Source of the DNA: a virus
Virus record (IMG/VR): IMGVR_UViG_3300037325_000137
Coordinates: 14,376 to 78,375 of that record
Length of the DNA stretch: 64,000 bases
Reading direction: 5' to 3' (one strand)
A model generated the notes under the pieces. The model ran no database searches. It was not told the DNA's origin and saw nothing but the letters and a program-made list of their open reading frames with translations. Both the position numbers and the translations under genes were made by a program. This document shows positions 1 through 64,000 of this stretch, one piece after another. Position 1 is the stretch's first letter. Each line of letters starts with the position of its first letter.

Positions 1-175
1 TTTGTTTGTTTGACTTCCACCAGTTAATATCGCCTTTAGCTGATTGACCACTAGCCATGTGATGAAGTATAACAGTTTTCTTTTCTGTTTGTATTTTATA
101 GTATTGATCATCTGGAAAGTTATAATCTATAACTTTATGACCTTTCCATTCCCATTCCCTTTTTATAGTACTCAT
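1..175 (-). CDS. Endolysin, N-acetylmuramoyl-L-alanine amidase-like (5' part, runs off window)
   Basis: Hand translation MSTIKREWEWKGHKVIDYNFPDDQYYKIQTEKKTVILHHMASGQSAKGDINWW; ILHH motif typical of Amidase_2; next to holin-like genes. Confidence 0.7.
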   Translation of the reverse strand, partial: MSTIKREWEWKGHKVIDYNFPDDQYYKIQTEKKTVILHHMASGQSAKGDINWWKSNKQ

Positions 176-179
176 ATTA

Positions 180-893
180 TTAAACTTTAGTTATATAAAC
201 ACTCAATGAGCTATACTCGTAAATACCTTCAAAAGAATGTATTTCATTTGCTTTAATTCTTATAACATCACCTTCGATATATATTTTATTTGTCACTAAG
301 CATTTTATTTTCCCTGAATCAACACGTATGTATTCATCTGCGTTACTATGAAATTGTGGTGTAAAAACACCTCCCATTTTCAGATACGCATTAAAGAAAT
401 GTGTTAAATTAAAAGGGCATGATCTTTTAATAATAGCTTCTTTTCCGTTCTTGCTTACATATAGTCTGTTTATATTAAAAACACTAAAATCATCCCAAGA
501 AACATTTTCAGCTTCGTCCAAAGGTTTTTTTTTGCTAAATGCTAAAATATTTAAAGTTTTTTCTTCTTTTTTTGAAAAAGTTAATTCTTTTTTAATTAGC
601 CTATGTAAACTAAATACATTCTCTTTTTTTTCTTTTGCTAACATGTAAAAAGCATTTGCTGCTCCCATTAAAAATATGATCATAAAAGGAAATCTTTTTG
701 ACATTGATTCTAAATTAGAAGTCTGCTCAATCAAAAAACCTATACCTGCTATTAAAGGAATTATCATGATCCAAAAGTTTTTTTTGTCCATTCCTTTTTT
801 TGCTTTTATTAAAAAAAATACACTTCTTAATAATAATGCCACTACTAAAAAATGTGGTATTAAGTATATCATTTCGTTGTTAATCCAGTCCAT
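180..893 (-). CDS. Membrane protein, 3 N-terminal TM helices plus C-terminal cupin-like domain
   Basis: Hydrophobic N-terminal segments; FHSNADEYIRVDSG...GDVIRIKANEIHSF resembles cupin motifs 1 and 2. Confidence 0.55.
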   Translation of the reverse strand: MDWINNEMIYLIPHFLVVALLLRSVFFLIKAKKGMDKKNFWIMIIPLIAGIGFLIEQTSNLESMSKRFPFMIIFLMGAANAFYMLAKEKKENVFSLHRLIKKELTFSKKEEKTLNILAFSKKKPLDEAENVSWDDFSVFNINRLYVSKNGKEAIIKRSCPFNLTHFFNAYLKMGGVFTPQFHSNADEYIRVDSGKIKCLVTNKIYIEGDVIRIKANEIHSFEGIYEYSSLSVYITKV

Positions 894-1194
894 TTTCCTT
901 TATCTTTTTAGTTAATTTGTTTTTTATAATTTCTGGCAACTTTTCAATAATTAATGTTACCAAGTCAACACTTATTAGACCTCCTAATATTCCAGAAAAA
1001 CCTAACCAATTCTCTTTGTCGTAGTTAATAGCTAATTCATAGCATAAATAACCTATAGCTAGAGAACATGCGTATATTAAAAAGATCTTTCTGTTTTTGA
1101 TTCTTTCTTTTTCGTTTTCATGTAGTATTCTTACTATTGCACCTATACTAGATGTGATTAAAACTATCAAGATTGAATTTATATTTATTTCCAT
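880..1194 (-). CDS. Putative holin
   Basis: 104 aa, 3 hydrophobic segments, basic C-terminus, in lysis region. Confidence 0.55.
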   Translation of the reverse strand: MEININSILIVLITSSIGAIVRILHENEKERIKNRKIFLIYACSLAIGYLCYELAINYDKENWLGFSGILGGLISVDLVTLIIEKLPEIIKNKLTKKIKENGLD

Positions 1195-1398
1195 TTAATT
1201 TTGGTTCTTTCTTTTTTTTAAAAATGACTCTTTTAATTTTATTAAAGATACAGTCATTATAACTCCGCTAATTGTTATGAGTAATAAATCTAATATATTC
1301 AATGCGTGAGCTTCTTTTACTGTTAAATTTACGTTCCATCCCATTATACCAGAACTTATTATAAGTATAACTATGTTTTTTATAATAGATATTATCAT
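1195..1398 (-). CDS. Small 2-TM membrane protein
   Basis: 67 aa, two hydrophobic stretches, basic tail. Confidence 0.5.
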   Translation of the reverse strand: MIISIIKNIVILIISSGIMGWNVNLTVKEAHALNILDLLLITISGVIMTVSLIKLKESFLKKRKNQN

Positions 1399-1404
1399 TT
1401 TAAA

Positions 1405-3810
1405 TTATTGTACTTGTTGTTGATTTGAAAATATATTATTAATTGATTTATCAAAATTAGGGTCAGTGCCACTTTTTCTCTGCTCTATTAACTTAGATTG
1501 GTTTCCTGCTCTTTGATCTTCTCTATCGTCTTTTTTACCTTCTTGGTATGTAAGTTTGTTGGCGATTATTTGAGATTCTAATTCTATTTGCTCTAACTTT
1601 CTAATATGCTGCTCTTGTGCTAAAGCGTTTTCAGTCAAAGATTTTTTTCTAAAATGATTGTCATCTAGTTCGCTTTTTAATCTTGCTAAAGTCATTTCAG
1701 CATCTAACTCAATGGCTCTAGTTTGCTGTTTTGCTTGTTCGCTTTTAACACTAGTTTCAGCTTGCGCTTGTGCTTGTGCTTGTGTAAACCTTATTTGTGA
1801 CTGTTCTTTTTTTATAGAGTTTTCTTCTACAACTATTTCCATATACTTAATAGCGTTTTTAACGTTTCGTATATTTCTAGTTTTAATATATTGAGGTGCT
1901 GTTATTTCTCCTTTACTATAAGAGTCTATTAAAGCTTGCTCAAAATCTAATCTTTGCTTGTCGTCTGGCTCAAAGTCAAAGTATATACCGAATCTACGCA
2001 TAGAGAGGTTTTTGATTTCTTCTAAAACCTCTACATTACCTCTTCCGATAATGCTCATGTACATATCTTTTAATGCAGGAGTAGAAAGTACATCGTAAAG
2101 TCTGTGCGAAATGGCTGTTGCAAACTTTAAAGAGATAGCAAAACTTGCTTTTACAAGATGATTGGTAGCGTTGTTTGAACTAGCTAGTAGTATTTTACGG
2201 ACTGCAACTGCGGTTCTGTCTGATTTAGCTGTGCCATCACGCACTTCATTAATTCCTAATAATTGTCTTAGACGACCTAAATTATTAGATATTTCAACCG
2301 ATAAGAAATTAAGGCTTGTATTGTTAACACCTCCGTTATTTTCTGTAATAGCTCTATTCATAGCGTCACCATCATCGTTTGTTCCTCTCTTTAAAAGAAG
2401 TCCACGACCAAAAAACATATTAAGCAAGTCTTGTGGCGTAACTTTATCAGCTCCTAACATAACATCATTAAGAGCGTCTGCATCTATTTCTACTGTGTTT
2501 GGTCTGAGTTCTCTTTTTAATTGTTGGAACTTAAACCAATCTGTTTGCAAGTCGTCTAATATAGGAATTGCTCTAGCGATCATAGAATCAAACCTTACGT
2601 TTCCTGTTTCTGAGTTTCTTTTTACTTTAGGTGCGTAAATAATGAATGGCGACATAGCATTATTTATACCTTCGTCAACTTGGTTTTCTATAACACTCCA
2701 TTGCACACATTCTTCTGCTTTAGGAACGTATATACCTTCAAACCAAACATTATAAGGAATTTCTAACTTCTTGTTGGGGTTATTAGGTTTGTATTCTGTG
2801 TCTCTACCTTCATCATCTGTCCTATCAATAAGTATTGTAGACTTATTGACTCTTTGCTTTTTATAAGCCCTACTTAAAGATGTTTTATAGGCGTAAGAAA
2901 CCCATTCATATAACCTCTCTTCGTCTTCTTGATTGGTGTATTGCTCGTTAATTCTTGTTTTATGAGTATTGTCTAGCTTCTTAGCTTTCTCTATTATCCT
3001 TTGCTTTTGATCTTCTGGCAAGCCACCGCATTCAGCTTCTAACTCTGCTAAAGTTCCTTCATTCCAAATTCCATGATAACGTATATCTCTACCGTCATCA
3101 TACTCAAAAGTACTGTTAACATAATCATAAGCGTCTACGTATTTAGTGATTATACCTTCGTTTTTAGAAGTAAAATGTCTTCCTACACCAAAACCTAAAT
3201 CAAATAAATCTTCGTTTATTTTATCTTTAACTTTTTCAAAGTCTTGATGTTTTATAACTTCTTCGATAGCCAGCTCTTGTGCCAACTCTATCATAGGCTT
3301 ATACTCTAGTTTTTTTATGCTTAAATCGTCTTGGGTATTAGGGGTGTTTGGATCTGTTAAATCAAGACCTATATTTTTACTTACTTGCGCTGTAATGTCT
3401 TTAGTTAAAAATGCTTTCTCTAGTTTTTTGAAATAGTTTTTCTTTTCATCTACACCTAATTCATCTATTGCTTCTGCTCTAGGTTTAAACAAAGTTTCAT
3501 CTATTGGATTAATAACTAAATCTTTAAAAGTAGACATCACTTTAAGAATCTTATCATACTCAATTTTGTGAGTCTTTACATCTTTTTTATAATTCTTACC
3601 TTCAATTACAAGTCTGTAATCTGTTTTTTGCTCACCTCTAGAATAAGAACGCATTTTTTGAATCCATTCTCTTCTAAAGGATAAAGCTCCGTTGTTTCCC
3701 CATTGGGAATAAATAGCTTCACCAACTTCTTTTCCAAAATCACGGTCTAATTTTTCAGCATTGGACTGATTATCATTTGGGAAATTATTATTTTCAAGTA
3801 GGTTTGCCAT
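1405..3810 (-). CDS. Portal protein
   Basis: 801 aa directly downstream of terminase; RQLLGINEVRDG motif and Q/A-rich coiled-coil C-terminus like crAss-type portals. Confidence 0.8.
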   Translation of the reverse strand: MANLLENNNFPNDNQSNAEKLDRDFGKEVGEAIYSQWGNNGALSFRREWIQKMRSYSRGEQKTDYRLVIEGKNYKKDVKTHKIEYDKILKVMSTFKDLVINPIDETLFKPRAEAIDELGVDEKKNYFKKLEKAFLTKDITAQVSKNIGLDLTDPNTPNTQDDLSIKKLEYKPMIELAQELAIEEVIKHQDFEKVKDKINEDLFDLGFGVGRHFTSKNEGIITKYVDAYDYVNSTFEYDDGRDIRYHGIWNEGTLAELEAECGGLPEDQKQRIIEKAKKLDNTHKTRINEQYTNQEDEERLYEWVSYAYKTSLSRAYKKQRVNKSTILIDRTDDEGRDTEYKPNNPNKKLEIPYNVWFEGIYVPKAEECVQWSVIENQVDEGINNAMSPFIIYAPKVKRNSETGNVRFDSMIARAIPILDDLQTDWFKFQQLKRELRPNTVEIDADALNDVMLGADKVTPQDLLNMFFGRGLLLKRGTNDDGDAMNRAITENNGGVNNTSLNFLSVEISNNLGRLRQLLGINEVRDGTAKSDRTAVAVRKILLASSNNATNHLVKASFAISLKFATAISHRLYDVLSTPALKDMYMSIIGRGNVEVLEEIKNLSMRRFGIYFDFEPDDKQRLDFEQALIDSYSKGEITAPQYIKTRNIRNVKNAIKYMEIVVEENSIKKEQSQIRFTQAQAQAQAETSVKSEQAKQQTRAIELDAEMTLARLKSELDDNHFRKKSLTENALAQEQHIRKLEQIELESQIIANKLTYQEGKKDDREDQRAGNQSKLIEQRKSGTDPNFDKSINNIFSNQQQVQ

Positions 3811-3876
3811 TGTTTATATTCTAATATGTAAAAATAGCAATTGCTATTCTGTATTGTTGTTAATTTAGGTAATCAA

Positions 3877-6216
3877 TTAAGCTTCAAAAAACTTGATAGT
3901 CATTCCTGTGTTTTGACCTATACCAACTACCTTTCTTTGCTTTGCCATATATTGACAACCTAGTAAAGCTAATTGATCTGCTACTGCGAGGTCAAACTTA
4001 GTACGTTTGTTTACATCAAAGCGTATCCATTCTTTAATACGAGTTTTTGAATATACTTTACAATCTTGATCTAAGTTAACACCTATGTTATCAAATATAT
4101 AGTTTTTAAGAAGCATTGCTTGGTCGTTATTACCTTGCTTTGATGAAGGAACACCACCACAATCTTTTTCAAATTGAGATAAGTCTTTCCATTTTTTATC
4201 TGGTCTAGTCATAGAATAACCTCTGTAACCGTTATCATTCATGTAATGAAGTAGTCTAGGTTTGTTATTTTCAATTAACGCAAGCATTCCAAAAAACTCA
4301 CAAGCCATAATTACGCTATCGTAAAAATCTTCTACTTTGTCTGGTCGTTCACAGTATTCTAAAAAGAAAGCTCTGCTAGGCGCACCTGCCATATTCGTTT
4401 TGGTATGACCGCTTATTGTTCCGTTAGATCCGTTTTTATTTACGGTAGTTGATATATCATAACTATCTACTCCTAACGCACCGAGATCATTATTATCTGG
4501 CATTCTCAACTTACGTCCATGAAATTCTCTGATGCTTGATTTATTACTTTGCTCTTGTGTAGGAATCCATGTTGTTTTAAACTTACCTTTTGGATTAGGT
4601 CTCCATCTTACTTTAGATTTAAACTTTTCTCCTTCGTATTCTAAATCTCCTGTATAGACTATTTCTTTTAGGTCATGGTCTAGTATTCCTTCTAAGTGGT
4701 CTAAGTGATTGTTTAAATTTTCTATGTCAAAGTCATTGTTTTTACCACCTTCATTACGAAACATATGTTGCGTATTTCTTGGGCTATCACGTAAAAAACC
4801 GTTTATCGCTTTTTTTTCGCCTATTTCTTTAAGTTGTTCATATGTTGCATTCCAATAGGTTTCAGCACCCATTTCTAACCATTTACCTTCTTGACTTAGA
4901 ATAGGCTCTTCTGGATCGTAAACAACTGAATAACCCCATTCGTCAAAGAAACCATAAGGCTGCGTCATAGATTGGCAATAGTCTATAAAAAAAGATATAA
5001 GACCATTTGCTGTTCTTCCTGTTAATTCGTTTCTTTCTTTTGCATTTGCGTTTTTAAACTCTGCTTCAAACTCTTTACCACCACCTTTAAAATATTCTCC
5101 TGCTGTACTTCCAAACTTTGCTTTACCACCACCTTGCGTATGACATTTAGAGTGCCTAGATATAAATGCTGTTAAAGAACACTCTTCCCATTTACCTATT
5201 TCGTCATTAATAGAAAAAGGTTTTACTTTAGTACTGTCGTAAGCCGTTTCTTTTGTTGGGTAAGGTGTAATGCTTCCGCTTTCTTTTCTGTCGCTCTCGT
5301 GTCTTATTTCAAGAGTAGACTTAGCTTCTACGTTAGGTAATTCAATGAGTGGTTTAAAGTATATGGGGAAATACTCCCATGACTTAACAATTTTACCGCT
5401 AAATAACTTTTCTGCTAAATCTTTACGTTCTGAAACTATAGGTATTTCTGCGTATTTTACAATAGAAAACATATCAAGAGCTAAACTAGCTGCTTCTACT
5501 GACCAACTTGATCTACGACCTTTACCTCTTATTTCTCCCCAACATCTACTATCTGCTACGCAAGCTTCCCAATGCCAATAAGCTTCTGTCTGAACCATTC
5601 TAAAGTCTGGGTACATATCACTTTCCGTAAGGTAGTAATGCTGTAAGAACATCCAATTTGATCCAGTTATGTAGTGAGTTTCTTGATCTATCTTTACAAA
5701 GATCCCATGTTCTCTACGTTCAAACTCGCTATCTACAAATTCTTTATGTTTGTGTAATGAGTTATTTCGTTCTAATATAAACTTATTACGAACCTGTTGA
5801 CGCTTGCTACCAGCTTTTTCCTTTGCCATTCTAGCTTTGTACCTAAACCATATATCGTCAAATTCTTTAAGGTTTGTTTCATCACGTTTCCATTTTGCAT
5901 TTTTACCTTTTTTATTGTTGTTAACTACTGTCTTAATATATTGTTTCTTAATAACTTGACTATCTTCATCTAAATCATTAATAGATCCGCTAATTGATAA
6001 GCTAGGTAGTGCTATTATTAAATCTTCTACTTGATATATTTCTCCTATTGTACCGTCTTTACTAATGCATACAAAGTTTATATCAAATTCTGGGTACTCC
6101 TTGTATTCCCATGACTTTTCTTTATTTTTCTTATCGTATATTTTCTTAGGCACATAATCGTAAGGATTTAATTTTGTACTTATTCTGCCACGATAATTTT
6201 TAGAAACCTCTATCAT
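3877..6216 (-). CDS. terL: Terminase large subunit
   Basis: KGRRSSWS Walker-A variant, INDEIGK Walker B, GVDSYD and FDLAVAD RNase H-type nuclease motifs. Confidence 0.85.
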   Translation of the reverse strand: MIEVSKNYRGRISTKLNPYDYVPKKIYDKKNKEKSWEYKEYPEFDINFVCISKDGTIGEIYQVEDLIIALPSLSISGSINDLDEDSQVIKKQYIKTVVNNNKKGKNAKWKRDETNLKEFDDIWFRYKARMAKEKAGSKRQQVRNKFILERNNSLHKHKEFVDSEFERREHGIFVKIDQETHYITGSNWMFLQHYYLTESDMYPDFRMVQTEAYWHWEACVADSRCWGEIRGKGRRSSWSVEAASLALDMFSIVKYAEIPIVSERKDLAEKLFSGKIVKSWEYFPIYFKPLIELPNVEAKSTLEIRHESDRKESGSITPYPTKETAYDSTKVKPFSINDEIGKWEECSLTAFISRHSKCHTQGGGKAKFGSTAGEYFKGGGKEFEAEFKNANAKERNELTGRTANGLISFFIDYCQSMTQPYGFFDEWGYSVVYDPEEPILSQEGKWLEMGAETYWNATYEQLKEIGEKKAINGFLRDSPRNTQHMFRNEGGKNNDFDIENLNNHLDHLEGILDHDLKEIVYTGDLEYEGEKFKSKVRWRPNPKGKFKTTWIPTQEQSNKSSIREFHGRKLRMPDNNDLGALGVDSYDISTTVNKNGSNGTISGHTKTNMAGAPSRAFFLEYCERPDKVEDFYDSVIMACEFFGMLALIENNKPRLLHYMNDNGYRGYSMTRPDKKWKDLSQFEKDCGGVPSSKQGNNDQAMLLKNYIFDNIGVNLDQDCKVYSKTRIKEWIRFDVNKRTKFDLAVADQLALLGCQYMAKQRKVVGIGQNTGMTIKFFEA

Positions 6217-6497
6217 TATCTTGTTCTTTGAGCTAGGCTGTTATTACTAGAAGTCTCTTCTTTGACTTTAGCATTTGGATTTTTAAGCTTTTCTAGCTCT
6301 TGCTCTTTTTCTTTAAGCTGAGTTAAAAGCATGTCAGCAACATCCTGTGCTTTCCCTTTACCATCAGCTACCGCTTTCCATTTGTCTTCATTTATATTTT
6401 CAAGGTCAATAGATTCTTTTAAAATATCCATCATTTGAGTGTGGGCTATACCTATGGCTTCAATGTTTTCTGTTAATCTATCTTGATATGTTTTCAT
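6216..6497 (-). CDS. Helical protein, candidate terminase small subunit
   Basis: Translationally coupled to terL; size and position only. Confidence 0.4.
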   Translation of the reverse strand: MKTYQDRLTENIEAIGIAHTQMMDILKESIDLENINEDKWKAVADGKGKAQDVADMLLTQLKEKEQELEKLKNPNAKVKEETSSNNSLAQRTR

Positions 6498-7231
6498 ATT
6501 AAATTTGCTTTTAACGCTTCTTCTTTTGTTTTATACTGCCCACAATACTTATATTTATTATCAACTAATATCCTAGAAACGTACATAATTCTTCTTTTAC
6601 AAAAATAAACGCTTTTATATTGTTTAATTCTTATTTTTTTATTAGGTCTATATGTTTTAATATCCGTTCCTTGTTTTATGCTTTCTAAGGCGTTTTGATA
6701 ATATAAATGAGCTTCAATTTCAGATTTAAAATAACCTAATAATATTCTATTTTTTTTAAATAGAATTCTTGAAATCCATTTTTTACAACGTTTATTATAA
6801 GTTACTCCAACATATTTGCTTTTAGAGTATAAATGTTTTCTATCTGAATTTTTTCTTATTGTAACTATTTCTAAATTTTCAAGTCTATTATCTGACCTAT
6901 CAAAATTAATATGGTTAACAACAAGCTTTGTTTCCTTTGGTTTATGATTTAAAAAAGCTATAGCAACTAATTGATGAACTTTTAAATATTTTGCTTTATT
7001 ATTTATTTTCGGATTGACTAATAGGTAGCCTTTACAGTAGGATTGTTTAAGTATTCTTGTTTTAACAAGCCTATTAGATTTGTTTTTTGAATTAACATAC
7101 CTTGACAATGACTTAACCCTACCTAAGTTACTTATTTGGTATCTGTTCTCATAATTAGGAATATCTATCCATTGTTCGTTTTTTAAGTCTTGTAAAGAAG
7201 TGTTTTTATGTAAGTTTGCATTGTTTTTCAT
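6494..7231 (-). CDS. NUMOD4-HNH homing endonuclease with AP2-like C-terminal domains
   Basis: WIDIPNYENRYQISNLGRVKS (NUMOD4); VHQLVAIAF...VNHINFDRSDNRLENLE (HNH_3); SKYVGVTY...W (AP2-like). Confidence 0.9.
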   Translation of the reverse strand: MKNNANLHKNTSLQDLKNEQWIDIPNYENRYQISNLGRVKSLSRYVNSKNKSNRLVKTRILKQSYCKGYLLVNPKINNKAKYLKVHQLVAIAFLNHKPKETKLVVNHINFDRSDNRLENLEIVTIRKNSDRKHLYSKSKYVGVTYNKRCKKWISRILFKKNRILLGYFKSEIEAHLYYQNALESIKQGTDIKTYRPNKKIRIKQYKSVYFCKRRIMYVSRILVDNKYKYCGQYKTKEEALKANLI

Positions 7232-7292
7232 ATAAGTTAGATTTATGTGATTAATGTTTAATACCGATAGTTGTAGCTATCGGTATTTTTAT

Positions 7293-7472
7293 TTACAAAT
7301 ATAGTAATTTTAATACTTGACCGTCTTTTAAGGAAACAGATGTGTTACCGTCATCGTCTGTTGTTGTGTCCATTTCCTTTTTAAGTATATCAATCATTTT
7401 CTCATAACTGCTGTATAAAGCTTCTATATGATTTTTTAGTATTTCTATTTGCTTTTGTTTTAAAGTGTCCAT
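7293..7472 (-). CDS. 59-aa ORF, paralog of the N-terminus of 6216-6497 (not in ORF track)
   Basis: LKNHIEALYSSYEKMIDILKKEMD vs LTENIEAIGIAHTQMMDILKESID. Confidence 0.5.
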   Translation of the reverse strand: MDTLKQKQIEILKNHIEALYSSYEKMIDILKKEMDTTTDDDGNTSVSLKDGQVLKLLYL

Positions 7473-7481
7473 TCTTTATTT

Positions 7482-10400
7482 TTATTTAGGTAGCGAAGGT
7501 AGTTTATTCATTGACGTACTAGGTAGTGGGGGTAGGTTATTACTACTTGACTTTCTAGGGTTCTCTTTGTAAAAGTCATCTTTGTAGTCTTGATCTAAAT
7601 TACGCTCTATTATTTTCTGTAATGTAACTCCTGTTCTTTCTTCTCTAACCTTATCTACTCCAAAAAAAGATGCTCCTGCGTATATTCTAGCCCTTTCCGA
7701 AGCTGTAAATCCACCTCTATTTTCGTCATGCAACTCTTCATTAAATAAAGCTATTGTCATTGCGTGTTTTGGTAAACCTAGACCCATTCCAGTCATTTGT
7801 GTAATTAATAGTTTGGTGTATTTTTCTTTAGTTTCTGGGGTTTTAGAGTTTTGTCTTCTTTCAAAGTAGCTTTCTAACTTTTCTATTTCTTGTAAGGCAA
7901 AAACATTTCCTATTCCTCCAAAAGTAAATTCTTTTCTTAAAATTTCTTTGTCTAAATAATACTTAAAAGCATTTCCGAGTATAGGGTCGTCTAGTAATTG
8001 ACCAGTCAATAACACCCTTGCTATATCTTTTTGCTCTTCTGACATTTTATCTAATTCATCATCATCACCAGACATTAAATATCCTAATGTTTGAACAGCT
8101 CCATAAATAGCTGCTGGTGCTGCTGCTACACCGCTAATTTTAACTACGCCCCATAATGCATAGAATAACGGTTGACTAAATCCGTAATTGACAAAACCTC
8201 TTATGTTTTTACCAACTGTGTTTGATGGCTCTAGGTGTTTGAAATCATTAACGTCATAGCCTAGTTTATCATATATAACACCTATGTTTTCATTATTAGA
8301 AGCCATTTTATTTATATGCCTTTTTAAATCTTTATATCTTAAACTACTTTCTCGCATGTCTAATATTATTGTCGATCCAAAACTTACTAATAGCCTTGCA
8401 AAAGCATCTCTTTGAACAACTGTTTTAGAGCCTTTTGTTTGACCTTGTTGAGTATTGTTAGCTATGTTTTCAAAAACTAACATAGACTCGTCTAAAACTT
8501 GTTGCTCTGTAAAGTTTGGGTTTTCTTTTCTAATTCTTGCTTTTGCAGCTGTATAAACAGGTACAACTCCCATTATCCCCATAGCGTCACCTGCTTTTAT
8601 CGCATACATTCCTGTATCTAAAGCTTGATCATAAACTTCGGTTAATATATCTGTTACCATTTTAGACCTATCTCCCAAAAATTGAAAATCTTTTAATTGT
8701 CTATTTGTGTCTACCGAAGCTAAAACCTTGACCATTTGTTCTGCACTATATCTTATTTTAAGAAATTCTGAATTTTTAAATAAATAAGCTGCTTCTGAAA
8801 TGATGTTTTTATGTGCATCTAACCATTCTTTAGCTGTTAAGTTGTTAGGTAAAGAGCTTTGTCCGTTTAGTGCTGACATCATTTGAATAGGAAGGTTAAA
8901 TAATTTAGCTCCTAACGTGTATTTTGCGAAGCTACCTGTTATCGTATTAACAACTCTTTCTGCTGCTGATCTTTTACCGTCTTCGTATATCTCTGTTTTT
9001 TGAAACTTTTTAAGGTAATCTATCATCATACCACCTTCAAGCCCAATATTTAATAAAGCTAGTTTTTCAAAAGTTTCATCTTTAACTATGTTGTTAAATT
9101 CTTTCTCTACTTCTGCGTAAGCTATAAACCTAGACATTTCATTTATGTATTGATTTGTACTCATATCTACGGGTTGTACTATTATGGCGTGGTCGTGTTC
9201 TTTTTTAGCTTTTGAGCTTCCAGAATGAACAGATCCATTTGAAACAATTCCGCTAAATAAATCTTGTGAAAAATCTTTTGCTGAATTAGGCTTGTCTACA
9301 TTTAATTTACCAGAATAAAATTCATCAAAAGGCATGTCTCTATAAAATATTTTTTTATAAACCTCGTTAACTTGATCGTACTTGCTTTGATAAAACTCCA
9401 TTATTTTGTTTCCGTAGTCCTTTACTTCATCTGATAGTTTGTCATTAATTTCATTTATTGCTTTTTCATCAAAACCTTGTTTAGCCAACCTAATTAAGTT
9501 TTTAGGATCTTTAGCTTTTAAAATAACATCTAGTAAAGTGCTTACTGAAAACTTTGTTACGTCTACAGTTCCGTCTGGGTATGTTCTGTTTATGTTTTCT
9601 TGTGCTGATAAAGCCCAATCTGCTTTTGCTCTTTTAAATTTAGACCTAGATATAAATCCTAAAGACTTTTTAATTACATTAATATCTGAATCTGCAAATG
9701 ATCCAAAAGCTAATTCTTTAATTTCGGTTATCTCTTTATTCCATTCAATTATTATTGAATCTCTAGTATTTTCAGACAAGTCGTATTTTGCTAGAACCTT
9801 GTCAAGACCTAGTAATGCACTTCCTTTATCCCCTGTTCTTTTAAATGCTTCTGATATGCTTCTAAAATTTTGGTAAAAACCTCTTGAATATCCTTTTAAA
9901 AACTGAATCGATATTTTAATTGCTGAACGACTTTTAGAAACATTGTCTTTTATATTAGATAATGGCTTGTCAATTTCTTTAGAGCCTAGTTGTTTTTTAG
10001 AGTCTATTGCATCGTAAGCTTCTTGACGTTGTTGATCTAATATAGCTTTATCTGCTGCTTTTTTTGATTTTAAAATTGAACGACCTTCTGCTTTTAATTC
10101 TAAAATATAATCTAAGGAAGCATTAATAAGCTTGTTAGCATATTTGTTGTTTTTGATTAGGGAATCTAAAAAGTCTTTAGCAACTTGAAGGTTTTTTAGG
10201 TCTTCTGCTTCCTTTTCTGTCAGTTCTATTTTAGCTACTAATTCAGTTTCCCCACTTTCTGAATTAGGAATTTCTCTTTCTGTGTAAAGTATGTCATCAA
10301 TTAGCTCGTCTAATTTATTTACAATGTCTTTTGCGTTTTGTTGTTTTTCAGTTCCTCTTTTCCCTTTTTTAGCTAATCCGTTTTTAGAAAACAATTCTTC

Positions 10401-13400
10401 GTATTTTGATTCAAAATCAAAGTTGCCATTTATTAATTTTTCAATCGTATCTATAGACCTTTCTGCTGTAAAGTAATCTATAGACCCTGCGACAATTCTA
10501 CCAGATTGCTTTTTAGATCTTCCTTTAGACAGCTCTAAAATAAACTTACCTCTTAATCTTTTATTTTCAACTCCTAAAGCTATGTCTTCTGCTTTGTCAA
10601 GTACTTCTTTAAGTTTAGCTTTTTGCTGTTGCTCTAAACTTCTATTATCTCCTTTTGTTTTTGATTTTTTACCTTCAAATTTGGTTAACTCTATAAGTGA
10701 ATTAAAGTCACTTAGTTTCATAAAGCCAAACATTCTATTTTCAAAGCTGTCTTTTATGTAGTCTCTTACTGCTTTTTGTGTGTCTCTAACAGAATTTGTT
10801 TTGTCTCTTATTTTTTCATCAGCTATACGTTTTTTCTCTTCATTACGAGATTTGGATTCGTTATATTTAGTTTCTAAATCAACTGCTAAAGCGTCAATAG
10901 CACTTAAAGCGGAATCTATATTTTCATTTGTTGATTGCTCTATAATGCTTTCAATAGATTTTATGTTATTAAAAGTAATGTTTGAAAACCACTTGCCTTT
11001 TATAACTTCGTTTAAGTATTTTTGAATTATGATTCTTCTGCTTTTTTTATCAGTTTTTTCTCCCTGTTCTATTTTTTTAGCATTTTCTCTAGCTTGCTGT
11101 AGTTCTGTTTTATTATTATTGTACTTAGTATCTAGTTTAGCAATTAAAGCGTCTATCTCCTTAATCGCTTTTAAGCCGTTAATATCTGTTTTAGCGTCTG
11201 CTACTATTTTTACAAGTTTTTTGGTATCTGCATCATTTGCCTGTAGAGCTTGTGCTTTAGTCAGGTTAGCATCTATATAATCTTGTAATGCTTTCTTAAC
11301 ACCTTTTTCTGTTTTGTTTTTTTCGTTGGTCTTTTCTATTAGCTTTTGCTTAGTTGATCTTACGGCTTCCTCTTGTTCTATAACCGACTGCATAGTTGTA
11401 TTGGGAGTTGCTGCGTCTTTTCTTTTTGCTGCATCACGACTAGCTTTTGTCTCTCTTCCAGTTATGTCTTTACCGCTTAGTATTTCGGCTGCTGCAAGGT
11501 CTGTAAACTGTTTTAGGTTAAGGTCAGCTAATTTGTCAGGTTTAATGTTTGATAGCCTTAAACCTGCTGCTATTCTCTTGAATAAAACTTTAAACCATTC
11601 TTTAAACCCACCGCTTTTAGCTTCATCTAATATTTTAACTCCTTTTTCTCCTATCGCTATTGCAAGAGCTTCTTCTAGTTTTTGCTCTGGCGTAAGGTTA
11701 TCATAAGCAGTATTATTTATAACAGCGTCATGATATTCCGTACCTTCAACTAGTTTAAGTCCTTTATCGTAAACGGCTTTATGATTTGCTTTCATGTAAG
11801 TATTCCACAAGTGACCAAACTCATGAACAAGTGTGGAAGAGTTTACTTTGTCGGAGTTTATATAAACTTTTCCTTGATAAACAAAACCATTAGGCGTTCT
11901 TACAAAGTCAGCTTGTGCTTGTACGTTTTCGTAGCCTATTTCTTTTAAAAACTCTACTATCTGCTCGTCTGTAAGAATAACTACATCATCAGCAAGGTTA
12001 GTCGGTATAAGTGTTCGTATTTGATCTGCCACTTCTTGACTATCAATAACCTCTTGTGGTATTTCATTTTGACCATCTACTTGAAATGGTAGTTCGTCCA
12101 TTTCCTCACCTACTTCCTGATCTACTTGATCTAATTCTTGATTCGCCACGTTTGCTACTGCGTCTATATTAGAGTCAGTAGATTCAAGACCTGTTAGTTC
12201 TGTAAACTTATCTTTAAGACTAGAGACTTCTGAACTTTCTGATTTTCTTTCTGATTTAGCTTGATTTATATAATCTGTTCCAGAAGTATATTCGTTTACA
12301 AAGCCTCTAACATCATCTTCACTAACAACATTGTCGCTACCTTGAAATCCTGTTGACTGAACATCAATTGCATCTGTTTCTTGTTGAGTGTTTTCGTCTA
12401 ATTTACGTTGTGCTGCTTCTATAATAGCACCTAAAGTTGATGCTTTTTTGTTACCTCCTTTAAATCCTTGTGATAGATCTACTATTTCATATCCTTTAGT
12501 ACCGTCTCGTTTATCTACTTTTTTAAATCTAAGCTCTTTAAAGGTTTCGGCAATAGAGTTTTTCTTAGCTTCATTACTTACTTCGTCTGTATTGACTTGA
12601 CCGCTTTGCTCTGCTTCTTGTTGGATTCTTATTTGACTAGCTACTTCCGATGGATTAGTGGAATTTACTGCTATTTCTTGTGAGTTTATAGATGGGTTGT
12701 CACTAGATTCTTGCGGTGTAAATTCATTGTTGTCAAAATTATTATTTTCAACATAAGCGTCTATAGCAGCTTTCTCATTCTGTTTAGATACTTTCTTTTC
12801 TTTATTAAATGAATTTGTTACAACTACCTTTCCATCTTGTAAGCTAACATCTAAAACATCATTGCCAAACCTTTGTCTAATAATAGGTTTAGGAGCTATG
12901 TCTATACTTGTGTTTACTTCAACCTCTCCTTGACTTGCTGTAGGTTCAGCGGTGGGTTGTACTGCGTTATCTTTCCCTTGCTCTGTGTCTGTGTCAGATG
13001 TAGGTCGAACGTCTGCATCAGCAGTAGTATCTCCTTGCGTTTGTGTTTCATCTACTCTTGTTTCATTTCTTCCTTGTAAACCTCTCTCGCTATCTCTATT
13101 TGCTTCGATTTCGGAAGACCTCTGAATTTCTTCATCAACTCTTTGTTCAACAATTCTTTTTGCTTTTTCATCTGTGTTTATTTTAGTTTCTAATCCTCCT
13201 TCTTTTTGTAATGCAAAGTCTAAAAGCATACCGTTAGCAAGCTCTACAGCTTCTTCTCCTTTAACACTTATAGTATCACCATTAGAGTGTGTTACAACAA
13301 CTCTTTTTACATTACCATCTTTATCTGTCTTTATACTTTTAAGACCTTTTTGCTGTGTTGTTATTGTTCCTTTTTCAAAAGAATCACCATTATATTGAAA

Positions 13401-16400
13401 AGAACCATCTTGATTAACTTCAAATTTAATTACTGTTGGTGTAATAGGCAGTGATTTTTGCTGTAAAGCATCTTGTACTGTTCCTAAAGAAAACTCTTGT
13501 TTGCCATCTGTAAAAACAATTTCGTTACCATCAAAAAACACATCACCAACAAGTTTTTCTTTGTTTATTGGATTAACATATTCTTGTTGTGATTTCTGTA
13601 TTCTTTCTAAGAATGTTCCTTTTGCATCTTGTGGTACGTTATTCGGTAGAGCAAGACTTCTTTTAACTTTATCTTTAAATATTTCAATAGAATCAGCGTT
13701 TTCAACGTCTTCGTTCTCTTCTAAGTATGCTTTGTAACTTTCTGTATGTTCTTCTGCTATACGATTAACTTCTTCATCACGATCTTTTTTAGGATCAATT
13801 TCTCCTTCAAGTCTAGTTACGGCATCTTCTTCATTCTCTAACTCGTCAAAGTAAGTTTGATTGGAATCTGACGCTTGTGCTATTGCTGTTTGAGTATCTG
13901 TGCTTTCAGACTGTGTTTGCTCAACTATATCTGTTCCTTCTGTATTTTCTTGTGTAGGGTTTTTAAAGTCTTCCACTCTTTCACTTAAAACTCTGCTTGC
14001 TTCTTCATTGTTTTTTATGTCTATAGATATAGTTCCGTTTGCTACTCCTTCGACAAAATTATCATCTGCTATTTTTTTATAAAGATCAGAACTGTTTGTG
14101 ATAATTTCTTCTTGACCATCTATCGTAATAGTTGTTTTTACCTCTGCGGATTCTATTAACTTAGCTTTTTCAGCTTCTAAAGAAGCAAGCCTTTGTTCTA
14201 AGAAAACTGTTTCTGATACACTATCAAGAGTAAGTTCTGTTTTACTTAAAGGATTTGTAGCAGCAGATTTAATATTGGTAATTGTCAACTCTATAGCACT
14301 TGCTTGCTCACTTATTTCAACTACTCTTTTCTTATCTTGAACAGTTAAGTTATCGTAAGCTTCAAAAGTTCTTTTTATCAACTTACCATTCTCTGTGTTT
14401 ATTTCTCTTATTCTACTTTGATAGGACTGAATTATAGTTGTTTTATCTTCTTCGCTTGTTGATTCGCTTTCTGAAACCTCTTCTATTTTTCTTAGCAAAG
14501 TATTTGTTTCCTTTACGTTTTTTACTATTGTTTTTCTAGAGTTTCTATCTCCTACTATATTACCTACAATTCCTGTTAAAGATGCAGTTCCAGACATCGC
14601 TCCACCAGCAGACATCCCTCCTATTGTTGCTTCCCATGTATTATCAAGAACGCTCTTTTTAGATCCGTCTTCGTTAAAGTTTTCTCCAAAAACATATTTA
14701 TCAGTAAGGTTTGTAAAAAGTGTAATACCTAATTCTTCACCTCCCTCACCAATAGTTCCTTTTCCAAATTCAATACCGCTATTTAAAGTTTTTTTTCTAA
14801 AGCTTTCAACCATTGCTGTTTGAAGTTTTGGCTTACCTATAGATAGTGTCGTTCTTTTTAAGGCTTTTAAGTTTCTTATTTTACCAAATTGAGCTAAAAA
14901 AAGTTCTACTCCTGCTGACGCATAAGAAACAGCCATTATTTCTGTTTCGCTAGGCTCTTGTATAGACTCTAATTGAGATTTACGTTTGTTTAATGCTGGT
15001 CTGTTTTGGATTGGTAAATTTTCTTTTAAAAGATCTTTATTTATTTGGTTTAAATCTTTTTGGTTATCAATCGTTCTTTGTCTAGTAGCTAATTCGGCAC
15101 TAGCTTGTTGTGAAGCGAAAAAAGAAGCTTGACCTACGTAAGGTATCGATAATTGAACTAATGTTGGTGTTGTATCTAGAAGAGTATTTTTTACAAATTC
15201 CCCAAAATCAGCTATGCCATCTACTTGGTCTAAGGATATTTTTTCTGTTAATACGTTTTTTCTGTATTCATTAATAGTAGCTACTCTTGATAAAGCTTCT
15301 TCTCTTATTCTTATAGTGTTAGCATCACCAGTCTCCATTTTACCAGTCTCTTCATTAAAAACAGGTATGTTAACGTTAAATAATTTTTCACCAGAATACA
15401 ATAGTCCAGATCCTATTTCTGCAAAACCAGTGCTTAAAGTTGCTTTTGTTTGAGTAGCAAAATCATAAGTTTTTTTAAGTAGTTCTTTTTCTTCTTCAAA
15501 TGTCCCTAAAGAGTTTTCACTCTCCATAGATTCATCTAAAACAGTTTGAGATTGTGCTGCTAATTCTTGACGCTGCACGACTAAACTTTCTAATTCTATT
15601 TTTTTATTTTCAAAGTCTTCTTTAAAAAGCTGTTGATCCTCTATCGTAAGATCAGGGTTATCCTTTATCGATTTGTTTATTTCGTCAAGACCGTTTGACA
15701 AAGACTCAATATTAAGGTCTATATCTGCAAATTCTTTGTTGGCTTTCGATATTGTTTTGTTTGCCTTGAATATTATGTTTTGATTTACTTGCTCTTCAAT
15801 AGCAACTAACTCTAATACTTTTTTTCTTTTTTCTGGATCTAGGTCATTTAAAAACTCTGTCTTCTTTCTTTTGGTAAAAGCTGTTTCAGCACTACCACTA
15901 TCTAGTTCTTGTTGTCTTTGTCTATTTAGCTCTTTAATTTCTTTTAATCTCTCTTTTTCAAAGTTTTTGTCACTTCCGAAAATTTTTGAGAAAGAAAAGT
16001 TTTTTAAGTCATTTTCTACACTTCCTAAAAAGCCTAGTTTTTCTCTTCTATTATCTAAGGTAATTTCGCTTTTAGATTCGGTTATAGTAGACCTTTCTTC
16101 GTCACTAATATTCCTTAAATTAATAAACTCTTGATAAGAGTTCTTAGTTTCTTGATCAGTTTTAGATATTACTTCATTATATTTTTTAGCAACTAAACTT
16201 TCAGAAAAATCAGCGTCAAACTCTATAGGTCGAAAATCTAAAGGTTGACTTTTAGGTATTGCTGTTTGTGACACCGAAGACAAAGACTCCACCTCGTTTG
16301 ATATATCCGATACGCCACTTTCCACACTTGAAGTAACAGTCGTAGTTTCTTTTTTTTTTACTTCATCAACTTTTACAGGCTCTTGTGTTGGCTGTTCTAC

Positions 16401-16616
16401 AAGTTCTTGATTTAAGTCACCAAAGTATTCACTATAAAATTTATTTGAATCTAAATCAGTTAGTTTATTTTCTTTAAGATAACTATATATTTCATTGCTT
16501 TTTTCTTCACTAGAATATTTTGTAGAAAAAGTTTCAAAATCTAAATCTGTAAGACTTTCTGATTTTAAATAGTCATAAAGCTCTTTTCTTTTAATTGGAT
16601 CAGTATTGTTTTCCAT
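7482..16616 (-). CDS. Giant internal-virion/ejection (large polyvalent-type) protein with zincin-like HExxH motif
   Basis: 3044 aa; last of three ejection-type genes; GKVYINSDKVNSSTLVHEFGHLW...EEALA metallopeptidase-like motif. Confidence 0.6.
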   Translation of the reverse strand: MENNTDPIKRKELYDYLKSESLTDLDFETFSTKYSSEEKSNEIYSYLKENKLTDLDSNKFYSEYFGDLNQELVEQPTQEPVKVDEVKKKETTTVTSSVESGVSDISNEVESLSSVSQTAIPKSQPLDFRPIEFDADFSESLVAKKYNEVISKTDQETKNSYQEFINLRNISDEERSTITESKSEITLDNRREKLGFLGSVENDLKNFSFSKIFGSDKNFEKERLKEIKELNRQRQQELDSGSAETAFTKRKKTEFLNDLDPEKRKKVLELVAIEEQVNQNIIFKANKTISKANKEFADIDLNIESLSNGLDEINKSIKDNPDLTIEDQQLFKEDFENKKIELESLVVQRQELAAQSQTVLDESMESENSLGTFEEEKELLKKTYDFATQTKATLSTGFAEIGSGLLYSGEKLFNVNIPVFNEETGKMETGDANTIRIREEALSRVATINEYRKNVLTEKISLDQVDGIADFGEFVKNTLLDTTPTLVQLSIPYVGQASFFASQQASAELATRQRTIDNQKDLNQINKDLLKENLPIQNRPALNKRKSQLESIQEPSETEIMAVSYASAGVELFLAQFGKIRNLKALKRTTLSIGKPKLQTAMVESFRKKTLNSGIEFGKGTIGEGGEELGITLFTNLTDKYVFGENFNEDGSKKSVLDNTWEATIGGMSAGGAMSGTASLTGIVGNIVGDRNSRKTIVKNVKETNTLLRKIEEVSESESTSEEDKTTIIQSYQSRIREINTENGKLIKRTFEAYDNLTVQDKKRVVEISEQASAIELTITNIKSAATNPLSKTELTLDSVSETVFLEQRLASLEAEKAKLIESAEVKTTITIDGQEEIITNSSDLYKKIADDNFVEGVANGTISIDIKNNEEASRVLSERVEDFKNPTQENTEGTDIVEQTQSESTDTQTAIAQASDSNQTYFDELENEEDAVTRLEGEIDPKKDRDEEVNRIAEEHTESYKAYLEENEDVENADSIEIFKDKVKRSLALPNNVPQDAKGTFLERIQKSQQEYVNPINKEKLVGDVFFDGNEIVFTDGKQEFSLGTVQDALQQKSLPITPTVIKFEVNQDGSFQYNGDSFEKGTITTQQKGLKSIKTDKDGNVKRVVVTHSNGDTISVKGEEAVELANGMLLDFALQKEGGLETKINTDEKAKRIVEQRVDEEIQRSSEIEANRDSERGLQGRNETRVDETQTQGDTTADADVRPTSDTDTEQGKDNAVQPTAEPTASQGEVEVNTSIDIAPKPIIRQRFGNDVLDVSLQDGKVVVTNSFNKEKKVSKQNEKAAIDAYVENNNFDNNEFTPQESSDNPSINSQEIAVNSTNPSEVASQIRIQQEAEQSGQVNTDEVSNEAKKNSIAETFKELRFKKVDKRDGTKGYEIVDLSQGFKGGNKKASTLGAIIEAAQRKLDENTQQETDAIDVQSTGFQGSDNVVSEDDVRGFVNEYTSGTDYINQAKSERKSESSEVSSLKDKFTELTGLESTDSNIDAVANVANQELDQVDQEVGEEMDELPFQVDGQNEIPQEVIDSQEVADQIRTLIPTNLADDVVILTDEQIVEFLKEIGYENVQAQADFVRTPNGFVYQGKVYINSDKVNSSTLVHEFGHLWNTYMKANHKAVYDKGLKLVEGTEYHDAVINNTAYDNLTPEQKLEEALAIAIGEKGVKILDEAKSGGFKEWFKVLFKRIAAGLRLSNIKPDKLADLNLKQFTDLAAAEILSGKDITGRETKASRDAAKRKDAATPNTTMQSVIEQEEAVRSTKQKLIEKTNEKNKTEKGVKKALQDYIDANLTKAQALQANDADTKKLVKIVADAKTDINGLKAIKEIDALIAKLDTKYNNNKTELQQARENAKKIEQGEKTDKKSRRIIIQKYLNEVIKGKWFSNITFNNIKSIESIIEQSTNENIDSALSAIDALAVDLETKYNESKSRNEEKKRIADEKIRDKTNSVRDTQKAVRDYIKDSFENRMFGFMKLSDFNSLIELTKFEGKKSKTKGDNRSLEQQQKAKLKEVLDKAEDIALGVENKRLRGKFILELSKGRSKKQSGRIVAGSIDYFTAERSIDTIEKLINGNFDFESKYEELFSKNGLAKKGKRGTEKQQNAKDIVNKLDELIDDILYTEREIPNSESGETELVAKIELTEKEAEDLKNLQVAKDFLDSLIKNNKYANKLINASLDYILELKAEGRSILKSKKAADKAILDQQRQEAYDAIDSKKQLGSKEIDKPLSNIKDNVSKSRSAIKISIQFLKGYSRGFYQNFRSISEAFKRTGDKGSALLGLDKVLAKYDLSENTRDSIIIEWNKEITEIKELAFGSFADSDINVIKKSLGFISRSKFKRAKADWALSAQENINRTYPDGTVDVTKFSVSTLLDVILKAKDPKNLIRLAKQGFDEKAINEINDKLSDEVKDYGNKIMEFYQSKYDQVNEVYKKIFYRDMPFDEFYSGKLNVDKPNSAKDFSQDLFSGIVSNGSVHSGSSKAKKEHDHAIIVQPVDMSTNQYINEMSRFIAYAEVEKEFNNIVKDETFEKLALLNIGLEGGMMIDYLKKFQKTEIYEDGKRSAAERVVNTITGSFAKYTLGAKLFNLPIQMMSALNGQSSLPNNLTAKEWLDAHKNIISEAAYLFKNSEFLKIRYSAEQMVKVLASVDTNRQLKDFQFLGDRSKMVTDILTEVYDQALDTGMYAIKAGDAMGIMGVVPVYTAAKARIRKENPNFTEQQVLDESMLVFENIANNTQQGQTKGSKTVVQRDAFARLLVSFGSTIILDMRESSLRYKDLKRHINKMASNNENIGVIYDKLGYDVNDFKHLEPSNTVGKNIRGFVNYGFSQPLFYALWGVVKISGVAAAPAAIYGAVQTLGYLMSGDDDELDKMSEEQKDIARVLLTGQLLDDPILGNAFKYYLDKEILRKEFTFGGIGNVFALQEIEKLESYFERRQNSKTPETKEKYTKLLITQMTGMGLGLPKHAMTIALFNEELHDENRGGFTASERARIYAGASFFGVDKVREERTGVTLQKIIERNLDQDYKDDFYKENPRKSSSNNLPPLPSTSMNKLPSLPK

Positions 16617-16618
16617 TT

Positions 16619-18133
16619 TTAGTTGAATTTCTTTTGTTGATTATTCCTATCTCCAAATGTTTCATTTCGCTTTTTTTGATAAGACTTAGCTGTTTCGGTT
16701 GGGTTTGTTGACTTACCTCCTGTTGCATTATTTATAGTTCCGAAAAGAGATGTTAATGTAGTTTGGTTTTGAGTTTCTATAACTTCTTCTATAATTTTTT
16801 CTTCGGTTTTTGGTACTTCTTGAAACGATGATTTAAAAATAGGGTTTTTACCATCGAACTCACCAGTTGGTATAGGTTGATTATTTTCGTCTAAATCAAA
16901 AATACGCTTTTGTTCTACAACTTGCTTTCCATCAGTGTTTAAGACTGGAACTTGCTCTGTTCTACTTATTACACCAAATACTCTAATTGTACCGTCTGGT
17001 TGAACGGAGTGAGCTGCATATACTGCGTCTTCACCATCAATGCTAAGGCTAACTTTTTTAGCATTTTCTTTTGGTACAAAAGCAAGTTCTCCCTCTTTAA
17101 GAGAATATATTTTTCCATTAATATCTACTTTGTTGGGAACTGTGCCATCTGTACTTATTTGGGCGTTAACAACGATTTCTTCTTCATTAAGTTTTTTGCG
17201 ATCAAGAGCATTTCTAAGACTTTTACCTTCATCTCTTTCATCTTTAAAACCACTTTCTATATATATATTACTTGCTTTTAATGCTAGTTCTTCAAAATCA
17301 TCATCATCGAATGTCTCATATGCTTTTCTATCTTTATCGTACTCCTTAAAACTAAGTTCATCTGCTAATATTCTAGCGTAAATAGGGTTTTGAACCCATC
17401 CTCTAGCTCTGTCTCTAGCTGCTTCTATGTTTGCTGGTGAAGCTTTTATTCTTCCGTTATTATCTGGCTCAGATATACTTAATAATATTTCAGTTCCTAA
17501 TTCTGTAAAGTTTACTGATTCTGTGTATGTTATACCTCTAACTGCTCCATTAAATTCACTAGGTGTTAATTGTATCTTTTCTCCAAAATAATCGTCAAAT
17601 ATATAATTACCATTTTGAGGGTCAATATCATAACTACCTGTTTGATAAATGTTTTTAAGATGTGTATCTTGAAAGTCTACAGCATCTACAGGGCTTTTAT
17701 CTTGTAATTCGACACCTTTAGCTGCTGTTGCGTCATTCGTTTTTGACATCTCCATAAGGTATTGTAGGTTTGAATTATTTCTAATACGAGCAGCAGTTTT
17801 TTCTTCTTCTGTTCCGCTTTCTATAATTTTAAAATTATTTACATATTCTTCTGTAACAAAGTTATGAGCTTTAGCTACTAATGAATTTTGATAACCGTCA
17901 CTTTCAACTATAGGGGTGTTTGCGAAATAATCGTCTCTTCTTTTATTGTAATCAAATTCTTTTTTGTACTTAAATTGAGCTTCCCTTGCAGCAGCAGCTT
18001 TTTTAGCTGCATCCTCTTTACGATCTACTGAGTTCCAATACCTAATATTTTCCTCTACTATAGCACCTATATTAGAATTTTCTAAAGGTCTAAGCTGTTG
18101 AGCTGCTTGTCCTATTACTGTTATATCTGCCAT
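16619..18133 (-). CDS. Putative internal virion/ejection protein
   Basis: 504 aa between pilot-like gene and giant gene; synteny only. Confidence 0.45.
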   Translation of the reverse strand: MADITVIGQAAQQLRPLENSNIGAIVEENIRYWNSVDRKEDAAKKAAAAREAQFKYKKEFDYNKRRDDYFANTPIVESDGYQNSLVAKAHNFVTEEYVNNFKIIESGTEEEKTAARIRNNSNLQYLMEMSKTNDATAAKGVELQDKSPVDAVDFQDTHLKNIYQTGSYDIDPQNGNYIFDDYFGEKIQLTPSEFNGAVRGITYTESVNFTELGTEILLSISEPDNNGRIKASPANIEAARDRARGWVQNPIYARILADELSFKEYDKDRKAYETFDDDDFEELALKASNIYIESGFKDERDEGKSLRNALDRKKLNEEEIVVNAQISTDGTVPNKVDINGKIYSLKEGELAFVPKENAKKVSLSIDGEDAVYAAHSVQPDGTIRVFGVISRTEQVPVLNTDGKQVVEQKRIFDLDENNQPIPTGEFDGKNPIFKSSFQEVPKTEEKIIEEVIETQNQTTLTSLFGTINNATGGKSTNPTETAKSYQKKRNETFGDRNNQQKKFN

Positions 18134-18134
18134 A

Positions 18135-18734
18135 TTAGAAGTTTCTACCTGTTCTACCGTCTACACCATCACCAACCCTTGTTCCGTTTATTGTAAGTGG
18201 GTTTGGGTCTATTTCTGTTCCATTAGCAATATCTATTGATCTACCTCCTGCTAATAGGCTGTTTGTAAAACCTCCTAAAGCACTTACTGAATCTTGTCTA
18301 CCTACTTGTCTTTGCTGACCAAGACCCATTATAGCACCCAACTCACGTTGTTCTCTAATGCTTTGAATCCTATCTTCTCCTTGCGCTATTGCAAAACTTC
18401 TGTTAACGTCTTGTTCCTCTACATTTTCGAGTATAGTATTACGTGTAAGAATATTACCATCAGAAATAGAAGGGAAAGCTCCAAGTATTCCTCTAGCTCC
18501 TAAACGTCTTGTAGCATCTATGGTGTTAGCATTTGATGACAAACTAGAATCTAATAGCCTATCTGTTCTTTCTGTAGATATTTTTATGTCTCTTTGGTTA
18601 TTTACAAGCTCTTGTCTTCTTAGATTGTTTAAAGCTTCTTCCGCATCTTTCTTTTCTTTTTGAGCTTGAAAAAATTGAATCCCGCTACTTACTAAGCCTA
18701 CTGCTGCTCCTATTCCTGCAAATGGTATTGGCAT
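18135..18734 (-). CDS. Putative ejection/pilot protein
   Basis: Gly/Ala-rich hydrophobic N-terminus (MPIPFAGIGAAVGLVSSG) followed by Q-rich helix, typical of podovirus ejection proteins. Confidence 0.55.
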   Translation of the reverse strand: MPIPFAGIGAAVGLVSSGIQFFQAQKEKKDAEEALNNLRRQELVNNQRDIKISTERTDRLLDSSLSSNANTIDATRRLGARGILGAFPSISDGNILTRNTILENVEEQDVNRSFAIAQGEDRIQSIREQRELGAIMGLGQQRQVGRQDSVSALGGFTNSLLAGGRSIDIANGTEIDPNPLTINGTRVGDGVDGRTGRNF

Positions 18735-18800
18735 GATATTAAATTTAATTAATCAAAGATAATCAATTTAACTCTTTTTTTAATCAAACTTTAGTAAACC

Positions 18801-18830
18801 AAAAAACCTTGCCGAACTAGACAAGGTTTT
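18801..18830 (-). terminator. Rho-independent terminator
   Basis: aaaccttg/caaggttt stem with T-run on - strand. Confidence 0.65.
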
Positions 18831-18875
18831 AGGTTCAAGATCAATTGAAAAGATTAAAACGAGTTCAAATATAGT

Positions 18876-21800
18876 CTAAATTTTAGACTCTATTGCTTCT
18901 ACGTCTACTGCTCTTATTTCTACATATTCCGAACCGATATAAGTTAGTTCTATATCTAAAACATCACCTCTGATGCTTTGACCTTCAATTGATTGGTTTT
19001 TATTGTACTTTAAAAAACTTATTGATTCATTTAAAGATGTGTTTGCTATTGTTATTTGATTATTAATAACACTCGTGATTACTGACGCTGCAAAACCTAA
19101 TGATATACTAGATACTGTGTCTCCTACGGATAAAGAGCTAGGAACTCCTTGTGAACAATTTATTAAACCGTTTACTATCTCATATGATCCTAGACCAAAA
19201 GAGCTATTAGATAGCGGTTCTGAATTAGTATTACCCATTATTGCAGCATAAAAATAATCTTCATACTTTTCAAAATGCTCTTTAGGTATTAAAACAGAAG
19301 TTAACCTAGTTTTTATAAAAGCATCCCACGGCTTGTTACTCTGTATAGCCATAGAATTGCATATTTTAACGGTGGATGGTTCGGTGTTTTCAAAGAAATT
19401 AATCTTGCTCATAGACTGTACTCCAAAGAACTCATTATAATTCTCTGTAGCATTCATACGGTACATAACACCATTTTTCCATGCGTAGAACTCATTATTT
19501 GCGTTTAGCATAAAATCTGGCTCAAACATGAAGTAGTTCGGAAAACCATTTCTAGTTAATTTATATGCCAAGCAAGATTGTTTGTTAGGTATATGTACCA
19601 CATATTCTTTATGCTTAAAATCATATCCAGCAACTAATTTCGTAGACTTATTGTTCGCCATAGCGTTAGAGATTTCATACTCTAAACCATATTGATTTAT
19701 AGTAGTGACTCCATCGTTAGCGAGTTGTATAATGTTTCCTCTTTGCTGATCTGTAAAATATTTTCTTCCTTCTATTTTTACATAGCTTTCTGGGTGTAAA
19801 GATATTCCGTGTTCCCCACCAGCGTAAGGTCGCCAACTTCTTTCATCCAAAACATTATTTACAACACCAATAGTTTGATTTCCACTAGCATCATATATGA
19901 CTTGTTTATTGTAAGGCATAGTACCAATAGCACTTTCTTGCAATATCAATAGGTTTCCGTTATCGTTATCTATTAGCTGAATACTTCCGTTTTCTTTATC
20001 TAATAAAACATAGTTAGGTGCTGATAAATTAAACCAATTTAATCCGTTAAAATCTGAATCATCATTGTAAATATCAGACCATTGAACATCTGCGACTCTT
20101 GTTATTTCTCTATATCTATCTTTAGTATTAGATAAAACCCTTATACCAACATCTAAACCTTTTTTGTTAAATTCATCTTTAATCTTGTAGCTTTCTACTC
20201 CATTACCATAAGACCAAGCGTTAAACCAATCTAGGGTTATAACCAAGGGCTGTGAAGGTAATGATTGTGAAATATCAGTTGAGATATTTTCTATGTCGGT
20301 TTCGTAATCGTCAGTTATTTTGCTATGTAAATTATCTATAACCCTATATGTTTTTCCAATTTCAAAAAATATTTCTGGTGATTGATCTTTAGGCTCTGTT
20401 TCAAATATAGGAATGTTTCTGATTTGTCTGATTTCAGAAAACACATCAGAATATATGTTTCTTGTGTTTTCTTTTCTTCTATCAGAAGCTATTATTAATG
20501 AGTGAGAAATACCTTGTGGATTAACGTCAATAAACAACTTATCTCTGTTAGCAGAATTTCCTGTTGAGTATCTTAAATCAACTTCTCTAAACCAAAAGTT
20601 TTGTTCTGACCAGTCAAAATTAGGTTGGCTTTGGATAAGAGAAAATATTTCATCACCATAAAACCATTCTTCAATATTATCATATTTTTGATTTGATTTT
20701 ACCTCTATTAAAAAACTTCTGCTTGTATTACTTCTTTCTTTTGCTGAAAAATACTTTAACTTTATAGTACTTCCTGCATTTATAAAATTAGGAACGCTAA
20801 ATATTGCGTGTGATCTATTGTCTTGATCTAATAAAAAAGCTATACTTTTTTTTAGAAGCCACTTGTCGTTTAAAGAGTTTCCTGTTGTTGCAGCAAACCT
20901 TACTGAAACGTCTGAATCTAGAACAACGTCCGAAGTATCTGTGTCTAATTCTGTCCAAACACTTGGAGGTGTTACTCCGTTTGTCTGTTGTGTTCTAAAC
21001 CTAAATACGTTAGGGGTTGTAGATACATCATGAATTTCTATTTCATACCTTAAATCTTCTGTTCCATTAAAAGTCACAGTTGGGGTTAGCGTGTCTACAC
21101 CAGAATTTTTAAATTTTATTTTATAGAATGATTGGTTGTTTTGTGTTACAGGGCCTAGTCCACCACCACTTGCATCGTAATGGTCATATTTTGTAAAACT
21201 ATAGTTACTTTCGTCGAAAGTTACATCTGAATCTATTAATGATATTTTCATATACCAACCACTAGGTTGACCACCATCTTGATCGTTCAAAAAATCTTTA
21301 TCTTTTCTTTCAAACTCTAATACTTTTATTTTTTCCAAAGTATTTAAAATACCTTCTCCATCTGCCTTTACTATAACGAAATCTCCCTCTTTAAATTTAT
21401 CAATATCTGACTGCTCAACTTTAATATACCTATATACACCTTCTTGATAAAATAATGTAGGCAAGAATTGATCATACCCTTTTTTATTCTGAGTAACAAA
21501 AAATCTATAATACTTAGCCCAAAAAGGTGGTTTGTGTCTTAACTCTACTTTTATTTTATTTTCAGTATCACTAGCACTAGCAGGAATCATAATTGTATTA
21601 GTCTTACTTACTAACACTGTTGTTGACCTTCCATGCTCGTCAGAATACACTAATCCAATCTCTACATCTCTATTTGATCTAACTGTTTTTTTAGGTTCAA
21701 GGCTAGGTTTTTGTACGGTAGTTTGATTTCCAGTAGGATCTCCATCTGCGTCTAATTCATCTTCTTGAACGTCTATGGTATTCTCTAAAGACTCTAATAT

Positions 21801-22850
21801 TAGATTGTAATCTATGTTTATATTAACGCCATCAATATTTTTAAGGTCATATTGCTCTTTGTAATGAGCATATATAAGCCTACCTTCTATCATTGTTTGA
21901 GCTTTAACCTCTCTTGGTACGTTGTCGAAATAAGATTTTAAAACATTATCTGGTAAAGCTCTATATACTTTTGAGTTGTCAAAAAGAAATGTCTCAATGT
22001 CATTATCTTCATATTCTAAATCCTCTTTATTAAAGTCATCTATAATCCATTCAGTACTACTTTGGCTTTCTTTGTATATGAGCTGTATTTCGGTAACGTT
22101 TTTATTACCTGTAAAAAACTCTATTTGAACTTGGTTAAATTTATTAACCATCGACTTATTTGACTGCTCTGTGAAGTCATAATCAAAAGACTTAGGTTGA
22201 AAAGCAGCATTAGTAAAAGGTGCTAATGCGCTATACTCACCATCTAAATATCTGTATCTATAAGAGAATGAAAGGAATTTTTCCTCTATATTGTTTTCTA
22301 CACCTTGACCTGTTACAGTATCATTAAGAGAAATTCTAAGTTTTTGGTGTGGAGGAATAACAGCCACCATAATGTCTTCTTCCGTAAATCCGTTAAGACC
22401 GTATTCTTTTGCTCTTTCTATATTTATGCGTCTAGGATTATTAGTCCATTCGCTAATTAATAACAATCCATTTAGTTCATTTACACCTGTTACATATCCA
22501 TTGTAGTTAAACCTTAGAATGCTTATATCGTCTTCTATTATAACCGTTGAAATATTGTTTATAACATCATACTCAACTATTTTAGATGAAACTCTATTAA
22601 ATGTTGCTAATAAATAATAAACCAAATTTTTACTTTCATCAAAATAACCGCCAACACATTTAAAATTCGCTCCTTTTGTTTCGTCGCTTACTATTAACGT
22701 ACCTTTTATATTTGTGCCAATACCGTCTTTACCATCGTTTATGTGAAACCTAAGATTTTCTACGTTTCTAGTAGAACCATTTGGAACTAAAGATCTGTCT
22801 AAATCTTTTTCCATTACGCCATTAGTAAATAAACTTCTTAATTTTGCCAT
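18876..22850 (-). CDS. Tail nozzle/stabilization protein (crAss-type, P22 gp10-like role)
   Basis: 1324 aa; N-terminal F..GVMEKDLDRSLVPNG...N, FSYRYRYLDGEYS, GNGVES..IKD motifs recalled from this family. Confidence 0.7.
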   Translation of the reverse strand: MAKLRSLFTNGVMEKDLDRSLVPNGSTRNVENLRFHINDGKDGIGTNIKGTLIVSDETKGANFKCVGGYFDESKNLVYYLLATFNRVSSKIVEYDVINNISTVIIEDDISILRFNYNGYVTGVNELNGLLLISEWTNNPRRINIERAKEYGLNGFTEEDIMVAVIPPHQKLRISLNDTVTGQGVENNIEEKFLSFSYRYRYLDGEYSALAPFTNAAFQPKSFDYDFTEQSNKSMVNKFNQVQIEFFTGNKNVTEIQLIYKESQSSTEWIIDDFNKEDLEYEDNDIETFLFDNSKVYRALPDNVLKSYFDNVPREVKAQTMIEGRLIYAHYKEQYDLKNIDGVNINIDYNLILESLENTIDVQEDELDADGDPTGNQTTVQKPSLEPKKTVRSNRDVEIGLVYSDEHGRSTTVLVSKTNTIMIPASASDTENKIKVELRHKPPFWAKYYRFFVTQNKKGYDQFLPTLFYQEGVYRYIKVEQSDIDKFKEGDFVIVKADGEGILNTLEKIKVLEFERKDKDFLNDQDGGQPSGWYMKISLIDSDVTFDESNYSFTKYDHYDASGGGLGPVTQNNQSFYKIKFKNSGVDTLTPTVTFNGTEDLRYEIEIHDVSTTPNVFRFRTQQTNGVTPPSVWTELDTDTSDVVLDSDVSVRFAATTGNSLNDKWLLKKSIAFLLDQDNRSHAIFSVPNFINAGSTIKLKYFSAKERSNTSRSFLIEVKSNQKYDNIEEWFYGDEIFSLIQSQPNFDWSEQNFWFREVDLRYSTGNSANRDKLFIDVNPQGISHSLIIASDRRKENTRNIYSDVFSEIRQIRNIPIFETEPKDQSPEIFFEIGKTYRVIDNLHSKITDDYETDIENISTDISQSLPSQPLVITLDWFNAWSYGNGVESYKIKDEFNKKGLDVGIRVLSNTKDRYREITRVADVQWSDIYNDDSDFNGLNWFNLSAPNYVLLDKENGSIQLIDNDNGNLLILQESAIGTMPYNKQVIYDASGNQTIGVVNNVLDERSWRPYAGGEHGISLHPESYVKIEGRKYFTDQQRGNIIQLANDGVTTINQYGLEYEISNAMANNKSTKLVAGYDFKHKEYVVHIPNKQSCLAYKLTRNGFPNYFMFEPDFMLNANNEFYAWKNGVMYRMNATENYNEFFGVQSMSKINFFENTEPSTVKICNSMAIQSNKPWDAFIKTRLTSVLIPKEHFEKYEDYFYAAIMGNTNSEPLSNSSFGLGSYEIVNGLINCSQGVPSSLSVGDTVSSISLGFAASVITSVINNQITIANTSLNESISFLKYNKNQSIEGQSIRGDVLDIELTYIGSEYVEIRAVDVEAIESKI

Positions 22851-23680
22851 TATGCTATACCGCTATATCTTGTTCCTGTAAACTCTAATATTTCTTCTTT
22901 AGTAATCTTAGCTCCTAATAATCTACTAGCTCTCTTAAAATATTTTTTCTTTTCTTTTTCATGAAACATTACGACATTCATTGGCACGTTTCTTTGACCT
23001 TGTAAGGAGTAATATTTTATATAGAACTCTACAGCTCTTTCCATGTTATGATGTACTTTAATATCACAAGCTTTAGTTTCATTTAATCCAGCTGTTACAA
23101 ATTCTATTACAACTTCTTTATCTTCTAAGTCTGTACTAAACTCAAAGTAATTAGCTTCTAAATTTTCTTTTACAAAGCTATTCTCATATGTTCTAGAGTC
23201 ACTGCAAGGTGTTACTAATAGACTGCATTCTACCGCTATTCTACAGTGACCAATTTCTGCATTAAAAGAATTAGCTTCTAATATTTCTCCATCACAATCA
23301 TAAAGCAGTTCAGCTTCGTTATCTTGTAAGTAATCACGTATAGTAGGGTTGTTATTTATATTAAGAGGTGTCAGTGTTCCACATTCATTTATAACAGAAA
23401 TTCTAAACCAATCTGTCATAAATCTAGGGAATGGAAATGTAAGATTTGGGGGAACTGTAATTGATATAGCTTTCTTTTTAGATAATATATCTACATTAAA
23501 TTCCTTTATAGCCATTTTGCCTAATATCTCTAGTGTGTAATTAGGAATATTTTTAAAATAACTGTCATCACCAGACATTAAGGATATGTTGTCTAGAATA
23601 TTTTTAAGAGAAACAAATCTTCTTTCTCCAAAACGTTCTTCGTTTTCGTAGTACTGATCGTCTGTAGTAGCAAAACTCAT
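22850..23680 (-). CDS. Tail ring/adaptor protein
   Basis: Directly upstream of nozzle gene, 276 aa. Confidence 0.55.
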   Translation of the reverse strand: MSFATTDDQYYENEERFGERRFVSLKNILDNISLMSGDDSYFKNIPNYTLEILGKMAIKEFNVDILSKKKAISITVPPNLTFPFPRFMTDWFRISVINECGTLTPLNINNNPTIRDYLQDNEAELLYDCDGEILEANSFNAEIGHCRIAVECSLLVTPCSDSRTYENSFVKENLEANYFEFSTDLEDKEVVIEFVTAGLNETKACDIKVHHNMERAVEFYIKYYSLQGQRNVPMNVVMFHEKEKKKYFKRASRLLGAKITKEEILEFTGTRYSGIA

Positions 23681-23682
23681 AA

Positions 23683-24378
23683 TTATTGGATATTAGATTC
23701 TTGTGTGTCTGTTTGTTGTTCTGCATTAGCTAATTGAGCTGCTTGAATATCTCTAATGCTTAACGCTGCCATTTCAAATACTAAGGATATTATTTCGTCT
23801 CTAGATGTTTCTGGCATATCTACGTCTTCAAAATCTTGTGCGGTAGCTTCAAATAAAGGTTTTCCATTGTCTAATACGTAAGTCCACTTTGCGTTTTTAA
23901 ACCTTCTTAGATATTGTATTTTAAACTCTGATATTGATGGAGGGTGAATTTCTAGCTTTTCACCTATTTTAGAACACTTAGGGCTACAATCATCTGGTGA
24001 TACATAAATGTTTCTTTGTAAGTCTATAAGTACAGAATAAGGGACTTTATCTATCCTTATGTTTGACATCGTAAATACGTCTAATATAAACTCTGTGTCT
24101 GTAGGAAGGTTTGAAATTCCATTTGTAGCAGTCATTGGCTGTATTTTAGAGTAATACTCTAAGAGCTGTCTAAGATATTCAGAATACTTAGCCATATTCT
24201 TACCTTCTAGATGCGAGTTACTTCTCCTTACAGAAACCTTTAATTCTATAAGGTAATCATTATATACTTTTCTAATAGCGTTATTCAAATAAAGATTAAA
24301 GTCCATAGGTTTTAAATAACCTAGCTGATCTTTATTAAGCAAACCTTGGACGGTTTTATAAATTGTGTCTATTAACAT
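23683..24378 (-). CDS. Tail ring/tubular protein
   Basis: IYKTVQGLLNKDQLGYLKPMDFN and YLR..K..KWTY motifs recalled from crAss-like ring proteins. Confidence 0.6.
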   Translation of the reverse strand: MLIDTIYKTVQGLLNKDQLGYLKPMDFNLYLNNAIRKVYNDYLIELKVSVRRSNSHLEGKNMAKYSEYLRQLLEYYSKIQPMTATNGISNLPTDTEFILDVFTMSNIRIDKVPYSVLIDLQRNIYVSPDDCSPKCSKIGEKLEIHPPSISEFKIQYLRRFKNAKWTYVLDNGKPLFEATAQDFEDVDMPETSRDEIISLVFEMAALSIRDIQAAQLANAEQQTDTQESNIQ

Positions 24379-24440
24379 TTTTAGAGTTTAAAACAAATAT
24401 AATCAACTTGATCATCTTTATTATTTAATTTAAGTAAACA

Positions 24441-24473
24441 AAAAAGCCCAATCAAATTAATGAGTGGGCTTTT
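24441..24473 (-). terminator. Rho-independent terminator
   Basis: aaaagcccaatca/tgagtgggctttt stem with T-run. Confidence 0.7.
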
Positions 24474-24513
24474 CAGATAAAACCATATCTATGAAAACAA
24501 GTTCAAATATAGT

Positions 24514-24900
24514 CTATTTTAGACTAATCCACTCTTCTAAAATAATTTTTCTTTTTTCGTTGTTGGTAGCTTCTGAATCATCTATTTCAAAATCATTAAA
24601 AAACTTAATATAGTCATCCTTTCTATCTGTCGCTAAAACATTAACAGCACGTTCTAGGTCTTTATCAATAGATGAATCTATCTCTTTTGTTTTTTTAGAT
24701 CTCTTCTCTAAGTCTTCACTTGTTAAAATTGTTTTACGATTATTTGAATAGACATCGTATTCAGTTCTTACATATTCAGTGCCTTCTTTGGTCTGAGTCT
24801 TCAATATGTGGTTTTGAGACACTAGTTTTTTGTCTCCACTGTCAAGAGTAAGCAATGTTTTACCGTTTGTTTGCGCTTGAATTTTTACAACTTTAGCCAT
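24514..24900 (-). CDS. Hypothetical protein
   Basis: 128-aa ORF in structural operon. Confidence 0.5.
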   Translation of the reverse strand: MAKVVKIQAQTNGKTLLTLDSGDKKLVSQNHILKTQTKEGTEYVRTEYDVYSNNRKTILTSEDLEKRSKKTKEIDSSIDKDLERAVNVLATDRKDDYIKFFNDFEIDDSEATNNEKRKIILEEWISLK

Positions 24901-24905
24901 GATTT

Positions 24906-25685
24906 TTATTTTTTATGTTCTTTAATTTTCTTAGCGACACTCGCTAATGTAGTCTGTCCTTCTTTGTCCGTTTTGAACCATGCAGCAACTTCATCCATTA
25001 CACTACCTGCTTGTGTTCCTGCATAAATAGTTTCTCTTCCGTCTATCGCCCATCTAATGTTTTTACCATTATGGATTTCCAATATTGATAAGTTTAAAGC
25101 TATAGCCAAGGCTATTTTCTCATTAATCATATTTGATTTAGAGAACTTCATAAACCTTTCTATAAATCCATCGGAATCAGCATCAATTAATGGGCGTATT
25201 GCCATTTTAATTTTATTGTTTGTGTAGCCTAAAGACATTGCACCAATAAATTCAACACCAAAAGCTCTTACTAAATTCTCTTCGGCTTCCATTAATACAG
25301 AACTAGCTTTCACTATTCTATTATACCTCTCAATTTCAAATTTATCTTCTTCGTCAATAATATATTCTTTAAACATTTTACCTCCGTTAGCAATGTTGTG
25401 AGGTAAAGTTTCTATGTATTTAATTAACACATGGTCTTCTTCGTCAACTCTCAAAATACCTTTAATAAAAGCTTTGTTGGTTTGCTTTGCGTTTGGATCT
25501 ACTTTGTCTTGTTCATCAACAAAAATAGAATCTAGGGTCTCTACGTACCTAATGATTCTTCTTTTTTTGATTACACCCTTGACACCTTGTTTAGTCGTTT
25601 CGGTTGTAACCGTAACGTTTTGAGGTAAGTTACATGCTCTTGATTTTTTAAGAGTAACGTATGTTTTTCTATTTGTTCCGTCCAT
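24906..25685 (-). CDS. Conserved-type phage protein downstream of capsid gene
   Basis: 259 aa; preceded by TAnnTTTG motif near 25719-25726. Confidence 0.5.
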   Translation of the reverse strand: MDGTNRKTYVTLKKSRACNLPQNVTVTTETTKQGVKGVIKKRRIIRYVETLDSIFVDEQDKVDPNAKQTNKAFIKGILRVDEEDHVLIKYIETLPHNIANGGKMFKEYIIDEEDKFEIERYNRIVKASSVLMEAEENLVRAFGVEFIGAMSLGYTNNKIKMAIRPLIDADSDGFIERFMKFSKSNMINEKIALAIALNLSILEIHNGKNIRWAIDGRETIYAGTQAGSVMDEVAAWFKTDKEGQTTLASVAKKIKEHKK

Positions 25686-25860
25686 TATGTGTTGTTATTG
25701 ATTAATAGTATTGAAAGCAAATATAATACAAAAATCCCTACTTATTGAAAAGCAAGGATTTAAGATTTTAATCAACAATAAAGAATGGACTTCTTATACG
25801 TGCAATATAGAACTAAACTATTATTGACATATTGCTTTTAGGTAATCAATGATAATGAAT

Positions 25861-25895
25861 AAAAAACCCCGTAACAATTAAGTTACAGGGTTTTG
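25861..25895 (-). terminator. Terminator after major capsid gene
   Basis: aaaaccccgtaac/gttacagggtttt stem with T-run. Confidence 0.75.
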
Positions 25896-25918
25896 TTTGT
25901 TTTTATTAAACCTTTAAA

Positions 25919-27325
25919 TTACTCTGGGTTTACGATACAAATAAGTTCTGGACAAGGAACTCCGATACAAACGTCTACAGATTTTGTGATTTTAATGTTT
26001 TCACAATCATCAGTAGGTACGGCAGCAAGACCTCCTGTAATAAAGGTTCTAATCTTACCTTTTTTAAGAGCAAGTTCTTTGTATGCTGTGAACACATAAG
26101 GTACTTGTCTAGTCTCTCCGTTAACTACAGTTTCGATAGTTCCCATTGGGATTATCATTGCATAAGGCATAGTTGCAGAAATACGATTCTTAGAGAAAGC
26201 TCCGTTACCTTCGGTTAACCTAACCTTGGTAAAGTAAAACGTGTGACCGTCTTTTTGGATTCCTCTGAAACCATACATAGCCATGTTGTCATTGTTGTTA
26301 TTAACATCGTGACCCATATCAATATTAAGAGTTCCACCAAGCAATGCTGCTATAGCTTCCATCTTTCTGTATTGGGTATTGTTAAAGCAATGAACTGTTA
26401 ACTCCATGTTAGGCATTCCTAAACTATCGTAATAGTCAGTTACCGCTTCTAAATCAGCCATTGTTTCAATGTAACCAACATGCTCTAAACCTTCACTTGT
26501 TGCTTTATCGAACAACCCTTTAGTTCCATATTTACCAGCAGCATAAGCGTCAGATCCAGTAGCAGACTCTTCTTCAATAAGAAGTGTTTTAGCTATTTTA
26601 GAATAAAGACGTTTATCAAGTTTTAATTGATTATCGTCATACCAAAAGATTTCTTCATCATCACCAAAACAATATTGGTATTGATTAATAGAACCACTTG
26701 CTCCGATAGCATCTTTGATCTTTTGGAATTTAAGATTTATAGATTTTACCTTTCTTCTTTCAAGTAACCCTTCTGGACCACAAGTTCCTTTATCCCAATC
26801 ACCACCATTTACATCAACTGTGATATTTGTAAGAGCAGTAGTCCATCCACCGTCTAAACGAGAAAGCGCTGTAAATGTATTGGCTGACTTATCAATGGCA
26901 GTAATAACACCTAACTCTCTTTTACCAGTGTTATCATAAACCGCTATCGTGTCGTTAAGTCTGAAAAAGAAATAATCTTCACCAGCTACATAACCTTGTA
27001 TAGCTGTAGGGTCAATTGTAAACACGTTTGCAGCACGTGCTACAGCACCGTCATCGTCAATTACAAAGTTAAAAGTTTCGTGTTCTACGAAAGTAATATA
27101 ATCGGTTGTGAACATTAAGTCCATTTGGAACAATTCAAAAAAGATAATTAGGTTATCTTTTAACATGCCTAAACAGTCTGTTCTAACTAAGTCAAGAGCT
27201 TCTTTTGGAAGACCTCCCCTTTCGTTTTGCAACGCTGCCATTTCAACAGGCGTGCGGTAATTTTTTTGATCCAATAATACGGGTGCGGTATTATTAAAAG
27301 GATTCGTTGGAGCATTAACTGCCAT
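25919..27325 (-). CDS. Major capsid protein
   Basis: 468 aa, follows acidic scaffold-like gene, followed by strong terminator; GTKGLF motif. Confidence 0.7.
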   Translation of the reverse strand: MAVNAPTNPFNNTAPVLLDQKNYRTPVEMAALQNERGGLPKEALDLVRTDCLGMLKDNLIIFFELFQMDLMFTTDYITFVEHETFNFVIDDDGAVARAANVFTIDPTAIQGYVAGEDYFFFRLNDTIAVYDNTGKRELGVITAIDKSANTFTALSRLDGGWTTALTNITVDVNGGDWDKGTCGPEGLLERRKVKSINLKFQKIKDAIGASGSINQYQYCFGDDEEIFWYDDNQLKLDKRLYSKIAKTLLIEEESATGSDAYAAGKYGTKGLFDKATSEGLEHVGYIETMADLEAVTDYYDSLGMPNMELTVHCFNNTQYRKMEAIAALLGGTLNIDMGHDVNNNNDNMAMYGFRGIQKDGHTFYFTKVRLTEGNGAFSKNRISATMPYAMIIPMGTIETVVNGETRQVPYVFTAYKELALKKGKIRTFITGGLAAVPTDDCENIKITKSVDVCIGVPCPELICIVNPE

Positions 27326-27344
27326 AATTTCTAGTTTTTAAATT

Positions 27345-28559
27345 TTAAATTAACGCTTTACCCATGTTTTTAGAGCTGCCAGATGTACTGCTTATAGTTA
27401 CTCCTGCTTTACTATTTTGATTAGGTAAAACTTTTTGTTGTTTTCCTAAGTTTACATTCCTATTCTTCTTTGAAAATTCATCGATTGTAAGACTTTGTAA
27501 TTGTTTAGAAAAATCAGCTAATAATGTGTTTCTTATTGCTGGATTAGCCCATGCTTGATCTAGTAATAGCGAATCAGTATTAACACCTACTTCTCCTTCT
27601 TTTGCTTCTTGCACGTAAGATTGGAAAAGGGAATCTACTGTTTGCGTTTGTGTGGCAAGCATAGCCTTGTGTTCTTTTGAAATGGTTAAACTAATCTCAT
27701 TGTCACCCAATTTCATTTTAATTTCGTTGAGTGATGCAAGTGACTTATCTCTTTTCTCCCAATAAGGTCTGTGAGCTTTTGCTGCATCCTCTTCTGTCAT
27801 TGGTTTTGCATCAGCTTTCTTAGGAGTAGCAAATTCCTTTGATTTCTTTTGCATGAAGTCTAAAGCTTTGTTATAAACTTGGTTTATTTCAAGCTTCTTG
27901 CCTTTGAGATCCTTTGGACTCATTTCGTCTTCGTCTTCCTCTGTAAGTGTTAAAAGTTCGACACGAGTATCTAAATCTTCATCTGTAGAATTTGGATATT
28001 CGTATTTTAAAAACTCACGTAAAGTATCTTCTTTACTTTCCTTACTCCAATCTTTCTGTGAGTTAAGGAAGTCTTCCATACCTCTTCCTGTTTGTTCTTC
28101 AAACTCTTTGAATTTTTGTACAGGTTCGGACAAAGTTTCTTTTCGAGAAAGTTGATCTAGGTTATCTACGTCTAGTCCTTTTGTTTTAAGATACTCCCTA
28201 ACTGCTTCGTCAGTAATCACATTTTCAGTTTCCTTAGATGTATTTTCTGGACTTGCTTTTTCTTTAGGTTTTTCTTGGTTAAACGTAAGTTCTACAGGCT
28301 TATAACCTTCCTCTTCTTCTCTATCTTCACTAGGTTTTTTGTCATCAACTTTAGGAATAACCTTACCTTCTTCATCTTTAGTTTCCTTAGATGTATCAGG
28401 ATTTTTAGGCTCTTCTGTTTTTTTAATGTCATCAACCTTTACTTGTGATGGTTCTTTTTTTTCTACTGGTTTTGTTTCAGCAGGCTCTTGTTTTTGATCA
28501 CCAAGAGACATAGGTTGACCCATTTGTCTATTTGGTAATACTTGTTCTTGTCCGTCCAT
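27345..28559 (-). CDS. Capsid scaffolding-like protein
   Basis: Acidic, low-complexity N-terminus; upstream of capsid gene. Confidence 0.55.
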   Translation of the reverse strand: MDGQEQVLPNRQMGQPMSLGDQKQEPAETKPVEKKEPSQVKVDDIKKTEEPKNPDTSKETKDEEGKVIPKVDDKKPSEDREEEEGYKPVELTFNQEKPKEKASPENTSKETENVITDEAVREYLKTKGLDVDNLDQLSRKETLSEPVQKFKEFEEQTGRGMEDFLNSQKDWSKESKEDTLREFLKYEYPNSTDEDLDTRVELLTLTEEDEDEMSPKDLKGKKLEINQVYNKALDFMQKKSKEFATPKKADAKPMTEEDAAKAHRPYWEKRDKSLASLNEIKMKLGDNEISLTISKEHKAMLATQTQTVDSLFQSYVQEAKEGEVGVNTDSLLLDQAWANPAIRNTLLADFSKQLQSLTIDEFSKKNRNVNLGKQQKVLPNQNSKAGVTISSTSGSSKNMGKALI

Positions 28560-28639
28560 TGTGTTGTTATTGATTAGGACAAATATAGAGTGATGAAATA
28601 AAAACCATGTGTTATCTCGGTAATCGTTAAATTTGGGGT

Positions 28640-29104
28640 ATGAAAAAAATAGTTCCTTTTAATAAAAATCGTATTGTAGAAGTTGACTTTTCTGTAAATA
28701 AGAATATTGAACTAATAAAGGCTAAAGAGTTAATGACTAGTTTTTCTAGCAATGATTTTAGTTTTACAATATTTGTTCTAGAAGACTTAAGTAGCAAGTA
28801 TTCATTGTCTTATGAAGACATACTTGTAATTTTGTATTTGTATGAAATTGTAGTTTTTGGTAGGAAAATTGATTTTAATGGTGGTTGGTATTTGTTAGGA
28901 AACCTAATAGATAAAGGTTTTGCTGACAAGGATTATTCTATTAAACAAAAAGACCTATACCGATTGTCAGAAAGGGGTATAGGTCTGGTAAATGATTATT
29001 CAAAAGGTTTTGGCAATAAAGATAAATGGATTAATGAGAATCGTAAAATACCTATTTCAGATCAAAGCATAGTTACAAGTGTAATATCTGATTACTTTAA
29101 GTAG
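28640..29104 (+). CDS. Hypothetical protein, possible winged-HTH
   Basis: Only + strand gene in this arm; LIDKGF...YRLSERG resembles a wHTH wing. Confidence 0.4.
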   Translation: MKKIVPFNKNRIVEVDFSVNKNIELIKAKELMTSFSSNDFSFTIFVLEDLSSKYSLSYEDILVILYLYEIVVFGRKIDFNGGWYLLGNLIDKGFADKDYSIKQKDLYRLSERGIGLVNDYSKGFGNKDKWINENRKIPISDQSIVTSVISDYFK

Positions 29105-29127
29105 TTCTTATTGCCTATATACAGCCG

Positions 29128-29349
29128 TTAGCACACATTAAAACTATCTAATATATATTTCGCTAATTTTAAGGCTTGCTCTTTATTTAAGTAAGTATGT
29201 GCATCTCCTTGAAAATCTCCCTCTATCTCAATCTCAAAGTCATTATCCTTGTCTACTGGGTTTATCACAAAATTATCAAGTGATAAACGTGTGCTAACAC
29301 TTGGTATAGTGCATTGCTCGGTTTCGGTTTTTTTACTATCTGTATTCAT
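29128..29349 (-). CDS. Cassette-encoded hypothetical protein
   Basis: Starts in att loop; TAA stop is the TTA of the core site. Confidence 0.6.
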   Translation of the reverse strand: MNTDSKKTETEQCTIPSVSTRLSLDNFVINPVDKDNDFEIEIEGDFQGDAHTYLNKEQALKLAKYILDSFNVC

Positions 29350-29417
29350 AATTCAAAGTTTTTGTGTAATTAATTAAGTTCGTGCTATAAGGTCGCAACG
29401 ACACCATACCATATCCG
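29128..29417. mobile_element. Solitary integron-like gene cassette
   Basis: Starts G|TTAGCACACATT; own R'' AAACGTGTGCTAAC; arms tggtatagtgcattgc / gcaacgacaccatacca; ends CCG|TTA. Confidence 0.8.
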
Positions 29418-29420
29418 TTA

Positions 29421-29636
29421 TTAAGTAAACTCCCACTCGTCGGGAATATGTACTTCAAAACATTCTTCGTTAGTGTCATTGATTTTGGTTTTTAAAAACG
29501 AATCTCCAATGTTTTCATCATCAGTATATGTTGCTATCCCGAGATATTTACCATCACGCCAAAGGTGGTAATCTTTACCTTATATCAAAAGTTCTTGCCT
29601 TAATCCTAATACACCTAGTTTTAATATACGTTTCAT
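29421..29636 (-). pseudogene. Small gene with one in-frame TAA at 29580-29582
   Basis: MKRILKLGVLGLRQELLI*GKDYHLWRDGKYLGIATYTDDENIGDSFLK...EWEFT*. Confidence 0.5.
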
Positions 29637-29647
29637 TATTTTGTCTT

Positions 29648-29959
29648 TTAAATATTAAACAGTTTGTTGAGGTCTTCTGTTGTGATTGAATCTTTTTGTC
29701 CAGAAGCTTCAATTATGTCTTTAAACCCTTCTAGGTCTTCTTGCTTAATTGCAAATCTAGTAAGGCTGAAATATTCATACTGCAAGCATAGACTTATTAA
29801 GTTTATTTCCTCTATTTGCACTCCTAATGTGTTTCCTTGCATTGTTAGTCTAGCAACATCTTTTAAAGTATATAGCTTATCTTCTTCTACCCAATGTGTA
29901 AAAGGAATGTCCTCTGGCTTATTTGTATCGTCAATACAAAGTAGTTTTATTTGGCTCAT
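29648..29959 (-). CDS. Hypothetical phage protein
   Basis: 103-aa ORF in operon. Confidence 0.55.
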   Translation of the reverse strand: MSQIKLLCIDDTNKPEDIPFTHWVEEDKLYTLKDVARLTMQGNTLGVQIEEINLISLCLQYEYFSLTRFAIKQEDLEGFKDIIEASGQKDSITTEDLNKLFNI

Positions 29960-30141
29960 AGTTCTTTAATTTCAAGTTTAATATCTCTACAATCTACACC
30001 ACATACAGGACAAAATTGAACCCTTAGATTATCTTTATAGCTTATTTCTAAATGTGGCATAAGCCTTGACTTTTTATCCTCTGTAAGCATCCACTTAAAG
30101 GACTTTTGTATTTTTTCTATGTGTTCACATTTTGGTTTCAT
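29956..30141 (-). CDS. Small protein with FCPVCG zinc-ribbon-like motif
   Basis: C.H ... CPVC motif. Confidence 0.45.
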   Translation of the reverse strand: MKPKCEHIEKIQKSFKWMLTEDKKSRLMPHLEISYKDNLRVQFCPVCGVDCRDIKLEIKEL

Positions 30142-30145
30142 GGCT

Positions 30146-30442
30146 TTATTTTTTAATGAAAATATCTAAATAAGTTTGATTAAGTTCTTCAAGTATAACT
30201 TTAGCTTCTAATCTATTCTCTACAGGTGCGTCATTAACTTCTAACGCCATTAAGTATATTAAAGCTATTGGAATACCAATTACTTCACAAAAGCTATCTA
30301 CATACTTAGACTTAATAAAATTAACTCTGTTGTTTTCTAGTTGAGAAAGATAAGATGGTGAGCAATTAACTTGTTTAGCCATTTCGTTAAGGTTGTAACC
30401 TTTTTCTTTCCTAAGTTTTTTAATTGCTTTACCTAAGTTCAT
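30146..30442 (-). CDS. XRE-family HTH transcriptional regulator
   Basis: LGKAIKKLRKEKGYNLNEMAKQVNCSPSYLSQLENN. Confidence 0.9.
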   Translation of the reverse strand: MNLGKAIKKLRKEKGYNLNEMAKQVNCSPSYLSQLENNRVNFIKSKYVDSFCEVIGIPIALIYLMALEVNDAPVENRLEAKVILEELNQTYLDIFIKK

Positions 30443-31079
30443 ATTTATTCTCTGATTCTCTGATTCTCTTGGACTCTTTTACTTTGTGTAAAGGCTTTAG
30501 ATTAGGCATTGTTTTTAAAAATTCTTTTTTGCTTTTATAAAACCAATGTGATACAGTGTATCTTCTAAATCTACTATCATAACAAACATACTGCCATTCA
30601 TAAACTGGCTCTGATTTTATTATCTCATCCCATACGCCATCCCTAAATATAAGATTCCATTTACCTATGTTTCCCATCCAAAGACTACCTCCTAAAACAA
30701 AGAAGTTATCTATAACTTTTTTATAAGAATTAAAATTACTCAAACACTCATGGTTACCACTCTTATACCCTCGTCTCTTCGCTTCTGCTATAAGAGCTGT
30801 CGATACTTCTTCGTCGGTTGCTGGTATTAAAGAATCTCTATATCCTATGCCTAACAGGTTACTCCAATCACCCTCTGCATCAAACCCGTAGTTACTAAAA
30901 TTAGCGTCTTTTTTAAAACACATTAAAAACTTATTGTGTTCCATACTCTTATACCACTTACCAACCTCTAGCGTTGGCTTAAACAAAGCGGGAAAGTCTT
31001 TCTCTATCCTAGTCTTTAATGATTCACAAGCGTCTTTGTGGTAGCTCTTAATCGTTTCTTCTGTTACTTCTATTTTCAT
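30429..31079 (-). CDS. Hypothetical phage protein
   Basis: 216-aa ORF. Confidence 0.55.
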   Translation of the reverse strand: MKIEVTEETIKSYHKDACESLKTRIEKDFPALFKPTLEVGKWYKSMEHNKFLMCFKKDANFSNYGFDAEGDWSNLLGIGYRDSLIPATDEEVSTALIAEAKRRGYKSGNHECLSNFNSYKKVIDNFFVLGGSLWMGNIGKWNLIFRDGVWDEIIKSEPVYEWQYVCYDSRFRRYTVSHWFYKSKKEFLKTMPNLKPLHKVKESKRIRESENKYELR

Positions 31080-31223
31080 GGTTTTAGTTTTTAGTATTTT
31101 TTTTTATATTTTCTCTTAGTCTTTTAAATTCATTGAATTCTATAAAATCATTGTTAAATAAAAGACTTACTGCTTCTAACAAGTCTAATTGAATAGGTGT
31201 GTAATTTACCATAATATTGTTTT

Positions 31224-31616
31224 TTAATAGTTGTCTCGGATTAGGTTGAGCATATATGATTTACTTATGTTAAAACTCTTTCCTTTAGACACCCATTTGA
31301 TGAATTTTGTTTCAGATCTGTTTCCTTGGTTAGAAACAATTTTTTGTGGATTTGTTTGAACTTTAAAGAAACTAAGGTCTTTATGCTCTTCTGACGCCTT
31401 ACCATCTATTTCTACAACTCCTATATCCATGAGTTCAGATAGCCTTGCTGTAACTGTTTGATGCTTCATTTTAAGAACATCACATATAGAATCTTTGTTA
31501 GGGGAAGTTAAATATTTATTGTTTACATCTATAAACTTATAGATTCTAATAGCATCTGTTTCTTTTTTACCGCTTTCAATTTGATTCTTAAAAGCTTTAT
31601 ATGATTTTTCACTCAT
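31224..31616 (-). CDS. Winged-HTH-like protein
   Basis: LKMKHQTVTARLSELMDIGVV. Confidence 0.55.
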   Translation of the reverse strand: MSEKSYKAFKNQIESGKKETDAIRIYKFIDVNNKYLTSPNKDSICDVLKMKHQTVTARLSELMDIGVVEIDGKASEEHKDLSFFKVQTNPQKIVSNQGNRSETKFIKWVSKGKSFNISKSYMLNLIRDNY

Positions 31617-31619
31617 GGC

Positions 31620-31853
31620 TTATGGTTCTTTAGTTGTTTTCTTATATTCATTAACAAATCGTTGAGACTCAAATATAATTTCGTCCATTTCTTCGCAAGT
31701 CAATGTTAAACTATGTTCTTGACTCATGAAGTTAAAAAAATTTTGATATTGACTTGAGTGCCTTTGCCTGTCCATTTCTTCATTATATTGAGCTTCTGCT
31801 TCTCCTTGTGCTTGATTGTAAGCGTTGTATTCATCTTCGCTGCTATGGTTCAT
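31620..31853 (-). CDS. Hypothetical protein
   Basis: 77-aa ORF. Confidence 0.45.
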   Translation of the reverse strand: MNHSSEDEYNAYNQAQGEAEAQYNEEMDRQRHSSQYQNFFNFMSQEHSLTLTCEEMDEIIFESQRFVNEYKKTTKEP

Positions 31854-32189
31854 TGCTTATGGTTATTTAGTGAGTTTTATTAGTTCGTTTTTTAAATCCA
31901 TTGCTGATCTTTTTAATGTTCCGCTTTCTTTGCATCCTTGAAAAGCATATTCGTCTTTGTTTGCTCTTTTTCTCATTTCACTTAATCTCTCTTGAAATCT
32001 ATTGATCTCATTCTGTACTGTAATTAGGTCTTCGTATCTCATAGTCTAGTTTTAATAATTTGTTTCATTTTTTGTTTACCTGAGCAATTAGCCCAATGAT
32101 TACTTATTCCGAATATTCCAGAAGGTAATATAGCTTCACAAGTTGTGCATCTATATTTATTATCTTCGATTCTTTCAAATTCCATATTT

Positions 32190-33062
32190 TTATTTTCTAA
32201 AGGAGTTTCCTTTAAATTGAATTATGTTGAACATAGAAAATAAACGATCATAAACTCTACCACCGTATCTATTTTCAAATTGTGCTAATCCAGAATCTAG
32301 ATTACCAACTTCACCATCTATAAAATTGCAGTTTATATGAGTGATTAATTTCTTGTCATATCTTCTTTCAATAATATCTTTAAACACATCGACCTTACCA
32401 TAATTACTTGCTACCTTTTCTGTAAGTACATCATCAAAACACCTTTTACCTCTTAGGTATTTAGTGTCAAATTCTTCTTTTTCATCATTTTTAGTAGATT
32501 CAAACTCATGGACTACATCATTTGCTGAAAACAATTTAAAAGTGTTTGTAGTACCTATCAAGCATTTATCCAATGCTCTCATAATAGAACTCTTGCCATT
32601 ACCGTACCCACCAATAATCAACATACCTTTTTCTAAACTTGGTTGTGATAATTCCGTTAGGTTATCGCATAGTTTAAATTTTTCAAAATTATCGGATAGA
32701 TAATAAAGCAAAGGTTCAATGTTTTTAACTGTGTCTTGATTGCTATAATTAAAATCGCAACCGTTCTGTTCTTTGTAAACCTTTAAAAAGTATTTCCATA
32801 TTTGACTTGAAGTAGGTATTATCTCCTTAAGTTCCTCTTTCGGTTCTCTTACTGATTTCAGATACTCTATGCGTTTAGATTCTGCTTCTGGACTCAATGC
32901 CCTTGTTTCATCAAACTCTTCTATAGATTTTAATGCACTACCAACCGTTTCGTTAGGAAATTCCTTAGAGAACATGTCAAGCTGGTTTTCGCTAAGGTTT
33001 AATAGATCATACTTTTTTAAAGCATTGTATTTATTAAAGCCTATTTTATTTATTTCCATCAT
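32190..33062 (-). CDS. DnaC/IstB-like P-loop ATPase (helicase loader)
   Basis: GGYGNGKS Walker A, CFDDV Walker B, RYGGRVYDRL; follows initiator gene. Confidence 0.8.
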   Translation of the reverse strand: MMEINKIGFNKYNALKKYDLLNLSENQLDMFSKEFPNETVGSALKSIEEFDETRALSPEAESKRIEYLKSVREPKEELKEIIPTSSQIWKYFLKVYKEQNGCDFNYSNQDTVKNIEPLLYYLSDNFEKFKLCDNLTELSQPSLEKGMLIIGGYGNGKSSIMRALDKCLIGTTNTFKLFSANDVVHEFESTKNDEKEEFDTKYLRGKRCFDDVLTEKVASNYGKVDVFKDIIERRYDKKLITHINCNFIDGEVGNLDSGLAQFENRYGGRVYDRLFSMFNIIQFKGNSFRK

Positions 33063-33892
33063 TGTGTTTGTCTTGGTGGTCGGTTTCCTAAAACTTTTTT
33101 AGTGGTACTATTTTTATCTGATCTAACTATTATTTCATCTTCCCAAGATTTGTTATTAAAAAATGTTTGTGGGTCTTTTCTAAATTGCTTGTCGGGTTGA
33201 CTTTTTATATAATCTAAAACGTAAGTCATTATATTTTCTTTATCACTTTGCTTTAATGTATTCCATTTCTTCTGTGCTTTTTCTTTACCTACTTTTTTGT
33301 CATAGGTTTCCCAAAAATTTTTAAAGGTTGGATAAACATTTTCCTCTACTTCATTATCAACTTCTACAGCATCAATTTTAGATTTTGATAAATCTTGCTC
33401 ATTAAAAATTATTTCTAATTTTTTATAAAGTTTGAATAAGAGTTTATTAGTTTGATTGTTTATTAGTTTACTAGTTTGATTGTTTATTAGTTTATATATG
33501 ATCGCAGAACCTGACTCGATACCTATACCACTACCTATACCACTACCTGTATCAGTACTTGTGTAGAACTCTGTCATCACATTGTCACTACCTGTATCAA
33601 ATATGCACAGGTTAACAACACTCCCTATTAGTGGGTTGTAACTAGGTATATACTTTATCATACCGTTTTTATCTAACTCCTTCAAACACTTTAGATAGGT
33701 GTTGTTTGATCCTATTTTAGATAACAGCATTACATCGTTTCTGTTGATTGAAAGCTCTAAAGGAAACCCAGCATTATTCCATAATAAAAAAAGTGCATTA
33801 TATAAACTTATATGTGTAGGGTTTAATTTTAATTTCCCCATTTCTATGTTTGCATTTTTATGCTGATTTATATAATTAACTTTCTGTTTCAT
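33059..33892 (-). CDS. Phage replication initiator
   Basis: N-terminal wHTH-like region, low-complexity linker with DNA repeats, C-terminal FWETYDKKVGKEKA...PQTFFNNKSWED domain. Confidence 0.75.
   Translation of the reverse strand: MKQKVNYINQHKNANIEMGKLKLNPTHISLYNALFLLWNNAGFPLELSINRNDVMLLSKIGSNNTYLKCLKELDKNGMIKYIPSYNPLIGSVVNLCIFDTGSDNVMTEFYTSTDTGSGIGSGIGIESGSAIIYKLINNQTSKLINNQTNKLLFKLYKKLEIIFNEQDLSKSKIDAVEVDNEVEENVYPTFKNFWETYDKKVGKEKAQKKWNTLKQSDKENIMTYVLDYIKSQPDKQFRKDPQTFFNNKSWEDEIIVRSDKNSTTKKVLGNRPPRQTQ
33448..33599. repeat. Iteron-like repeats inside initiator gene
   Basis: 24-bp tandem tagtttgattgtttattagttta(c/t) x2; 12-bp period cctataccacta; cactacctgtatca x2. Confidence 0.6.
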
Positions 33893-34026
33893 TTTTTATC
33901 AATTTTCTCTTGTACGGCTAATCTGATATATGCAGAAATAGATAGTTCTAATTTTTCAGAAGCAATATCTAAATCATCTTTTAAAGATTCAGACATCTTG
34001 AAAATTACTCTCTTAGTTTTTTTCAT
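33889..34026 (-). CDS. Ribbon-helix-helix regulator, 45 aa (not in ORF track)
   Basis: MKKTKRVIFKMSESLKDDLDIASEKLELSISAYIRLAVQEKIDKK; TATATTTG promoter motif at 34031-34038. Confidence 0.6.
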   Translation of the reverse strand: MKKTKRVIFKMSESLKDDLDIASEKLELSISAYIRLAVQEKIDKK

Positions 34027-34179
34027 TATTCAAATATATATAAACGTATGCAATAAAGGCATACGAAAGTTAATTATTATTAATTTATTTTTTAGGCTGG
34101 ATCAATTTACTATGAGTCATTTGATCAAGTATGTTTTACCAATCGCAGTAGGCTGTGAACGATTTTTTATTCAAAGCCA

Positions 34180-34431
34180 TTATTGTGAGTTTAGAATTTT
34201 AATGATAGCATCTATAACGTATTCTTCACGTAAGAATGATTCTTGATAATCATTTACTTCCCACCTATCTTCAATTACCTTTACTTTATATTGTGCATTT
34301 TGTGAAATAAAGCATCCTATTTTACTTCTTTGGTCTGGTGTTGCGTTAATCCCTTCTGTTTCTAGATACTCTTTTAGTGTCATAATTTTACATAAAAAAA
34401 CCCTTAAATAATCAGCTTTCGGGAGCATCAT
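34180..34431 (-). CDS. Hypothetical protein (true start probably MTLKEY, ~34383)
   Basis: ORF; upstream extension overlaps a terminator-like stem. Confidence 0.45.
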   Translation of the reverse strand: MMLPKADYLRVFLCKIMTLKEYLETEGINATPDQRSKIGCFISQNAQYKVKVIEDRWEVNDYQESFLREEYVIDAIIKILNSQ

Positions 34432-34517
34432 ATTTAAAGGAATTTTTTAATGTGTTTCAATGCTATTAATCGTTTCCCGAATCGAACCTTAATAACTTAT
34501 AAGCAAATGTAACGTAA

Positions 34518-34889
34518 TTATTTATTATTAGAGTTGTTTTTATTGTGAATTTTATCGCTAATACCTTTAATGCTTTTAGGATCTATATCGTAAGCCATAA
34601 TAATTTCTTGAATAACGGTAAAGTCATTAAACAATTTTTTATGAATACAAGCTTCAATAAAAGATATAGAGTTATGAGATAGTTTATTGCTAACATCATT
34701 ATCATCTATGTTTTCTATCTTATCGTAGTATTCTTTTTCTACTTTTTTAAGAGCTTCTATTGCACTCTTGACCTTGTACTTCAAGTCCTTTTTAAATATG
34801 CTTGTGTGGCTTACTTCTTCTAGGTAGTGTAAAGCTACAAAGGATGATATTATTGCACCAGAAGCTTGCTCTAAATCTTTTTTATTCAT
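34518..34889 (-). CDS. Hypothetical protein
   Basis: 123-aa ORF. Confidence 0.55.
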   Translation of the reverse strand: MNKKDLEQASGAIISSFVALHYLEEVSHTSIFKKDLKYKVKSAIEALKKVEKEYYDKIENIDDNDVSNKLSHNSISFIEACIHKKLFNDFTVIQEIIMAYDIDPKSIKGISDKIHNKNNSNNK

Positions 34890-34921
34890 TTTTTTTATTT
34901 GTTCCGTTGTAAAATGTTATT

Positions 34922-35314
34922 TTAAATATTAGTTTCATTCTCTATTTTATTAAATTTATCAATTCCCTTTTGGAGTTTTTTTATACTTTCTTTATGTGTA
35001 GAAATATCAGATTCATACTTTGTTCTTATTACTTTAAAGAAGTCCTCTAAAGCTTTTTGTTTTTGACTAACATCTATAATTAAACAGTAATTAAAAGCGC
35101 AGTAGTAGTTATCATTTTTACAGTAATAAGTCCACGTTTCTTTTTTTATACTGTGAGTTCCTTTAAAAAATCTGCATTCATCAAAGTATTCTATATTAAC
35201 ACTAATATCAGGTTCTTTAGTAGTATCAAATCTTTCGTATTTTAAGAAACTTACCGTTTGTTTAGTTGTAATAAGTATTACTTCTTTTTTTATTGTTTCA
35301 GCTTTTTTAGACAT
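34922..35314 (-). CDS. Hypothetical protein
   Basis: 130-aa ORF. Confidence 0.5.
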   Translation of the reverse strand: MSKKAETIKKEVILITTKQTVSFLKYERFDTTKEPDISVNIEYFDECRFFKGTHSIKKETWTYYCKNDNYYCAFNYCLIIDVSQKQKALEDFFKVIRTKYESDISTHKESIKKLQKGIDKFNKIENETNI

Positions 35315-35332
35315 AATTTTTGTTTTTATTTA

Positions 35333-35566
35333 TTAATATGTTTTTATTTCTGTTCCTATTCTTTCAAAAGACTCTCTAATATTAGCTCTGTGTTGTCTTA
35401 TCCACTTTCTTAGATAAAACTCTTCATTTTCCGTTAATTGAGAAACCCCTACAATGCCTTTATTGGTTTTCTGTAAGGTTATCTCTTTATTGTCGGATCT
35501 GATTATGTAGAACGTTCTATTATCGCTTAAAGAATTGGTTATGTGAAATTCTAGTTGTTTAGCCAT
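35333..35566 (-). CDS. Hypothetical protein
   Basis: 77-aa ORF. Confidence 0.45.
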   Translation of the reverse strand: MAKQLEFHITNSLSDNRTFYIIRSDNKEITLQKTNKGIVGVSQLTENEEFYLRKWIRQHRANIRESFERIGTEIKTY

Positions 35567-35870
35567 TATTTAAGTTTTTGTAAAAAGAACAATTTATTCC
35601 CCCATTAATTATAGAGTAATCAAAAATAGATTTTAAATGAAAAAATACAATTATTCTTTTTTCAATTTCTTCATATGTTGATTTTGGTTTTAAAAAACCA
35701 CATGAAACTAGACCATCTATATCAAAGGACAAATCAATATACCGTTTTTTGTCTTTTGATTTTAAAGCATTGATCAAGTCGTACATGTCTTGACACCTTT
35801 CATAATGTTCTAATTGCTCTAATTTATTTAGATGTTGTTCGCATTGAAGTATGTATTGATTTATTGTCAT
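35559..35870 (-). CDS. Hypothetical protein
   Basis: 103-aa ORF. Confidence 0.45.
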   Translation of the reverse strand: MTINQYILQCEQHLNKLEQLEHYERCQDMYDLINALKSKDKKRYIDLSFDIDGLVSCGFLKPKSTYEEIEKRIIVFFHLKSIFDYSIINGGINCSFYKNLNNG

Positions 35871-36316
35871 TATTCAAAACCTATTTTAACTTGTTTTTTT
35901 GGTAAAGGAACTTCTACGTTGAAGTATTCCAAGATGAACTCTCTGCATCTTGTGTGGTAAGTTTCTTGTTGCTTAGTGTTGTTTGCACTAGACCTTCTTA
36001 CTTTTCTAAGAATCTCGCCTGTAGCTTCATTTACTAACTCTTCGTAATTAAAGTTAGATAAAAGAAATTCATGAGTTTCTGATTTACTCCATATCTCTCC
36101 CCATTCATTTTTTATGCAATTCTGCATGATTGGAATTATAACTGGAAAGTAATACCCTAACTGCTTATTGCTTTTTTCATTCCTTTTTTTATGAAATGTT
36201 ATGTGTATTAAACAATCATCCCATGCGCTACAAAAGCCTTTGATAACATCTAAGTTAGTAGTAAACTTACCGTTTTTAAGCCATGTAGTTAACTCAATTT
36301 TATTTGGTGCTTTCAT
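35870..36316 (-). CDS. NinB/DUF1367-like recombination accessory protein
   Basis: KSNKQLGYYF...ETHEFL...RSS resembles NinB-type signature. Confidence 0.5.
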   Translation of the reverse strand: MKAPNKIELTTWLKNGKFTTNLDVIKGFCSAWDDCLIHITFHKKRNEKSNKQLGYYFPVIIPIMQNCIKNEWGEIWSKSETHEFLLSNFNYEELVNEATGEILRKVRRSSANNTKQQETYHTRCREFILEYFNVEVPLPKKQVKIGFE

Positions 36317-36575
36317 CTATAAATTTTTGATTAATTTCAAATAGATCACATATACCTTTGCATAGTTTTGATCTTCTCCAAGCGCACACAAATAAATACT
36401 CTTTTACAATTTTATCTTTAGAGTTTTCTTTTTTTATATCTCTTGTCATCGGATCATGCCCTTTACTACTAGGGCATTTATTACAACATGATTTGTGTAT
36501 TTGTGTATTTCTATTAGGGAACAAAACATCTAGCTCTTGCTCTTTTTGTAAAAAGCTTTCTATTTCAGTATTCAC
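36300..36575 (-). CDS. Cys-rich hypothetical protein
   Basis: CC.KCP ... FVC ... CKG. Confidence 0.4.
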   Translation of the reverse strand: MNTEIESFLQKEQELDVLFPNRNTQIHKSCCNKCPSSKGHDPMTRDIKKENSKDKIVKEYLFVCAWRRSKLCKGICDLFEINQKFIDESTK

Positions 36576-36931
36576 GACTCCAAAGTATTTACATCTATTG
36601 CTAGTCCTTTTTCTATTAATCCGAAGACGTCGAAGTGGTTTTTAAATAAAAGTTCAATTTTATAATATGCGTTTAGCTGAATTAATGATAATGATTTATA
36701 TTCATAATCAATAGGCTCACCATGTTCATCTTTTACATTGGAATTTATCAAATCAGATAAAGGTCTTAGTATTGGTTTAAATATAGTTGCTGACTTTAAA
36801 AAATAATCTGAAAATAATTGATTACTTAATTTTTTTATAGTATTTACTTTATAATTCCTGTTTGTATTTATGATCTTAATATTTACATCGTATGGTAAAT
36901 AAGGCGCTAAGTGTTTTAATTCTAGTTTCAT
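36572..36931 (-). CDS. Hypothetical protein, paralog of 36928-37338
   Basis: YLPY...KPILRPLSDL...HFDVFGLIEKGLAID. Confidence 0.6.
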   Translation of the reverse strand: MKLELKHLAPYLPYDVNIKIINTNRNYKVNTIKKLSNQLFSDYFLKSATIFKPILRPLSDLINSNVKDEHGEPIDYEYKSLSLIQLNAYYKIELLFKNHFDVFGLIEKGLAIDVNTLES

Positions 36932-37338
36932 AATGTTTGTTTTATATCTGTTGCTAAACCTTTTTCAATTAAGCCGAATAAGTCTGCGTGTTTAGATAAT
37001 AATTTTATGTAATCGTGATGCAGTAGGTATCTTATATCAAAGTTTTCAGCATACCAAAATTCACTATGATAACCAGCACTAATCATATCTGAAAAGCTAA
37101 CCCCATCTACATCTTCGTAAAAATCAGATAGAGGGTTTAATATTAGTTTAATTTCAGTAGTAGATTTACCTGTGCTACCACCTTCATATGTAAAATGTAC
37201 CTTACCATTTAAAAAATAAAAACCATTAAGTGTAGAGTATTCAATACCTACATAATCAGACTTGTGGTTTAATATTTTTACCTTTATTTTAAAAGGAAGG
37301 TATGTTATTATTTGTTTTTCTAGTTCTGTCATGATCAA
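36928..37338 (-). CDS. Hypothetical protein, paralog of 36572-36931
   Basis: YLPF...KLILNPLSDF...HADLFGLIEKGLATD. Confidence 0.6.
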   Translation of the reverse strand: MIMTELEKQIITYLPFKIKVKILNHKSDYVGIEYSTLNGFYFLNGKVHFTYEGGSTGKSTTEIKLILNPLSDFYEDVDGVSFSDMISAGYHSEFWYAENFDIRYLLHHDYIKLLSKHADLFGLIEKGLATDIKQTL

Positions 37339-37446
37339 TTGTTTTTTTCATATCCATCACATACTTGACAATAGATAGGTGTTTTGTGATAAGGGCAATA
37401 ATCCACTATTCCGTTATCGCAATGTGGATTATCACACTCTTGTTTT

Positions 37447-38754
37447 TTATTCATTTATGATTTCGTAAGTAATATCACCACCTTCCCAATCTGGCTTTTC
37501 TACAAGTAGTTGATAGCCATTTTCAGTAGACCAAGACAAAACTTCATTTAAAGAGTTTTTATCTAAGAAGCTACAATCAAAATGCAAAGCTTTTATATCC
37601 CCAATAACTAAAGCTCCTAACTTTAATGCTGCTATGTATTTAGAGCTTGTAGATATTTGGCTAGTAGATAATGGAAAGCCATTATATAGCAAGTTGTTAT
37701 CTTCTGAAATAGTAAACTCCTTTGGCATATTAGCATTGGCAACTAGATTAGCTTTTTGCTCTAGTATTGATTTAAGATTATCCTCATGTAATTGAGTATT
37801 AGCTTTAGCTTGTAAACCTTCTTTTCTCCAATCATTAAATGTTTTAACGTCACTAGAGTAGACGTTATATTTTTCTAGTTTTTTATAAACATCTTCTATT
37901 TCTTGATCTATTTCTTGAAGACTATTGTAAGCTGGTTGATCTAAACTGGTTAATTGCTTAGTAGGTTTAGGCTCTGGCACTTCTTTAAGTAAGTCCTCCA
38001 TCCCTTTAAAATCTATAAAAGAACCTACAACACTTCCTTCATATTCTTTTAGATTCGAAATAGATTTGCTTATAAACTGAATTGATTTTCTAAGTTTTTC
38101 TTGAACATCGTTAAACTCTAATGTTTCTTTTTGATGCTCTTCATTTTCTTTAGTCCATTTGTCTTGTAAATCCTTATTAGACTTGATTAAAGCTTCTTTC
38201 TTTTCTTTAACACCATCTAAGTCGGGTTTGGATCTTTCGATTGGCTTGGTGTAATCGAAAGCTCTTAATCTTTTCAACTCTCTATTGGCATCTGCTCTTA
38301 AGTCGTATTGCTCTTTATAATCAGCATCTAGTCTAGATGTGTCTACACCTAGAATCTCTAAAACTTTTTCGGTCTGTTTAGTGGACGAGCTGGCTATGAA
38401 GTCATCTATGCTAAATTTTTTACCAAAGTATCTTTCTCCGATAGCCTTTAGTACACCTGTGGTCATTTTGATACCTTCTTTTGTTGTAAAGGTAAAAGAC
38501 TCTGTTTTTTCCGTAAAGCTCCACTTAATAACAGATCCGTCAGTAAGTTCCATTTCATTAAAGCCTTTGCTTTCTCCTTCTTTTACAATAACAGGAGGTT
38601 TAACAGATTGAAATCTATCTATTAAGCCTTTTAAAATACTTGACTTACCTTGATTATTTGCAGCAACCATCATTATTGATTGACCATCTAGGATAACTTC
38701 TTTTTGAGAAATCGCTTTAAAATTTTCGACTCTAATTGTTTTGATCTTTGACAT
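37447..38754 (-). CDS. SMC/RecF/SbcC-like ABC ATPase
   Basis: IRVENFKAI, AANNQGKSS Walker A, long coiled coil, ISTS signature, LHFD Walker B. Confidence 0.75.
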   Translation of the reverse strand: MSKIKTIRVENFKAISQKEVILDGQSIMMVAANNQGKSSILKGLIDRFQSVKPPVIVKEGESKGFNEMELTDGSVIKWSFTEKTESFTFTTKEGIKMTTGVLKAIGERYFGKKFSIDDFIASSSTKQTEKVLEILGVDTSRLDADYKEQYDLRADANRELKRLRAFDYTKPIERSKPDLDGVKEKKEALIKSNKDLQDKWTKENEEHQKETLEFNDVQEKLRKSIQFISKSISNLKEYEGSVVGSFIDFKGMEDLLKEVPEPKPTKQLTSLDQPAYNSLQEIDQEIEDVYKKLEKYNVYSSDVKTFNDWRKEGLQAKANTQLHEDNLKSILEQKANLVANANMPKEFTISEDNNLLYNGFPLSTSQISTSSKYIAALKLGALVIGDIKALHFDCSFLDKNSLNEVLSWSTENGYQLLVEKPDWEGGDITYEIINE

Positions 38755-38755
38755 T

Positions 38756-39511
38756 TTATTTGTTTTTATAATTTCCGTTTAACATATCAAAACCTTTTAA
38801 GTCTTGAACCTCGTAGTGTTTCCATTCTTCTTCTAAAACAATACTTATTTTTCTAGTTACAGTCCATCCAGATTTTTCTAGCATCTGTTCTTGAATGCGT
38901 AGTTGTAGAGCCAACTTAGATAGTTTACTAGTGGCAAGGGTTATTTCTTGTGGCAAGTTTTTGAAATTTGTAGTACCATGATCATCAAAATTTACATTTA
39001 CCTTATAATCAACCAAAATACATTCTTTTCTATCTTGATCTGTGACAATTAAATTATCAACTAAGGCACAAACATCATTTTCTACATCAGAAACTAAAGA
39101 TTCTGGAAAGGATTGACCTCTTAAGCCTAGATTTTTTGCGTAAATAAAAAAGTCTTTTACTATGGCTTTAATAATTGGGTGCTTTATATTAAAACACCTT
39201 TCTCCATTCTTTTTTAAGTTACGTCTATAAAGTAGTTCGTATTCAATTGCTTCATGAATAGCAGTTCCAAAACCTCTAGCAATGTTTCCGCTTAATTCCC
39301 AAGCTTTTTCAATAGTTTCTTTTGGTATTTGCCAATTTACCTCACACCTATCTGCAACCTCTTCTGAATCAAATTCTTCTATATATCGTTTTGAGAACGT
39401 AGTAGCACCGCTTAGTATTCTATCTTTATAAACGTATCTATGATCTATTGGATCAAAGTTTATAATCAAGTCCTCGTTAAAGGACTTGATGTTGTTTTTC
39501 TCTAGTAGCAT
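38756..39511 (-). CDS. PD-(D/E)XK exonuclease-like protein
   Basis: GTAIHEAIE, PE, VD, LVDYK motifs. Confidence 0.7.
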   Translation of the reverse strand: MLLEKNNIKSFNEDLIINFDPIDHRYVYKDRILSGATTFSKRYIEEFDSEEVADRCEVNWQIPKETIEKAWELSGNIARGFGTAIHEAIEYELLYRRNLKKNGERCFNIKHPIIKAIVKDFFIYAKNLGLRGQSFPESLVSDVENDVCALVDNLIVTDQDRKECILVDYKVNVNFDDHGTTNFKNLPQEITLATSKLSKLALQLRIQEQMLEKSGWTVTRKISIVLEEEWKHYEVQDLKGFDMLNGNYKNK

Positions 39512-39514
39512 ATC

Positions 39515-39943
39515 TTAATCTTTAGAAGCACTTACTTTAAGATAACCTTTACCAAATTTTATTATTGGCATAGGTAATATTTCACCGTCTGTTGTTACAT
39601 TACTATTTGTGTTTCCAGAAATAAAACTGTCGTGCATTCGTTTATATTTTGTTTCCATGTCTTTCACGTAATCTTTAGCACTCATAACTTCTGGAACACC
39701 GCTATAATCGTAAGTTTTTCTACCAGAAACCAAAGTAACCTTGAAACCTCTGTAGCCGTTAGGGTGTTCGTTTGCTTGATTAGCTATATCTTCTGCGTTT
39801 TCTGTCTCAAACTGTTTAACAGCTCCTAGAATAAGGTCTGCTGTAGTTTTAAGTTCACGTAAATCGATAAGGGCATCAAGTTCAGATAACATACCGTCAT
39901 CTACTTTTTGTACTGTGTCTTGTAATTGTTGTAATAAATTCAT
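39515..39943 (-). CDS. Hypothetical phage protein
   Basis: 142-aa ORF in recombination block. Confidence 0.55.
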   Translation of the reverse strand: MNLLQQLQDTVQKVDDGMLSELDALIDLRELKTTADLILGAVKQFETENAEDIANQANEHPNGYRGFKVTLVSGRKTYDYSGVPEVMSAKDYVKDMETKYKRMHDSFISGNTNSNVTTDGEILPMPIIKFGKGYLKVSASKD

Positions 39944-40222
39944 AGTTTTTAGTTTTAAATTTTAGTCTCTGCAATTTTCTTTTAAATCTGCCTTGGCACA
40001 TGAAGTAGAGCAAAAATCTTCTGCCGTTGGTGTACCACAATAGCTACAAGTATTATCGTGTTCAACTTCATCAAAATATTCTTGATCGTCTAAGTCTCTT
40101 GTTTCTGGCATAATTAATCTTTTCTAAATGTTGGTCTTTCTTGCTCTTGAACCCAATCCAAATAAACTTCGTTATCATTTATTTGTGAGCTTTCAAACTC
40201 TCTTTGGTCATGGTGTAACTCT

Positions 40223-40435
40223 TTACTTCCTTTCATGATCGTATAGTGATTTAAGCCTTAAATAAAAAGGCGTGAATGTTTTTTTACCGCTATTAGCTAA
40301 AAGTATTTCTAAATGAGAATCAACAAACTTTTTCTTGTTAACTACAACTGTTGCTTCGTTTAGATTAAATGGTTCTGAATCTAATTCATGAGTCTTAAAA
40401 AACTCTACCATTTCTTTGAAGTCAGTATTACTCAA
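40223..40435 (-). CDS. Hypothetical protein
   Basis: 70-aa ORF. Confidence 0.5.
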   Translation of the reverse strand: MSNTDFKEMVEFFKTHELDSEPFNLNEATVVVNKKKFVDSHLEILLANSGKKTFTPFYLRLKSLYDHERK

Positions 40436-41081
40436 CTCCTTTTTTTAAATTATCAATTCTAATAGTTATTTGATTTCTTTGATCTTCTGTTAGATCATAA
40501 TAAGATATAGAAGACTCTAATGCTTTAATATCTTTAGATACTATAACATTGTTTTGAAACGTAGTATCTGGAAGCTTTGGCTTATTAGCTACTAGTGTTG
40601 GTGCTTGTTTTGGTAGCTGGTGGTCGTTTGAGTGTGTAGCCTCTGTGTCGTCTATTTTCCCTACAGGCGTTAAGAAAGCATATAGCAAACAGTTCTTTAA
40701 AGCGTAAGTGGTTGCTTTTCCAGCTCCTTTATCTTGTGGGTCTACTCCATGTCCATATCCTGCTAAAACTTGACTCTCGCCAGAAGTGTGAAGTAATAAA
40801 TACTTAGTTGTCACCTTAGTAAATACTGATTGCTTTTGCTTAATACTAGTTACACCGTTCCAAACTTCTTCTTGATCCCATCTATCAATTTGAGTAGACT
40901 CTTCAATCCCGATTGGTAGAATACAAAGACCGTTTCTAACTAAAGCATCGTTAAAAATCTCTTTTACATCCGAGTCCTTAGTGCCATTATATGCTGAATT
41001 ACCCTTTCCTACTTTACTGTTTTTCTCCATGCCCTTAACTTCTGACATTACCGCTACAATAGCTTCTGCTAAATTTTTCAT
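40428..41081 (-). CDS. erf: ERF-family single-strand annealing protein
   Basis: LLHTSGES...DPQDKGAGKATTYALKNCL...DD motif. Confidence 0.75.
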   Translation of the reverse strand: MKNLAEAIVAVMSEVKGMEKNSKVGKGNSAYNGTKDSDVKEIFNDALVRNGLCILPIGIEESTQIDRWDQEEVWNGVTSIKQKQSVFTKVTTKYLLLHTSGESQVLAGYGHGVDPQDKGAGKATTYALKNCLLYAFLTPVGKIDDTEATHSNDHQLPKQAPTLVANKPKLPDTTFQNNVIVSKDIKALESSISYYDLTEDQRNQITIRIDNLKKGVE

Positions 41082-41083
41082 AT

Positions 41084-41326
41084 TTACTTTAGTTTTTTAT
41101 AAGTTACAAATGATTCTAATTGTTGAGTAAACTTTTTACTCTCTATGACACCTTCCCAAAGATCATTAATTTGATCTGTTGTATATTCATTTCTGAATTT
41201 ATCTATAAAACCTATTTTGTCGCTATCATTTTTAGCTCCTATATTTTTTAATTCTAGCCTACAAGCTTTGACTCTATTTATTAGATCACTCATTTTATAT
41301 GTTGTTAATATTAAATCCATTATCAA
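41084..41326 (-). CDS. Hypothetical protein
   Basis: 80-aa ORF. Confidence 0.45.
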   Translation of the reverse strand: MIMDLILTTYKMSDLINRVKACRLELKNIGAKNDSDKIGFIDKFRNEYTTDQINDLWEGVIESKKFTQQLESFVTYKKLK

Positions 41327-41549
41327 TTAATAATTCCCCTGTAATCTTTGTGTAAAGCAACACGGATGCTTCTTTGAAAGCATTTTTTCTTACCTCATTA
41401 TCCGTGTTATCTGCTTCATTAAGCATTGAGTGAAATAAAAGTAAGTTACTTTCATAAGATATTGCGGTTACAATAAGATCTTGAATCCAAATATTAATGA
41501 TTGGATATTTAGGAAGTGTTATATCAATGTAAGGTGTCCATTTAGTCAT
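41295..41549 (-). CDS. Hypothetical protein
   Basis: 84-aa ORF. Confidence 0.45.
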   Translation of the reverse strand: MTKWTPYIDITLPKYPIINIWIQDLIVTAISYESNLLLFHSMLNEADNTDNEVRKNAFKEASVLLYTKITGELLIDNGFNINNI

Positions 41550-41692
41550 GACTTTCTTATTATGTTGTTTAACTTAGTCTCAACAAGATTGTTGAACGAT
41601 CTGTTTTCTTTATTAGCCATTGATTTAAGCTCTTCTATTAGAACCACATCAAGCCTAAGACTAACGTGTTTTTTTGTTGCTGATGTTTTCAT
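41546..41692 (-). CDS. Arc/CopG-like ribbon-helix-helix regulator, 48 aa (not in ORF track)
   Basis: HVSLRLDVVLIEELKSMANKENRSFNNLVETKL; TATATTTG motif at 41716-41723. Confidence 0.65.
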   Translation of the reverse strand: MKTSATKKHVSLRLDVVLIEELKSMANKENRSFNNLVETKLNNIIRKS

Positions 41693-41815
41693 ATCTTTTT
41701 TTTAAAGTGTTAGGTCAAATATACATTGTATCTTTTTATCCCACAAATTTTTTACTGTTAAAATTAGTAATTACACTAATAAAAGTTGATATAATTTAAG
41801 TTATTTGTGTGCGGT

Positions 41816-42337
41816 TTACTTATCGTTAAGATGTTTTTCTAGGAATAAGCACATATCTTTTACGAGAATAGCTTTGTGATGTTTGTCTTTTATTTTTGAC
41901 TTTTGCTTGTAGGGTATGTGAAAGTTGTAAAACTGTTCAGAATCTTTATCGTAGTAGATATGACACTTAGGTTCTATAAGTCTATTGATCTTAATAGATT
42001 TTTCGTCTTCAAATATTTTATGGGTTTTTAACTCCCAATTATTATTTAAAGTGATTTTTAGATTTGCAAACTGTATAATTCTAGAAATATCATCAACTAT
42101 TGATTCAGAAAATATAATTTCTAGTAGATCCCTATTTACCTTTGTATTCTCTATGATTTCATCAAGGCTTATATTTTCGTCTTTAAATCGTTTCTTAGCC
42201 ACTTCAAAAATAAACGACAAACTAGACTCTCTTTGAATTTTTACTCTCGTGTTTGTCTTTCTGGACTTGTTTCTTGCTACTTCAAGCTTTCTGTAATATT
42301 CATCTTGAAAATTAATTTCATTTATCTTGTTTTTCAT
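41816..42337 (-). CDS. Hypothetical protein
   Basis: 173-aa ORF. Confidence 0.5.
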   Translation of the reverse strand: MKNKINEINFQDEYYRKLEVARNKSRKTNTRVKIQRESSLSFIFEVAKKRFKDENISLDEIIENTKVNRDLLEIIFSESIVDDISRIIQFANLKITLNNNWELKTHKIFEDEKSIKINRLIEPKCHIYYDKDSEQFYNFHIPYKQKSKIKDKHHKAILVKDMCLFLEKHLNDK

Positions 42338-42566
42338 AAAAATCGATTATTGAATTGTGAGCCTTTAATATTTTAATTAGATTCATATAAGTGCTATTAT
42401 CTTGTGTTTCTTTTATAAATATTTCTAAGAACTCTTTGTGAGTAATAGGCTTGTAATTTATAAAGAAATCATATTTAAGACTAGGATTAGATGTGATTAT
42501 ATTTCCTATTTCTTGAATATTGTAGGATTTAAACCTGTGACCTAAATTATTTCTAATTTTATACAT
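42318..42566 (-). CDS. Hypothetical protein coupled to integrase stop
   Basis: 82-aa ORF. Confidence 0.45.
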   Translation of the reverse strand: MYKIRNNLGHRFKSYNIQEIGNIITSNPSLKYDFFINYKPITHKEFLEIFIKETQDNSTYMNLIKILKAHNSIIDFYEKQDK

Positions 42567-43375
42567 TAAATAGGCATTTGAATTTTGCTTAAATGATTTT
42601 TTGAAACGTGGGTGTAAATTTCAGTTGTCTTAGAGCTTTGATGCCCCGCAATAGATTGGATTATCCTTAAATCAGTACCTCCCTCTAGTAAGTGAGTGAA
42701 GCAACTATGCCTAAGCTGATGCATATAAGCATCTTCTTTAATATACTTTTTAATTATTTTATTACAAGATGTGGCTGAATACTGTAAAGAAGACTGACCG
42801 TTAAAAAGATATTCTTTTGGTCTATGTTTTTTAAAGTAATCCCTAAGTGTTTTTAGTAGCCCATTAGACAAAGGAACAACTCTATCTTTCTTGCCTTTAG
42901 CTTGAATTATATGAATCAATCCTCTATTTGAATCAATGTTTTCTATTTTCAGATTTATTATTTCTGAAACCCTTAATCCGCAACTATATGCTGCGGATAA
43001 AATAGCTTTATGTTTCATGTTTTTTATAGATAATATTTTTTCTGTAAGAATTTTTTTATCTATTATTTGGGGTAGCTTTTTTTCTTTTCTAGGTCTTGAA
43101 AAATCTACTTTATCGTATTTTTTATTCAGAACTTTTTTGTAAAGAAACTTGATTGAGCTTATTATTTGATTTTGTTGCGATATAGAGCTGAAATTATAAT
43201 TTTCTAAATAAGATTTAAAATCATTACTATCTAGCTTAGAAGGAGACTTTTTATTGACTCTTAAAAATTCTTCAACGTAATAACTATATATTTTTACAGT
43301 ATTTTTACTGTAGTTAAAATAGTTCAATTTTGAAATGAAATTCTGCAGAAAAGTGTGTTTAGTTTTGCTTAACAT
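42566..43375 (-). CDS. Tyrosine recombinase (integron-integrase-related, no IntI-specific insertion)
   Basis: SAM-like N-domain (YSKNTVKIY, SQQNQIISSIKFLY); catalytic set GLR, KGKKDR, HQLRHS, GH, IYTHV all intact. Confidence 0.92.
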   Translation of the reverse strand: MLSKTKHTFLQNFISKLNYFNYSKNTVKIYSYYVEEFLRVNKKSPSKLDSNDFKSYLENYNFSSISQQNQIISSIKFLYKKVLNKKYDKVDFSRPRKEKKLPQIIDKKILTEKILSIKNMKHKAILSAAYSCGLRVSEIINLKIENIDSNRGLIHIIQAKGKKDRVVPLSNGLLKTLRDYFKKHRPKEYLFNGQSSLQYSATSCNKIIKKYIKEDAYMHQLRHSCFTHLLEGGTDLRIIQSIAGHQSSKTTEIYTHVSKNHLSKIQMPI

Positions 43376-43430
43376 ATTGATTTATATTGATTTGTTAGTT
43401 ATGGTTGATATATAGTAGTTAGCAAACATT
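43374..43430 (+). other. attI-like primary recombination site
   Basis: ATATTGATTT x2 (43374-43393) then G|TTAGCAAAC core at 43418 with no partner hairpin arm; array begins here. Confidence 0.65.
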
Positions 43431-43709
43431 ATTCAAATAATCACAGTACATTTTTGCCTGTTCTTCGCTATGTATAAAGAACACTACCTCTATACCTTTG
43501 CCATCGAGTACCGCTTTACCTTGTTTTCTGCCAACTCTAAAAGGTGGTGTATATTTATTAGCATCATAACGTTTGCTAACACCAGATAAAATTAATGCCT
43601 CGTCTACTGCATTTTTAATAAGTCCTATACATTCTTCTTTTGCTAATGAAGTTCCTACCCAACTTTTTAAATTTTGTGCATGTTTATCAATTATTTGCTC
43701 TTTAGTCAT
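43419..43709 (-). CDS. Cassette 1 hypothetical protein
   Basis: Starts in att1 loop; ALILSGVSKR is encoded by the att arm; stop is the core TTA. Confidence 0.65.
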   Translation of the reverse strand: MTKEQIIDKHAQNLKSWVGTSLAKEECIGLIKNAVDEALILSGVSKRYDANKYTPPFRVGRKQGKAVLDGKGIEVVFFIHSEEQAKMYCDYLNNVC

Positions 43710-43772
43710 TGTCTATTTATTTAATTATTGTTATTATTTATCGGCACTAATCTTATCTGCGGTACGTTAGCT
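43571..43772. repeat. att site 1
   Basis: gctaacaccagataaaattaatgcc ... ggcactaatcttatctgcggtacgttagc. Confidence 0.85.
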
Positions 43773-43780
43773 ACAAGTGC

Positions 43781-44500
43781 TTAATTTAGTTGATTAAACA
43801 AAGTTGGTGCTTCAATCTCTTTTTCTTTTTTTTTCCCCACCCTTTCACTCGCAATATCAAAATAATCCTGTTGCATTTCAATTCCAATAAATCTTCTATT
43901 TAGGTTTTTACAAGCAACTCCTGTTGTACCACTACCCATAAAAGGGTCTAATACTACTTCGTTTTCATTAGTTGAGTTGTTTATATAAAATTCCATTAAT
44001 TCTATTGGTTTTTCTGTTGGGTGTACTTTACTCCCAATTATATTATTAAAAGAATGTACTGTTTTGCTTCCGCCAATGTCATTTATGTATTTAGATTTTC
44101 CTTTTCTAAAAAATATAGTGTACTCGCAATTCTTCATATAAAATTGAGAAGGTGTGCAGTTGTTTTTTTGCCAAACTAAAAAGTTTTGTATTTTAAATCC
44201 TGCTTTTTCTATCTCGTTTGCCATTTTTAGTAAATTAGAAGAGTTTACCATCACATAGTTTTGAGTTCCATCTTTTAGTATTCTAAACATTTCTGGCAAC
44301 CATTCACTAAATTTAGGAACACTCCTCATTAGTTCTCTATTTCCTTTCAATATACCTTTTGGTCTAATACTGTTTTTGCCATTACTATCACCTCCTGTTA
44401 TTATTTTATAAGGAGGGTCAGTAACTACACAATCAATACTTTCGCTTGGTAATGTTTTTAATATTTCAAGGGCATCACCCATTTTTAAATCTATATTCAT
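43781..44500 (-). CDS. Cassette 2: DNA amino-methyltransferase (N6/N4, beta class)
   Basis: VTDPPY, HPTEKP, LDPFMGSGTTG motifs. Confidence 0.93.
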   Translation of the reverse strand: MNIDLKMGDALEILKTLPSESIDCVVTDPPYKIITGGDSNGKNSIRPKGILKGNRELMRSVPKFSEWLPEMFRILKDGTQNYVMVNSSNLLKMANEIEKAGFKIQNFLVWQKNNCTPSQFYMKNCEYTIFFRKGKSKYINDIGGSKTVHSFNNIIGSKVHPTEKPIELMEFYINNSTNENEVVLDPFMGSGTTGVACKNLNRRFIGIEMQQDYFDIASERVGKKKEKEIEAPTLFNQLN

Positions 44501-44597
44501 AATGTTTTAATTTTATCAAATTAATTTGCCAACGCTCAAAAAAGAAAATAAAAAGGTTCAGTTCTATTAATTAAGTTTAGGTGTTTAAAGTCGCACC

Positions 44598-44657
44598 AGT
44601 AGGTAACACTGTATAAAAGCCATTGAAAATAACGGCTCTTATACCCATCCGTTAGCA
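44598..44657. repeat. att site 2 (short)
   Basis: taacactgtataaaagcc ... ggctcttatacccatccgtta. Confidence 0.8.
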
Positions 44658-44661
44658 ACAA

Positions 44662-44904
44662 TTAATTGCCCTGTAAGTAATTGTCTGCAATCCATTCTTT
44701 ACTTACAAACCTATTTCCTCCACCTTTTTCAAGGCTTGTTAAAAGGTCAATTAACAGTTCCCTTCGGTTGCTAACATCGTTTAACCGTAATTGCTCGGTT
44801 ACGTACTTATCTATGAAGTCTGTTAACCATTCTACCTTTTCATTTCCAGTCATATCGTTTCTTGATACAAGTTGGTTTAATTTTTCAATCTCTGTTATTT
44901 TCAT
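44662..44904 (-). CDS. Cassette 3 hypothetical protein
   Basis: Starts in att3 loop; QLRLNDVSNR is encoded by the arm. Confidence 0.6.
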   Translation of the reverse strand: MKITEIEKLNQLVSRNDMTGNEKVEWLTDFIDKYVTEQLRLNDVSNRRELLIDLLTSLEKGGGNRFVSKEWIADNYLQGN

Positions 44905-44968
44905 CTGTTCTTATTTATTAAGTTTTGTTATTAATTCACGCAACTACGGTTACACGTAGCCGTTGTAG
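44766..44968. repeat. att site 3
   Basis: aacatcgtttaaccgtaattgc ... gcaactacggttacacgtagccgtt. Confidence 0.85.
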
Positions 44969-44973
44969 TGCAT

Positions 44974-45270
44974 TTACATTACGTTTCGCTCGATACTTAT
45001 GTTTTTATCAGTAACAACTACTATAAAGCTTGTTCTTTGCACCGCCAAAGGGGCTTTTTTTTCAAGATGTTTAAGAACGTGGTTTGCACCATTATTTACT
45101 ATATCACGTCTAGTTTTTAATTGATGAAGTTTGTTTTGTACTTGCTCAATTTCGGCTTCCAATTCTTCTTTCTCTAAAGCTATATTCACTAATATATCAG
45201 CCCCTTTTATTTCCTCGCCTTGAATAAGGTCAGTAATTCCAGAGAAACTTAGGTCGTCAATTTTTTTCAT
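44974..45270 (-). CDS. Cassette 4 hypothetical coiled-coil protein
   Basis: ORF 44974-45285; likely start MKKIDD at 45270. Confidence 0.55.
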   Translation of the reverse strand: MKKIDDLSFSGITDLIQGEEIKGADILVNIALEKEELEAEIEQVQNKLHQLKTRRDIVNNGANHVLKHLEKKAPLAVQRTSFIVVVTDKNISIERNVM

Positions 45271-45281
45271 AGCAAAAAAAC

Positions 45282-45416
45282 GCACTACAACACTGTATAA
45301 AAATAATAGCCTGTTGTAGTGTCTTTTTAGTGGCTATTACTCACTTATTAATTAATTGTTTAACTTAAACTTTTCGCTTATTTATTCGGCTACTATTCTT
45401 ATACTAAACGTTGTAA
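45282..45416. repeat. att site 4
   Basis: aacactgtataaaaataatagcc ... ggctactattcttatactaaacgtt. Confidence 0.88.
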
Positions 45417-45420
45417 GTAA

Positions 45421-45654
45421 TTAAGGTTCGAGATACCTCAAAGGCACTTCTTTACTCCAAAAACCACCCTTATCAATGTTCTGTACTAACGCTCTTGGTT
45501 CGTCATAATATTCTTGTGTTTTACCATCTTGAAATATTGGATAATACACCAACATCCATCTGTCTTTTTTACCATCCATTTTATAAACGCTTTCGTTACG
45601 CTTATGATTTTTCCAAATCGGGTGGTTTAAGGCTTTTTCTAAATCTATGTTCAT
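45421..45654 (-). CDS. Cassette 5 hypothetical protein
   Basis: 77-aa ORF filling the cassette. Confidence 0.6.
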   Translation of the reverse strand: MNIDLEKALNHPIWKNHKRNESVYKMDGKKDRWMLVYYPIFQDGKTQEYYDEPRALVQNIDKGGFWSKEVPLRYLEP

Positions 45655-45671
45655 TTCTTATTTGCTTTAAC

Positions 45672-45877
45672 TACTTACAACACTATATATAATTAATATA
45701 AAAGGGGCGCAGTCCAACTATCCGTTATTCCTTTCGGGTCAAGCCTAAGCCCCCACGGAAGGAACGTTTTACAGGCTTTGGACACCTTCAATTTCACTAT
45801 CTAAAACGCTGTTGGTAAACCCACTAATTTCTGCATTTTTAACCCCTTTTAAACTAATCATATATTTTACGTTATAA
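45672..45877. repeat. att site 5
   Basis: aacactatatataattaatataaaagggg ... ccccttttaaactaatcatatattttacgtt. Confidence 0.8.
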
Positions 45878-46144
45878 ACAATACTCTTTTTGTGTATATG
45901 GTTCAGAGTAGAAGCATTTATCAGTACTATCAAATTTAATATTTCTATACCAAGTTATTTCTGTATTTGTTGTTTTTCCTGTTCTACTACTGCAATCACA
46001 ATCTTTATGACATTGGCAACTACCATTATCAATAGAAGTGTATTTTTTAGTAAATATTCTATAAGAAACACCATCTATAATTGTGATTTGCAATGCTTCC
46101 ATTTCTATATTCAATCTTTTAGGGTTTAACAATCTTTCTCGCAT
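45872..46144 (-). CDS. Cassette 6 Cys-rich protein
   Basis: CQCHKDCDC motif; likely start MRERLL (46144) or MEALQ; stop is the core TTA. Confidence 0.55.
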   Translation of the reverse strand: MRERLLNPKRLNIEMEALQITIIDGVSYRIFTKKYTSIDNGSCQCHKDCDCSSRTGKTTNTEITWYRNIKFDSTDKCFYSEPYTQKEYCL

Positions 46145-46155
46145 AACTTCCGTAC

Positions 46156-46253
46156 AGTTTATAACACAGGCTATAAATAAAAGCCCTGTCAAGGTTATTG
46201 TTGTGAATCGAACTTTGTGTTTAGGGCTTCAATTCATAGCCGAGCCGTTATCT
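46156..46253. repeat. att site 6
   Basis: aacacaggctataaataaaagccct ... agggcttcaattcatagccgagccgtt. Confidence 0.85.
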
Positions 46254-46424
46254 TTAATAATCAAACTCTTCCTCATTTAATACATCAAAGTGAATATCCT
46301 CATTTAATACATCAAAGTGAATATCCTCTATTTTGTTTTTAATAAACAGTCTTTTAATTCGATAGATAACTAAAGATAACAATGTATAAAATGCATAGCT
46401 TAATTTCGTTCTTAAATTTTTCAT
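46254..46424 (-). CDS. Cassette 7, 56-aa protein with duplicated EDIHFDVLN (not in ORF track)
   Basis: MKNLRTKLSYAFYTLLSLVIYRIKRLFIKNKIEDIHFDVLNEDIHFDVLNEEEFDY; 27-bp tandem repeat 46270-46323. Confidence 0.5.
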   Translation of the reverse strand: MKNLRTKLSYAFYTLLSLVIYRIKRLFIKNKIEDIHFDVLNEDIHFDVLNEEEFDY

Positions 46425-46511
46425 CTGTTCTGTTTTTAAAGTTTATAATTTATAATTAATTCAAAGTCTGTGGTGTTTAGGTCGCTACGCACCTTATACT
46501 AAACGTTGTGT
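46371..46511. repeat. att site 7
   Basis: aacaatgtataaaatgcatagc ... gctacgcaccttatactaaacgtt. Confidence 0.85.
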
Positions 46512-46519
46512 GTAATACT

Positions 46520-46762
46520 TTATTTAGGTTCGTTTACAGCATTACTATCTACTTTTTTCCAAGGACGTTCTATCATATTACAACCTGCTTGATACCAAGT
46601 TTGTATTTGTAATTTATTACATTTTGTACACTTTCTAAAATGAGCATATCTATTATCTTCTTTTCTACCACCGTCCCAATACTTATAAGGATGATATAAA
46701 TTAAAAAAACAAAGTAATTTTTGCAATGCTTTAGGTTTGTCTATTCTTAAAACTTTTTCCAT
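46520..46762 (-). CDS. Cassette 8 small Zn-binding-like protein
   Basis: LLCFFNLYH ... RKCTKC motif. Confidence 0.6.
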   Translation of the reverse strand: MEKVLRIDKPKALQKLLCFFNLYHPYKYWDGGRKEDNRYAHFRKCTKCNKLQIQTWYQAGCNMIERPWKKVDSNAVNEPK

Positions 46763-46793
46763 TTTAATAAAGTTTGTGGCTTAAATTCCGTAT

Positions 46794-46892
46794 TACACAC
46801 AACAATGTATATAGTTTATAAGCCAATTAATATTTGTTTTTAATTTGTAAATTTCTGATATGGCTTACAAAACCATATACTCAACGTTAGGC
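46794..46892. repeat. att site 8
   Basis: aacaatgtatatagtttataagcca ... tggcttacaaaaccatatactcaacgtt. Confidence 0.88.
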
Positions 46893-46896
46893 ACAA

Positions 46897-47202
46897 TTAA
46901 GGTTTGCGTCCTAATAACTTACTTAGCTTCATCCCCAACCACTCAGGGCAAGGTATAGCTACTACCCATCTTAAATAAGGCAATATACCTACAAAACCAA
47001 TCCCCCAATGCTCTGTTGCAACTATTGAAACTTCAAAGCTAAATGCGTCTAAAGTCCAAAATGTAAATATTAGCCATCTAAAACTAAAACTACTTGTATT
47101 GTGTTCGTCTGCTTTCCTTATTTCTATTAAGGGTATTAATGGAAATACATTTTTGTTGTACCATTTTTCTGTTCTCATTCTTCCTGATGCTGTTTGTGAC
47201 AT
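46897..47202 (-). CDS. Cassette 9 hypothetical Trp/Phe-rich protein
   Basis: 101-aa ORF filling the cassette. Confidence 0.6.
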   Translation of the reverse strand: MSQTASGRMRTEKWYNKNVFPLIPLIEIRKADEHNTSSFSFRWLIFTFWTLDAFSFEVSIVATEHWGIGFVGILPYLRWVVAIPCPEWLGMKLSKLLGRKP

Positions 47203-47209
47203 AATTAAA

Positions 47210-47306
47210 AGTGCCTAACAATAGCTAAAGTTAATAGCCTCAATAGGTCTTGTTATAATTTGATGGTTAGTATTAAAGGCTACTAACCTTAGCCTAGACG
47301 TTATGA
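47210..47306. repeat. att site 9
   Basis: aacaatagctaaagttaatagcct ... aggctactaaccttagcctagacgtt. Confidence 0.88.
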
Positions 47307-47459
47307 TGCAATTAAAATTTTAAGCATCTCGTTTAACTTCCCTACACATTGAGCATAGTATCGTTCATTATCTTCCTGTTTCATTATTTTAGCTACTTCA
47401 TAAAGGTCTGTATAAATACCAATTTTCTTTATTACAATACTTTTTAGTTCATCCATCAT
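47301..47459 (-). CDS. Cassette 10 small helical protein
   Basis: ORF 47301-47483; likely start MMDELK; stop is the core TTA. Confidence 0.5.
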   Translation of the reverse strand: MMDELKSIVIKKIGIYTDLYEVAKIMKQEDNERYYAQCVGKLNEMLKILIAS

Positions 47460-47471
47460 TAAAATTTTAAA

Positions 47472-47566
47472 AGCACATAACAATGTATAAAATTAATGCG
47501 CTATGATAATTAGTGTTAAATTTTTAAGTATGTGGTTAGCGCACTAATCTTATACTAACTGCAATG
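47472..47566. repeat. att site 10 (GTT core missing)
   Basis: aacaatgtataaaattaatgcgcta ... tagcgcactaatcttatactaact, then gcaatg. Confidence 0.75.
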
Positions 47567-47569
47567 TTG

Positions 47570-47818
47570 CTATTTAAAGTTTTGCCTAAACGGCTTGTTA
47601 CATTTTGGACAAGAAGTGCCTAAATACAAGCCTTTGATTATCGGTTCGCAACACTGTTCGCTCTGCCTTACAACAACGGGTATAGAAAATAATTCAGAAG
47701 GCATCAGTCTTTCTATCACGTCTATTGCACTCCATATTTCTCTTGATTCATAACTGTGATGTATTGAGTCAAAGTGTTCTGCTCTTTTTTCTAGTGTTTT
47801 AATAACGTCTGCTTTCAT
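47570..47818 (-). CDS. Cassette 11 protein with C-terminal CPKC zinc ribbon
   Basis: Starts in att11 loop; ELFSIPVVVRQ is encoded by the arm. Confidence 0.6.
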   Translation of the reverse strand: MKADVIKTLEKRAEHFDSIHHSYESREIWSAIDVIERLMPSELFSIPVVVRQSEQCCEPIIKGLYLGTSCPKCNKPFRQNFK

Positions 47819-47878
47819 CTTTTAAGTTTTTGCGTTTTAAATCCTCCTAAATTAAATTCCATACCCAAACCGTTAGCA
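47665..47878. repeat. att site 11
   Basis: aacaacgggtatagaaaataatt ... aattaaattccatacccaaaccgtt. Confidence 0.75.
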
Positions 47879-47998
47879 TTAATACTCAGTACCTAAGTAT
47901 TCTACTAAATAAGGGTAGTCCCAACTTTTACTGCTACTGTAATACATTTTCCAGTAACCTCTATTATTCTTTATTATTTCAGTCCATTTACTTGTCAT
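47879..47998 (-). CDS. Cassette 12, 39-aa aromatic-rich peptide (not in ORF track)
   Basis: MTSKWTEIIKNNRGYWKMYYSSSKSWDYPYLVEYLGTEY fills the cassette. Confidence 0.5.
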   Translation of the reverse strand: MTSKWTEIIKNNRGYWKMYYSSSKSWDYPYLVEYLGTEY

Positions 47999-48022
47999 AG
48001 TTTCTATTTTTTAAGTCCGTAC

Positions 48023-48078
48023 TAATGCTAACAATATGTAAAAAACATTAAAACGATGTGTTATACTAGACGTTAGCA
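48023..48078. repeat. att site 12 (minimal, ~56 bp)
   Basis: gctaacaatatgtaaaaaacat ... atgtgttatactagacgttagc. Confidence 0.7.
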
Positions 48079-48357
48079 AACATTTATGTTGTTGCTATCT
48101 ATAAAGCTTTTAGGATTTCCGCAACCTATTAAAAACTCTGCTCCGTTACCTAATTTAAAGTAACATCTATCCCAATCATTGCTTCTATCGAAAGTAAAAT
48201 TTTCACCTTTTTTTATGGTATAATAACACCCTTTCCAACTCAAATTCTCCCTTCTATTGTTAGGTATATTACCCACATCAGTGGCTTCTATGGGTGTGCT
48301 ACCATACCTACCTTTATCAATAAAAACTCTAATATCTTCTGTTGCTTGTAAATTCAT
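48073..48357 (-). CDS. Cassette 13 hypothetical protein
   Basis: ORF 48073-48378; likely start MNLQAT; ends NVC* on the core site. Confidence 0.6.
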   Translation of the reverse strand: MNLQATEDIRVFIDKGRYGSTPIEATDVGNIPNNRRENLSWKGCYYTIKKGENFTFDRSNDWDRCYFKLGNGAEFLIGCGNPKSFIDSNNINVC

Positions 48358-48366
48358 AATTAAACG

Positions 48367-48463
48367 ATTTGCTAACACAACCTATACACCATAAAGCAAT
48401 ATAGTATTGTGCTAATATTAAACATTGTGCTACGCTTTACGGTGCATAGCTTTACCGTTGGCG
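48367..48463. repeat. att site 13
   Basis: aacacaacctatacaccataaagc ... gctttacggtgcatagctttaccgtt. Confidence 0.85.
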
Positions 48464-48469
48464 GTAATA

Positions 48470-48820
48470 CTACATTAGTACCTTATCCATCATTTCATTT
48501 ATGTTCTCCGCAATTTTTTCATCATAACCTCTATTGTAAAATTCATCGCCAGTAGTCAAATGATAAGTACCTATGTTATCCAAATACTGTTTCATTTTTT
48601 CATAAGGTTCAGTATTTTCATACCCTATCAAATTAAGATAAGACCAATAACATTTAATAGAAAATTGCTCTGTGTTTGTTCCTCTATCTGTTCTTTTTTC
48701 GTTTTGTCTTTGTATCCATAAGGCTTGTTCTTTCTTGTAGTCTGTGTACTTTAAAGCCGTACTACTGCCAACAAAAAATATAGCAAATGCTTTTCGTAAT
48801 CTTTGGGTAAATTGTTTCAT
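48470..48820 (-). CDS. Cassette 14 hypothetical protein
   Basis: Starts in att14 loop; AFAIFFVGSS is encoded by the arm. Confidence 0.6.
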   Translation of the reverse strand: MKQFTQRLRKAFAIFFVGSSTALKYTDYKKEQALWIQRQNEKRTDRGTNTEQFSIKCYWSYLNLIGYENTEPYEKMKQYLDNIGTYHLTTGDEFYNRGYDEKIAENINEMMDKVLM

Positions 48821-48886
48821 ACTTCTAATTTTTAGTTCATTTAAGTTAGAGTGTTGTTGGCACTTGCCATCTTCAAACCGTTAGCC
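48763..48886. repeat. att site 14
   Basis: aacaaaaaatatagcaaatgc ... gcacttgccatcttcaaaccgtt. Confidence 0.8.
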
Positions 48887-49147
48887 ACCATTTGAAAAAC
48901 CGCACTCATCCAAGAAGCTTTGTCCAACAGGAGAACCTAACCATTGAATTAAGTTTACGCAAATATCTTCTTCTTTTTCGGACAACCACTCTTTAGGTTG
49001 CGTTTGTCTATCATTAGACCACCCATTCACAATAGCACTTAGGCTTTTTCTGGCAGAACCATCATGATTGAACATTTTAATAAATTTATCGTGAAATTCT
49101 TTTTCTTTAGGATTGTCATTAAATCTGTATTCTTTATTGCCTTTCAT
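48881..49147 (-). CDS. Cassette 15 hypothetical protein
   Basis: IQWLGSPVGQSFL motif; stop is the core TTA. Confidence 0.65.
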   Translation of the reverse strand: MKGNKEYRFNDNPKEKEFHDKFIKMFNHDGSARKSLSAIVNGWSNDRQTQPKEWLSEKEEDICVNLIQWLGSPVGQSFLDECGFSNGG

Positions 49148-49155
49148 AGTAAAAC

Positions 49156-49281
49156 GGTGGCTAACAATGTATATAGCAAATAGCCTTATTAGCCATTTTA
49201 GAAACTACTTGCTTGTTTATAATTTATTTACTTTTTACTTAATTCTGTGATAGGCTACTTGCCATATACTAAACATTGTAG
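49156..49281. repeat. att site 15 (core ATT instead of GTT)
   Basis: aacaatgtatatagcaaatagcct ... aggctacttgccatatactaaacatt. Confidence 0.85.
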
Positions 49282-49302
49282 TGCATTAAAACGTTCGATT
49301 CG

Positions 49303-49693
49303 CCACAACAACACGCTATATAAATAATGCTTGGTTTCGTGCTGTAATCAAAGTTTAGCGCTTTTAATGCCATAATTAAATATTTTTAAAAACCCATTCA
49401 CCATTTAGTTTCCAAGTTTCTTTATCATAGTAAACTTCTACTACTATATTTTGCATTTTATTATGGCAACGTAAATTTCCACAAGAGAAGTCTACTGCTT
49501 CAATACCTAATTCATCATTTACATCAATAAAATCTTGGTTTTTACTCGTTGCTATCAACCTTACTGGGTATTCTGCTTTCTTTTTTAATACTTCTTTTAA
49601 GTTCATTTTTAAAAATATTTAATTATTAGTTCTGTGTTTAATTCAAAGTTTCGTTCATTTAATGTCGCACTATTCATATAGCAACAGTTACCC
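49303..49693. repeat. att site 16 (gene inside loop)
   Basis: aacacgctatataaataatgc ... gcactattcatatagcaacagtt. Confidence 0.75.
49376..49606 (-). CDS. Hypothetical protein inside att16 loop
   Basis: 76 aa, bracketed by a perfect 21-bp inverted repeat. Confidence 0.6.
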   Translation of the reverse strand: MNLKEVLKKKAEYPVRLIATSKNQDFIDVNDELGIEAVDFSCGNLRCHNKMQNIVVEVYYDKETWKLNGEWVFKNI

Positions 49694-49753
49694 TTAATAC
49701 TAGGTTCGTGCTTTCTCGGTTGTTATTGTTTGTTCAGTCTTTATCCTTATTTA

Positions 49754-50224
49754 TTATATTAAATTGTTAGCGTGATGTGACTTAGTGTAAATACCACCAG
49801 CTCTTATGTATTCTATCGCTGTATTCATAGAACTAGTTGTGTCTGTGTCTTCGTTAACGATCATATACCCATCTTCATTAGAATGTTCAATAGAGAATTT
49901 AAAGTTTACCGATTTTTCCATGTCAATAGCTAAATTTTTTAGCTTTGTCTCAAATGTTTCTCTAATAGTTTCTAAAGCATTTATACCTCTTTCTATTCTT
50001 CTCATGTGTATGTTATGTCTTTCTTCCCAAAGTTCTTTTAGGATTTGTTGATTTTGATAATTAGCTAGATTACTTGATTCCCACTTACTGAAACCTTTAT
50101 CGTCGATGATCTTATAACTGGATCTTATGGAGACAATATTATTTCTTGACAGAGCCAGTTTCTTTTGAGTTTCTGTAAGTGCATTAAAAGCCTTTGACCT
50201 CTGTATTTCTTTTTTTGCTATCAT
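49754..50224 (-). CDS. Hypothetical early protein
   Basis: 156-aa ORF. Confidence 0.5.
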   Translation of the reverse strand: MIAKKEIQRSKAFNALTETQKKLALSRNNIVSIRSSYKIIDDKGFSKWESSNLANYQNQQILKELWEERHNIHMRRIERGINALETIRETFETKLKNLAIDMEKSVNFKFSIEHSNEDGYMIVNEDTDTTSSMNTAIEYIRAGGIYTKSHHANNLI

Positions 50225-50226
50225 AA

Positions 50227-50553
50227 TTAAAGTGTTTTATCTTCAATTCTTTTAAAAGCATCCCATTCATTAGATCGTATTTTAAACAAGCTTCTGTATT
50301 TCATTTGCAAATCTTTATTAGTTGAAATTGCGTCTAAGTATCTCAATCCTTTTAAATCACTTAGACCGTAGAACATATTAAAAAGCTCTTTCTTGCCTAT
50401 GTTTTTTTGTTTAAGGTCTAATGAAATTTCTTTAGTCTTACAGCTAGGGTTTTTCATCACGAACTTATAGAACTCTTTTAAATCATTTGTAAGTATAACT
50501 CCTTTGTTTGAGCCAATATTAACACTGGCTATAAAATGGTTGTGTAAATTCAT
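50227..50553 (-). CDS. Hypothetical early protein
   Basis: 108-aa ORF. Confidence 0.5.
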   Translation of the reverse strand: MNLHNHFIASVNIGSNKGVILTNDLKEFYKFVMKNPSCKTKEISLDLKQKNIGKKELFNMFYGLSDLKGLRYLDAISTNKDLQMKYRSLFKIRSNEWDAFKRIEDKTL

Positions 50554-50822
50554 GCTTGTTTTTGTTTTTCATTGCATCTAGTAAATAGACAAAAATGTTT
50601 ATTTTCATTTTGCAAATTGTTGTGGTAAAATTTATGATCTCTAAAACTGTAATCAAGTCCTTTTAAAAATAATAGTTTAAATCTTTTAGTTGCATATTCT
50701 CGAATTAAAAGATGTCCTTTTGCGTTTCTAAATGTAACTTCAACAAAACCTCCTTTTTCAAAAATCTCCTTGATCTCTACTGTGTTGAGCTTAATAGCTT
50801 CTATTAATTCATTTACTAACAT
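50550..50822 (-). CDS. Hypothetical early protein
   Basis: 90-aa ORF. Confidence 0.45.
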   Translation of the reverse strand: MLVNELIEAIKLNTVEIKEIFEKGGFVEVTFRNAKGHLLIREYATKRFKLLFLKGLDYSFRDHKFYHNNLQNENKHFCLFTRCNEKQKQA

Positions 50823-51136
50823 TATAACATTTGTTTAAGTTCTTCCTCGCTTGAATAAATAGAATCCTCACATATATCATTATAATACACATAATGCTTT
50901 CTATCTGATTCAGTAGTATTCATCGATTGAGTAAGGCTCTTTAAGTGATTACATATCATACTGTAAGATTCGTCATAACCGCCACTATCCGTACTTTTAT
51001 ATAATTGCTCAATAAAAAACTTGTAGAATAGTTTTTGCTGTAAAATTTGATAGTTCTTATAAACTAAACAAATTATTAAAATCATTATTATAATAAATAA
51101 TAATGGAATCATGTACTCTAAAAAGGTGGTTTTCAT
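50822..51136 (-). CDS. Single-TM membrane protein
   Basis: N-terminal hydrophobic helix. Confidence 0.5.
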   Translation of the reverse strand: MKTTFLEYMIPLLFIIIMILIICLVYKNYQILQQKLFYKFFIEQLYKSTDSGGYDESYSMICNHLKSLTQSMNTTESDRKHYVYYNDICEDSIYSSEEELKQML

Positions 51137-51199
51137 TGTGTTTTATTTTAATTAGTGAAACAAATGTAATACTTTTCATTAGTATTTAGGCTAATTATA

Positions 51200-51760
51200 C
51201 TACATTTTTTTAATTCTTTTAAGAATTGTTTTTGCTGCAAAAGATTCTTGTTTAACTGCTTTTTTAGCATAATACAAAGCTCTTTTTTTTAATTCTTCAT
51301 AAGCTCCTTCCGATTGGTACAATCTCATGTAACACGTAGATGCCATTACGTTCATTTCTCCACTTATTTCTAAGTTGGTTTTTTGAAGTATTTCAAAATA
51401 TATGGCAGCTTGCATATAATTACCTCTTTTGTAATCAGATTCAAACATATAAAATAGAGAATCGAAAACATCATTTAATGCTTTATCACTCTTATACTCT
51501 ACTTCGCTATAATATACGGTTCTTGTTACTGGTCTTGTCGTCCTATTAGCTTTTACAAAACCATCATTATATCCATCTATAAAGGTTGTTCTTCCTAGCG
51601 TTGGTAACGGTGCTAAAGGTGTTAATATTGGCAGTACATAAGAACTAGTATTTAGGTAATTAGCTCCTTGCCTATACCCTGCTTTATATCCGTTGCTAAA
51701 GCTCTGTGAAGCAGATATAAAGCAGATTAGAAATATCGAAATTGTAGTTATATTTTTCAT
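51200..51760 (-). CDS. Secreted protein with signal peptide and TPR-like helical C-terminus
   Basis: MKNITTISIFLICFISASQ Bacteroidota-type signal. Confidence 0.55.
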   Translation of the reverse strand: MKNITTISIFLICFISASQSFSNGYKAGYRQGANYLNTSSYVLPILTPLAPLPTLGRTTFIDGYNDGFVKANRTTRPVTRTVYYSEVEYKSDKALNDVFDSLFYMFESDYKRGNYMQAAIYFEILQKTNLEISGEMNVMASTCYMRLYQSEGAYEELKKRALYYAKKAVKQESFAAKTILKRIKKM

Positions 51761-51791
51761 TGTGTCAATTTTTTGCGTGAATTAGTAAAGG

Positions 51792-52528
51792 CTATTTTTG
51801 ATTGCTTTTTTTGTCGTTTTTAGTTTGCATAACTCTGTTAAAATATTGGGTGTGTTTTCCTTTTGCTAGAGCTACCATTTCTGCTAGAATCCTTTGAGGT
51901 GGGTTAGCCACTCCCATGATTTTATTTACTAGATAATAGTTTTCCGTTTCTTGCGTGTAAACTCTTCCTGTAACGCTACTTGTATAAACTATTTTATAAA
52001 CACCTTGCCTGACAAATGTTATTTTAAAATCCTCTCTTTTTAGTTTTAATGCCATGATTTTAGTTTTTTAGGTTGTAAACTACGATTTGCAGTTCCTCAT
52101 TAGATAATTCATCGATTCCAAAAATAGTTCCGTGTTCATTTTCTACTAATATTTCTTCATTTTCCTCTATCAAGGTTGCCCAATCTAAATTATCAAGTTG
52201 AAATTTATAAGTTGAATTAACGTCTGCTTTTTTGATTTGTTTTATGTTATAAAGTCTTGTACTCATGATTTTGTTTTTTATTTTGTTTATTTTTAGTTTT
52301 TTAACTGTTAATGTAAAACGCTATATCCTTTGCGTTTAATAAAGGTTTTTTAATTACTAGTTTTTCTAAACTAGGTTTATAGTGTTGGTTTTTCCGTATC
52401 TCCATAAATAAGTCTATCTCATTTGAAAATTCAGACTTTACAGTTTCTGTGAACCAATTTACAAATCTCTCTGGATCTTGGTCAATTAAATTTTTAGGTA
52501 TTGGATTAATGATAGCTTCCATAATCAT
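51792..52528 (-). CDS. Three small hypothetical early genes (51792-52055, 52060-52266, 52301-52528)
   Basis: Tightly packed ORFs with A-rich leaders. Confidence 0.5.
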
Positions 52529-52543
52529 AATTTTAGTTAATTA

Positions 52544-52996
52544 TTAAATTTTGTTGTTATCAGCGAAAGAATAAAAACCGCTATCGCTTGTTATAATTAT
52601 ATGATCTAGTAACTTAATATCTAATAACTCTCCACCTTTTTTAATCTTCTCTGTTACTTTATCATCTGCTATGCTTGGCATTAAATTGCCTGTTGGGTGG
52701 TTATGTGCAATAATTAAAGAAGCAGCTCCTATTTGTAGTGCTACTGAAAATATTTTGCGAACATCTATAACACACATATTTAATCCTCCATGACTAACCT
52801 TGAACCATCCTATTGTATTGGCTCTAGTATTCAAATAAATAACTACTACTGACTCTTCGTAGTCTATTGTATCTGCATCAAAATAGTTTTTAAAAACTTC
52901 AGCTGCATCACTACTAGATTTAATTTGTACTGACTTATGATTCCCTTTTTTATATTTTATGGATAATTCGGGTAGGTCTTTTTTATATGTTTTCAT
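52544..52996 (-). CDS. radC: RadC-like JAB domain protein
   Basis: EESVVVIYLN...AHNHPTGNLMPSIAD...LLDHII. Confidence 0.92.
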   Translation of the reverse strand: MKTYKKDLPELSIKYKKGNHKSVQIKSSSDAAEVFKNYFDADTIDYEESVVVIYLNTRANTIGWFKVSHGGLNMCVIDVRKIFSVALQIGAASLIIAHNHPTGNLMPSIADDKVTEKIKKGGELLDIKLLDHIIITSDSGFYSFADNNKI

Positions 52997-53202
52997 TGTG
53001 TTGTTTTTTTTGAGTGAATTAATTTAGGTATTCTTTAGTGTAGAAATTTCTTAATTCAGTTAGGGTAAATTTCTTTTTCCATTGCGTTGTTTGCTCTAGG
53101 TAATATCCTTTTTGTCTTATTGCATTACCATCATTAAACCATACATTAAAATCTATTTCATTTATTATCATTGTGTCAATTTTTTGCGTGAATTGGTAAA
53201 GG

Positions 53203-53956
53203 TTATTTTTGCAGTAAAATTTTACGATTTTTAATAAGCTGTTTTATCTCTTCTATCGACTTGTTTTCGTCAATAAATAGAGAATGTATGATTTTACTTA
53301 AACGTTCCTTAGTGGGCTTAAATTCTTGGTGGTATCTAGTGATTCCGTTTTGTTTCGCTGCAATATCTATACATCTACTTAAAAACTTACTAGCTTTAGC
53401 GGTTAAGTATCTTCTATTTGAACACTTTATAAATTCCGTTTCGTTTCTCATGGTTTTAGTTTTTTAATTTCTTCTTTGTGAAAGTTTAAAAAATCTCTTC
53501 TTTCTCCTTGGTACATAGAATGTAATGAAGACTCATACTTATGCCCGAACTTTTCAAAAAATAAAGGTTTAATATAATTATTAAAATCATCGTATTCTTT
53601 TATTTGCTTTTCGCTTTCGTCGTTTAATAGTGTTGCAAAATCAATTATTTCTTGAACTGTGTTTTCTGCTTTGTATATTGGCTTCATAGTAAAAAGTGTT
53701 TTCTCTGTATTATTCATAATTATATTTTTTATATATTATTTAAAAGAAAATTCTTGAATTGTTCCGTGATATAAAATGTGTCTTGATACCATTTTCCTTG
53801 ATAATAAACACCTTGTATTTCAAATGGTTTTTTTTCTCTTGTATTACTTTTTCTTATTTCTTTAGTAAAATAATACACCCCTTCGTAATACAAACTTAAT
53901 TCATCAAATTTATTTGATTTTCTAGGTTTGTTACTGTAAACTTGTAATGATTCCAT
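53203..53956 (-). CDS. Three small hypothetical early genes (53203-53451, 53448-53717, 53729-53956)
   Basis: Tightly packed ORFs. Confidence 0.5.
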
Positions 53957-53958
53957 AA

Positions 53959-54162
53959 TTATATTATTTTTTTAGCTCTTAAAATTAAAGCTAGTTTAAA
54001 ATTAGTATTTGCTCTGTACTCTCGTTTAACGGCTTTTATCTTTTTTTCTACACTAGACAAAGAGCTTGCCTTATATCCTTGCTTGATAAGCTCCTTACTA
54101 ACTTCTATCTGTGTCAGTCCTTGCGCTAACAATTTAAATATTTTTATTTCGTGGTTTTCCAT
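53959..54162 (-). CDS. LuxR-like HTH protein
   Basis: IFKLLAQGLTQIEVSKEL...SLSSVEKKIKAVK. Confidence 0.7.
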   Translation of the reverse strand: MENHEIKIFKLLAQGLTQIEVSKELIKQGYKASSLSSVEKKIKAVKREYRANTNFKLALILRAKKII

Positions 54163-54172
54163 TTTTTAAGTA

Positions 54173-54538
54173 TTAATATATTTTTTCTACTATTCCGCTT
54201 TCTGTGTAAAGTAGATATTTTGATTCTCCTATAAAAATATATAGCTCTGGCGGTGTGCTTTCCATTTCATCCACATTTTCAACGTGAAGGATGTTTAAAC
54301 TTGTCTCTTTTGCTGTCCTAGTACCTATAAAATATTGAAGATCTTTAAATGAACTAAAAATCATCTTTTCTGGCGTGTTCTCGTTCGTTACCGTCAGACC
54401 TTCTACAAAATATATGTTTTCAGTCGTGTAAATTTCAAGTATTTGATTTTCTGTTTTATCAATAACCAAAAAAGTTAATGAGGTAAAGAGCAGGATTACT
54501 AAAGATATAGATAGTATTATTAATATATTTTTTTTCAT
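54173..54538 (-). CDS. Membrane-anchored hypothetical protein
   Basis: N-terminal TM/signal. Confidence 0.5.
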   Translation of the reverse strand: MKKNILIILSISLVILLFTSLTFLVIDKTENQILEIYTTENIYFVEGLTVTNENTPEKMIFSSFKDLQYFIGTRTAKETSLNILHVENVDEMESTPPELYIFIGESKYLLYTESGIVEKIY

Positions 54539-54799
54539 GATTTTGTTTTTTAAAATTTTGCGTGAATTATTAAATTTATCGCTTTTTAGTTATAGGAGTT
54601 AAAAAAAAAGTTTATTTCTTCCGTTGTCGCTCCTAATTTAGCAAGCTCTTCACGCTCTGCGTCTTGTTCTTTTTCTGAAACGTAAATTTTAGGAATTCCG
54701 TTTATAGGAATTGATAGGTCTATGTGGTGGTTATTGTTTTTAGTTTTCATAATCTGTATATTTTTTGCGTGAATTGGTAAAGGTTATTTTTTGCTCGAA

Positions 54800-57700
54800 T
54801 TATAGCGGTTTTAAATCATAGGGTTCTGCATCCAATCCATAGTCAAAAGTAAAACCTATGTTTTCAACTTCTTTTCTAAATTGCTTACAATCCTCATAGC
54901 TTAAACCGTTTTCAATTTTATCATTCCAGCGGTTACAAATTTTTACTAGTGCTGGCGGTTGGTCTTCGTAGTTTTCAAATAAACAGATTTTTTTCATGGC
55001 GTTTCTTGTTTAAAAAATGTTTTTGTATTTATTAAAAAAAGTTCTTTTTGCGCTGCTTAATGAATAGCCGATATATTTTTCTTTTATTAGGCTTCCATCT
55101 GAACAAAGGAACGAACAGATAATGTTTGAATTATTGACCTTATGTTGTATATTTTTAAGTTCTATTTTTTCCATGGTGTTTATATTTTATTTCGTTCTAT
55201 ATAGAAAGCTTCTTTTAATTCTTCAAACGTATTATGGCTGCTTAATATTTCTAAAATAGAACATTCCAAAATAGGACTTTTGCATAAATAGAAAGTATTT
55301 GTTTTCATGTTATAGCCGTAGGATAGGCAATTATTACAGTATCTCATAAATTGAACCTTTTTTGTGTTGTCTTTGTACGGCTCTATAAATCCGCATTGTT
55401 TTAAGGTTTTTAAATCCCATGCGTTTTCTTTTTCTTGCGTGTATGTTGTGTTTTTCATGATGTTTTATTTTAATAGTTTAAAATTTCTTTTTTTTCCTCT
55501 TCTTCGCTCCATTGGTTCAATAGGGCGTTTTTGTATTTATTAAAAAGTTCTATTGCTTTAAAAGAATTAATTTTTAAAAGCTTTTCGCCGTCAAAAAAAT
55601 ATATTGCTAAAGGTTCGTTTTCAAGGTAAAATTTTAAAGTAGTAAAATTGGAGTCTAATATATTTTTTCTCGTTGCGTAATTATCTAAAAAATGTTTTGT
55701 TTTTTCTCCTTCTTTCGGGAAAATTTCACTTTTATAAAAATTAATCATACTAGTGCCATTTCTCCTGCTTATGTGAATAAACTTTGTTTTTCCGTTTTTT
55801 AAAATGGTTCTTTTATCTATTTCTGTGAGGTCTTCACGATAGTTTACTATTTTTTTTTCTGTTAATTTAAAAAGCTGGTTGTAAATTGCGTTTTGTGTTT
55901 TCATTTTTCAATTATTTAAAGGTTTATGATTTGTTCCTTTGTGCGCTCTTGCTGCGCTCGTGGTCGTTAACCTGCAAAGGAGTTATTAAATTATTACTTT
56001 GTTTCTTGAAAGTAGAAAATTAAAGCAGATTCTTTTAATTCGTTTAAAAGTGTTCCTTTGTAAATTTCTCTTATGCTCTTATTTGTCTTCTGGTTTTCGC
56101 TTAAAAAATTAACTAACCACTTATAAAAAAGTTCGGCTCTTTTTTCTTCGGGGTATTTCGTAAATTTAGAACCGTTTAACCGCTTAAAAAATTTGTTCAT
56201 AGCATCACTGAAAACCTGTAAATTTTCCAGCGTTAAGACTGCGTTCTCTGAACCTAGGCAAGAGCTTTGAGTGGAATAAAAAAGGATTTCACGATCTTTA
56301 AATTCTTCTATATCTTGTGCGCTTATACCGTTGTACTTATCGCTTATTTTATCTGTAAATTCCATAATTATATTATTTTGAGGTTTTTTAAATTTGAGTT
56401 AACTACAAATAGTATTTTTTCGGCTCTTAGTATTTCGGCAGGGCTTAAATGGTTGGAGTTTAAAAGTTGCTGCAAAATTTGTAAATCTGTCATGGTGTTA
56501 TTTTTTTGAATTAGTGCCGTTTGCATTCTCGATATGCTTGCCAGTCTTTAAACTGGAACGGCTTTAAATGGTTTAATTATTTTTTTTAAGCCTTGCGGAC
56601 ACTTTGTTTCTAGATTTTGCTATGTCGTTAGCCCTTTTTTTATCATCGAAATACATTTCTCTTCCTGCTGCGTCTATGCATGGCTTTGCGTTTTCATCAA
56701 AAATACTTTGATCCGTGACCATGTATTTAAAAAAATCCTTTCTCCCTTGTATTGGATAAACTTTTTTAACTCCGCTTATTTCTGTTTTTTTCATAGTTTT
56801 AATTTTAATGTGTTCCTGTTGTTTTCTGTAATTGCGTTAACATTCTGTAAGGCTCAACAAAACGATAAGCAGAACAAATTGAAGCCATTTTAAGGGCGTT
56901 TTTATCTGTCATAACCTCATAAGCTCCTAGGATATAATGAACGGTTAAACAGTCCTTTTTTAGATCCTCAATTTTAGATAATTTAATATCTCTCTCTTTT
57001 TCACTTTTTACCGTGCTATTTTGCAGCTTTACAAATCGATTAAATAATTTATTTACGTTGCTGTTTAATTCTTTATTTGTCATGATGTTTTTTTTTTAAA
57101 TTGTTTCAAAATCAAATTCTCTGGTAATTTTTATTTTTCCGTCTGGGGAGTGGCTAACGATTCTAACTACCTTATAACCTTTTCTTGTATATCCTTTTAC
57201 GTGGTGTTCTCTACCTCCTATATTTTTAAAAAAAGATTTGCTTTCTACATATTTTTTGTGGTGTTCTTCTGTGATATTTGAAACCTTAACGACTCCTTTT
57301 AAATAGGTTGTTTTTGTGTTTGGGTTCTTTTTTTGTCTTGTTTCTGTTAATGTTATCATGATGTTTTATTTTGTAAGATTATTTAAACGGTTTTATTTTT
57401 TTTGCATTTGTTTTTTATTCATCGGATCAAGTCCATAAAATTTTAAAAAGGCGTTTATATGTCGGGAAGTTGTGGCACTATACCAGCCCTTAATAGTTGC
57501 TTTTTTATTTGTATGGTCATAGGTTGCTACTTCTGTATTATAACTTATTAAACGGCTTTCTTTTTCATCTATTAAAATATTCGCTTTCCCTTTAAATACT
57601 AATAATTGTAAAGATTGTGTTTTCATGATATTTAGCTTTATAAGATTGATTTAAACGGTTTTAAGGTTAACCGTAAAACTATGGTAAAAAATTAATAATG

Positions 57701-58198
57701 TTTAAGAATTGTTTTTCATGCTTTTATATTGTGTCATAATTATATTTATATTATTCTGCATCTTCATATATTTTTGACTCGCTCGATACGTTATATATAA
57801 AGCCGTTACATCTTACCAATAAAGCATTTTTACCGTAGTACATTTTTTTCATTCCTCTAATGCTTCCAGTGCTTGAAAAGTTCGGGAAAGGTTTTAAAAT
57901 AGCTCTGTTTTCTGGCGTGTTTAATAGTTTTTTCACTTTCATGGCTTTATTCTTTAATTATATAAGCTCTTGCAGCATCGTAGGAAATTATCGAAGCTCT
58001 TTTATAACTTGTGCTTTGATCTTCCTTTAAAGACTGGTAGGCATTACTAAGGGCTTTAACGGCTTCCTTTTTAGTTTTAAAAGTTACTAAAACATTTTTA
58101 AACTGTAGCTTTTTCTCTTCGCTGTTAACGGTTTGAATCTTATTTAAAAGAGTCGTCACGCTGGACTGCTGTCCTTGGATTACTATTTTTGTCTTCAT
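54800..58198 (-). CDS. Run of small early hypothetical genes (54800-54997, 55180-55458, 55470-55904, 55994-56365, 56573-56794, 56805-57083, 57096-57359, 57393-57626, 57751-57942, 57947-58198)
   Basis: Co-oriented short ORFs with A-rich leaders, typical host-takeover region. Confidence 0.5.
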
Positions 58199-58354
58199 TT
58201 TTTTTGTTTTTAAAATATTAAAAGTATTGTTGCGGTTAAAAAATTAATTAATACAAATGTCGCTAATGCTCTACCTATGATTAAATAGGCTTTTTCTGTG
58301 TAGTGTAATTTTCTCATGGTTTTATTTATTTAAGTTAGTGTTCTAATGAGTTAC

Positions 58355-58362
58355 AAATATAC
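58355..58362 (-). promoter_or_regulatory. Bacteroidota sigma-70 -7 element (TAnnTTTG) heading the leftward early operon
   Basis: TATATTTG on - strand upstream of first early ORF; same motif at ~7297, 18866, 24393, 24504, 25719, 28580, 34031, 41716, 63289. Confidence 0.65.
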
Positions 58363-59022
58363 AACTACATGAAGGAAAATCAATATCTTTCATTGCTTTA
58401 AGGCCAAACTTTAACAGTATAATCGACGAACTACACAATTAACCACTTTATACTAAATATAAACTTCTTTAACCATCCAGCACAAGATGATCCAAAACAT
58501 ACAAAAAAACTTTAACTTTGCTAATATTATTAGTATGTAACATATATTACTATTTATATTAGTACACTATAAAAATAGCTTTTTAAATTACTGCTTTATA
58601 TTATTGGTTTTTATGATGGGTTTTTAACATAAGCAAGCCTATAAGAACCAACAAGTTAAGACGTTTTATATAAATTATTGGTTCAAGTCTTCACATTATT
58701 ATATATAGGACTTAATTAATTAGTTGGATTGGTTCACTGCTTGGCCCATAACATACAAGACAGGCGCAATAGCACTAATGCCTTGCCGATATGCTTAAGG
58801 TATTAGTATAATCACCCGAAAGAAAACCGTACACGCTAAGTATGAGGACTTCAAAACACTAGATCATAGTAGTAGGTGATCAATTTAAGTTAATCCATAC
58901 GCACCGTATAAAAACGCTAAAACTTTTGAAACATAAACCATTTATCAATAGGGGTAGGGTCTTGACGAAACGAAAACCCATCATGAAAAACTTCGCCAAC
59001 TACTACTACTAACCATCAGTAT

Positions 59023-59191
59023 ATAACTAAGTGTAAAATCTGAATAACTAAGTGTGTGAGATATAATCGTAAGTAGATTATTAAACCTTTGTAAGCCACT
59101 AACTGTTGTTTGTTACTAAGTAAAGAAAGAGAGTAGCAACGGTTTTACTGGGCTGGGGGTGTGTTGTTATGGTGCAATAAGCTAACTAAGT
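59023..59191 (+). repeat. ACTAAGT-core direct repeats in non-coding divergence zone
   Basis: ataactaagtgt at 59023 and 59044; actaagt at 59115 and 59185. Confidence 0.55.
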
Positions 59192-59306
59192 AAGTGGTTA
59201 TAAGGTTGTTAACGCCATTCCTTATTAAGGGTAAAGTTTTAGTGATAAATTAGTATTAACCTTAATAATTAGGCTATATTTGTAAAAACTTTACCTTATA
59301 TAAGGA

Positions 59307-59849
59307 ATGGGATATTTGATTGATTATAGTGATATTAATTCGTTTTTAGATAGTGCTATGGACGTTAAGAATGTTGGTAGTGTTAGTGTTAGTGATGGTG
59401 GTTCTTTAACTTCTTGGTCTTATAGTTCTCGTCAGGGTAAGTTTAGATTATCTAGATTTTTCCCTAGCGAGTTTATGGAAGAGGTAAGTATAACTGAAAT
59501 GGGCATGTTGTTTTTTTTGGTTTACCATTTAGTACCTAAAGGGGTAAGTGGTCATGAGGGTTATCTTTTTGATATGGATATGAATACTGTTAAGGATGGT
59601 TCTGGCAAGGGTGTGTCTAAGGACACTTTCTTTAGTTTCAGAAATAAGCTTTTGTTTTATAAAATCGTTTACAAAGTAAATAAGTTTAAGGAAGATGACG
59701 GTAGCATTGCTAGGACAAAGTATTTGTTTAATCCTAGATATGTGGATAAGAGTCCAACAGTAATTTTAAAAGGTGGTGACAAACCTAGCCATGAGCTAAT
59801 GAGTAATTATAAAAATATAGACAAGCCAAACTTTGGCGTTAAAGATTAA
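59307..59849 (+). CDS. Hypothetical DNA-binding/Rep-like protein
   Basis: TATATTTG promoter motif at ~59276; YLFNPRY motif reminiscent of RepL-type wHTH proteins. Confidence 0.4.
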   Translation: MGYLIDYSDINSFLDSAMDVKNVGSVSVSDGGSLTSWSYSSRQGKFRLSRFFPSEFMEEVSITEMGMLFFLVYHLVPKGVSGHEGYLFDMDMNTVKDGSGKGVSKDTFFSFRNKLLFYKIVYKVNKFKEDDGSIARTKYLFNPRYVDKSPTVILKGGDKPSHELMSNYKNIDKPNFGVKD

Positions 59850-59854
59850 AATTT

Positions 59855-60061
59855 ATGAAAGTTGAATTAGATAGAAAAGGATTAGAAACATTAGTAAAAG
59901 GTAGCCAACCTTATTACAATGATTTTGAAAACGAGTTAGTAAAAAAAGCTGGACACTCTTATAATGATCAATATGGTAGGACTAGTTGGCACAACTTAAG
60001 TGACCTTACAGAAAAAGAACTCTATAATTTATATGAAATATGTAGGAATAGTTGGACTTAA
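59855..60061 (+). CDS. Hypothetical protein, probably cassette-derived
   Basis: Followed immediately by GCCTAAC core and an att arm. Confidence 0.55.
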   Translation: MKVELDRKGLETLVKGSQPYYNDFENELVKKAGHSYNDQYGRTSWHNLSDLTEKELYNLYEICRNSWT

Positions 60062-60148
60062 ATGTTGCCTAACGTCAAGGCTAAAGTTAGTAGCCGTTAA
60101 TTACTAACCATCAAACTATAACTAGACCTATTTGGGCATTTTAAAATT

Positions 60149-60313
60149 ATGAATAACTTAAGGTTTTGGAGAAAATTAAAAGGATGTACTTGGTATAAGC
60201 ACCGATTTACTAAAGATGCAAACGAGTTGACTTTTGCAGAAGGAAAAACTTGGTGGGCAAGGTATGGCAAAATTAATAGGTACTCTGATCTAGTAGGAAC
60301 AGAAGTTTATTAA
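60149..60313 (+). CDS. 54-aa cassette protein (not in ORF track)
   Basis: MNNLRFWRKLKGCTWYKHRFTKDANELTFAEGKTWWARYGKINRYSDLVGTEVY. Confidence 0.55.
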   Translation: MNNLRFWRKLKGCTWYKHRFTKDANELTFAEGKTWWARYGKINRYSDLVGTEVY

Positions 60314-60374
60314 ATGGCTTACAACGTACCGCAGATAAGATTAGTTGCGTGAATAATAACTTAAATTAATAGAA

Positions 60375-60527
60375 ATGAAAAACAGAATAATTGAAATATG
60401 TGAGTTAGGAAAACCACAAAGTATAATTCATAGAGAAAATGAACCGATTACAGAACTAATCAAAACCACTGACTTAGTAGAAGAACTTAACAAGCAATTA
60501 ATTTTATCTGGTGTTGTAGCCAGTTAA
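60375..60527 (+). CDS. 50-aa protein encoded in att loop and arm (not in ORF track)
   Basis: MKNRIIEICELGKPQ...NKQLILSGVVAS. Confidence 0.5.
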   Translation: MKNRIIEICELGKPQSIIHRENEPITELIKTTDLVEELNKQLILSGVVAS

Positions 60528-60540
60528 TTAAATATATAAA

Positions 60541-60762
60541 ATGAAAGTAGAAAGAAAATATACAGCGATGCAGATATCGACAAAAACCGTTGACAATACT
60601 GTAAAAGTAAGCTTTGAATATGGTGAAATTACAGGACCATATTATAGCCAAGAACACCCGACAGAGGTTTTTGACACGGAGGACGAGGCAATAGCCTACG
60701 CATATAAGTACTGCAAATATTGTAGATGGATGATTGTTCCAATAGTTACTTTTGATAACTAG
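60541..60762 (+). CDS. Cassette hypothetical protein
   Basis: 73 aa between matched cassette ends. Confidence 0.6.
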   Translation: MKVERKYTAMQISTKTVDNTVKVSFEYGEITGPYYSQEHPTEVFDTEDEAIAYAYKYCKYCRWMIVPIVTFDN

Positions 60763-60812
60763 ACCTTAATTGGCTACAACATCGGATAAACTCAATAAAA
60801 AATATAAATAAA

Positions 60813-62522
60813 TTGCATAAGCCTTACCTAGATCAACAAATAGAGATTGATAAAATGATTGCTTTTGTTCAAGGCAAGTCACAAAAAAAAGCTCTTTTTG
60901 TTTACCCCACTTCATACGGAAAGAGTATTTTAATTGCTAATGTTGCTGCTGCTTTTCCAGAAAAGTGGTTTATAAACATTGTTCCTAAAAAAGAATTACT
61001 TGAACAGAATTATGAAAAGTACATAGGATATGGCTACAAAGCTTCTATTTGCTCTGCTAGTTTAGGTAAAAAAGATTTAGGCAAAGTTACATTTGCTACC
61101 ATAGGAACAATAAAAAAATACATTGACTTTTACATAGATAAAGAGGTTGTTATACTTTGTGATGAAGCTCATAACAACTCTTTAAAAGAATCTCAACTAC
61201 ATGTGTTTTACGAGCAAATAAAAAAGTGTAGACTCATAGGTGTTACCGCTACCCCTTTAAGACTAGACAAAGGTTGGCTAAAGATGATGAATAGAATGAT
61301 GGACTGTTTTTATTCATCAATAGAAAGTATAGTTCAAATAAAAGATATTGTAGATAAAGGTAGGTGGAGTCCTATTAGGTATGAAGTAGAAGACCTAGAT
61401 GAAACAATGCTAGAGCTTAATACTACTGGCAATGATTATACTCAAAAGTCATTAGAACTCTTTTACGCTAAAAACGATATAGTTTCTAAATGCGTTGCTG
61501 CGGTAAATAAACTTTTTTCAGAAGGTAATGAATCTTGCATAGTTTATTTGGCAAGCGTTAAAGAAGCTGAACAAGTAGCTTTTTTATTAGATGGGTTTGA
61601 GGTTCTTCATGGTAAAACCAAAAAAAAGGATCGAACTAGAATTATAAAAGATTTTAAAGAAGGTAGGCTAAAAGGAATATCTAACGTAGGTGTTTTAATT
61701 GAGGGTTTTGATAAACCAAATTTATCAAGTGCTGTAATGGCAAGACCTACTAATTCATTAATTATATGGTATCAGATAGTTGGTCGTTTAGTAAGAAAGT
61801 TTGAAGGTAAAGAGTTTGCTACTATAATAGATCTTAGCGGAAGCTATAATAGTTTCGGTAGAGTTGAAGACATTACTTTTGAAAACCAACCATACACTAA
61901 AGGGTATCAAGCTTGGAATGGCGACAAAATGCTTACTGGCTATTCTTTAAAGGATGGCTACCAACCTACAAGGAAACAAGAAATATCTAAATTTAATTAT
62001 ACCCAACGCAAAAAAGAAAACGACTTATTAAAAGCCGAACAAGGCTATCTAATGCACTTTGGTAAGCATAGCGGTAAAAGTATTAAAGAAATAGCTAAAA
62101 CAGATTCTAGCTATCTGAAATGGACACTCACAGAAGCTAAATGGTCTTTTGATACTAAAAACATGATTGAGTATCGTGATGCTGTTATTGAAGAGCTGGG
62201 ATTAAAATCTATATTTGATATGACTATCCTTATTTTAGTCGATAAAGATTTTGATGTTTACAAGCTATATCTGGAAAGAATAAATCATTTTTTATCTAGT
62301 AACAAAAACTTTGCTGTTTTAGATGGTATAGATAGACGTAAAGACGATATACTTAAAACTTGTATTGCTGGCAGTAAAGATTTTCTAGGATTAGAATATG
62401 ATGGTAATATGAAAGTTGTTGATGGAGTAATTGCTTTTTATAACGGTAAGTGCGCTAGGACTATGTGTAAAATAGACGAAGCAAAAGCTTTAGGTATTAA
62501 CGTTAAAATAGTAGAATACTAA
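60813..62522 (+). CDS. SF2 DExH helicase (YejH/RadD-like) with DUF3820-like and possible SLOG-like C-terminal domains
   Basis: PTSYGKS, DEAH, TATP, EGFD.P, QIVGRLVR; MHFGKHSGKSI..I...DSSYLKW; VIAFYNGK..RT...I..AK..GI.VKIV. Confidence 0.88.
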   Translation: MHKPYLDQQIEIDKMIAFVQGKSQKKALFVYPTSYGKSILIANVAAAFPEKWFINIVPKKELLEQNYEKYIGYGYKASICSASLGKKDLGKVTFATIGTIKKYIDFYIDKEVVILCDEAHNNSLKESQLHVFYEQIKKCRLIGVTATPLRLDKGWLKMMNRMMDCFYSSIESIVQIKDIVDKGRWSPIRYEVEDLDETMLELNTTGNDYTQKSLELFYAKNDIVSKCVAAVNKLFSEGNESCIVYLASVKEAEQVAFLLDGFEVLHGKTKKKDRTRIIKDFKEGRLKGISNVGVLIEGFDKPNLSSAVMARPTNSLIIWYQIVGRLVRKFEGKEFATIIDLSGSYNSFGRVEDITFENQPYTKGYQAWNGDKMLTGYSLKDGYQPTRKQEISKFNYTQRKKENDLLKAEQGYLMHFGKHSGKSIKEIAKTDSSYLKWTLTEAKWSFDTKNMIEYRDAVIEELGLKSIFDMTILILVDKDFDVYKLYLERINHFLSSNKNFAVLDGIDRRKDDILKTCIAGSKDFLGLEYDGNMKVVDGVIAFYNGKCARTMCKIDEAKALGINVKIVEY

Positions 62523-62863
62523 TGAGACTACATGGAAGAGCTAGGTTAGATTTTAATGATTGGATTTTAGAAGAGGACTCTAATTTTAAAATTGTTGATT
62601 ACGGAGTTTTGGTTTTAGGTTTAATACCTTTTGATGACTTACCCGAATTTATTATATACTCTTGTTATCGAAGGTGGCTATCTAGTGTGTCAATAGAGAT
62701 TGGTAGACACGATACAAATAGTTGGTGGTTATATACCGACAATAAAAAATACACAGCAGAAAATAGCTGTATTGACATTAGAATAAAACGAGAAATATCT
62801 ACTCTGCATAGAGCTATGGAGATTTATAATGAATACTCAATATATTCAAAAAGAAAACCCTAA
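62522..62863 (+). CDS. Hypothetical protein
   Basis: 113-aa ORF coupled to helicase. Confidence 0.5.
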   Translation: MRLHGRARLDFNDWILEEDSNFKIVDYGVLVLGLIPFDDLPEFIIYSCYRRWLSSVSIEIGRHDTNSWWLYTDNKKYTAENSCIDIRIKREISTLHRAMEIYNEYSIYSKRKP

Positions 62864-62886
62864 CAAATTAATGCTAGGGTTTTTTT
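62855..62886. terminator. Bidirectional terminator
   Basis: aaaaccctaaca/tgctagggtttttt between convergent genes. Confidence 0.7.
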
Positions 62887-62913
62887 ATTAGATAAATCGT
62901 CTTTATCTAGATG

Positions 62914-63291
62914 TTAGCGTTTCAAAGGTACTACTAAATCTGGACTACAATTATGATATTTATTTTTAATTGTTATTCGACTTTCTTTATTGGTATATGC
63001 GTATTTAAAGACTGTCTTAGAACTAATTTTAATTGCTTTATAAAAATTTAGATCAGCTTCCTGTTTGACGGTAAAGCTTGATTTATGAAAAGAAATAAAA
63101 TTAGCTAAATACGATTCTGATACTAATAGAGCATCTTGTACTTGTAGATCAACTGAATCAAAAGATACAGCGTCAAAATGATTTTCTGTTTCAAAAACAC
63201 CATTGTCAATGTTTGCTACAACGTTTGTTGCGCTAACACTCGAAATCATGACAAAAGCAAAAAAGAGTAATATAATTTTCTTCATGTTCAA
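62914..63291 (-). CDS. Secreted protein with signal peptide
   Basis: MKKIILLFFAFVMISSVSA. Confidence 0.55.
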   Translation of the reverse strand: MNMKKIILLFFAFVMISSVSATNVVANIDNGVFETENHFDAVSFDSVDLQVQDALLVSESYLANFISFHKSSFTVKQEADLNFYKAIKISSKTVFKYAYTNKESRITIKNKYHNCSPDLVVPLKR

Positions 63292-63409
63292 ATATAGTTC
63301 ATTTTAATTAAAAAAACCTCAACACATTAAAGCATTGAGGTTTAGTAGTAGATGGGTCATTTACGAACCATCAGCATTCTTTGTACGCATGGCACAGGAA
63401 TTTATAAAA

Positions 63410-64000
63410 CGGAGCGTAAAACTTACTCATCGCTTTTGCGTGGGTGAGATGTAAGCGACAAAGGTAACGATTAACCTTGACTTAAAATATATTGACGAAT
63501 GGTATCTGGGGATGCTTCACCGATTGAACAAACGAAGTAACCAGTACTCTCTACGAAGTAATGTTGGGTGTAATTGCCAAATATGTTTAGTAGATTGTTG
63601 TTTTAACCTACGAACTATTTGTGATATGGATAACCTTGGAATATAACGGATAAGAAAATGTATATGATTAATATCTGACTCAAATACTTCTACGCTAAAA
63701 TCTGAATTATCTATGATATTGTTGAATATTGTGTACATATCTTGTTTGAGTTGATTAACCAATAATGGTTTACGATACTTTTTAACTAAAATGATGTGTG
63801 CTTTTAGGTAATGTTTTGAATGGTTTGTAGAAATGTAATTTGTTTGCATAATGTAGTATTTAGTTTAAATTATTTACAACCGAAGACGGAATGATTTAAA
63901 CTAAATACGGTATTAATTAAAATATATTTACAAAAACCTTACTATTTGTAAAATAATTGTAACTTTACAGAATATTAGACTATTTAATAATAGATGAAAG
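63410..64000. mobile_element. IS200/IS605-family element, left part
   Basis: tnpA plus subterminal hairpin-like sequence ~63422-63456; divergent ATG at 63994 may start tnpB. Confidence 0.7.
63471..63849 (-). pseudogene. tnpA: Y1 transposase, frameshifted by small deletion near 63541
   Basis: HIILVKKYRK, NHIHFL (HuH); the C-terminus GYFVCSIGEASPDTIRQYILSQG with catalytic Tyr lies in another frame. Confidence 0.85.

Follow-up and report, generated by a model that had tools for sequence, protein, structure and literature searches.

In VchIntIA, the IntI-specific insertion binds the extrahelical bases of the attC site and is regarded as essential, and the chromosomal integrons with an "inverted integrase" form the group of the Treponema denticola type. 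For phages, Qi et al. 2023 have described integrons and attC clusters, including those of Polaribacter phage P12002L: Here, two sites in divergent orientation are present without an integrase, and an assay with IntI1 of E. coli worked for attC2 and failed for attC1 (PMC9892861). In our analysis, P12002L_attC1 coincides with one of the mapped sites, attC2 is the terminal junction read in reverse, and the P12002L array is longer than published. These phage-borne attC clusters without integrase are the only precedent that we found, so that the statement of an initial annotation of our locus that no characterised phage example is known holds only in part. As presented in this study, a salt lake phage likely carries an integron-like platform for gene capture.

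The window, i. e. the whole stretch of 64,000 nucleotides that was analysed, is derived from a complete 78-kb phage of salt lake origin. It contains an array of the 16-cassette type with an attI-like site beside the recombinase gene, and this observation is confirmed: 15 imperfect hairpin sites are located between positions 43,418 and 49,280 (first to last hairpin, 43578 to 49278), upstream of the recombinase gene and on the same strand, and the genes are on the minus strand. The 16 tandem units that had been annotated initially comprise 15 well-formed cassettes of 200 to 885 bp, and the 16th, distal unit, which extends to about 49725, is degenerate. In all 15 sites, the hairpin is long and imperfect and has an AAC/GTT core: ...TAAC and about 5 nt precede the stem, loop and second stem arm, and about 3 nt and GTTA... 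follow them; on the plus strand this gives the YAAC ... (C)GTT bounds that had been noted before. The att sites had also been called non-canonical, but with their near-canonical core they are not strongly so. The exact motif ATAYANTGTTR is present in eight copies in the 64 kb, all eight on the minus strand between 44604 and 49172. Thus, recombinase, attI-like site and cassettes with attC-like sites, the integron layout recognised in the first place, are all present.

The recombinase gene (42566..43375, minus strand) encodes an XerA/IntI-like tyrosine recombinase of 269 amino acids (PF00589 and PF13495) without the IntI-specific insertion. The enzyme is intact, as had been stated, with a complete set of catalytic residues (R135, K160, H219, R222, H245, and Y254); that it is active and performs the catalysis is only inferred. 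Its designation as a non-IntI recombinase is borne out by profile comparison, in which it remained under the cut-offs of the IntI and of the XerA, XerC and XerD models: The scores were 180.5 with NF040815 (cut-off 220) and 157.7 with TIGR02249 (cut-off 265), the latter match being split into two stretches. Residues 180-212 align with residues 180-260 of IntI4 (2a3v), and in the AF2 model (pLDDT 87) the region 185-200 is merely a loop. XerA and IntI4 are the top fold matches of this model, and XerA (4a8e, 5hxy) and IntI4 are also nearest if sequence and fold are considered together. A domain search revealed no arm-binding domain. That an enzyme should act without the domain thought to be essential for integron chemistry is a point against our main reading.

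Next to the recombinase gene, the array terminates in a conserved attI-like junction, TTTGCTAAC|TACTATATATCAAC (43396..43420, minus strand), 43 nt upstream of the ATG. The motif AAC|TATTATATAT, in which TATAT is invariant, was found at 59 of 68 loci with recombinase homologs, at a median distance of 51 nt from the ATG, and the bases preceding the AAC vary among these loci.

All cassettes of the main array are on the minus strand. Cassette 16 (43419..43766; site P, hairpin 43578-43768) has an ORF (43419-43709, 96 aa) that begins in the hairpin loop and reads through the GTT; its ends, GTTAGCAAA and TTTGCTAAC, are complementary, and Logan contigs from other samples span exactly 43578-43776. Cassette 15 (43767..44651; site O, hairpin 44605-44653) encodes an N6/N4 DNA methyltransferase (43781-44500, 239 aa; PF01555, E 2e-41). 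The ORF of cassette 14 (44652..44962; site N, hairpin 44773-44964) begins in the loop (44662-44904, 80 aa), and the ends GTTAGCAAC and GTTGCTAAC are complementary. Complementary ends were also found for cassette 13 (44963..45410; site M, hairpin 45289-45412; ORF 44974-45285, about 100 aa, phrog_37199; GTTGTAGTGC and GCACTACAAC), of which 44962-45324 is covered by contigs from four other samples, for cassette 12 (45411..45871; site L, 195-nt hairpin 45679-45873; ORF 45421-45654, 77 aa; GTTGTAAGTA and TACTTACAAC), and for cassette 11 (45872..46247; site K, hairpin 46163-46249; ORF 45872-46192 or shorter; GTTATAAAC and GTTTATAAC), where contigs from other samples cover 45869-46241. Cassette 10 (46248..46505; site J, hairpin 46378-46507) contains a tandem 27-nt duplication and a small ORF that begins in the loop (46254-46424); GTTATCTTT is complementary to AAAGATAAC. 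In cassette 9 (46506..46886; site I, hairpin 46801-46888; ORF 46520-46762, 80 aa), covered at 46501-46789 by contigs from other samples, the complementarity of GTTGTGTGTAATAC to GTATTACACACAAC extends over 14 nt. Cassette 8 (46887..47300; site H, hairpin 47217-47302; ORF 46897-47202, 101 aa) has the complementary ends GTTAGGCAC and GTGCCTAAC, and loose contig ends at 47304 continue into heterogeneous sequence.

In cassette 7 (47301..47566; site G, hairpin 47479-47568; ORF 47301-47458), GTTATG is complementary to CATAAC. The ORF of cassette 6 (47567..47872; site F, hairpin 47672-47874) begins in the loop (47570-47818, 82 aa); the N-terminal 49 amino acids of the protein match phrog_34143, and the C-terminal part is common to Gundel1_62. 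Cassettes 5 (47873..48072; site E, hairpin 48030-48074; ORF 47879-47998, 39 aa) and 4 (48073..48457; site D, hairpin 48374-48459; ORF 48073-48357, 94 aa) have the complementary ends GTTAGCATTA and TAATGCTAAC and, respectively, GTTAGCAAA and TTTGCTAAC; for the latter cassette, loose ends at 48450 from four samples continue into differing sequences. In cassette 3 (48458..48880; site C with a weaker stem, hairpin 48770-48882), whose ORF begins in the loop (48470-48820, 116 aa), 11 of 13 end positions match, and in cassette 2 (48881..49275; site B, hairpin 49163-49278; ORF 48881-49147, 88 aa) GTTAGCCACC is complementary to GGTGGCTAAC and the AAC has degenerated to AAT. The distal unit 1 (49276..49725) contains ORFs at 49376-49606 and 49269-49373 and the weak site A (49679-49725), with a fold energy of only -2 kcal/mol and no end complementarity. 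Partial degeneration is seen in sites B, C, and G as well as in the distal unit. An interpretation of C, F, N, and P as half sites was rejected: the second arm and the GTT were found inside the next ORF, which begins in the hairpin loop, and these are full sites.

The cassettes mainly encode small proteins of unknown function, in addition to the orphan DNA methyltransferase, and are probably accessory genes for host takeover or anti-restriction. Outside the main array, a solitary cassette (29129..29421, minus strand) consists of a hairpin and an ORF beginning in the loop, with GTTAGCACAC complementary to GTGTGCTAAC. A second mini-array of two to three cassettes (60060..60790, plus strand), with no adjoining recombinase, contains copies of two main-array elements, hairpin H (truncated) and the arms of hairpin P; GTTGTAGCCA is complementary to TGGCTACAAC.

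Across 269 unique sites from 39 arrays, the sites follow the grammar (A)TAAC-G ... T-GTTA(T), and their median length is 113 nt. Across each gene, the bases 3' of the GTT are complementary to the bases 5' of the next AAC, and this is the cassette footprint of integrons: Beyond the core, the complementarity has a mean of 5.0 nt (at least 4 nt in 73% of 233 cassettes, and as long as 14 nt in the window), as compared to 1.7 nt within hairpins and 1.8 nt in the skip-one control. The methyltransferase cassette and its neighbour have counterparts in P12002L with different ends that nevertheless stay complementary. Moreover, the stem mismatches on the gene-sense strand are 383 G.T versus 47 A.C.

The initial annotation had named identical gene order in related phages, without gain or loss at the junctions, as part of the outcome that would refute it. 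However, the related arrays differ there by whole cassettes: Cassettes with 93-100% identity are present in arrays L064, L047, L048, and L021, their homology stops exactly after the AAC, and what comes next is either of two hairpin types or the attI-like site. Similarly, single cassettes of this phage's array are found in other contexts on contigs of four further salt-lake samples, which diverge at the AAC boxes. The crossover proposed before, G|TT (AA|C on the gene strand), is supported both by the breakpoints of related arrays and by the conserved terminal junction, the exact cleavage bond being inferred. The joints in the metagenome contigs have short sides (18-32 nt), and shared hairpin arms may be their source. 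For this phage itself, we have seen no recombination product, circle or empty site, and no close backbone relative was found for a direct comparison of the arrays.

A single crossover point does not explain the module combinations of the window ORF 47570-47818, Gundel1_62 and P12002L_0041, in which the break is at the GTT box and not at the AAC. Breakpoints of this kind favour an exchange of duplex DNA by the recombinase, without folded single strands, in which the hairpin is an inverted pair of Xer-type core sites and modules are swapped as are the pdif modules of Acinetobacter plasmids; an Xer-like enzyme without the IntI domain that reads folded attC, and the inverted boxes GTTxxxx and xxxxAAC flanking every gene, point in the same direction. 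Even so, we regard this explanation as unlikely. The spacers are unequal (about 5 versus 3 nt), and therefore the half-sites are not equivalent duplex sites. The strand-specific G.T wobbles indicate selection on intrastrand pairing and not on duplex identity, and inverted duplex sites would flip the ORFs, which have one single orientation throughout.

The recombinase and the array are linked. At 68 IMG/VR loci that encode homologs of the recombinase with 55-67% identity, same-strand sites up to 6 kb upstream of the recombinase gene occur at 1.08 per kb, as compared to 0.033 downstream and 0.03-0.065 on the opposite strand, corresponding to an approximately 30-fold enrichment, and at least one site is present at all 38 loci that have at least 3 kb of upstream sequence. 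At 55 Erf-related phage loci without the recombinase, the density is only 0.016-0.04 per kb. This bears on the idea that the array is a passive attC cluster (CALIN) that was taken up from host integrons or is served by them, and that the recombinase has another task such as lysogenic integration or the resolution of genome dimers at AAC|TAnnATATAT. CALINs without integrase do exist in virulent phages including P12002L (PMC9892861), and arrays with the same site type are found on Flavobacteriia chromosomes. Since sites of this kind are present in P12002L and Gundel_1 without any tyrosine recombinase, they can persist on their own or be served in trans. Yet the array and the recombinase are adjacent and co-oriented with the same joining motif in dozens of virus contigs that are otherwise unrelated, Erf-related phages without the recombinase also lack arrays, the ORF polarity is opposite to that of the bacterial arrays, with which no cassette is shared, and the recombinase has no arm-binding domain. 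We give this idea somewhat less weight than the exchange of duplex DNA.

Among 39 segments of bacterial arrays with related recombinases, 37 have the G.T-biased strand (76 versus 9) antisense to their ORFs, and this indicates folding in single-stranded DNA rather than in mRNA. That the hairpins act at the transcript level (as terminators, as processing sites or, in the manner of the PeSLs of T4-type phages, as promoter cassettes), with the genes being shuffled by homologous recombination between them, is thus very improbable: they are intergenic and immediately upstream of ORFs, and the folding strand of the phage arrays is the mRNA-sense strand, but RNA structure cannot account for the start-end pairing of cassettes over a whole gene, the breakpoints exactly at AAC and the obligatory recombinase and attI-like site remain unexplained, a scan for sigma-70 promoters and terminators gave no enrichment, and no Rfam family matched.

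The data support the earlier proposal of a gene-capture and shuffling platform carried by the phage. In such an integron-like system, the Xer-type recombinase would recognise attC-like sites that are formed by the gene-sense strand, the counterpart of the integron "bottom" strand, folded as single-stranded DNA, a substrate that we infer. The folded site would consist of an R box (AAC paired with GTT, and in addition a cassette-specific extension), an asymmetric unpaired spacer of about 5 versus 3 nt, and an L stem in which G.T wobbles are conserved. Strand exchange would take place at AA|C, i. e. G|TT on the plus strand; cassette circles, each a hairpin followed by its ORF, would enter at the attI-like site adjoining the recombinase gene, and could be excised again between two sites. 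The ORFs are located on the folding strand and directed to the recombinase gene, the inverse of classical integrons.

With classical integrons (class 1 and Vibrio chromosomal), the locus shares the tyrosine recombinase gene, the insertion site and mostly single-gene cassettes, hairpin sites of variable length with the ...AAC / GTT... core, a crossover within the conserved triplet, complementarity between the first bases of a cassette and its own R'' box, a preference for the folding of one strand, and a recombinase gene divergent from the array on the plus strand. In contrast to these integrons, the locus is carried by a phage, its enzyme does not pass TIGR02249 and has no IntI-specific insertion, and instead of regular extrahelical bases, which were not found, there are an asymmetric spacer and conserved G.T wobbles. 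Moreover, the R-box complementarity reaches further (up to 14 nt) and is specific to the cassette, several ORFs begin in the hairpin loop, and the ORFs, which occupy the folding strand, face attI and the recombinase gene; they can therefore not be driven by a Pc-type promoter at attI. The co-orientation of recombinase and cassette ORFs is shared with the "inverted integrase" integrons and with the Flavobacteriia arrays L186, L200, and L216, and the latter also have the same site type and a related recombinase without the insertion (40-50% identical). However, in the bacterial arrays the recombinase is upstream of the ORFs, the ORFs and the fold are on opposite strands, and the enzymes pass the NF040815 cut-off that the phage enzymes fail. 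As to the dimer-resolution recombinases XerA, XerC and XerD and the pdif modules, XerA is the top match (4a8e, 5hxy), and size and two-domain build agree, but the phage recombinase is below the cut-offs of all three Xer models and is linked to arrays of hairpin sites rather than to a single palindromic dif. Finally, as a feature in common with the phage CALINs of Qi et al. 2023, methyltransferase cassettes recur, and P12002L shares the site type, the homologous methyltransferase cassette with its neighbour, and sites homologous to those of the window; unlike P12002L, the phage studied here has 15 sites in its array, together with a recombinase of its own and an attI-like site.

A real integron-like platform in this phage is well supported by our analysis, with the reservation that the activity of the recombinase has not been assayed. 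On the minus strand, nearly all of the small genes at 43.4-49.3 kb end with ...TAAC, and this box is followed by about five unpaired nucleotides, a long imperfect stem-loop, about three unpaired nucleotides and GTTA.... We mapped 15 such hairpin sites (B to P) in the array. They have the anatomy of attC-type sites: imperfect inverted repeats with R'' (..AAC) and R' (GTT..) boxes, L'' and L' boxes and a variable loop. Four sites (C, F, N and P) seem to be half sites; their second pairing arm is located within the next ORF, which starts in the hairpin loop and continues in frame across GTT. The initial annotation had placed a recombinase gene and 16 units, bounded by YAAC and (C)GTT on the plus strand, at 42566-49693. 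The mapping of the sites and the pairing arms of C, F, N and P lead us to conclude that its count, coordinates and description were correct. The exact motif ATAYANTGTTR is present in eight copies in the 64 kb, all of them inside the array and on its strand. A scan of the window with Rfam gave only weak and irrelevant matches (e.g. SNORD45 and PsrR1), and a scan for sigma-70 promoters and terminators, which is ill-suited to Bacteroidota promoters, revealed no enrichment. The exact 15-mer AACGTTTAGTATAAG had 63 matches in IMG/VR, an estimated near-chance number, and arrays were present at few of those loci. In cassette 10, a 27-nt unit (GAGGATATTCACTTTGATGTATTAAAT) is duplicated in tandem (46265-46330, minus strand).

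The sites are closely linked to the recombinase gene (269 amino acids; 42566-43375, minus strand). We took 68 loci encoding homologs with 55-67% identity from IMG/VR and searched them with a purpose-written scanner (AAC followed by G or A, 4-6 nt, stem, 2-4 nt, T or G followed by GTT) with controls for strand, position and locus. Neither the recombinase nor an array was found in the relatives carrying the Erf-like annealing protein, and 55 Erf-related phage loci without the recombinase therefore served as a control. The density was 1.08 sites/kb on the same strand in the 6 kb upstream of the recombinase gene, as compared to 0.033 sites/kb downstream of the gene on this strand, 0.03-0.065 sites/kb on the opposite strand and 0.016-0.04 sites/kb in the Erf control. 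Upstream sequence of 3 kb or more was available for 38 loci, each of which had one or more sites; three or more were present in 32. The last ...GCTAAC of the window's array is followed by TACTATATATCAAC, 43 nt ahead of the ATG of the recombinase gene (junction at 43396-43420). Similarly, the array terminus is xxxxAAC followed by TATTATATAT in 59 of the 68 loci, with an invariant TATAT and a median distance of 51 nt to the ATG; the bases ahead of AAC vary among the loci. A conserved terminus with variable preceding bases looks like an attI site joined to changing first cassettes. An attI site beside the integrase gene at the array end is a criterion for integrons, and it is met here.

The comparison of related arrays allows conclusions on the mobility of the cassettes and on the crossover point. 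Cassettes that are 93-100% identical are found at different positions in the arrays L064, L047, L048 and L021. One and the same cassette precedes either of two types of hairpin or the attI-like site, and the homology ends directly after ...TAAC. Thus, the AAC box on the gene strand would contain the crossover point (AA/C), corresponding to G/TT on the plus strand. The shared cassettes at different positions and the breaks at AAC bear out the orientation that had initially been proposed, i. e. plus strand and G/TT. A canonical reading of the gene strand, with a gene followed by its own attC and a crossover at T/GTT, had to be rejected, since the same cassette is joined to different hairpins or to attI with the break at AAC; the array end xxxxAAC/TAnnATATAT speaks against it as well. 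With the crossover placed at AA/C, the hairpin upstream of a gene is part of the cassette of that gene, and the loop-started ORFs lie inside one cassette. Three of the related arrays (L064, L047 and L048) have one near-identical 43-nt hairpin (GTCYGATGATAAACAATCGTTTTAATGTTGTTTATCATTT) that separates most cassettes. These uniform hairpins resemble the repeats of Vibrio chromosomal integrons, whereas those of the window's array are diverse.

Individual cassettes or hairpins of the window's array are covered by contigs that come from four other salt-lake samples and end at site boundaries (e.g. 43578-43776, 44962-45324, 45869-46241 and 46501-46789). The contigs continue into heterogeneous sequence at two AAC boxes, that of site D (48450) and that of site H (47304). 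The recombinase gene is not covered by these contigs, and no reading was drawn from parts of the window without cover. The joints of the contigs were dropped as evidence because their sides measure only 18-32 nt and are probably shared hairpin arms. The criterion that cassettes move as units can be regarded as met by comparison only. Some combinations of modules break at the GTT box. The ORF at 47570-47818 consists of two modules that are joined exactly at this box (compared with L001 6011-6238 and L002 6376-6528): the N-terminal part is shared with P12002L_0041 of the Polaribacter phage P12002L, in which a stop comes after the box, and the Cys-rich C-terminal part with Gundel1_62 of the Tenacibaculum phage Gundel_1, which has a different N-terminal part. 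This suggests that exchange may take place at the GTT box as well, or that recombination may occur between conserved arms.

The cassettes also carry a footprint at their ends: the bases after GTT are reverse-complementary to those before the next AAC, with the gene in between, as in GTTGTGTGTAATAC/GTATTACACACAAC, GTTAGGCAC/GTGCCTAAC and GTTGTAGTGC/GCACTACAAC. We measured the contiguous complementarity beyond the core for 233 cassettes of 39 non-identical arrays. Across the gene, it had a mean of 5.0 nt (at least 4 nt in 73% of the cases), as compared to 1.7 nt (8%) within one hairpin and 1.8 nt (11%) in a skip-one control. The complementarity of the cassette start to its own R'' box, another criterion for integrons, is therefore met. 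Integron cassettes have the same property: the crossover takes place in a conserved triplet, and the circular form restores the full R box.

The enzyme itself differs from the known integron integrases. Its catalytic set is intact, with R135, K160, H219, R222, H245 and Y254 conserved without exception in 31 homologs, and the enzyme matches PF00589 with 3.6e-37. Within its 269 amino acids, it has no domains other than the catalytic domain and a SAM-like core-binding domain. The best model is XerA_Arch (NF040815; 180.5 bits vs a cut-off of 220), and the scores for XerD (158.7 vs 330), XerC (147.7 vs 335) and the integron integrase TIGR02249 (157.7 vs 265, split into two stretches) are likewise below the respective cut-offs. 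In the alignment with VchIntIA/IntI4 (2a3v), residues 180-212 of the recombinase are opposite residues 180-260, so that the recombinase lacks about 48 residues, the IntI-specific region among them; the aligned span is 311 residues for IntI1 vs 260 for the recombinase. An AlphaFold model (pLDDT 87) predicts a plain loop at 185-200, the place of the IntI insertion, and has its best fold matches with XerA and IntI4. The criterion of an IntI-specific insertion (the I2 helix region) and a score above the integrase cut-off is thus not met. Hundreds of metagenomic relatives with 60-77% identity were found, all of 263-270 amino acids and labelled only as XerD or integrase.

Homologs with 40-52% identity are encoded in the genomes of Aequorivita, Aquimarina, other Flavobacteriaceae and also of a Desulfitobacterium. 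Array-bearing genomes are found among them and also include a 3.5-Mb chromosome; the arrays have the same or similar sites (L186 11234-15229, L200 12267-19733, L216 11797-20700, and also L163, L180 and L190). They are located downstream of recombinases that lack the insert and that pass the cut-off of NF040815 ("site-specific tyrosine recombinase/integron integrase"), which the phage enzymes fail to reach, and their ORFs are opposite to the folding strand. These bacterial arrays resemble integrons of a kind that would escape detection by IntI-based tools. No cassettes common to the phage and bacterial arrays were found, except for a distant similarity of methyltransferases. On the Chryseobacterium plasmid NZ_CP041688.1 (16047-16844), a homolog with 42% identity is annotated as "site-specific tyrosine recombinase/integron integrase".

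Which strand folds is indicated by the mismatches in the stems. In 243 unique hairpins, the gene-sense strand has 383 G.T vs 47 A.C mismatches, and in 340 of the 383 G.T pairs the G is in the 5' arm. Bulges are not regular (47 and 21 bulged nucleotides in the 243 hairpins); present are a 5/3-nt spacer asymmetry and the strand-specific G.T wobbles. The bacterial arrays show this bias, too (76 vs 9), on the strand of the same spacer geometry; in 37 of 39 segments, that strand runs antisense to the ORFs. By contrast, the biased strand is the ORF strand in the phage arrays (179 vs 39 segments). Since the polarity of the ORFs is opposite in the two groups, the wobble bias follows the site rather than the transcript. 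This argues for folding of the DNA strand, as in integrons, and shows that the phage cassettes are inverted: the folding strand carries their ORFs, which are directed at attI, and the canonical polarity criterion is not met.

The window covers bases 14376-78375 of a 78,375-bp IMG/VR virus record that has direct terminal repeats and is estimated to be 100% complete. Among the gene products of this record are virion structural proteins, an Erf-like annealing protein, an exonuclease and a helicase. Only a single sequencing run contains the whole stretch; this run, a salt-lake metagenome, is probably its source. Every gene between about 59 kb and the window's left end is encoded on the minus strand. 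The protein encoded at 49754-50224 has no relative in IMG/VR. Five virus records with arrays lack the structural protein encoded at 25919-27325. Three array-bearing records that do not share it are complete virus genomes of 71-76 kb; thus, the module is present in different phage lineages. The Erf-like single-strand annealing protein and the exonuclease are encoded at 38756-41081 (minus strand), 1.5-4 kb downstream of the recombinase. It may or may not be a coincidence that a recombination module is located near an array that probably needs single-stranded DNA. As cargo, the window's array encodes one N6/N4 DNA methyltransferase and two proteins of PHROG families of unknown function; the others are unmatched. 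The 80 largest cassette proteins encoded by related arrays include six DNA methyltransferases, one Rv2179c-like exoribonuclease, one YopX and one DUF5662 protein; about 70 of the 80 lack a Pfam family.

Cassettes are also present outside the array. Between convergent genes, 14 kb away from the array, there is a solitary complete cassette (29129-29421, minus strand) with a hairpin and a loop-started ORF; GTTAGCACAC pairs with GTGTGCTAAC, and the downstream GGCTGTATATAGGC resembles the attI-like TATATA motif. A second mini-array is present on the other strand (60060-60790, plus) upstream of the helicase gene. Hairpin H is represented in it by a truncated copy, and hairpin P by a copy of its arms with a different 50-aa loop ORF; the mini-array also includes one cassette with 10-nt complementary ends. 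Its terminus, AAC followed by ATCGGATAAAC, resembles the terminal AAC followed by AACGGATAAAAC of the P12002L array, which is the "attC2" site recombined by IntI1 (Qi et al., PMC9892861).

Classical integrons in temperate phages and integrase-less attC clusters in virulent phages have been described by Qi et al. in 2023 (PMC9892861), who reported two sites with methyltransferase cassettes in P12002L, one of which was recombined by IntI1. Using IntegronFinder 2.0, almost no complete integrons were detected in Bacteroidetes (PMC9024848). We found that P12002L and Gundel_1 have the window's site type and some homologous cassettes, the ends of which differ from those in the window yet stay complementary. 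No tyrosine recombinase was found in either phage; the sites persist without the enzyme. In full-text literature searches, we found no account of arrays of this kind being linked to an insert-less recombinase. The present case differs in three respects: the whole platform is carried by a complete phage, the enzyme is devoid of the defining domain, and the module is found again in dozens of virus contigs.

The definition of integrons rests on IntI and its extra domain. To our knowledge, integrons are nearly absent from Bacteroidota, and phage integrons are known only as captured classical integrons or orphan attC clusters. It is tempting to speculate that a phage-specific, insert-less XerA-like clade runs a fully autonomous phage integron with its own pool of inverted-polarity cassettes, in which the strand would be chosen via the spacer asymmetry and the G.T wobbles rather than via extrahelical bases read by the I2 helix of IntI; we consider the chances of this idea to be evenly balanced. 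If it is true, single-strand attC recombination is possible without the domain that defines integron integrases, and integron chemistry is older or wider than the IntI family and possibly ancestral to IntI. If the enzyme is active, phages could trade accessory genes site-specifically, including orphan methyltransferases and probably other counter-defence genes, which would explain the hyperplastic regions in flavobacterial phage genomes. Moreover, the need of the I2 domain for folded-strand recombination would become testable, and a compact recombinase with its set of sites would be available for cassette engineering.

Among the known systems, the integrases of temperate phages that mediate lysogeny differ from the recombinase, which does not meet the criterion of an arm-binding N-terminal domain. 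Xer/dif dimer resolution of the XerA type is different as well: the scores of the recombinase are below the family cut-offs, and it is associated with arrays of hairpin sites rather than with a single palindromic dif site. Since both the IntI insertion and the canonical ORF polarity are missing, we do not file the platform as a member of the integrons. If IntI is taken as the criterion, the array would count as a phage CALIN; however, it has a dedicated recombinase and an attI-like site.

Follow-up and report, generated by a model that had tools for sequence, protein, structure and literature searches.

Integrons, both those of class 1 and the chromosomal integron of Vibrio cholerae (integrase VchIntIA, 2A3V), combine a recombinase gene and an insertion site with a row of single-gene cassettes. 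Integron integrases (IntI) carry an extra segment, the I2 helix, which is used in the recognition of folded attC sites. To our knowledge, classical integrons are rare or absent in Bacteroidota and Bacillota. The additional domain near patch III is an accepted hallmark of IntI, its acquisition is presented as having opened single-strand recombination, and IntegronFinder uses it to separate integrons from CALINs (attC clusters without an integron integrase) (PMC4792948, PMC7790495, PMC4889954). Recombinases that lack intI_Cterm and lie beside attC sites were judged by Cury et al. 2016 (PMC4889954) not to be IntI, and a role as integron integrases was argued against; the recombinases in question, four of which were placed between IntI and Xer, had fewer than three neighboring attC sites. 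Qi et al. 2023 (PMC9892861) described CALINs in phages, including P12002L with two attC sites, but reported no cognate recombinase and did not mention Xer.

The phage locus described here resembles each of these systems in part. With integrons it shares the three-part organization, imperfect hairpins with outer AAC...GTT boxes, some of which are canonical (GCCTAAC / GTTAGGC), the pairing of a cassette's first bases with its own far end, replacement of the cassette at the insertion site, a SAM_4 N-terminal domain and a fold that matches 2A3V (TM 0.75). Unlike an integron integrase, the phage enzyme is without the IntI insertion (23 versus 54 residues), scores 158 bits where 265 are required, and belongs to a separate clade. 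Furthermore, the phage recombinase and cassette ORFs are co-directional, with the array upstream of the gene, whereas the classical layout is divergent; the loops in the phage array are long, and the carriers are phages of Bacteroidota. The phage CALINs (PMC9892861) are similar in that they place attC-like sites beside small genes and DNA methyltransferases, in virulent phages of marine flavobacteria, but the arrays reported here include a dedicated recombinase together with an attI-like box that is conserved. The enzymes of Cury et al. 2016 (PMC4889954) are likewise insert-less and located beside attC sites; in contrast to those cases, the linkage reported here is found in dozens of loci, with up to 16–18 sites and a conserved box. 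Finally, the recombinase has the compact two-domain architecture, without an arm-binding domain, of the Xer tyrosine recombinases (XerC/D, XerA 4A8E / 5HXY), but it falls below the XerA, XerC and XerD cut-offs, carries SAM_4 and not SAM_1, lies in a separate clade, occurs in hosts that keep their own XerC/D, and is associated with cassette arrays instead of dif. Our literature searches found no published description of such a system.

The window, by which we mean the whole 64,000-nucleotide stretch of DNA that was analyzed, spans bases 14376–78375 of a virus record that represents a complete genome (78,375 bp with direct terminal repeats) and whose source run is a salt-lake metagenome. It has a G+C content of about 30%, and as far as 58 kb nearly all of its genes are encoded on the minus strand. 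The gene under study is the following:

42566..43375, minus strand: gene for a tyrosine recombinase of a compact, insert-less family (269 aa, ATG start) with SAM_4 and Phage_integrase domains.

On its 3′ side (lower coordinates) are an Erf-like annealing protein, an exonuclease and an AAA protein, and on its 5′ side, on the gene strand (higher coordinates), is a run of small ORFs. Two ORFs located 3′ of the recombinase have a homologue in none of the related loci. No tRNA was found in the 64-kb window. A megablast comparison of 20 kb to cultured phages detected no more than short patches of similarity, to Cellulophaga and Maribacter phages, which shows that this phage collection contains no close cultured relative.

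The recombinase lacks the 30–50 residue insertion that defines IntI (the I2 helix, ALERKYP region). The first-pass annotation had described a 269-residue protein with about 23 residues between KGKKDR and YLFNG and no ALxRKYP-type segment, and this description proved correct: KGKKDR occupies residues 160–165, YLFNG begins at 189, the interval (VVPLSNGLLKTLRDYFKKHRPKE) is exactly 23 residues long, and neither an RKYP nor an AxxRK motif is present in the full 269-aa protein. We aligned the query and 43 relatives with 14 IntI and the plasmid IntI1 and with XerC/D of Bacteroidota and of one Chromatiaceae genome; the 14 IntI were counted as bona fide on the basis of end-to-end TIGR02249 matches of 380–508 bits. 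The interval comprises 54 residues, ALERKYP included, in all IntI, 29–31 in XerC/D and 23 in 44 of the 44 family members. In the same alignment, the K-box is separated from HxLRH by 100 residues in IntI, 63–69 in Xer and 53–59 in the insert-less family. The active site of the enzyme is complete (R135, K160, H219, R222, H245 and Y254) and invariant in 49 family members, with K160 not on an equal footing with the other residues.

Profile and structure comparisons agree with the residue counts. Pfam identifies PF13495 (Phage_int_SAM_4, N-terminal, 55 bits) and PF00589 (Phage_integrase, catalytic, 128 bits). The reading that the protein is not a bona fide IntI was upheld by HMM comparison, in which it missed the cut-offs of both IntI models (157.7 of 265 bits for TIGR02249, 103 of 435 for NF011946) and skipped the IntI-specific model positions, covering TIGR02249 positions 1–181 and 253–313 only and leaving 182–252 unmatched. 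It also missed the XerD (158.7 of 329.6 bits) and XerC (147.7 of 335.15 bits) cut-offs; its top-scoring NCBIfam model is archaeal XerA NF040815, yet at 180.5 of 220 bits it is below that cut-off as well. In a phmmer search of the PDB, Pyrococcus XerA (4A8E) was the best sequence match (136 bits) and aligned end to end, whereas VchIntIA (2A3V) aligned in two pieces (query 20–180 and 212–267 versus IntI4 16–180 and 260–315), so that IntI4 181–259 has no counterpart and about 48 IntI residues are left unmatched. An AF2 model of the recombinase (pLDDT 87.8) contains no extra helix between the strand 165–168, helix 171–184 and helix 201–211; a short strand and a loop are found at the place of IntI's extra helix. 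The best Foldseek matches of this model are XerA 5HXY (top) and VchIntIA 2A3V (best TM-score, 0.75). As had been anticipated, the standard label is that of an ordinary enzyme: PHROG and Pfam call the protein a phage integrase, and family members are named ‘site-specific recombinase XerD’ or ‘integrase’ in their sources.

In maximum likelihood trees, the 44 sampled family members form one clade (SH-aLRT 96–97, UFBoot 88), the IntI clade (100/100) excludes all 44 of them, and XerC/D fall outside the family clade. IntI was represented in these trees by Gammaproteobacteria and IntI1 only, and the outgroup consisted of long-branched CTnDOT-type integrases; one sequence (L177, from an unpublished genome) was left out of all trees, and two others (L197 and L198) were removed from the outgroup, since one had a branch of 4.3 and the two did not form one group. 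None of our conclusions depends on G049 or G151. In the careful tree the family groups with IntI (95/98), but the alternative grouping with Xer costs only 0.65 lnL and is not rejected by the AU test (p 0.48), so we make no claim about the sister group. A quick tree that grouped IntI and the family with a support of 85 was discarded because the constrained Xer plus family tree was 22 lnL higher, which exposed a poor search. The N-terminal domain is SAM_4 in the family, as in IntI, and SAM_1 in XerC/D. We conclude that the insert-less family is a distinct lineage whose sister group is unresolved. Of the earlier suggestion of a separate or ancestral recombinase lineage, ‘separate’ is thus supported by a clade of its own (UFBoot 88, SH-aLRT 97) apart from IntI (100/100) and XerC/D, and ‘ancestral’ is undecided.

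Upstream of the gene, imperfect hairpins fold from the intergenic regions between 43.6 and 49.3 kb and delimit about 15 cassettes. In the gene sense, a site consists of R″ (xxxxxxAAC), a 4–6 nt spacer, the L″ stem, a loop, the L′ stem, a 2–3 nt spacer and R′ (GTTxxxxxx). The loops span 10–150 nt in this site layout and 45–200 nt in the comparison with integrons, and ORF starts may lie inside them. Stem sequences vary between sites, with complementarity kept inside each site. A strict scan, with a scanner designed on this window, found 13 sites on the gene strand between 43.5 and 48.9 kb, and curation brought the number to 15; over the whole 78-kb genome and both strands it found 21 sites, compared to 2–11 in shuffled sequences. 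It replaced a looser first scan, which was dropped as it gave at least 150 matches per strand versus about 230 in shuffles. The sites are:

43578..43768, minus strand: hairpin site 1, with a 17 bp stem, AAC at the high and GTT at the low coordinate; the loop holds the start of ORF 43419..43709.
44605..44653, minus strand: hairpin site 2, after the methyltransferase cassette (ORF 43781..44500, Pfam N6_N4_Mtase).
44773..44964, minus strand: hairpin site 3, from strict scan and curation.
45289..45412, minus strand: hairpin site 4, from fold, strict scan and curation.
45679..45873, minus strand: hairpin site 5, from strict scan and curation.
46163..46249, minus strand: hairpin site 6, from strict scan and curation.
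46378..46507, minus strand: hairpin site 7, from strict scan and curation.
46801..46888, minus strand: hairpin site 8, with R″ = GCCTAAC, from fold and curation.
47217..47302, minus strand: hairpin site 9, from fold, strict scan and curation.
47479..47568, minus strand: hairpin site 10, atypical, with a longer left spacer and cognate scores of 2–3 of 7 on either side.
47672..47874, minus strand: hairpin site 11, from strict scan and curation.
48030..48074, minus strand: hairpin site 12, short, from fold and curation.
48374..48459, minus strand: hairpin site 13, from strict scan and curation.
48770..48882, minus strand: hairpin site 14, from strict scan and curation.
49163..49277, minus strand: hairpin site 15, in which AAT replaces AAC; taken as the distal end, to the extent that the array could be delimited.
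60058..60796, plus strand: small second set of sites of the same type among plus-strand genes, with inverted copies of sites 9 and 1.

The second set, which was examined in part, contains the own-arm pair GTTGTAGCCA ... TGGCTACAAC; its sites are presumably served in trans by the recombinase encoded at 42566..43375. Except for the methyltransferase, the cassette ORFs have no Pfam match, and they gave two PHROGs of unknown function. An Rfam search of 41–64 kb placed no known RNA family on the hairpins and returned one snoRNA-like match (E 0.004) attributable to chance.

A second kind of pairing connects neighboring sites. The 7 nt that follow GTT complement the 7 nt that precede AAC of the next site, across the intervening ORF, with a mean of 5.93 of 7 and with 11 of the 15 junctions at 6 or more. 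Non-cognate pairs average 2.42, with 2% of them reaching at least 6, and the mean for both flanks of a single site is 2.47. The pairing is weak at two junctions in the window, both around site 10. Stems within sites and flank pairing across ORFs are what excision and insertion of single cassettes, with a crossover at AAC/GTT, would predict, and the two features together are explained neither by terminator hairpins nor by transposon-like inverted repeats. As the stems lie in the sense transcript, they could be selected, also or instead, at the RNA level.

The gene-proximal end of the array meets a conserved element:

43376..43420, minus strand: attI-like junction, at which the last cassette end GTTTGCTAAC (43418–43427, AAC at 43420–43418) is followed by the box TACTATATATC.

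Thirty-one bases separate TACTATATATC from the recombinase ATG (43375), and AAC lies about 42–45 nt before the ATG. The flank of site 1 (GTT|AGCAAAC) pairs with this attI-like end (GTTTGCT|AAC) in 7 of 7 positions. When the 110 nt before the ATG were aligned for related viral loci (62 distinct sequences), most contained the box AAC|TAYYATATATA some 40–55 nt before the ATG, with variable bases on the cassette side of AAC. Cassette ends thus abut the conserved box at AAC|, which makes the box and the cassette crossover point one and the same site.

Several groups of loci have an identical box-to-ATG segment preceded by unrelated sequence before AAC (L004/L005/L010, L014/L015 and L018/L019). The cultured Polaribacter phages Freya_1 and Freya_10 display the same arrangement: a 6.9-kb stretch, 99.94% identical in the two, starts exactly after ...GCTAAC| in one and ...TACAAC| in the other, 60 nt before the integrase ATG, and the sequences that precede this stretch are unrelated. 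That box-proximal cassettes differ in otherwise near-identical phages indicates, on this comparison, recent activity. Cassettes of the window array also recur singly. Logan contigs from three other salt-lake metagenomes carry single cassettes (for example 44962–45324, 45869–46197, 46501–46789 and 48070–48391) at 99% identity, and their similarity to the window stops about 10 nt or less from site cores, exactly so at 46801 and 49163, and also at 44604/5, 47304, 45869 and 46501. These contigs were used for presence and context only, and joints with sides shorter than 30 nt were not used; the contigs do not cover the recombinase gene, which does not imply its absence.

Relatives of the recombinase number in the thousands (263–270 aa, about 266 aa for the family) and include at least 120 clusters with 60–77% identity; where they are named, it is as XerD or integrase. 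For 80 viral homologues (55–67% identical), the density of hairpin sites on the gene strand is 0.85 per kb over the 7 kb that precede the gene, as opposed to 0.10 per kb on the other strand and 0.04–0.07 downstream on the same contigs. Considering only loci with at least 3 kb of upstream sequence, of which the 7 kb before the gene were scanned, three or more co-oriented sites are present in 44 of 48 and, after dereplication at 95%, in 34 of 38, with at least one site in all 38 and up to 16–18 detected sites per locus. The association is therefore with arrays and not with array-less prophage junctions (34 of 38 dereplicated viral loci; 0.85 versus 0.04–0.10 sites per kb), in agreement with the supposition that homologues consistently flank such arrays. 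These loci are derived from metagenomes and include some near-duplicates. Twenty-seven of the 80 viral contigs start no more than 1.5 kb upstream of the gene, as though assemblies break in the array. Own-arm pairing extends to 37 related viral loci (mean 4.99 versus 2.98), reaching 6 of 7 or better in 55% of cognate and 4.4% of non-cognate pairs.

More distant relatives are found in cultured phages. Polaribacter phage Leef_1 (31% identity) carries 5–6 sites upstream of its integrase, five of them well formed and one (7298) weak, and three of these sites show own-arm pairing to the next. No convincing sites were found upstream of the integrase of Cellulophaga phage Ingeline (39% identity), so not all relatives at that distance have a detectable array.

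The label of the gene as XerD or phage integrase causes such phages to be read as temperate, and the integrases of cultured relatives of the Freya and Leef type have been taken as a sign of temperate potential (PMC8776804). The recombinase could be an ordinary lysogeny integrase that inserts the whole phage into a host attB and whose position beside the array would be incidental, with the hairpins serving as terminators or as RNA elements in an early-gene region. Besides the Pfam and PHROG label and the temperate-marker reading of the cultured relatives, two homologues (L082 and L083) on contigs binned into bacterial MAGs are compatible with this explanation. However, a fixed position behind the box and a co-oriented array, as found in 34 of 38 distinct loci, is unexpected for integrases of the attP type; own-arm pairing across ORFs and exact breakpoints at AAC| require crossovers at the sites, not transcription termination; and the window has no tRNA, while the virus record covers the entire 78-kb genome, direct terminal repeats included. 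We consider lysogeny as the sole role of the enzyme improbable, but a dual role in lysogeny and cassette movement is not excluded.

The family also extends beyond viruses. Genome contigs that encode homologues with 40–52% identity belong mostly to Bacteroidota, and also to Bacillota, Nitrospirota and archaeal MAGs. The bacterial proteins have about 100 extra N-terminal residues that match no known family. At bacterial loci the sites are downstream of the gene and on the other strand, at 0.29 per kb compared to 0.03–0.06 elsewhere, and three or more sites of the same type were detected at 8 of the 31 loci with enough flanking sequence by a scanner that had been tuned on phage sites. Such arrays are present, for example, in a 3.5-Mb metagenome chromosome that carries nine 115-nt sites nearly identical to one another, in Aequorivita, in a Flavobacteriaceae isolate and in Desulfitobacterium sp. 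Sab5; own-arm pairing is seen in all of these, and the xxxxAAC| end is near the gene. In five array-bearing genomes, no protein exceeds the IntI cut-off, and the best matches to the IntI model are short recombinases that match it in two pieces. Three other homologue-encoding genomes (Aquimarina, Algoriphagus and a Chromatiaceae MAG) contain a separate XerD above the curated cut-off, and a Cellulophaga XerD is just under it (322.8 versus 329.6).

A different enzyme might be considered for cassette movement. Polaribacter phage P12002L carries at least nine sites of the same type but no homologue of the recombinase, meaning that it must be possible for the recombinase to act in trans, or for a different enzyme to take its place. 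Cassettes could then be moved by host XerC/D or a host-encoded relative, with the phage recombinase doing something else at the box, for example resolving genome multimers or circularizing the genome in the manner of Cre of phage P1. Flavobacterial genomes do encode relatives of the recombinase in addition to XerC/D, Xer recombinases act on a folded single-stranded phage site in the case of CTX phage, and the phage enzyme is Xer-like in length and fold. Nevertheless, cassette ends abut the conserved box at AAC|, so that box and cassette junction coincide; the recombinase gene is the only conserved neighbor of the arrays in both phages and bacteria; and the XerC/D proteins of the hosts differ in their N-terminal domain and group in a clade of their own. 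Given these observations, we attach little weight to such a division of labor. The idea of a degenerate, inactive IntI that recently lost its insertion and left a fossil array can draw on the description of the insertion as ‘not fully conserved’ in an integron-like subgroup (Smyshlyaev et al. 2021, PMC8138268), but it is scarcely tenable with an interval of exactly 23 residues in 44 of 44 sampled members from phages, Bacteroidota, Bacillota and archaeal MAGs, a family clade outside the sampled IntI clade, checked catalytic residues that are invariant in 49 sequences, and box-proximal cassettes that differ in near-identical phages, a sign of recent activity.

Both the recombinase and dozens of its relatives are encoded beside a conserved insertion site where an array ends, which makes cassette swapping the most likely role of the enzyme. 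We thus regard it as probable that the recombinase is the cognate enzyme of a phage-borne, integron-like cassette platform, with catalysis inferred from linkage, as no assay exists for any member of the family. At the level of sequence, the comparative data show linkage to arrays and box, the position of the crossover at AAC/GTT and recent turnover.

We propose the following model for this platform. By analogy with IntI, the recombinase would excise cassettes as circles through recombination between two sites, and the excised cassettes would be inserted at the attI-like box AAC|TAYYATATATA. It would act on the folded hairpin and read the R and L boxes across an asymmetric unpaired spacer without the help of an I2 helix. 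The choice of site and strand might then depend on other features, and our guess is the difference between the unpaired spacers (4–6 versus 2–3 nt). The notion that this lineage handles hairpin sites differently follows logically if the recombinase is the cognate enzyme; no data on the form of the substrate are available.

If a large insert-less clade is indeed tied to arrays and box, it would account for many ‘orphan’ CALINs, including those of phages, and would extend integron-type gene capture to phages and new phyla. The role of the I2 helix would become testable through comparison, and cultured phage–host pairs (Polaribacter phages Freya and Leef) make experiments feasible. The integrase genes of flavobacterial phages, currently used as markers of lysogeny, would be read differently, as such a recombinase may instead, or also, serve the turnover of accessory genes. 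There is also a broader reading, which we offer tentatively and hold to be possible without favoring it: hairpin cassettes would be recombined without an I2 helix by a compact clade that would either show the ancestral condition of IntI or have arrived at a parallel solution, gene capture of this kind would be widespread in phages and in phyla such as Bacteroidota and Bacillota, and many ‘integrase-positive, potentially temperate’ marine phages would not be temperate but would exchange accessory genes with each other and with chromosomal arrays of their hosts that have the same type of site.

The bacterial relatives of the compact tyrosine recombinase are longer than the 269-aa window protein, at about 370 aa, and carry about 100 additional N-terminal residues ahead of the SAM_4 domain, the N-terminal domain of this family. 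No Pfam family was matched by this extension. At their loci, the array is situated past the gene's 3′ end, with its cassette ORFs directed away from the recombinase gene.

Recombinase relatives in bacterial loci
L115: 9653-10789
L121: 9689-10816
L125: 9689-10792
L151: 9674-10801

Directly downstream of the window recombinase gene, an 82-aa ORF (42318-42566, minus strand) overlaps it through an ATGA stop/start and is followed by a 173-aa ORF (41816-42337, minus strand); neither ORF matched a family or had a homologue among 160 related loci.

Array-type hairpin sites also occur outside the main array. A small second group lies amid plus-strand genes at window positions 60058-60796.

Second group of hairpin sites
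60058-60137, plus strand: inverted copy of site 47217-47302
60323-60515, plus strand: site sharing arms with site 43578-43768
around 60511-60796, plus strand: own-arm pair GTTGTAGCCA / TGGCTACAAC

A lone hairpin of the same type (29296-29419, minus strand; AAC ... GTT, 14-bp stem), detected by the permissive scan only, is located amid structural genes, distant from the array.

Past the array, in a stretch where no hairpin sites were found, direct repeats of one 62-nt family (TGTCAATTTTTTGCGTGAATTGGTAAAGG...) are interspersed with small ORFs; this family may represent a repeated promoter.

Copies of the 62-nt repeat
window 51763-51824
window 53174-53235
window 54755-54816

Polaribacter phage P12002L, for which a published analysis reported two attC sites (PMC9892861), contains at least nine array-type sites with own-arm pairing (31118-32924 and 38036-40948, minus strand) that border methyltransferase and small genes. 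No recombinase homologue was found in its genome.

Within the window array, the cassette ORF 46254..46424, which begins in the loop of site 46378-46507, contains a 27-nt exact tandem duplication (46270-46323). The product of the first large cassette (43781-44500, minus strand) is an N6/N4 DNA methyltransferase. Methyltransferase cassettes are also found upstream of the recombinase gene in 13 related loci, and their recurrence is consistent with anti-restriction cargo.

Follow-up and report, generated by a model that had tools for sequence, protein, structure and literature searches.

The window, a 64,000-nucleotide stretch of virus record IMGVR_UViG_3300037325_000137 (positions 14,376 to 78,375), very probably holds an integron-type cassette array in a phage genome, presumably served by the adjoining Xer-like tyrosine recombinase, and as a rule the start of each cassette is complementary to the R'' box of that same cassette. 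In the sequence-only reading this pairing had been taken as a footprint of circular intermediates, with units moving singly and crossing over at G|TT (+ strand). The pairing is confirmed, and the crossover and the single movement are supported by breakpoints found in relatives and in other samples. The host is a virulent-type phage genome with a GC content of 31%. The array comprises 15-17 attC-like sites of 45-200 nt with an invariant AAC/GTT (one ATT) and a conserved inner stem. They form the imperfect palindrome R''(..AAC) L'' ... L' R'(GTT..) with a variable loop, which on the + strand reads arm'-AAC, conserved inner stem, loop, GTT-arm. The 16-17 cassette ORFs all lie on the minus strand and run toward the recombinase gene. 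Their cargo includes a DNA methyltransferase, several being present in related arrays, which suggests a role of this cargo in counter-defence gene exchange among phages.

Table 1. Recombinase gene, attI-like junction and cassettes in the window (own-arm match: cassette positions 4-16 against the own R'', unless worded otherwise)
Feature	Position	Strand	R'' box	Own-arm match	Remarks
Xer-like tyrosine recombinase	42566..43375	-			269 aa; presumed cassette recombinase; PF00589 (3.6e-37), PF13495
attI-like junction	43376..43420	.			core TATATAGTA, then G|TT at 43418
c1	43418..43766	+	43566-43580	11/13	R'' inside ORF 43419-43709(-); inner stem from AAC 43578 to GTT 43766, -8.5 kcal/mol
c2	43766..44651	+	44593-44607	9/13	DNA methyltransferase ORF 43781-44500(-), PF01555 2e-41
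c3	44651..44962	+	44761-44775	covers positions 1-9	R'' inside ORF 44662-44904(-); stem -10.7 kcal/mol
c4	44962..45410	+	45277-45291	10/13	
c5	45410..45871	+	45667-45681	11/13	
c7	45871..46247	+	46151-46165	9/13	
unnumbered cassette	46247..46505	+	46366-46380	11/13	
c8	46505..46886	+	46789-46803	perfect over 14 nt	
c9	46886..47300	+	47205-47219	10/13	
c10	47300..47566	+	47467-47481	~24 nt with one-base indel	
c11	47566..47872	+	47660-47677 (R''-like)	none found	box inside ORF 47570-47818(-)
c12	47872..48072	+	48018-48032	10/13	
c13	48072..48457	+	48362-48376	8/13 ungapped, better with indel	
c14	48457..48880	+	48758-48772	9/13	
c15	48880..49275	+	49151-49165	11/13	
last unit (c16)	49275..49689	+	49298-49312	6/13, weak	ATT start instead of GTT; long site 49310-49689 with ORF 49376-49606(-) in its loop

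The seven start/R'' pairs listed in the sequence-only reading are present as written in c1 (43418/43580), c4 (44962/45291), c5 (45410/45681), c8 (46505/46803, perfect at 14/14), c12 (47872/48032), c14 (48457/48772) and c15 (48880/49165). Further own pairs begin at 43766, 44651 (R'' at 44775), 45871, 46247 and 46886 and, with a one-base indel, at 47300 and 48072; c11 is an exception to the rule. Two units are less regular. The end of c5 may be read either as a short attC ending at 45724 followed by a possible, though uncertain, ORF-less unit (45724-45871) or as one long attC ending at 45871, and both pairings fold. A search for an R'' belonging to the arm beyond 49687 found none, so the last unit is the probable end of the array.

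The R'' boxes were placed by the conserved AAC and the L'' motif that follows it, ignoring the arm match, and the 14 cassettes whose start and R'' are both defined were scored. Mean identity to the own R'' was 9.4/13, whereas the R' adjoining the same R'' in the array reached 4.1/13 and all non-own pairs 4.35/13 (sd 1.8, maximum 9). The pairing is specific: the own partner ranked first for 12 of the 14 starts, and the summed own identity was 132 against 65.9 +/- 8.0 for permuted pairings (maximum 105), none of 100,000 permutations reaching the observed value. Own pairs thus clearly exceed shuffled ones, and the earlier statement that the adjacent R' mostly does not match was borne out. An arm-blind scan over 53 related viral contigs gave at least 9/13 in 109 of 243 own pairs, in 7 of 322 array pairs and in 4 of 25 downstream controls. 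Homologous cassettes can have different but self-complementary arms (c2 and gp38 of phage P12002L; c4 and its homologs in L164/L165), and c10 shares a homologous attC with Gundel_1 gp061 while the arms covary, complementarity being conserved through compensatory change. Since the arms enclose the ORF whichever strand is read, the pairing by itself does not tell one end of the site from the other as the point of cleavage; this is settled by the comparative data given below.

Circularisation and folding in silico (DNA parameters), as the sequence-only reading had proposed, favoured the joined form by about 5 kcal/mol: the circle form gave -14.7 (+ strand) and -17.7 kcal/mol (minus strand), the array form -10.1 and -12.1. 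The corresponding values were -20.7/-22.8 against -8.7/-10.2 kcal/mol for c8 and -18.0/-21.8 against -8.8/-10.1 kcal/mol for c15. The own arm folded best among 18 possible arms in 10 of 14 cassettes, in agreement with the claim that the full stem forms only with the own arm. The outer stem of the joined site has 15 bp (positions 1-10 paired, 11 mismatched, 12-15 paired), more than a 7-bp R box, as had also been asserted, and leads through an asymmetric internal loop to the inner stem. In the array form the outer stem consists only of GTT/AAC plus 1-2 chance pairs, and for this reason excision would have to use a much weaker site than insertion. Stems of the minus strand are continuous, whereas those of the + strand are interrupted by A.C mismatches. 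On the minus strand the internal loop measures about 4 x 2, with a G.T/A.C asymmetry; no single flipped-out bases were seen in the folds, and of the folding strand it is the cleaved arm that has the surplus spacer bases.

Position 11 reads A.C on the + strand and G.T on the coding strand, and all the single mismatches in the pairs listed by the sequence-only reading fall there, with A in the start arm against G in the reverse complement of R''. Of the window pairs, 11 of 12 have a mismatch at this position, as do 97% of the 96 pairs from relatives, and A/G accounts for 82 of 93; the match rate is 0.78-0.99 at the flanking positions and 0.32 past position 15. Judged by this pattern, the wobble and its matching flanks are presumably the product of selection on the joined form. 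The better-folding strand is also the mRNA-like one, so part of the G.T/G.U bias could be RNA structure.

The recombinase falls below every NCBIfam cutoff (bits, score/cutoff: XerA_Arch 180/220, XerD 159/330, XerC 148/335; integron integrase TIGR02249 158/265, in two stretches; PRK15417 103/435), and weak invertase matches occur as well. When aligned with VchIntIA (2a3v), its residues 181-211 (31) replace chain residues 181-259 (79), and the additional domain specific to IntI (I2 helix region) was not found in it. Among solved structures it is closest to archaeal XerA (4a8e, 1.2e-38). The role of a Xer chromosome-dimer resolvase was considered and rejected, for the protein scores below the XerA, XerC and XerD cutoffs, its gene lies beside a phage cassette array and no dif-like site was identified. 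As attI lies beside the 5' end of intI, so a conserved core marks the preferred insertion point here: in the window and in L001, L007, L012, L015 and L026, the sense motif arm-AAC|TAYTATATAT precedes the start codon by about 40 nt. For three cassettes, one contig has the unit at the attI-like core and another has it within the array. Identical cassettes occupy the attI-like site in L001, L018 and L044 and the interior of arrays elsewhere.

The breakpoints argue for the same cut. In L001 one unit is present twice, 100% identical over 394 nt and bounded on both sides by AA|C in the sense direction, that is, from G|TT to G|TT in the window + orientation, and one copy directly adjoins the recombinase gene. 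Different related arrays also share segments of at least 93% identity, no fewer than 10 ends of which fall at this same breakpoint. Those shared by L017, L018, L041, L044, L045 and L061 start with TAAC and end with AAC, followed by the attI-like core in L018 and L044 and by the next site in L061. Among automatically classified ends, 8 fell at AAC and 0 at a sense-strand GTT. Assembled contigs of public metagenome runs were also compared, and none of them showed a circle junction or an excision product. Contigs of 4 other runs begin to match exactly at 44962 (c4), an isolated piece 45869-46241 corresponds to c7, both with unlike sequence outside, and the contigs carrying c4 or c7 alone come from other salt-lake samples. 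Contigs of other samples also diverge just past GTTA at 47304 and 48450, and in other samples c3 stands behind a different attC body. Some breakpoints lie elsewhere (~46786, 47211, 44542), and the c9 arms and attC hold a methyltransferase in P12002L (gp35) and another ORF in metagenome contigs. The presence of unrelated ORFs within the same arms and site body, together with the off-site breakpoints, indicates that homologous exchange among sites that resemble one another, or another way of ORF loading, also acts. Taken together, the own-arm statistics and the comparative breakpoints place the probable crossover at G|TT, with the cassette start matching its own R''.

It could be argued that the arms pair in RNA, as an ORF-enclosing stem of the polycistronic sense transcript serving processing or stability and unrelated to circles. 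The continuous stems and the G.T wobbles (G.U in RNA) of the coding strand would suit such a stem, and in a linear array the arms can pair only in the transcript, but the explanation is improbable, as it accounts neither for the invariant GTT/AAC at the exact points of breaking and rejoining, nor for the conservation of the attI-like core next to the recombinase gene, nor for cassettes that occur at attI as well as within arrays. The polarity of cleavage, AA|C on this coding strand, is compatible with tyrosine-recombinase chemistry. That the crossover falls instead at the other end of the site (AA|C of the + strand), the ORF travelling with its left-hand site, is very improbable. Such units would have the canonical layout of ORF followed by site on the coding strand, the symmetric own pairing is compatible with either end, and the longer spacer of the + strand is on the 3' arm, where the extrahelical bases of canonical bottom strands lie; however, both limits of the duplicated and shared units are AA|C of the coding strand, with the site upstream of the ORF belonging to the unit, the c4 and c7 pieces have the limits given above, no classified end lies at a coding-strand GTT, and a conserved core stands where the array meets the 5' end of the recombinase gene.

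Inverted repeats of 15-25 bp bracket each ORF beside an invertase-related type of tyrosine recombinase, as the weak NCBIfam matches indicate, and could be seen as sites of a gene-inversion switch or terminal repeats of tiny transposons. This is highly improbable, given that all the ORFs face one way, that moved units hold one whole site body bounded at AAC and not at the outer ends of the inverted repeats, and that no target duplications were seen; the HSPs of a plus-strand search contained no cassette in both orientations between the same arms. Chance or base composition in an AT-rich genome, whose arms have GTTA/GTTG and frequently also AAT/TAA motifs in common, is rejected as next to impossible by the permutations, by the ceiling of 9/13 for non-own pairs and by the recurrence of the rule in 53 independent loci with an internal control.

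Under cassette recombination, the cut would fall between G and TT on the + strand, which equals AA|C on the minus (coding) strand. Each array site would then be a hybrid, its R'' arm coming from the left cassette and the bases after G from the next one, while the two arms of one cassette would flank its ORF and meet only after excision, when the ends of the unit come to be joined. The site so formed would have the 15-bp outer stem with a fixed G.T wobble at position 11 on the coding strand, and cassettes would be excised and re-inserted singly at G|TT. We infer that the intermediate is circular, that the folded coding strand is the substrate and that the recombinase is the catalyst. By sequence alone, the own-arm relation indicates that these phage arrays are active cassette systems with a defined crossover, as opposed to decayed look-alike clusters, and it gives an arm-blind rule for dozens of uncultured viral contigs: arms flanking an ORF pair, arms flanking a site do not, and position 11 wobbles.

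The sites resemble the integron attC (59-base element) in the R''-L''...L'-R' imperfect palindrome with its invariant AAC/GTT, in insertion beside the recombinase gene, in one strand folding better and in the G|TT crossover, which in integrons separates the first base of GTTRRRY from the second (PMC8876359). The array site of integrons is likewise a hybrid whose last bases come from the next cassette, so that the inverse core matches the start of its own cassette. The principle is therefore textbook integron biology. Hall, Brookes and Stokes (1991) and Stokes et al. (1997) reportedly used this relation between inverse core and own start to place the crossover. In contrast to integrons, whose ORFs share the direction of the attC top strand and are expressed from the platform promoter Pc, the ORFs here are antisense to that strand and co-directional with the recombinase gene, the recombinase is devoid of the IntI-specific insertion, the host is a phage genome, the outer stem has 15 bp with its fixed wobble at 11 and not a 7-bp R box, and surplus spacer bases stand on the cleaved arm of the folding strand.

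The CALIN of Polaribacter phage P12002L, reported as an attC cluster in a virulent phage, with only two sites called, by Qi et al. 2023 (PMC9892861), belongs to the same site family and shares in part the arms, site bodies and methyltransferase cargo, but no recombinase adjoins its sites. P12002L_attC1, the one typical site of the family among those tested in that study, gave no verified IntI1 junction; the result bears on IntI1 and not on the enzyme of the window. The recombining site, attC2, lies at the array edge. Neither own-arm pairing nor the Xer-like enzyme is described in the text consulted. Xer recombinases (XerA, XerC/D) share the length class of the window enzyme, whose nearest structure is archaeal XerA, and the pdif modules of Acinetobacter plasmids also have single genes bracketed by inverted recombination sites (PMC7399989). 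Xer sites, however, are double-stranded with two conserved 11-bp arms, whereas here arrays of up to 18 units lie beside the enzyme gene and one arm of each site is cassette-specific, which fits recognition by structure and not by sequence.

What differs from textbook integrons is the platform in a virulent-type phage, the 269-aa Xer-like recombinase devoid of the IntI insertion, the antisense genes and the long R stem with its fixed wobble. Since the enzyme has no domain of the kind thought to be needed for attC recognition, the array offers a natural test of a plain Xer-like recombinase on folded variable sites, and also of the descent of integron integrases from Xer-like ancestors (PMC4792948). 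It is tentatively suggested, as a doubtful possibility, that Bacteroidota phages and related viral contigs harbour a separate widespread integron-like lineage, in which short Xer-type recombinases would read the long cassette-specific stem of the joined cassette and not flipped-out bases through an IntI insertion, the strand being chosen by the G.T wobble 11 bases from the cut and by wobbles of the inner stem. If true, such a lineage would either have solved single-stranded cassette recombination independently or represent an early stage of it that has survived.

The ORFs of the cassette array are separated by imperfect palindromes, in which an arm particular to the cassette is followed on the + strand by AAC, a conserved inner half (e.g. 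AATGTATAAAA), a loop, a complementary half (e.g. TTATACTAAAC), GTT and a second cassette-specific arm. R'' denotes the arm ending in AAC at the cassette's own far end, R' the GTT with the arm across the site, and c1 to c15 the cassettes in array order. The seven start/R'' pairs proposed in the sequence-only reading were all found in the sequence as written. Cassette starts were set at the G of GTT and R'' ends at the C of AAC, and the placement of R'' relied on the conserved inner half 3' of AAC, blind to the arms. In 14 cassettes, a mean of 9.4 of the 13 positions 3' of GTT agreed with the reverse complement of the own R''; the mean was 4.1/13 for the R' facing the same R'' across the array site and 4.35/13 for all non-own arm pairs. 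The own R'' was the best partner for 12 of the 14 starts, and with shuffled pairings none of 100000 permutations attained the observed sum; the own-arm observation is real and highly significant. It holds also for pairs outside the seven, including c3, whose R'' lies at 44775 within its ORF. Three units depart from it: c11, the array's last unit (49275) and, at 45724, a doubtful unit without an ORF. For the arm following 49687, no R'' could be located. The c11 cassette is devoid of arm pairing in the window and in Tenacibaculum phage Gundel_1 alike; the Gundel_1 homolog (L082 6005-6295) lies at one edge of an array of three units, with no recombinase nearby and with GCT, not GTT, at the start. 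Loose motif searches for site halves over the whole window returned noise for the most part.

Coordinates of the recombinase gene, the cassette array and selected units in the window
Feature	Position	Strand	Remarks
Exonuclease-like gene and ERF single-strand annealing protein	38756-41081		just past the recombinase
Tyrosine recombinase, 269 aa	42566-43375	minus	
Cassette array	43418 to ~49690	minus (all ORFs)	~17 short ORFs; directly right of the recombinase gene
c1	43419-43709 (ORF)		R'' box and inner half-site within ORF
c2	43781-44500 (ORF)		N6/N4 DNA methyltransferase, PF01555
c3	44662-44904 (ORF)		R'' box and inner half-site within ORF
Cassette with small ORF	46247-46505		perfect 27-nt tandem duplication within the ORF at 46270-46323
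Unit with arm pair GTTAGGCAC...	46886-47300		101-aa unknown ORF
c11, unit with Gundel_1 homolog	47566-47872		
c11	47570-47818 (ORF)		R'' box and inner half-site within ORF
Last site	49310-49689		
76-aa ORF	49376-49606		whole ORF in loop of last site

By its gene content the window is a phage genome, encoding a large terminase, a portal protein, virion proteins and an ERF recombinase. The minus strand carries almost every gene, and GC is about 31%. At the DNA level it comes closest to Flavobacteriia phages, namely Polaribacter P12002L/S, Tenacibaculum Gundel_1 and Flavobacterium phages. Among public runs, a single one, a salt-lake metagenome, contained the entire stretch and may be where it came from. 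In c1, c3 and c11 the site loop encodes the N-terminal part of the gene, and gp37 of P12002L has the layout seen in these cassettes and in the ORF of the last site. The exonuclease-like and ERF genes may provide single-stranded DNA in the course of infection.

After the cassettes had been joined in silico at G|TT, the sites were folded with DNA parameters. Energies (+ strand, minus strand) were -14.7 and -17.7 kcal/mol for the circle form, -10.1 and -12.1 kcal/mol for the array form, and about -10.0 kcal/mol for sites with arms swapped in from other cassettes; the own arm was the best among 18 candidate arms in 10/14 cases. Stems were uninterrupted on the minus strand and broken at regular places on the + strand. 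In 12 ungapped window pairs the arms matched nearly always at positions 1-10 and 12-14 and once at position 11, where 10/11 mismatches set A of the start arm against G of the reverse-complemented R''. In a set of distinct own pairs taken from related contigs (n = 96), selected at 9/13 matches at least, so that the overall match level is conditioned on selection, the match rate was 0.93-1.0 at positions 1-9, 0.78 at position 10, 0.03 at position 11, 0.83-0.97 at positions 12-15 and 0.32 from position 16 onward, and the mismatch at position 11 was again A/G in 82/93 cases. A dip at a single position cannot be explained by this selection, and from these rates the outer stem of the joined site is 15 bp long. 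Position 11 is fixed as a non-canonical pair, A.C (a mismatch) on the + strand and G.T (a wobble) on the coding strand; since hundreds of bases separate the arms in the array, a conserved position of this kind is sensible only if they meet.

Because the arms flank the ORF, own-arm pairing looks alike whichever end is cut, a question which the comparative data decide. In related contig L001, whose recombinase is 67% identical to that of the window, a 394-nt unit is present twice at 100% identity; in sense orientation it reads AA|C, site body, GTT, arm, ORF, arm, AA|C, and the second copy stops about 35 nt ahead of the recombinase start codon. Segments of 93-100% identity in other related contigs start with TAAC and end with AAC, followed by the conserved core beside the recombinase gene in L018 and L044 and by the next site in L061; an automatic classifier placed 8 segment ends at AAC and 0 at sense-strand GTT. 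In four other salt-lake runs, a contig match to c4 begins exactly at 44962 (one record has 327 unlike letters upstream), c7 is found as 45869-46241 with unlike letters on either side, a joint places c3 behind a different site body, and contigs part from the window just past GTTA at 47304 and 48450. The proposed crossover at G|TT (window + orientation) is borne out by the L001 duplicate, the shared-segment ends and the salt-lake contig breaks, and the same breakpoints bear out the movement of cassettes singly. Some metagenome breakpoints fall away from G|TT. A G|TT crossover has been established for integrons (PMC8876359).

Homologous cassettes differ in their proximal arms, yet each stays complementary to its own partner. 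The arms of c2 are AGCTAC/ACCTAC versus GTATGC/GTATGTC in P12002L gp38, with the distal arm unchanged; those of c10 are ATGATGC/ATGTGC versus GTACGC on both sides in Gundel_1 gp061, and the c4 arm is GTAGTGC versus AGCCGT in related loci L164/L165. The GTTAGGCAC... arm pair, with a similar site body, carries a DNA methyltransferase in P12002L (L081 4126-4950) and another ORF in metagenome contigs, which suggests reuse of a site and its arms for varied cargo. Three methyltransferases are present in the P12002L array, which, together with c2, suggests counter-restriction cargo. Homologs of the 17 cassette ORFs were found by tblastn against 82 loci for the methyltransferase, c5 and c11 only; scanning IMG/VR gave three loci with the c4 protein and no match with the c15 protein.

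Upstream of homologous recombinases (10 kb, 53 IMG/VR loci), a scan confined to the inner stem from AAC to GTT found ORF-flanking arms of at least 9/13 in 109/243 cases and site-flanking arms in 7/322, with 4/25 in a downstream control; inner-stem energy alone fails to separate true sites (-5.8 to -12 kcal/mol) from background (best control -8.5), which makes the scan noisy and its counts minimum values. With a strict site pattern, relatives gave few sites, as the inner-stem sequence is particular to each array. The core AAC|TAYTATATAT at the gene-side junction is conserved in six loci. No array was found upstream of recombinase relatives from bacterial genomes (40-52% identity). In some bacterial relatives of 40-47% identity (L134, L126, L116 and L122; a Bacteroidota MAG, a Desulfitobacterium chromosome and others), own-pairing hairpin arrays lie downstream of the gene, not upstream. 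Several contigs of 200-350 kb with recombinase and array occur among loci L001-L080 (e.g. L001, L002, L006, L065), and the system may also exist in very large phages, or these may be cellular DNA filed as viral.

The recombinase scores under the family cutoffs of XerA, XerC, XerD and integron integrase alike, and among solved structures Pyrococcus XerA is the best match to it. The closest relatives of the enzyme share 76% identity with it. Aligned to VchIntIA, it has 31 residues in place of the 79 of the integron integrase, and the IntI-specific region is therefore absent. More than 6700 related proteins of 263-270 aa (E <=1e-30) are named XerD or integrase in their sources. Gene gp43, adjoining the P12002L array, proved not to be a recombinase.

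The data show arm pairing that is specific and has been maintained, and they show the breakpoints; the simplest mechanism for these is the integron one. The cassette ends would be joined on excision into a circle; the joined site would fold as a single-stranded substrate, best on the coding strand, where the AA|C crossover would sit too, as is the polarity expected of a tyrosine recombinase, the presumed catalyst, cutting the 5' edge of the spacer; and the cassette would then be inserted at the attI-like site between the recombinase gene and the first cassette. The outer stem is nearly absent in the array-form site, and excision must therefore tolerate such sites. The interpretation offered in the sequence-only reading is supported.

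A cassette start matching its own inverse core belongs to classical integron knowledge, and was reportedly described by Hall et al. in 1991 and Stokes et al. in 1997. In P12002L, a two-site CALIN (attC cluster) was reported by Qi et al. 2023 (PMC9892861); it is an array of the same family as that of the window. Its attC1, a typical family site, had no verified junction with IntI1, and attC2, located at the array edge, had a verified one (PMC9892861). No paper linking such arrays to a short Xer-like enzyme was found in a literature search which was incomplete and is not proof of absence. In contrast to canonical integrons, the window enzyme is without the IntI insertion, the outer stem is 15 bp long with a wobble, the surplus spacer bases are on the cleaved arm, and all ORFs run antisense to the attC top strand, with the consequence that cassettes are read in the direction of the recombinase gene, like the rest of the phage. 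The underlying principle is already known; the system revealed is a new variation on the integron theme.

Follow-up and report, generated by a model that had tools for sequence, protein, structure and literature searches.

The DNA analyzed here (the window, 64,000 nucleotides) is part of a 78-kb crAss-like phage genome and contains a gene for a tyrosine recombinase with an adjoining array of gene cassettes. The features under discussion are as follows, with bit scores taken from the covariance model described further on.

29128..29349, minus strand: ORF of the 29-kb cassette, 73 aa; leader end …QCTIPSV, arm peptide QCTIPSVSTR
29296..29419, minus strand: solitary 29-kb site, ~122-nt class; ATG 29349 in the loop; 75.2 bits, but in the training set
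42566..43375, minus strand: Xer/IntI-like tyrosine recombinase, 269 aa, at the integrase-proximal end of the array
43371..43420, minus strand: S0, a weakly palindromic attI-like site, from sequence reading
43376..49700 (about 43.36-49.7 kb), minus strand: array of about 16 cassettes, adjoining the recombinase gene
43419..43709, minus strand: cassette-1 ORF, 96 aa; ATG 43709; arm peptide ALILSGVSKR
43578..43768, minus strand: S1, ~193-nt class; L arms pair across a 140-nt loop; 25.7 bits, E 0.005, not in the training set
44662..44904, minus strand: cassette-3 ORF, 80 aa; ATG 44904; leader end …QLRLNDV, arm peptide QLRLNDVSNR
44773..44964, minus strand: S3, ~193-nt class; ATG 44904 in the loop; arm pairing
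46254..46424, minus strand: cassette-7 ORF, 56 aa; arm in the +2 frame (…YAFYTLL), arm peptide YAFYTLLSL
46378..46507, minus strand: S7, ~122-nt class; ATG 46424 in the loop; in training alignment A1
47570..47818, minus strand: cassette-11 ORF, 82 aa; leader end …LFSIPVV, arm peptide LFSIPVVVRQ
47675..47874, minus strand: S11, ~193-nt class; ATG 47818 in the loop; 32.4 bits, not in the training set; inverted repeat I12
48470..48820, minus strand: cassette-14 ORF, 116 aa; 17-aa leader end …AFAIFFV, arm peptide AFAIFFVGSS
48770..48882, minus strand: S14, ~122-nt class; ATG 48820 in the loop; in alignment A1
60323..60515, plus strand: 60-kb site, ~193-nt class, matching plus-strand genes; 29.0 bits
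60375..60527, plus strand: 60-kb ORF, 50 aa; ATG 60375 in the loop; arm peptide QLILSGVVAS

The recombinase has Pfam matches to Phage_integrase and Phage_int_SAM_4 and is the sole PF00589 match in the 78-kb genome. Its best NCBIfam matches, both under cut-off, are XerA_Arch (180.5 bits) and the integron integrase family TIGR02249 (157.7 bits vs. a cut-off of 265, in two stretches, with residues 9-197 corresponding to profile positions 1-191); PRK15417 reaches 103 bits vs. a cut-off of 435, and profile comparison finds the IntI-specific extra segment between patch III and box II to be absent. The GTT core of S0 overlaps the integrase start codon (ATGTT), and the first cassette joins S0 at the AAC core. 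Inverted repeats of 10-13 nt bracket each cassette body, as would be expected from a circular intermediate. We consider the platform to be, with good probability, an integron-like gene-cassette array with attC-like folded sites, in which the activity of the recombinase is inferred.

The sequence-only reading had proposed that seven ORFs begin inside the loop of a recombination site and read through its arm, and all seven are present on the strand given for them, with each of the seven quoted arm peptides correct. At S1, for instance, the ATG lies in the loop and the translated arm and R box occupy 43568-43601, such that the cassette-1 product consists of a 44-aa site-encoded leader (…ALILSGV) and a 52-aa body (SKRYDANKYTPPF…). 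Two of the seven sites lie outside of the array: the 29-kb site, 14 kb away from it, and the 60-kb site, whose model match on the minus strand is the usual orientation relative to genes. The latter is a paralogue of S1: the arms of the two are nearly the same, the flanks differ on both sides. Its ORF stops four codons past the GTT core, leaving a leader with almost no body. At S2, S4, S5, S6, S8, S9, S10, S12, S13, and S15 there is no arm-traversing loop ORF, and the ORFs begin 3' of the site.

The covariance model contains 20 base pairs and was trained only on 12 shorter sites (alignment A1). Beyond the window it yields 317 more matches in 76 viral contigs with relatives of the 269-aa recombinase, with the AAC core conserved in 305 and the GTT core in 316. 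All 317 share one orientation relative to the recombinase gene across the 76 loci, and where position was compared (57 loci) 296 sites lie upstream of this gene and 17 downstream. Site lengths fall into four discrete classes of ~46, ~86, ~122, and ~193 nt. The long-loop sites genuinely belong to the family, as the model recovers S5 (42.7 bits), S11 (32.4), the 60-kb site (29.0), and S1 (25.7) from outside its training set; S3 is recovered only in part and was accepted on a 10/11-nt L-arm pairing judged by eye.

Read on the coding strand, each site runs 5'-AAC, arm, loop, arm, GTT-3'. Across the three longer classes, the arms of this strand fold better than those of the opposite strand in 258/270 sites, with a difference of about 2.5 kcal/mol, and the coding strand is thus the equivalent of the integron “bottom” strand, which in classical attC sites has a stability advantage of about 2.1 kcal/mol, is enriched in G:T mispairs, and is cleaved in 5'-AAC-3' (PMC5027507). 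In the inspected sites, A.C mismatches recur on one strand, where the other has G.T, and the spacers differ in length (3 vs. 5 nt); no conserved bulged bases, such as the extrahelical bases that direct strand choice in integrons, were noticed in them, in an inspection that was not systematic.

The mobile unit is the site together with its downstream ORF, cut at the coding-strand 5'-AAC. Among 412 whole-site HSPs, only 4 reach at least 40 nt upstream of AAC while 74 reach at least 40 nt downstream of GTT, and the HSPs that enter the downstream gene start at AAC in 36 cases, near GTT in 23, and further upstream in one. The block boundary at the AAC core is sharp (1-3 nt), and the near-GTT breakpoints are scattered from -1 to -21. 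A 351-bp cassette (43418-43768) is 100% identical from AAC core to AAC core in another locus (L086) with different flanks and array context, and pieces of contigs from four further metagenomes have their breaks at the cores. The evidence for core-to-core units is limited to these cases, and no complete cassette common to at least 2 of the 76 loci at 80% identity or more was found.

These boundaries bear on whether the cassettes could instead have canonical integron polarity, with each ORF followed by its own attC. In that case the loop-encoded N-terminus would be part of the upstream cassette, and proteins would be broken or re-fused with each excision or insertion. Most ORF stop codons do fall within the xxTAAC box, a feature of classical cassettes, the cassette-1 body homologues change their N-terminus exactly at the GTT core, and the 23 HSPs beginning near GTT fit such an arrangement as well. 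The polarity is nevertheless disfavored by the core-to-core identity of site plus downstream ORF in L086, by the near absence of homology upstream of AAC, by the attI-like site and recombinase, which lie where the opposite polarity would place them, and by the folding strand, which places 5'-AAC at the untranslated arm (by the criterion of PMC5027507). Nor do the 76 loci have in common any GTT-to-GTT cassette of at least 80% identity, and we consider canonical polarity extremely unlikely. At the same time, near-GTT breakpoints are almost as common as those at AAC, and a single-crossover integron model is incomplete.

To quantify the dual use of the sites, loop-start ORFs were counted in the 76 related loci as those with a start in the loop and at least 20 codons beyond the GTT core, with the opposite strand and shuffled site interiors as controls. 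In the ~122-nt class they occur on the coding strand in 89/151 sites (10/151 on the opposite strand; shuffled expectation 28.9), and in the ~193-nt class in 9/10 (0/10; 3.3), such that loop-start ORFs in the long site classes are more frequent than chance. The corresponding values are 16/63 (9/63; 5.6) for the ~46-nt class and 12/109 (7/109; 9.9) for the ~86-nt class. A shared frame with GTT as a Val codon is found in 6/7 ORFs of the window and 64/94 of the wider set, which is partly forced since TAG closes one of three frames in sites with GTTAGC.

The arm peptides had been noted to share an L.I..V motif, attributed to constraint on the DNA, and this attribution is borne out: the peptide is the translation of conserved arm DNA, the consensus of which is identical in translated and untranslated arms. 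The pattern L.[ILVKF]..V has the core Val as its last residue in 44/64 in-frame leaders, compared to 0.0014 per position in the window's other ORFs. The further idea that the motif could serve as a stand-alone protein-level marker does not hold, as it is too degenerate.

That the loop starts are used is inferred, with no expression data at hand (no RNA run containing this DNA, no Ribo-seq, no proteomics), and the loop-start ORFs could in principle be artefacts of ORF calling, with true starts past the arm and the arm and loop never translated. An ATG directly follows the core in 13/94 bodies and a Met occurs within 15 residues in 31/94, so some could start downstream. One body, that of cassette 1, is known in leaderless form (P0021 and P0043, 52-53 aa), from which it follows that the leader is dispensable for this body. 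The short leaders are of low complexity (rich in N, E, and K) and only weakly constrained (pooled pN/pS 0.55). Set against these points, open frames through the arm are 3-fold over shuffled and 9-fold over the opposite strand, roughly half of the bodies (49/94) lack an in-frame Met in the 30 residues next to the core, and the loop ATGs have the A-rich ...ATGAAA context that these arrays show at ordinary starts. In the 44-aa leader, 26 positions are invariant among 17 proteins, and the loop-coded codons of this leader, compared between the window and L087, give a pN of 0.08, well under the pS of 0.33 (a single pair with about 14 substitutions). Independent gene callers also predicted the fused forms in 84 database proteins. 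An artefact therefore seems highly unlikely, and the proposal that loops supply starts and N-terminal modules gains support from the start context, the Met-less bodies, and the common leaders found on unrelated bodies. It is likely, in our judgment, that the same DNA is both a recombination structure and an expression module providing start codon and leader.

The separate search of N- and C-terminal halves suggested by the sequence-only reading does find a switch of homology at the arm peptide. For the 84 homologues of the cassette-1 ORF, the C-terminal module has a median identity of 84% and the N-terminal part only 21.5%, with the switch point at Val44; this body is found downstream of at least 20 unrelated leaders, and its leader (85-95% identical) on at least 16 unrelated bodies. 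The 10 homologues of the cassette-14 ORF comprise 7 that are colinear and 3 with other leaders that switch at the same Val. Homologues that were always co-linear across the motif would have refuted the idea, and both families show that this is not the case. The second refuting condition, true starts past the arm, is likewise judged not to apply, on sequence evidence alone.

Re-assortment extends over the wider set, where 28 ORF pairs have site-encoded leaders at least 60% identical but unrelated bodies. The cassette-3 body resembles that of P0069, which has the cassette-1 leader; the cassette-7 leader (MKNLRTKLSY…) also precedes a lipoprotein-like body in L047; and P0007 joins the cassette-1 body to a leader like that of the 29-kb cassette (…KQCTIPSV). 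Between L087 and cassette 1 the site interior and the 13-nt R boxes are identical and the body is different. The expectation that crossover at R'' would make chimeric proteins thus stands with respect to the outcome, as leaders and bodies do switch at the arm, but the process is unidentified. Routine cassette movement does not form chimeras, since the normal crossover is at the other core (AAC), in the untranslated arm, and excision or insertion there keeps leader and body together.

Site interiors are present in high copy and are 89-98% identical between distant phages, offering homology for exchange, and it is conceivable that the sites are regulatory stem-loops of DNA or mRNA (a promoter/terminator or processing element, similar to the promoter-early stem-loops, PeSLs, of T4-type phages), with modules shuffled by homologous recombination in the arms during co-infection. 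The recombinase would then have another job, and the loop ORFs would follow from a start codon in an accessible loop. The G:T (G:U) asymmetry on the transcribed strand, the 29-kb and 60-kb sites that follow local gene direction outside of the array, the loop motif that also precedes ordinary starts, and the scatter of the near-GTT breakpoints are all in keeping with such elements, for which two reports on PeSL-flanked ORF shuffling give a precedent (PMC2839356, PMC4122927). They do not account as readily for arrays that adjoin an Xer/IntI-like recombinase in fixed orientation in 76 loci, for the inverted repeats expected of a circular intermediate, for a block boundary within 1-3 nt of AAC, or for an attI-like half-site abutting the recombinase gene. 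We regard this explanation as unlikely.

The reading we prefer, and believe to be probably correct as a whole, is that of dual-use sites moving with their downstream ORFs. The repeats would be folded, attC-like recombination sites belonging to an integron-like cassette platform carried by phages, in which each cassette is cut at the coding-strand 5'-AAC and a gene follows its site, instead of preceding it as in classical integrons. In the ~122- and ~193-nt site classes, the loop carries an A-rich initiation region, an ATG, and the first 15-45 codons, after which the 3' arm and R box would be translated as …L.I..V|S.S…, so that the site interior would give a start-less ORF body its start codon and N-terminal leader. 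Over evolution, interiors and bodies have changed partners many times at the GTT core or beside it, giving natural chimeras; the process behind this is inferred, as is cassette excision and insertion by the recombinase, for which an identical cassette in two contexts is only indirect evidence.

What results is that unrelated small proteins share site-encoded N-terminal leaders, swapped between bodies exactly at the site core. A more tentative possibility, which we put forward with considerable doubt, is that site interiors are portable “start-and-tag” modules fusing promoter-less, start-less fragments in frame to a few leaders, some of them functional addresses or adaptors. If this were true, the repertoire would include ~44-aa helical leaders under purifying selection, short hydrophilic leaders, and +2-frame signal-peptide-like leaders, with roles such as oligomerisation, secretion, or virion packaging, and exchange at the translated core would be a natural recombinase-guided shuffling of N-terminal address vs. 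C-terminal effector.

Like integrons, the platform has imperfectly palindromic sites that contain R and L boxes and keep AAC/GTT at their cores. As in integrons, too, the array adjoins a tyrosine recombinase related to Xer, an attI-like site is present, and the cassette boundary falls in 5'-AAC-3' on the strand that is more stable and richer in G:T. Site families common to unrelated ORFs are a further shared feature, as are ORFs that overlap the site. It differs in its recombinase (269 aa and without the IntI-specific segment), in having the ORF on the bottom, better-folding strand with the site upstream of it, whereas integrons have a top-strand ORF followed by attC, in a loop that contains a start codon and a leader of 15-45 codons, in the four discrete site lengths, in its carriage by crAss-like phages and other viral contigs, and in a second class of breakpoints at the other core.

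In class 1 integrons, translation starting outside the cassette is known, along with fused cassettes such as blaGES-1/aacA4 that arise from attC loss or truncation (PMC8876359). As in those fusions, a cassette ORF in the phage can depend on initiation signals from neighboring sequence; those cases, however, are sporadic, whereas more than half of the long phage sites are intact and include start and leader as a regular, conserved component.

The PeSL cassettes of T4-type phages, for which shuffling of the flanked ORFs is documented in the reports cited above, resemble the present system in that small accessory ORFs sit in a phage hyperplastic region and conserved stem-loops mark the points of exchange. 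The PeSL type is marked by a composite stem-loop, promoter and terminator in one, that flanks ORFs without a dedicated recombinase. Stem-loops flank the ORFs of our phages, where any promoter role would be conjecture, and a recombinase gene is adjacent in 76 loci. To our knowledge, PeSLs have no dedicated recombinase, no AAC/GTT cores, and no inverted repeats around bodies, and they are untranslated.

In shufflons (Rci acting with sfx sites in pilV), inversion takes place between oppositely oriented sites within one gene. Similar to the phage platform, they have tyrosine-recombinase sites inside a coding region, and the part of the protein beyond the site changes; the phage sites differ in that all are in direct orientation (317/317) and each cassette is a separate gene.

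On the coding (minus) strand, each site of the array at 43.36–49.7 kb, where imperfect palindromes alternate with small minus-strand ORFs, reads 5'-AAC, short spacer, arm, loop, arm, short spacer, GTT-3'. The sequence-only reading had seven ORFs (cassettes 1, 3, 7, 11 and 14 at the sites with those numbers, the 29-kb cassette at 29128–29349 and the ORF at 60375–60527) beginning within the loop and continuing through the 3' arm of the coding strand. This holds for all seven, as do the arm peptides quoted for them. The GTT core is a valine codon in six of the seven, the frame of cassette 7 being shifted by two bases. A Pfam scan of these ORFs and their neighbors gave no family for the six loop-start ORFs it covered (that at 60375 was left out).

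The source record is 78,375 bp long with direct terminal repeats (the window being its bases 14376–78375), and a crassvirus muzzle protein is encoded in the window. The minus strand carries nearly all genes up to ~58 kb. Abutting the array is the sole tyrosine recombinase gene of the genome:

42566–43375: tyrosine recombinase gene, 269 aa, with Phage_integrase and Phage_int_SAM_4 domains

The top-scoring models for this protein are XerA and the integron-integrase, yet both stay under every cut-off, and the integron-integrase model aligns in two stretches. At least 209 relatives with 55–67% identity are found in IMG/VR contigs. At the attI-like site S0, the GTT core and the integrase start codon share bases (ATGTT, 43371–43375), and 6 of 57 relatives have the same ATGTT start.

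We curated 17 sites in the window and trained a covariance model on 12 short ones. The model recovered the untrained long-loop sites S5, S11 and S1, the 60-kb site and a second 60-kb match (60061–60152), in every case on the strand of the local gene direction. Applied to 76 loci with related recombinases, it found 317 sites, all in one orientation relative to the recombinase gene; in the 57 loci where the recombinase ORF was located, 296 lie upstream of its start and 17 downstream. The model was used because a generic AAC…GTT duplex scan of the genome was too noisy (114 candidates against ~69 in shuffles); single-arm nhmmer profiles were too insensitive. An Rfam scan of the array returned no credible match. 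Owing to its long AT-rich loop, the folding z-scores of the whole S1 site (−1.19 and −0.38) are not significant; its closing stem is present in the minimum-energy fold of both strands.

Site length from AAC to GTT is multimodal (43371–49277 of the window and loci L002–L081), with classes near 46, 86, 122 and 193 nt. For each class we tallied the ORFs with a start in the loop and 20 or more further codons beyond the core, taking the opposite strand and shuffled interiors as controls.

Sites with a loop-start ORF, by length class
~46 nt: coding strand 16/63; opposite strand 9/63; shuffled expectation 5.6
~86 nt: coding strand 12/109; opposite strand 7/109; shuffled expectation 9.9
~122 nt: coding strand 89/151; opposite strand 10/151; shuffled expectation 28.9
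~193 nt: coding strand 9/10; opposite strand 0/10; shuffled expectation 3.3

The ATG in the loop has the same A-rich context (…ATGAAA) as ORF starts that follow short sites, and in 49 of 94 read-through ORFs the body, i.e., the part after the GTT core, has no in-frame Met within 30 residues. Both features support real starts in the loop, in line with the proposal that loops supply them, in the absence of expression data.

Several sites deserve separate mention. In the shortest class, site interiors are 98% identical even where the recombinases of the phages compared share only ~60% identity. S5 (45679–45873) is a ~193-nt site with a GC-richer loop of 135 nt, in which the only ORF has 11 codons; Rfam gives no match for it, and it may represent a decayed leader or else a small structured RNA. 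The plus-strand early region has two or three further sites or half-sites (60061–60152, 60775–60783), one of them being GGCTACAAC after the ORF at 60541–60762, which pairs with GTTGTAGCC at 60513, and this looks like a small second array distant from the recombinase.

The palindrome alone does not tell whether a site travels with the preceding or the following gene. To resolve this we compared loci using 412 BLAST HSPs between different loci, each covering a whole site. Of the 412, 4 run 40 nt or more past the AAC core on its upstream side and 74 run 40 nt or more past the GTT core on its downstream side, with the upstream edge mostly within 1–3 nt of AAC. Where an HSP takes in 60 nt or more of the downstream gene, its start is at AAC in 36 cases, at or near GTT in 23 and further upstream in 1. 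The metagenome contig L086 carries 43768–43418 of the window at 100% identity, exactly 351 bp from AAC core to AAC core, with different flanks on both sides (an upstream body ending ATTACACACAAC, and downstream another site that is not the attI-like S0). In the three longer classes, coding-strand arms fold better than their complement at 258 of 270 sites, the difference being ~2.5 kcal/mol; in classical integrons the bottom strand, which is the one recombined, is ~2.1 kcal/mol more stable, has an excess of G:T mispairs and is cut within its 5'-AAC-3' (PMC5027507). Finally, the weakly palindromic S0 at the recombinase-proximal end occupies the attI place expected for a site-before-ORF polarity. 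From the HSP blocks, the identical L086 cassette, the strand asymmetry and the position of S0 we conclude that the cassette is a site plus the ORF downstream of it, with the ORF on the bottom strand, so that a loop-start ORF lies entirely in one cassette.

In four other salt-lake metagenomes, too, contig pieces break at cores (e.g., 44962–45324, 45869–46241 and 43578–43776), with loose ends at 47304 and 48450. In the same metagenomes (window 43300–49800), contig coverage is deepest over site interiors and falls almost to zero over most gene bodies, which indicates that sites are far more widespread than any single cassette. No complete cassette shared between any of the 76 loci was found at ≥80% identity, whether delimited AAC to AAC, GTT to GTT or GTT to AAC. 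Insertion of a MITE-like element into a palindromic AACGTT target was considered and set aside, since the 10–13-nt inverted repeats (cores included; e.g., GTTAGCAAACGTT … AATGTTTGCTAAC) bracket each gene body rather than the sites.

The N- and C-terminal halves of the cassette-1 homologs (84 proteins, mostly 92–104 aa) behave very differently: median aligned identity to the query is 84% after Val44 and 21.5% before the arm, so homology does switch at the arm. The cassette-1 body (SKRYDANKYTPPF…) stands behind at least 20 unrelated leaders (site-encoded N-terminal parts) of ~40 aa, nearly all ending (K/E)QL.(L/I)..V, as well as behind a 22-aa leader of the 29-kb-cassette type (homolog P0007); in P0021 and P0043 it has no leader at all. 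The cassette-1 leader in turn (85–95% identity, 26 invariant positions in 17 proteins) precedes at least 16 unrelated bodies, one of which resembles the cassette-3 body (P0069). The switch is also visible in DNA, where identity of loci L082–L085 to the window starts at the GTT core, and the metagenome contig L087 retains the site interior at 87% identity, together with both of the 13-nt R boxes, but has a different body. Among cassette-14 homologs, 7 of 10 are colinear through the leader and 3 have other leaders, switching at the same Val. Across the 76 loci, 28 ORF pairs combine leaders at least 60% identical with unrelated bodies (the leader M..NKNTE.DNTDKKLHISDV occurs on six different bodies), and only two pairs have common bodies. 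A related-locus search with the cassette-14 ORF gave no relatives; with the leader alignment, no locus was confirmed in viral contigs, and a metagenome scan yielded only L086 and L087.

Three positions of the arm peptide are strongly conserved in 64 in-frame leaders, with Leu at position −5 in 48, Ile or Leu at −3 in 50 and Ser or Arg at +3 in 59. The same DNA consensus (…ATT…TATA…T-GTTA…AGT) is found in translated arms and in the untranslated arms of the ~86-nt class, so the peptide motif is a translation of L-box and R-box DNA, which bears out the suggestion that L.I..V reflects DNA constraint. Translated in the +2 frame, the arm gives …YTLL|LAV…; several ORFs of this kind resemble signal peptides or lipoproteins. 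Considering only loop-coded codons, the cassette-1 leader compared between the window and L087 gives a pS of 0.33 and a pN of 0.08, and the pooled short leaders a pN/pS of 0.55, both from small numbers. The AlphaFold2 model of the cassette-1 protein is only moderate (mean pLDDT 67, pTM 0.29), with the 44-aa leader as one long helix (residues 3–39, pLDDT ~75–81), a low-confidence junction and a body of a small β-hairpin plus helix.

Judged from sequence, without expression or activity data, the phage system works like an integron, and its long sites would be recombination structures doubling as start-and-leader modules. Crossover at the untranslated 5' arm would leave each ORF intact during cassette movement. 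Of the prediction that att exchange or aberrant crossover at R'' would make chimeric proteins, the outcome is borne out by the homology switches; normal crossover, though, is placed at the untranslated arm. The many re-pairings of leader and body would need a second process at or near the translated core, for which there are three candidates. The other strand, whose 5'-AAC is complementary to this GTT, may occasionally recombine; the conserved arm may undergo homologous exchange, given site interiors that are 80–98% identical between distant loci and high-copy in metagenomes; or an unknown cassette-creating process may be responsible. These three remain inseparable on present evidence.

The Pfam-recognizable cassette proteins are DNA methyltransferases (N6_N4_Mtase, MethyltransfD12; window 43781–44500, L020:7917–8765 and L027:7057–7863), which fits accessory or anti-restriction cargo. 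Elsewhere in the window, a perfect 21-nt inverted repeat without AAC/GTT cores (49372–49392 and 49606–49626) exactly brackets the ORF at 49376–49606 at the distal array end. A 62-nt direct repeat occurs in three copies among small minus-strand ORFs (51763–51824, 53174–53235 and 54755–54816) and may represent promoters. ORFs of ≥50 aa are absent from the ~1.1 kb at 58200–59300, which separates the minus-strand from the plus-strand transcription units and might serve as a regulatory region or an origin. Following the solitary 29-kb cassette, the minus-strand gene at 29420–29636 has a stop after ~19 codons with an open frame beyond, and may be a broken cassette gene.

In the literature searched, we found no description of attC-like sites regularly holding a start codon and N-terminal leader, nor of such arrays in crAss-like phages; a 2023 survey of phage integrons (PMC9892861) leaves crAss, Flavobacteria and Bacteroidetes unmentioned. 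The dozens of natural cases described here, in which one site-encoded leader is joined to unrelated proteins, make cassette genesis and the re-pairing of sites and ORFs directly testable. Site-encoded leaders also mean that these small phage proteins will be wrongly split or clustered by gene callers and homology searches wherever the leader is not recognized as site-derived. How attC sites become joined to genes is, to our knowledge, unresolved. Compared with integrons, the phage system meets the tests of site structure, array position and cassette boundary, and fails those of an IntI-type integrase and of ORF/attC polarity. Classical integron cassettes are mostly promoterless, with attC behind the gene, whereas here the site precedes the gene and is inferred to supply both its translation start and its N-terminal leader. 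A large family of elements in viral contigs (at least 209 recombinase loci in IMG/VR, with the 317 sites modeled in 76) has this reverse layout, which means that a reading frame can be accommodated in, and can shape, a folded-DNA recombination site.
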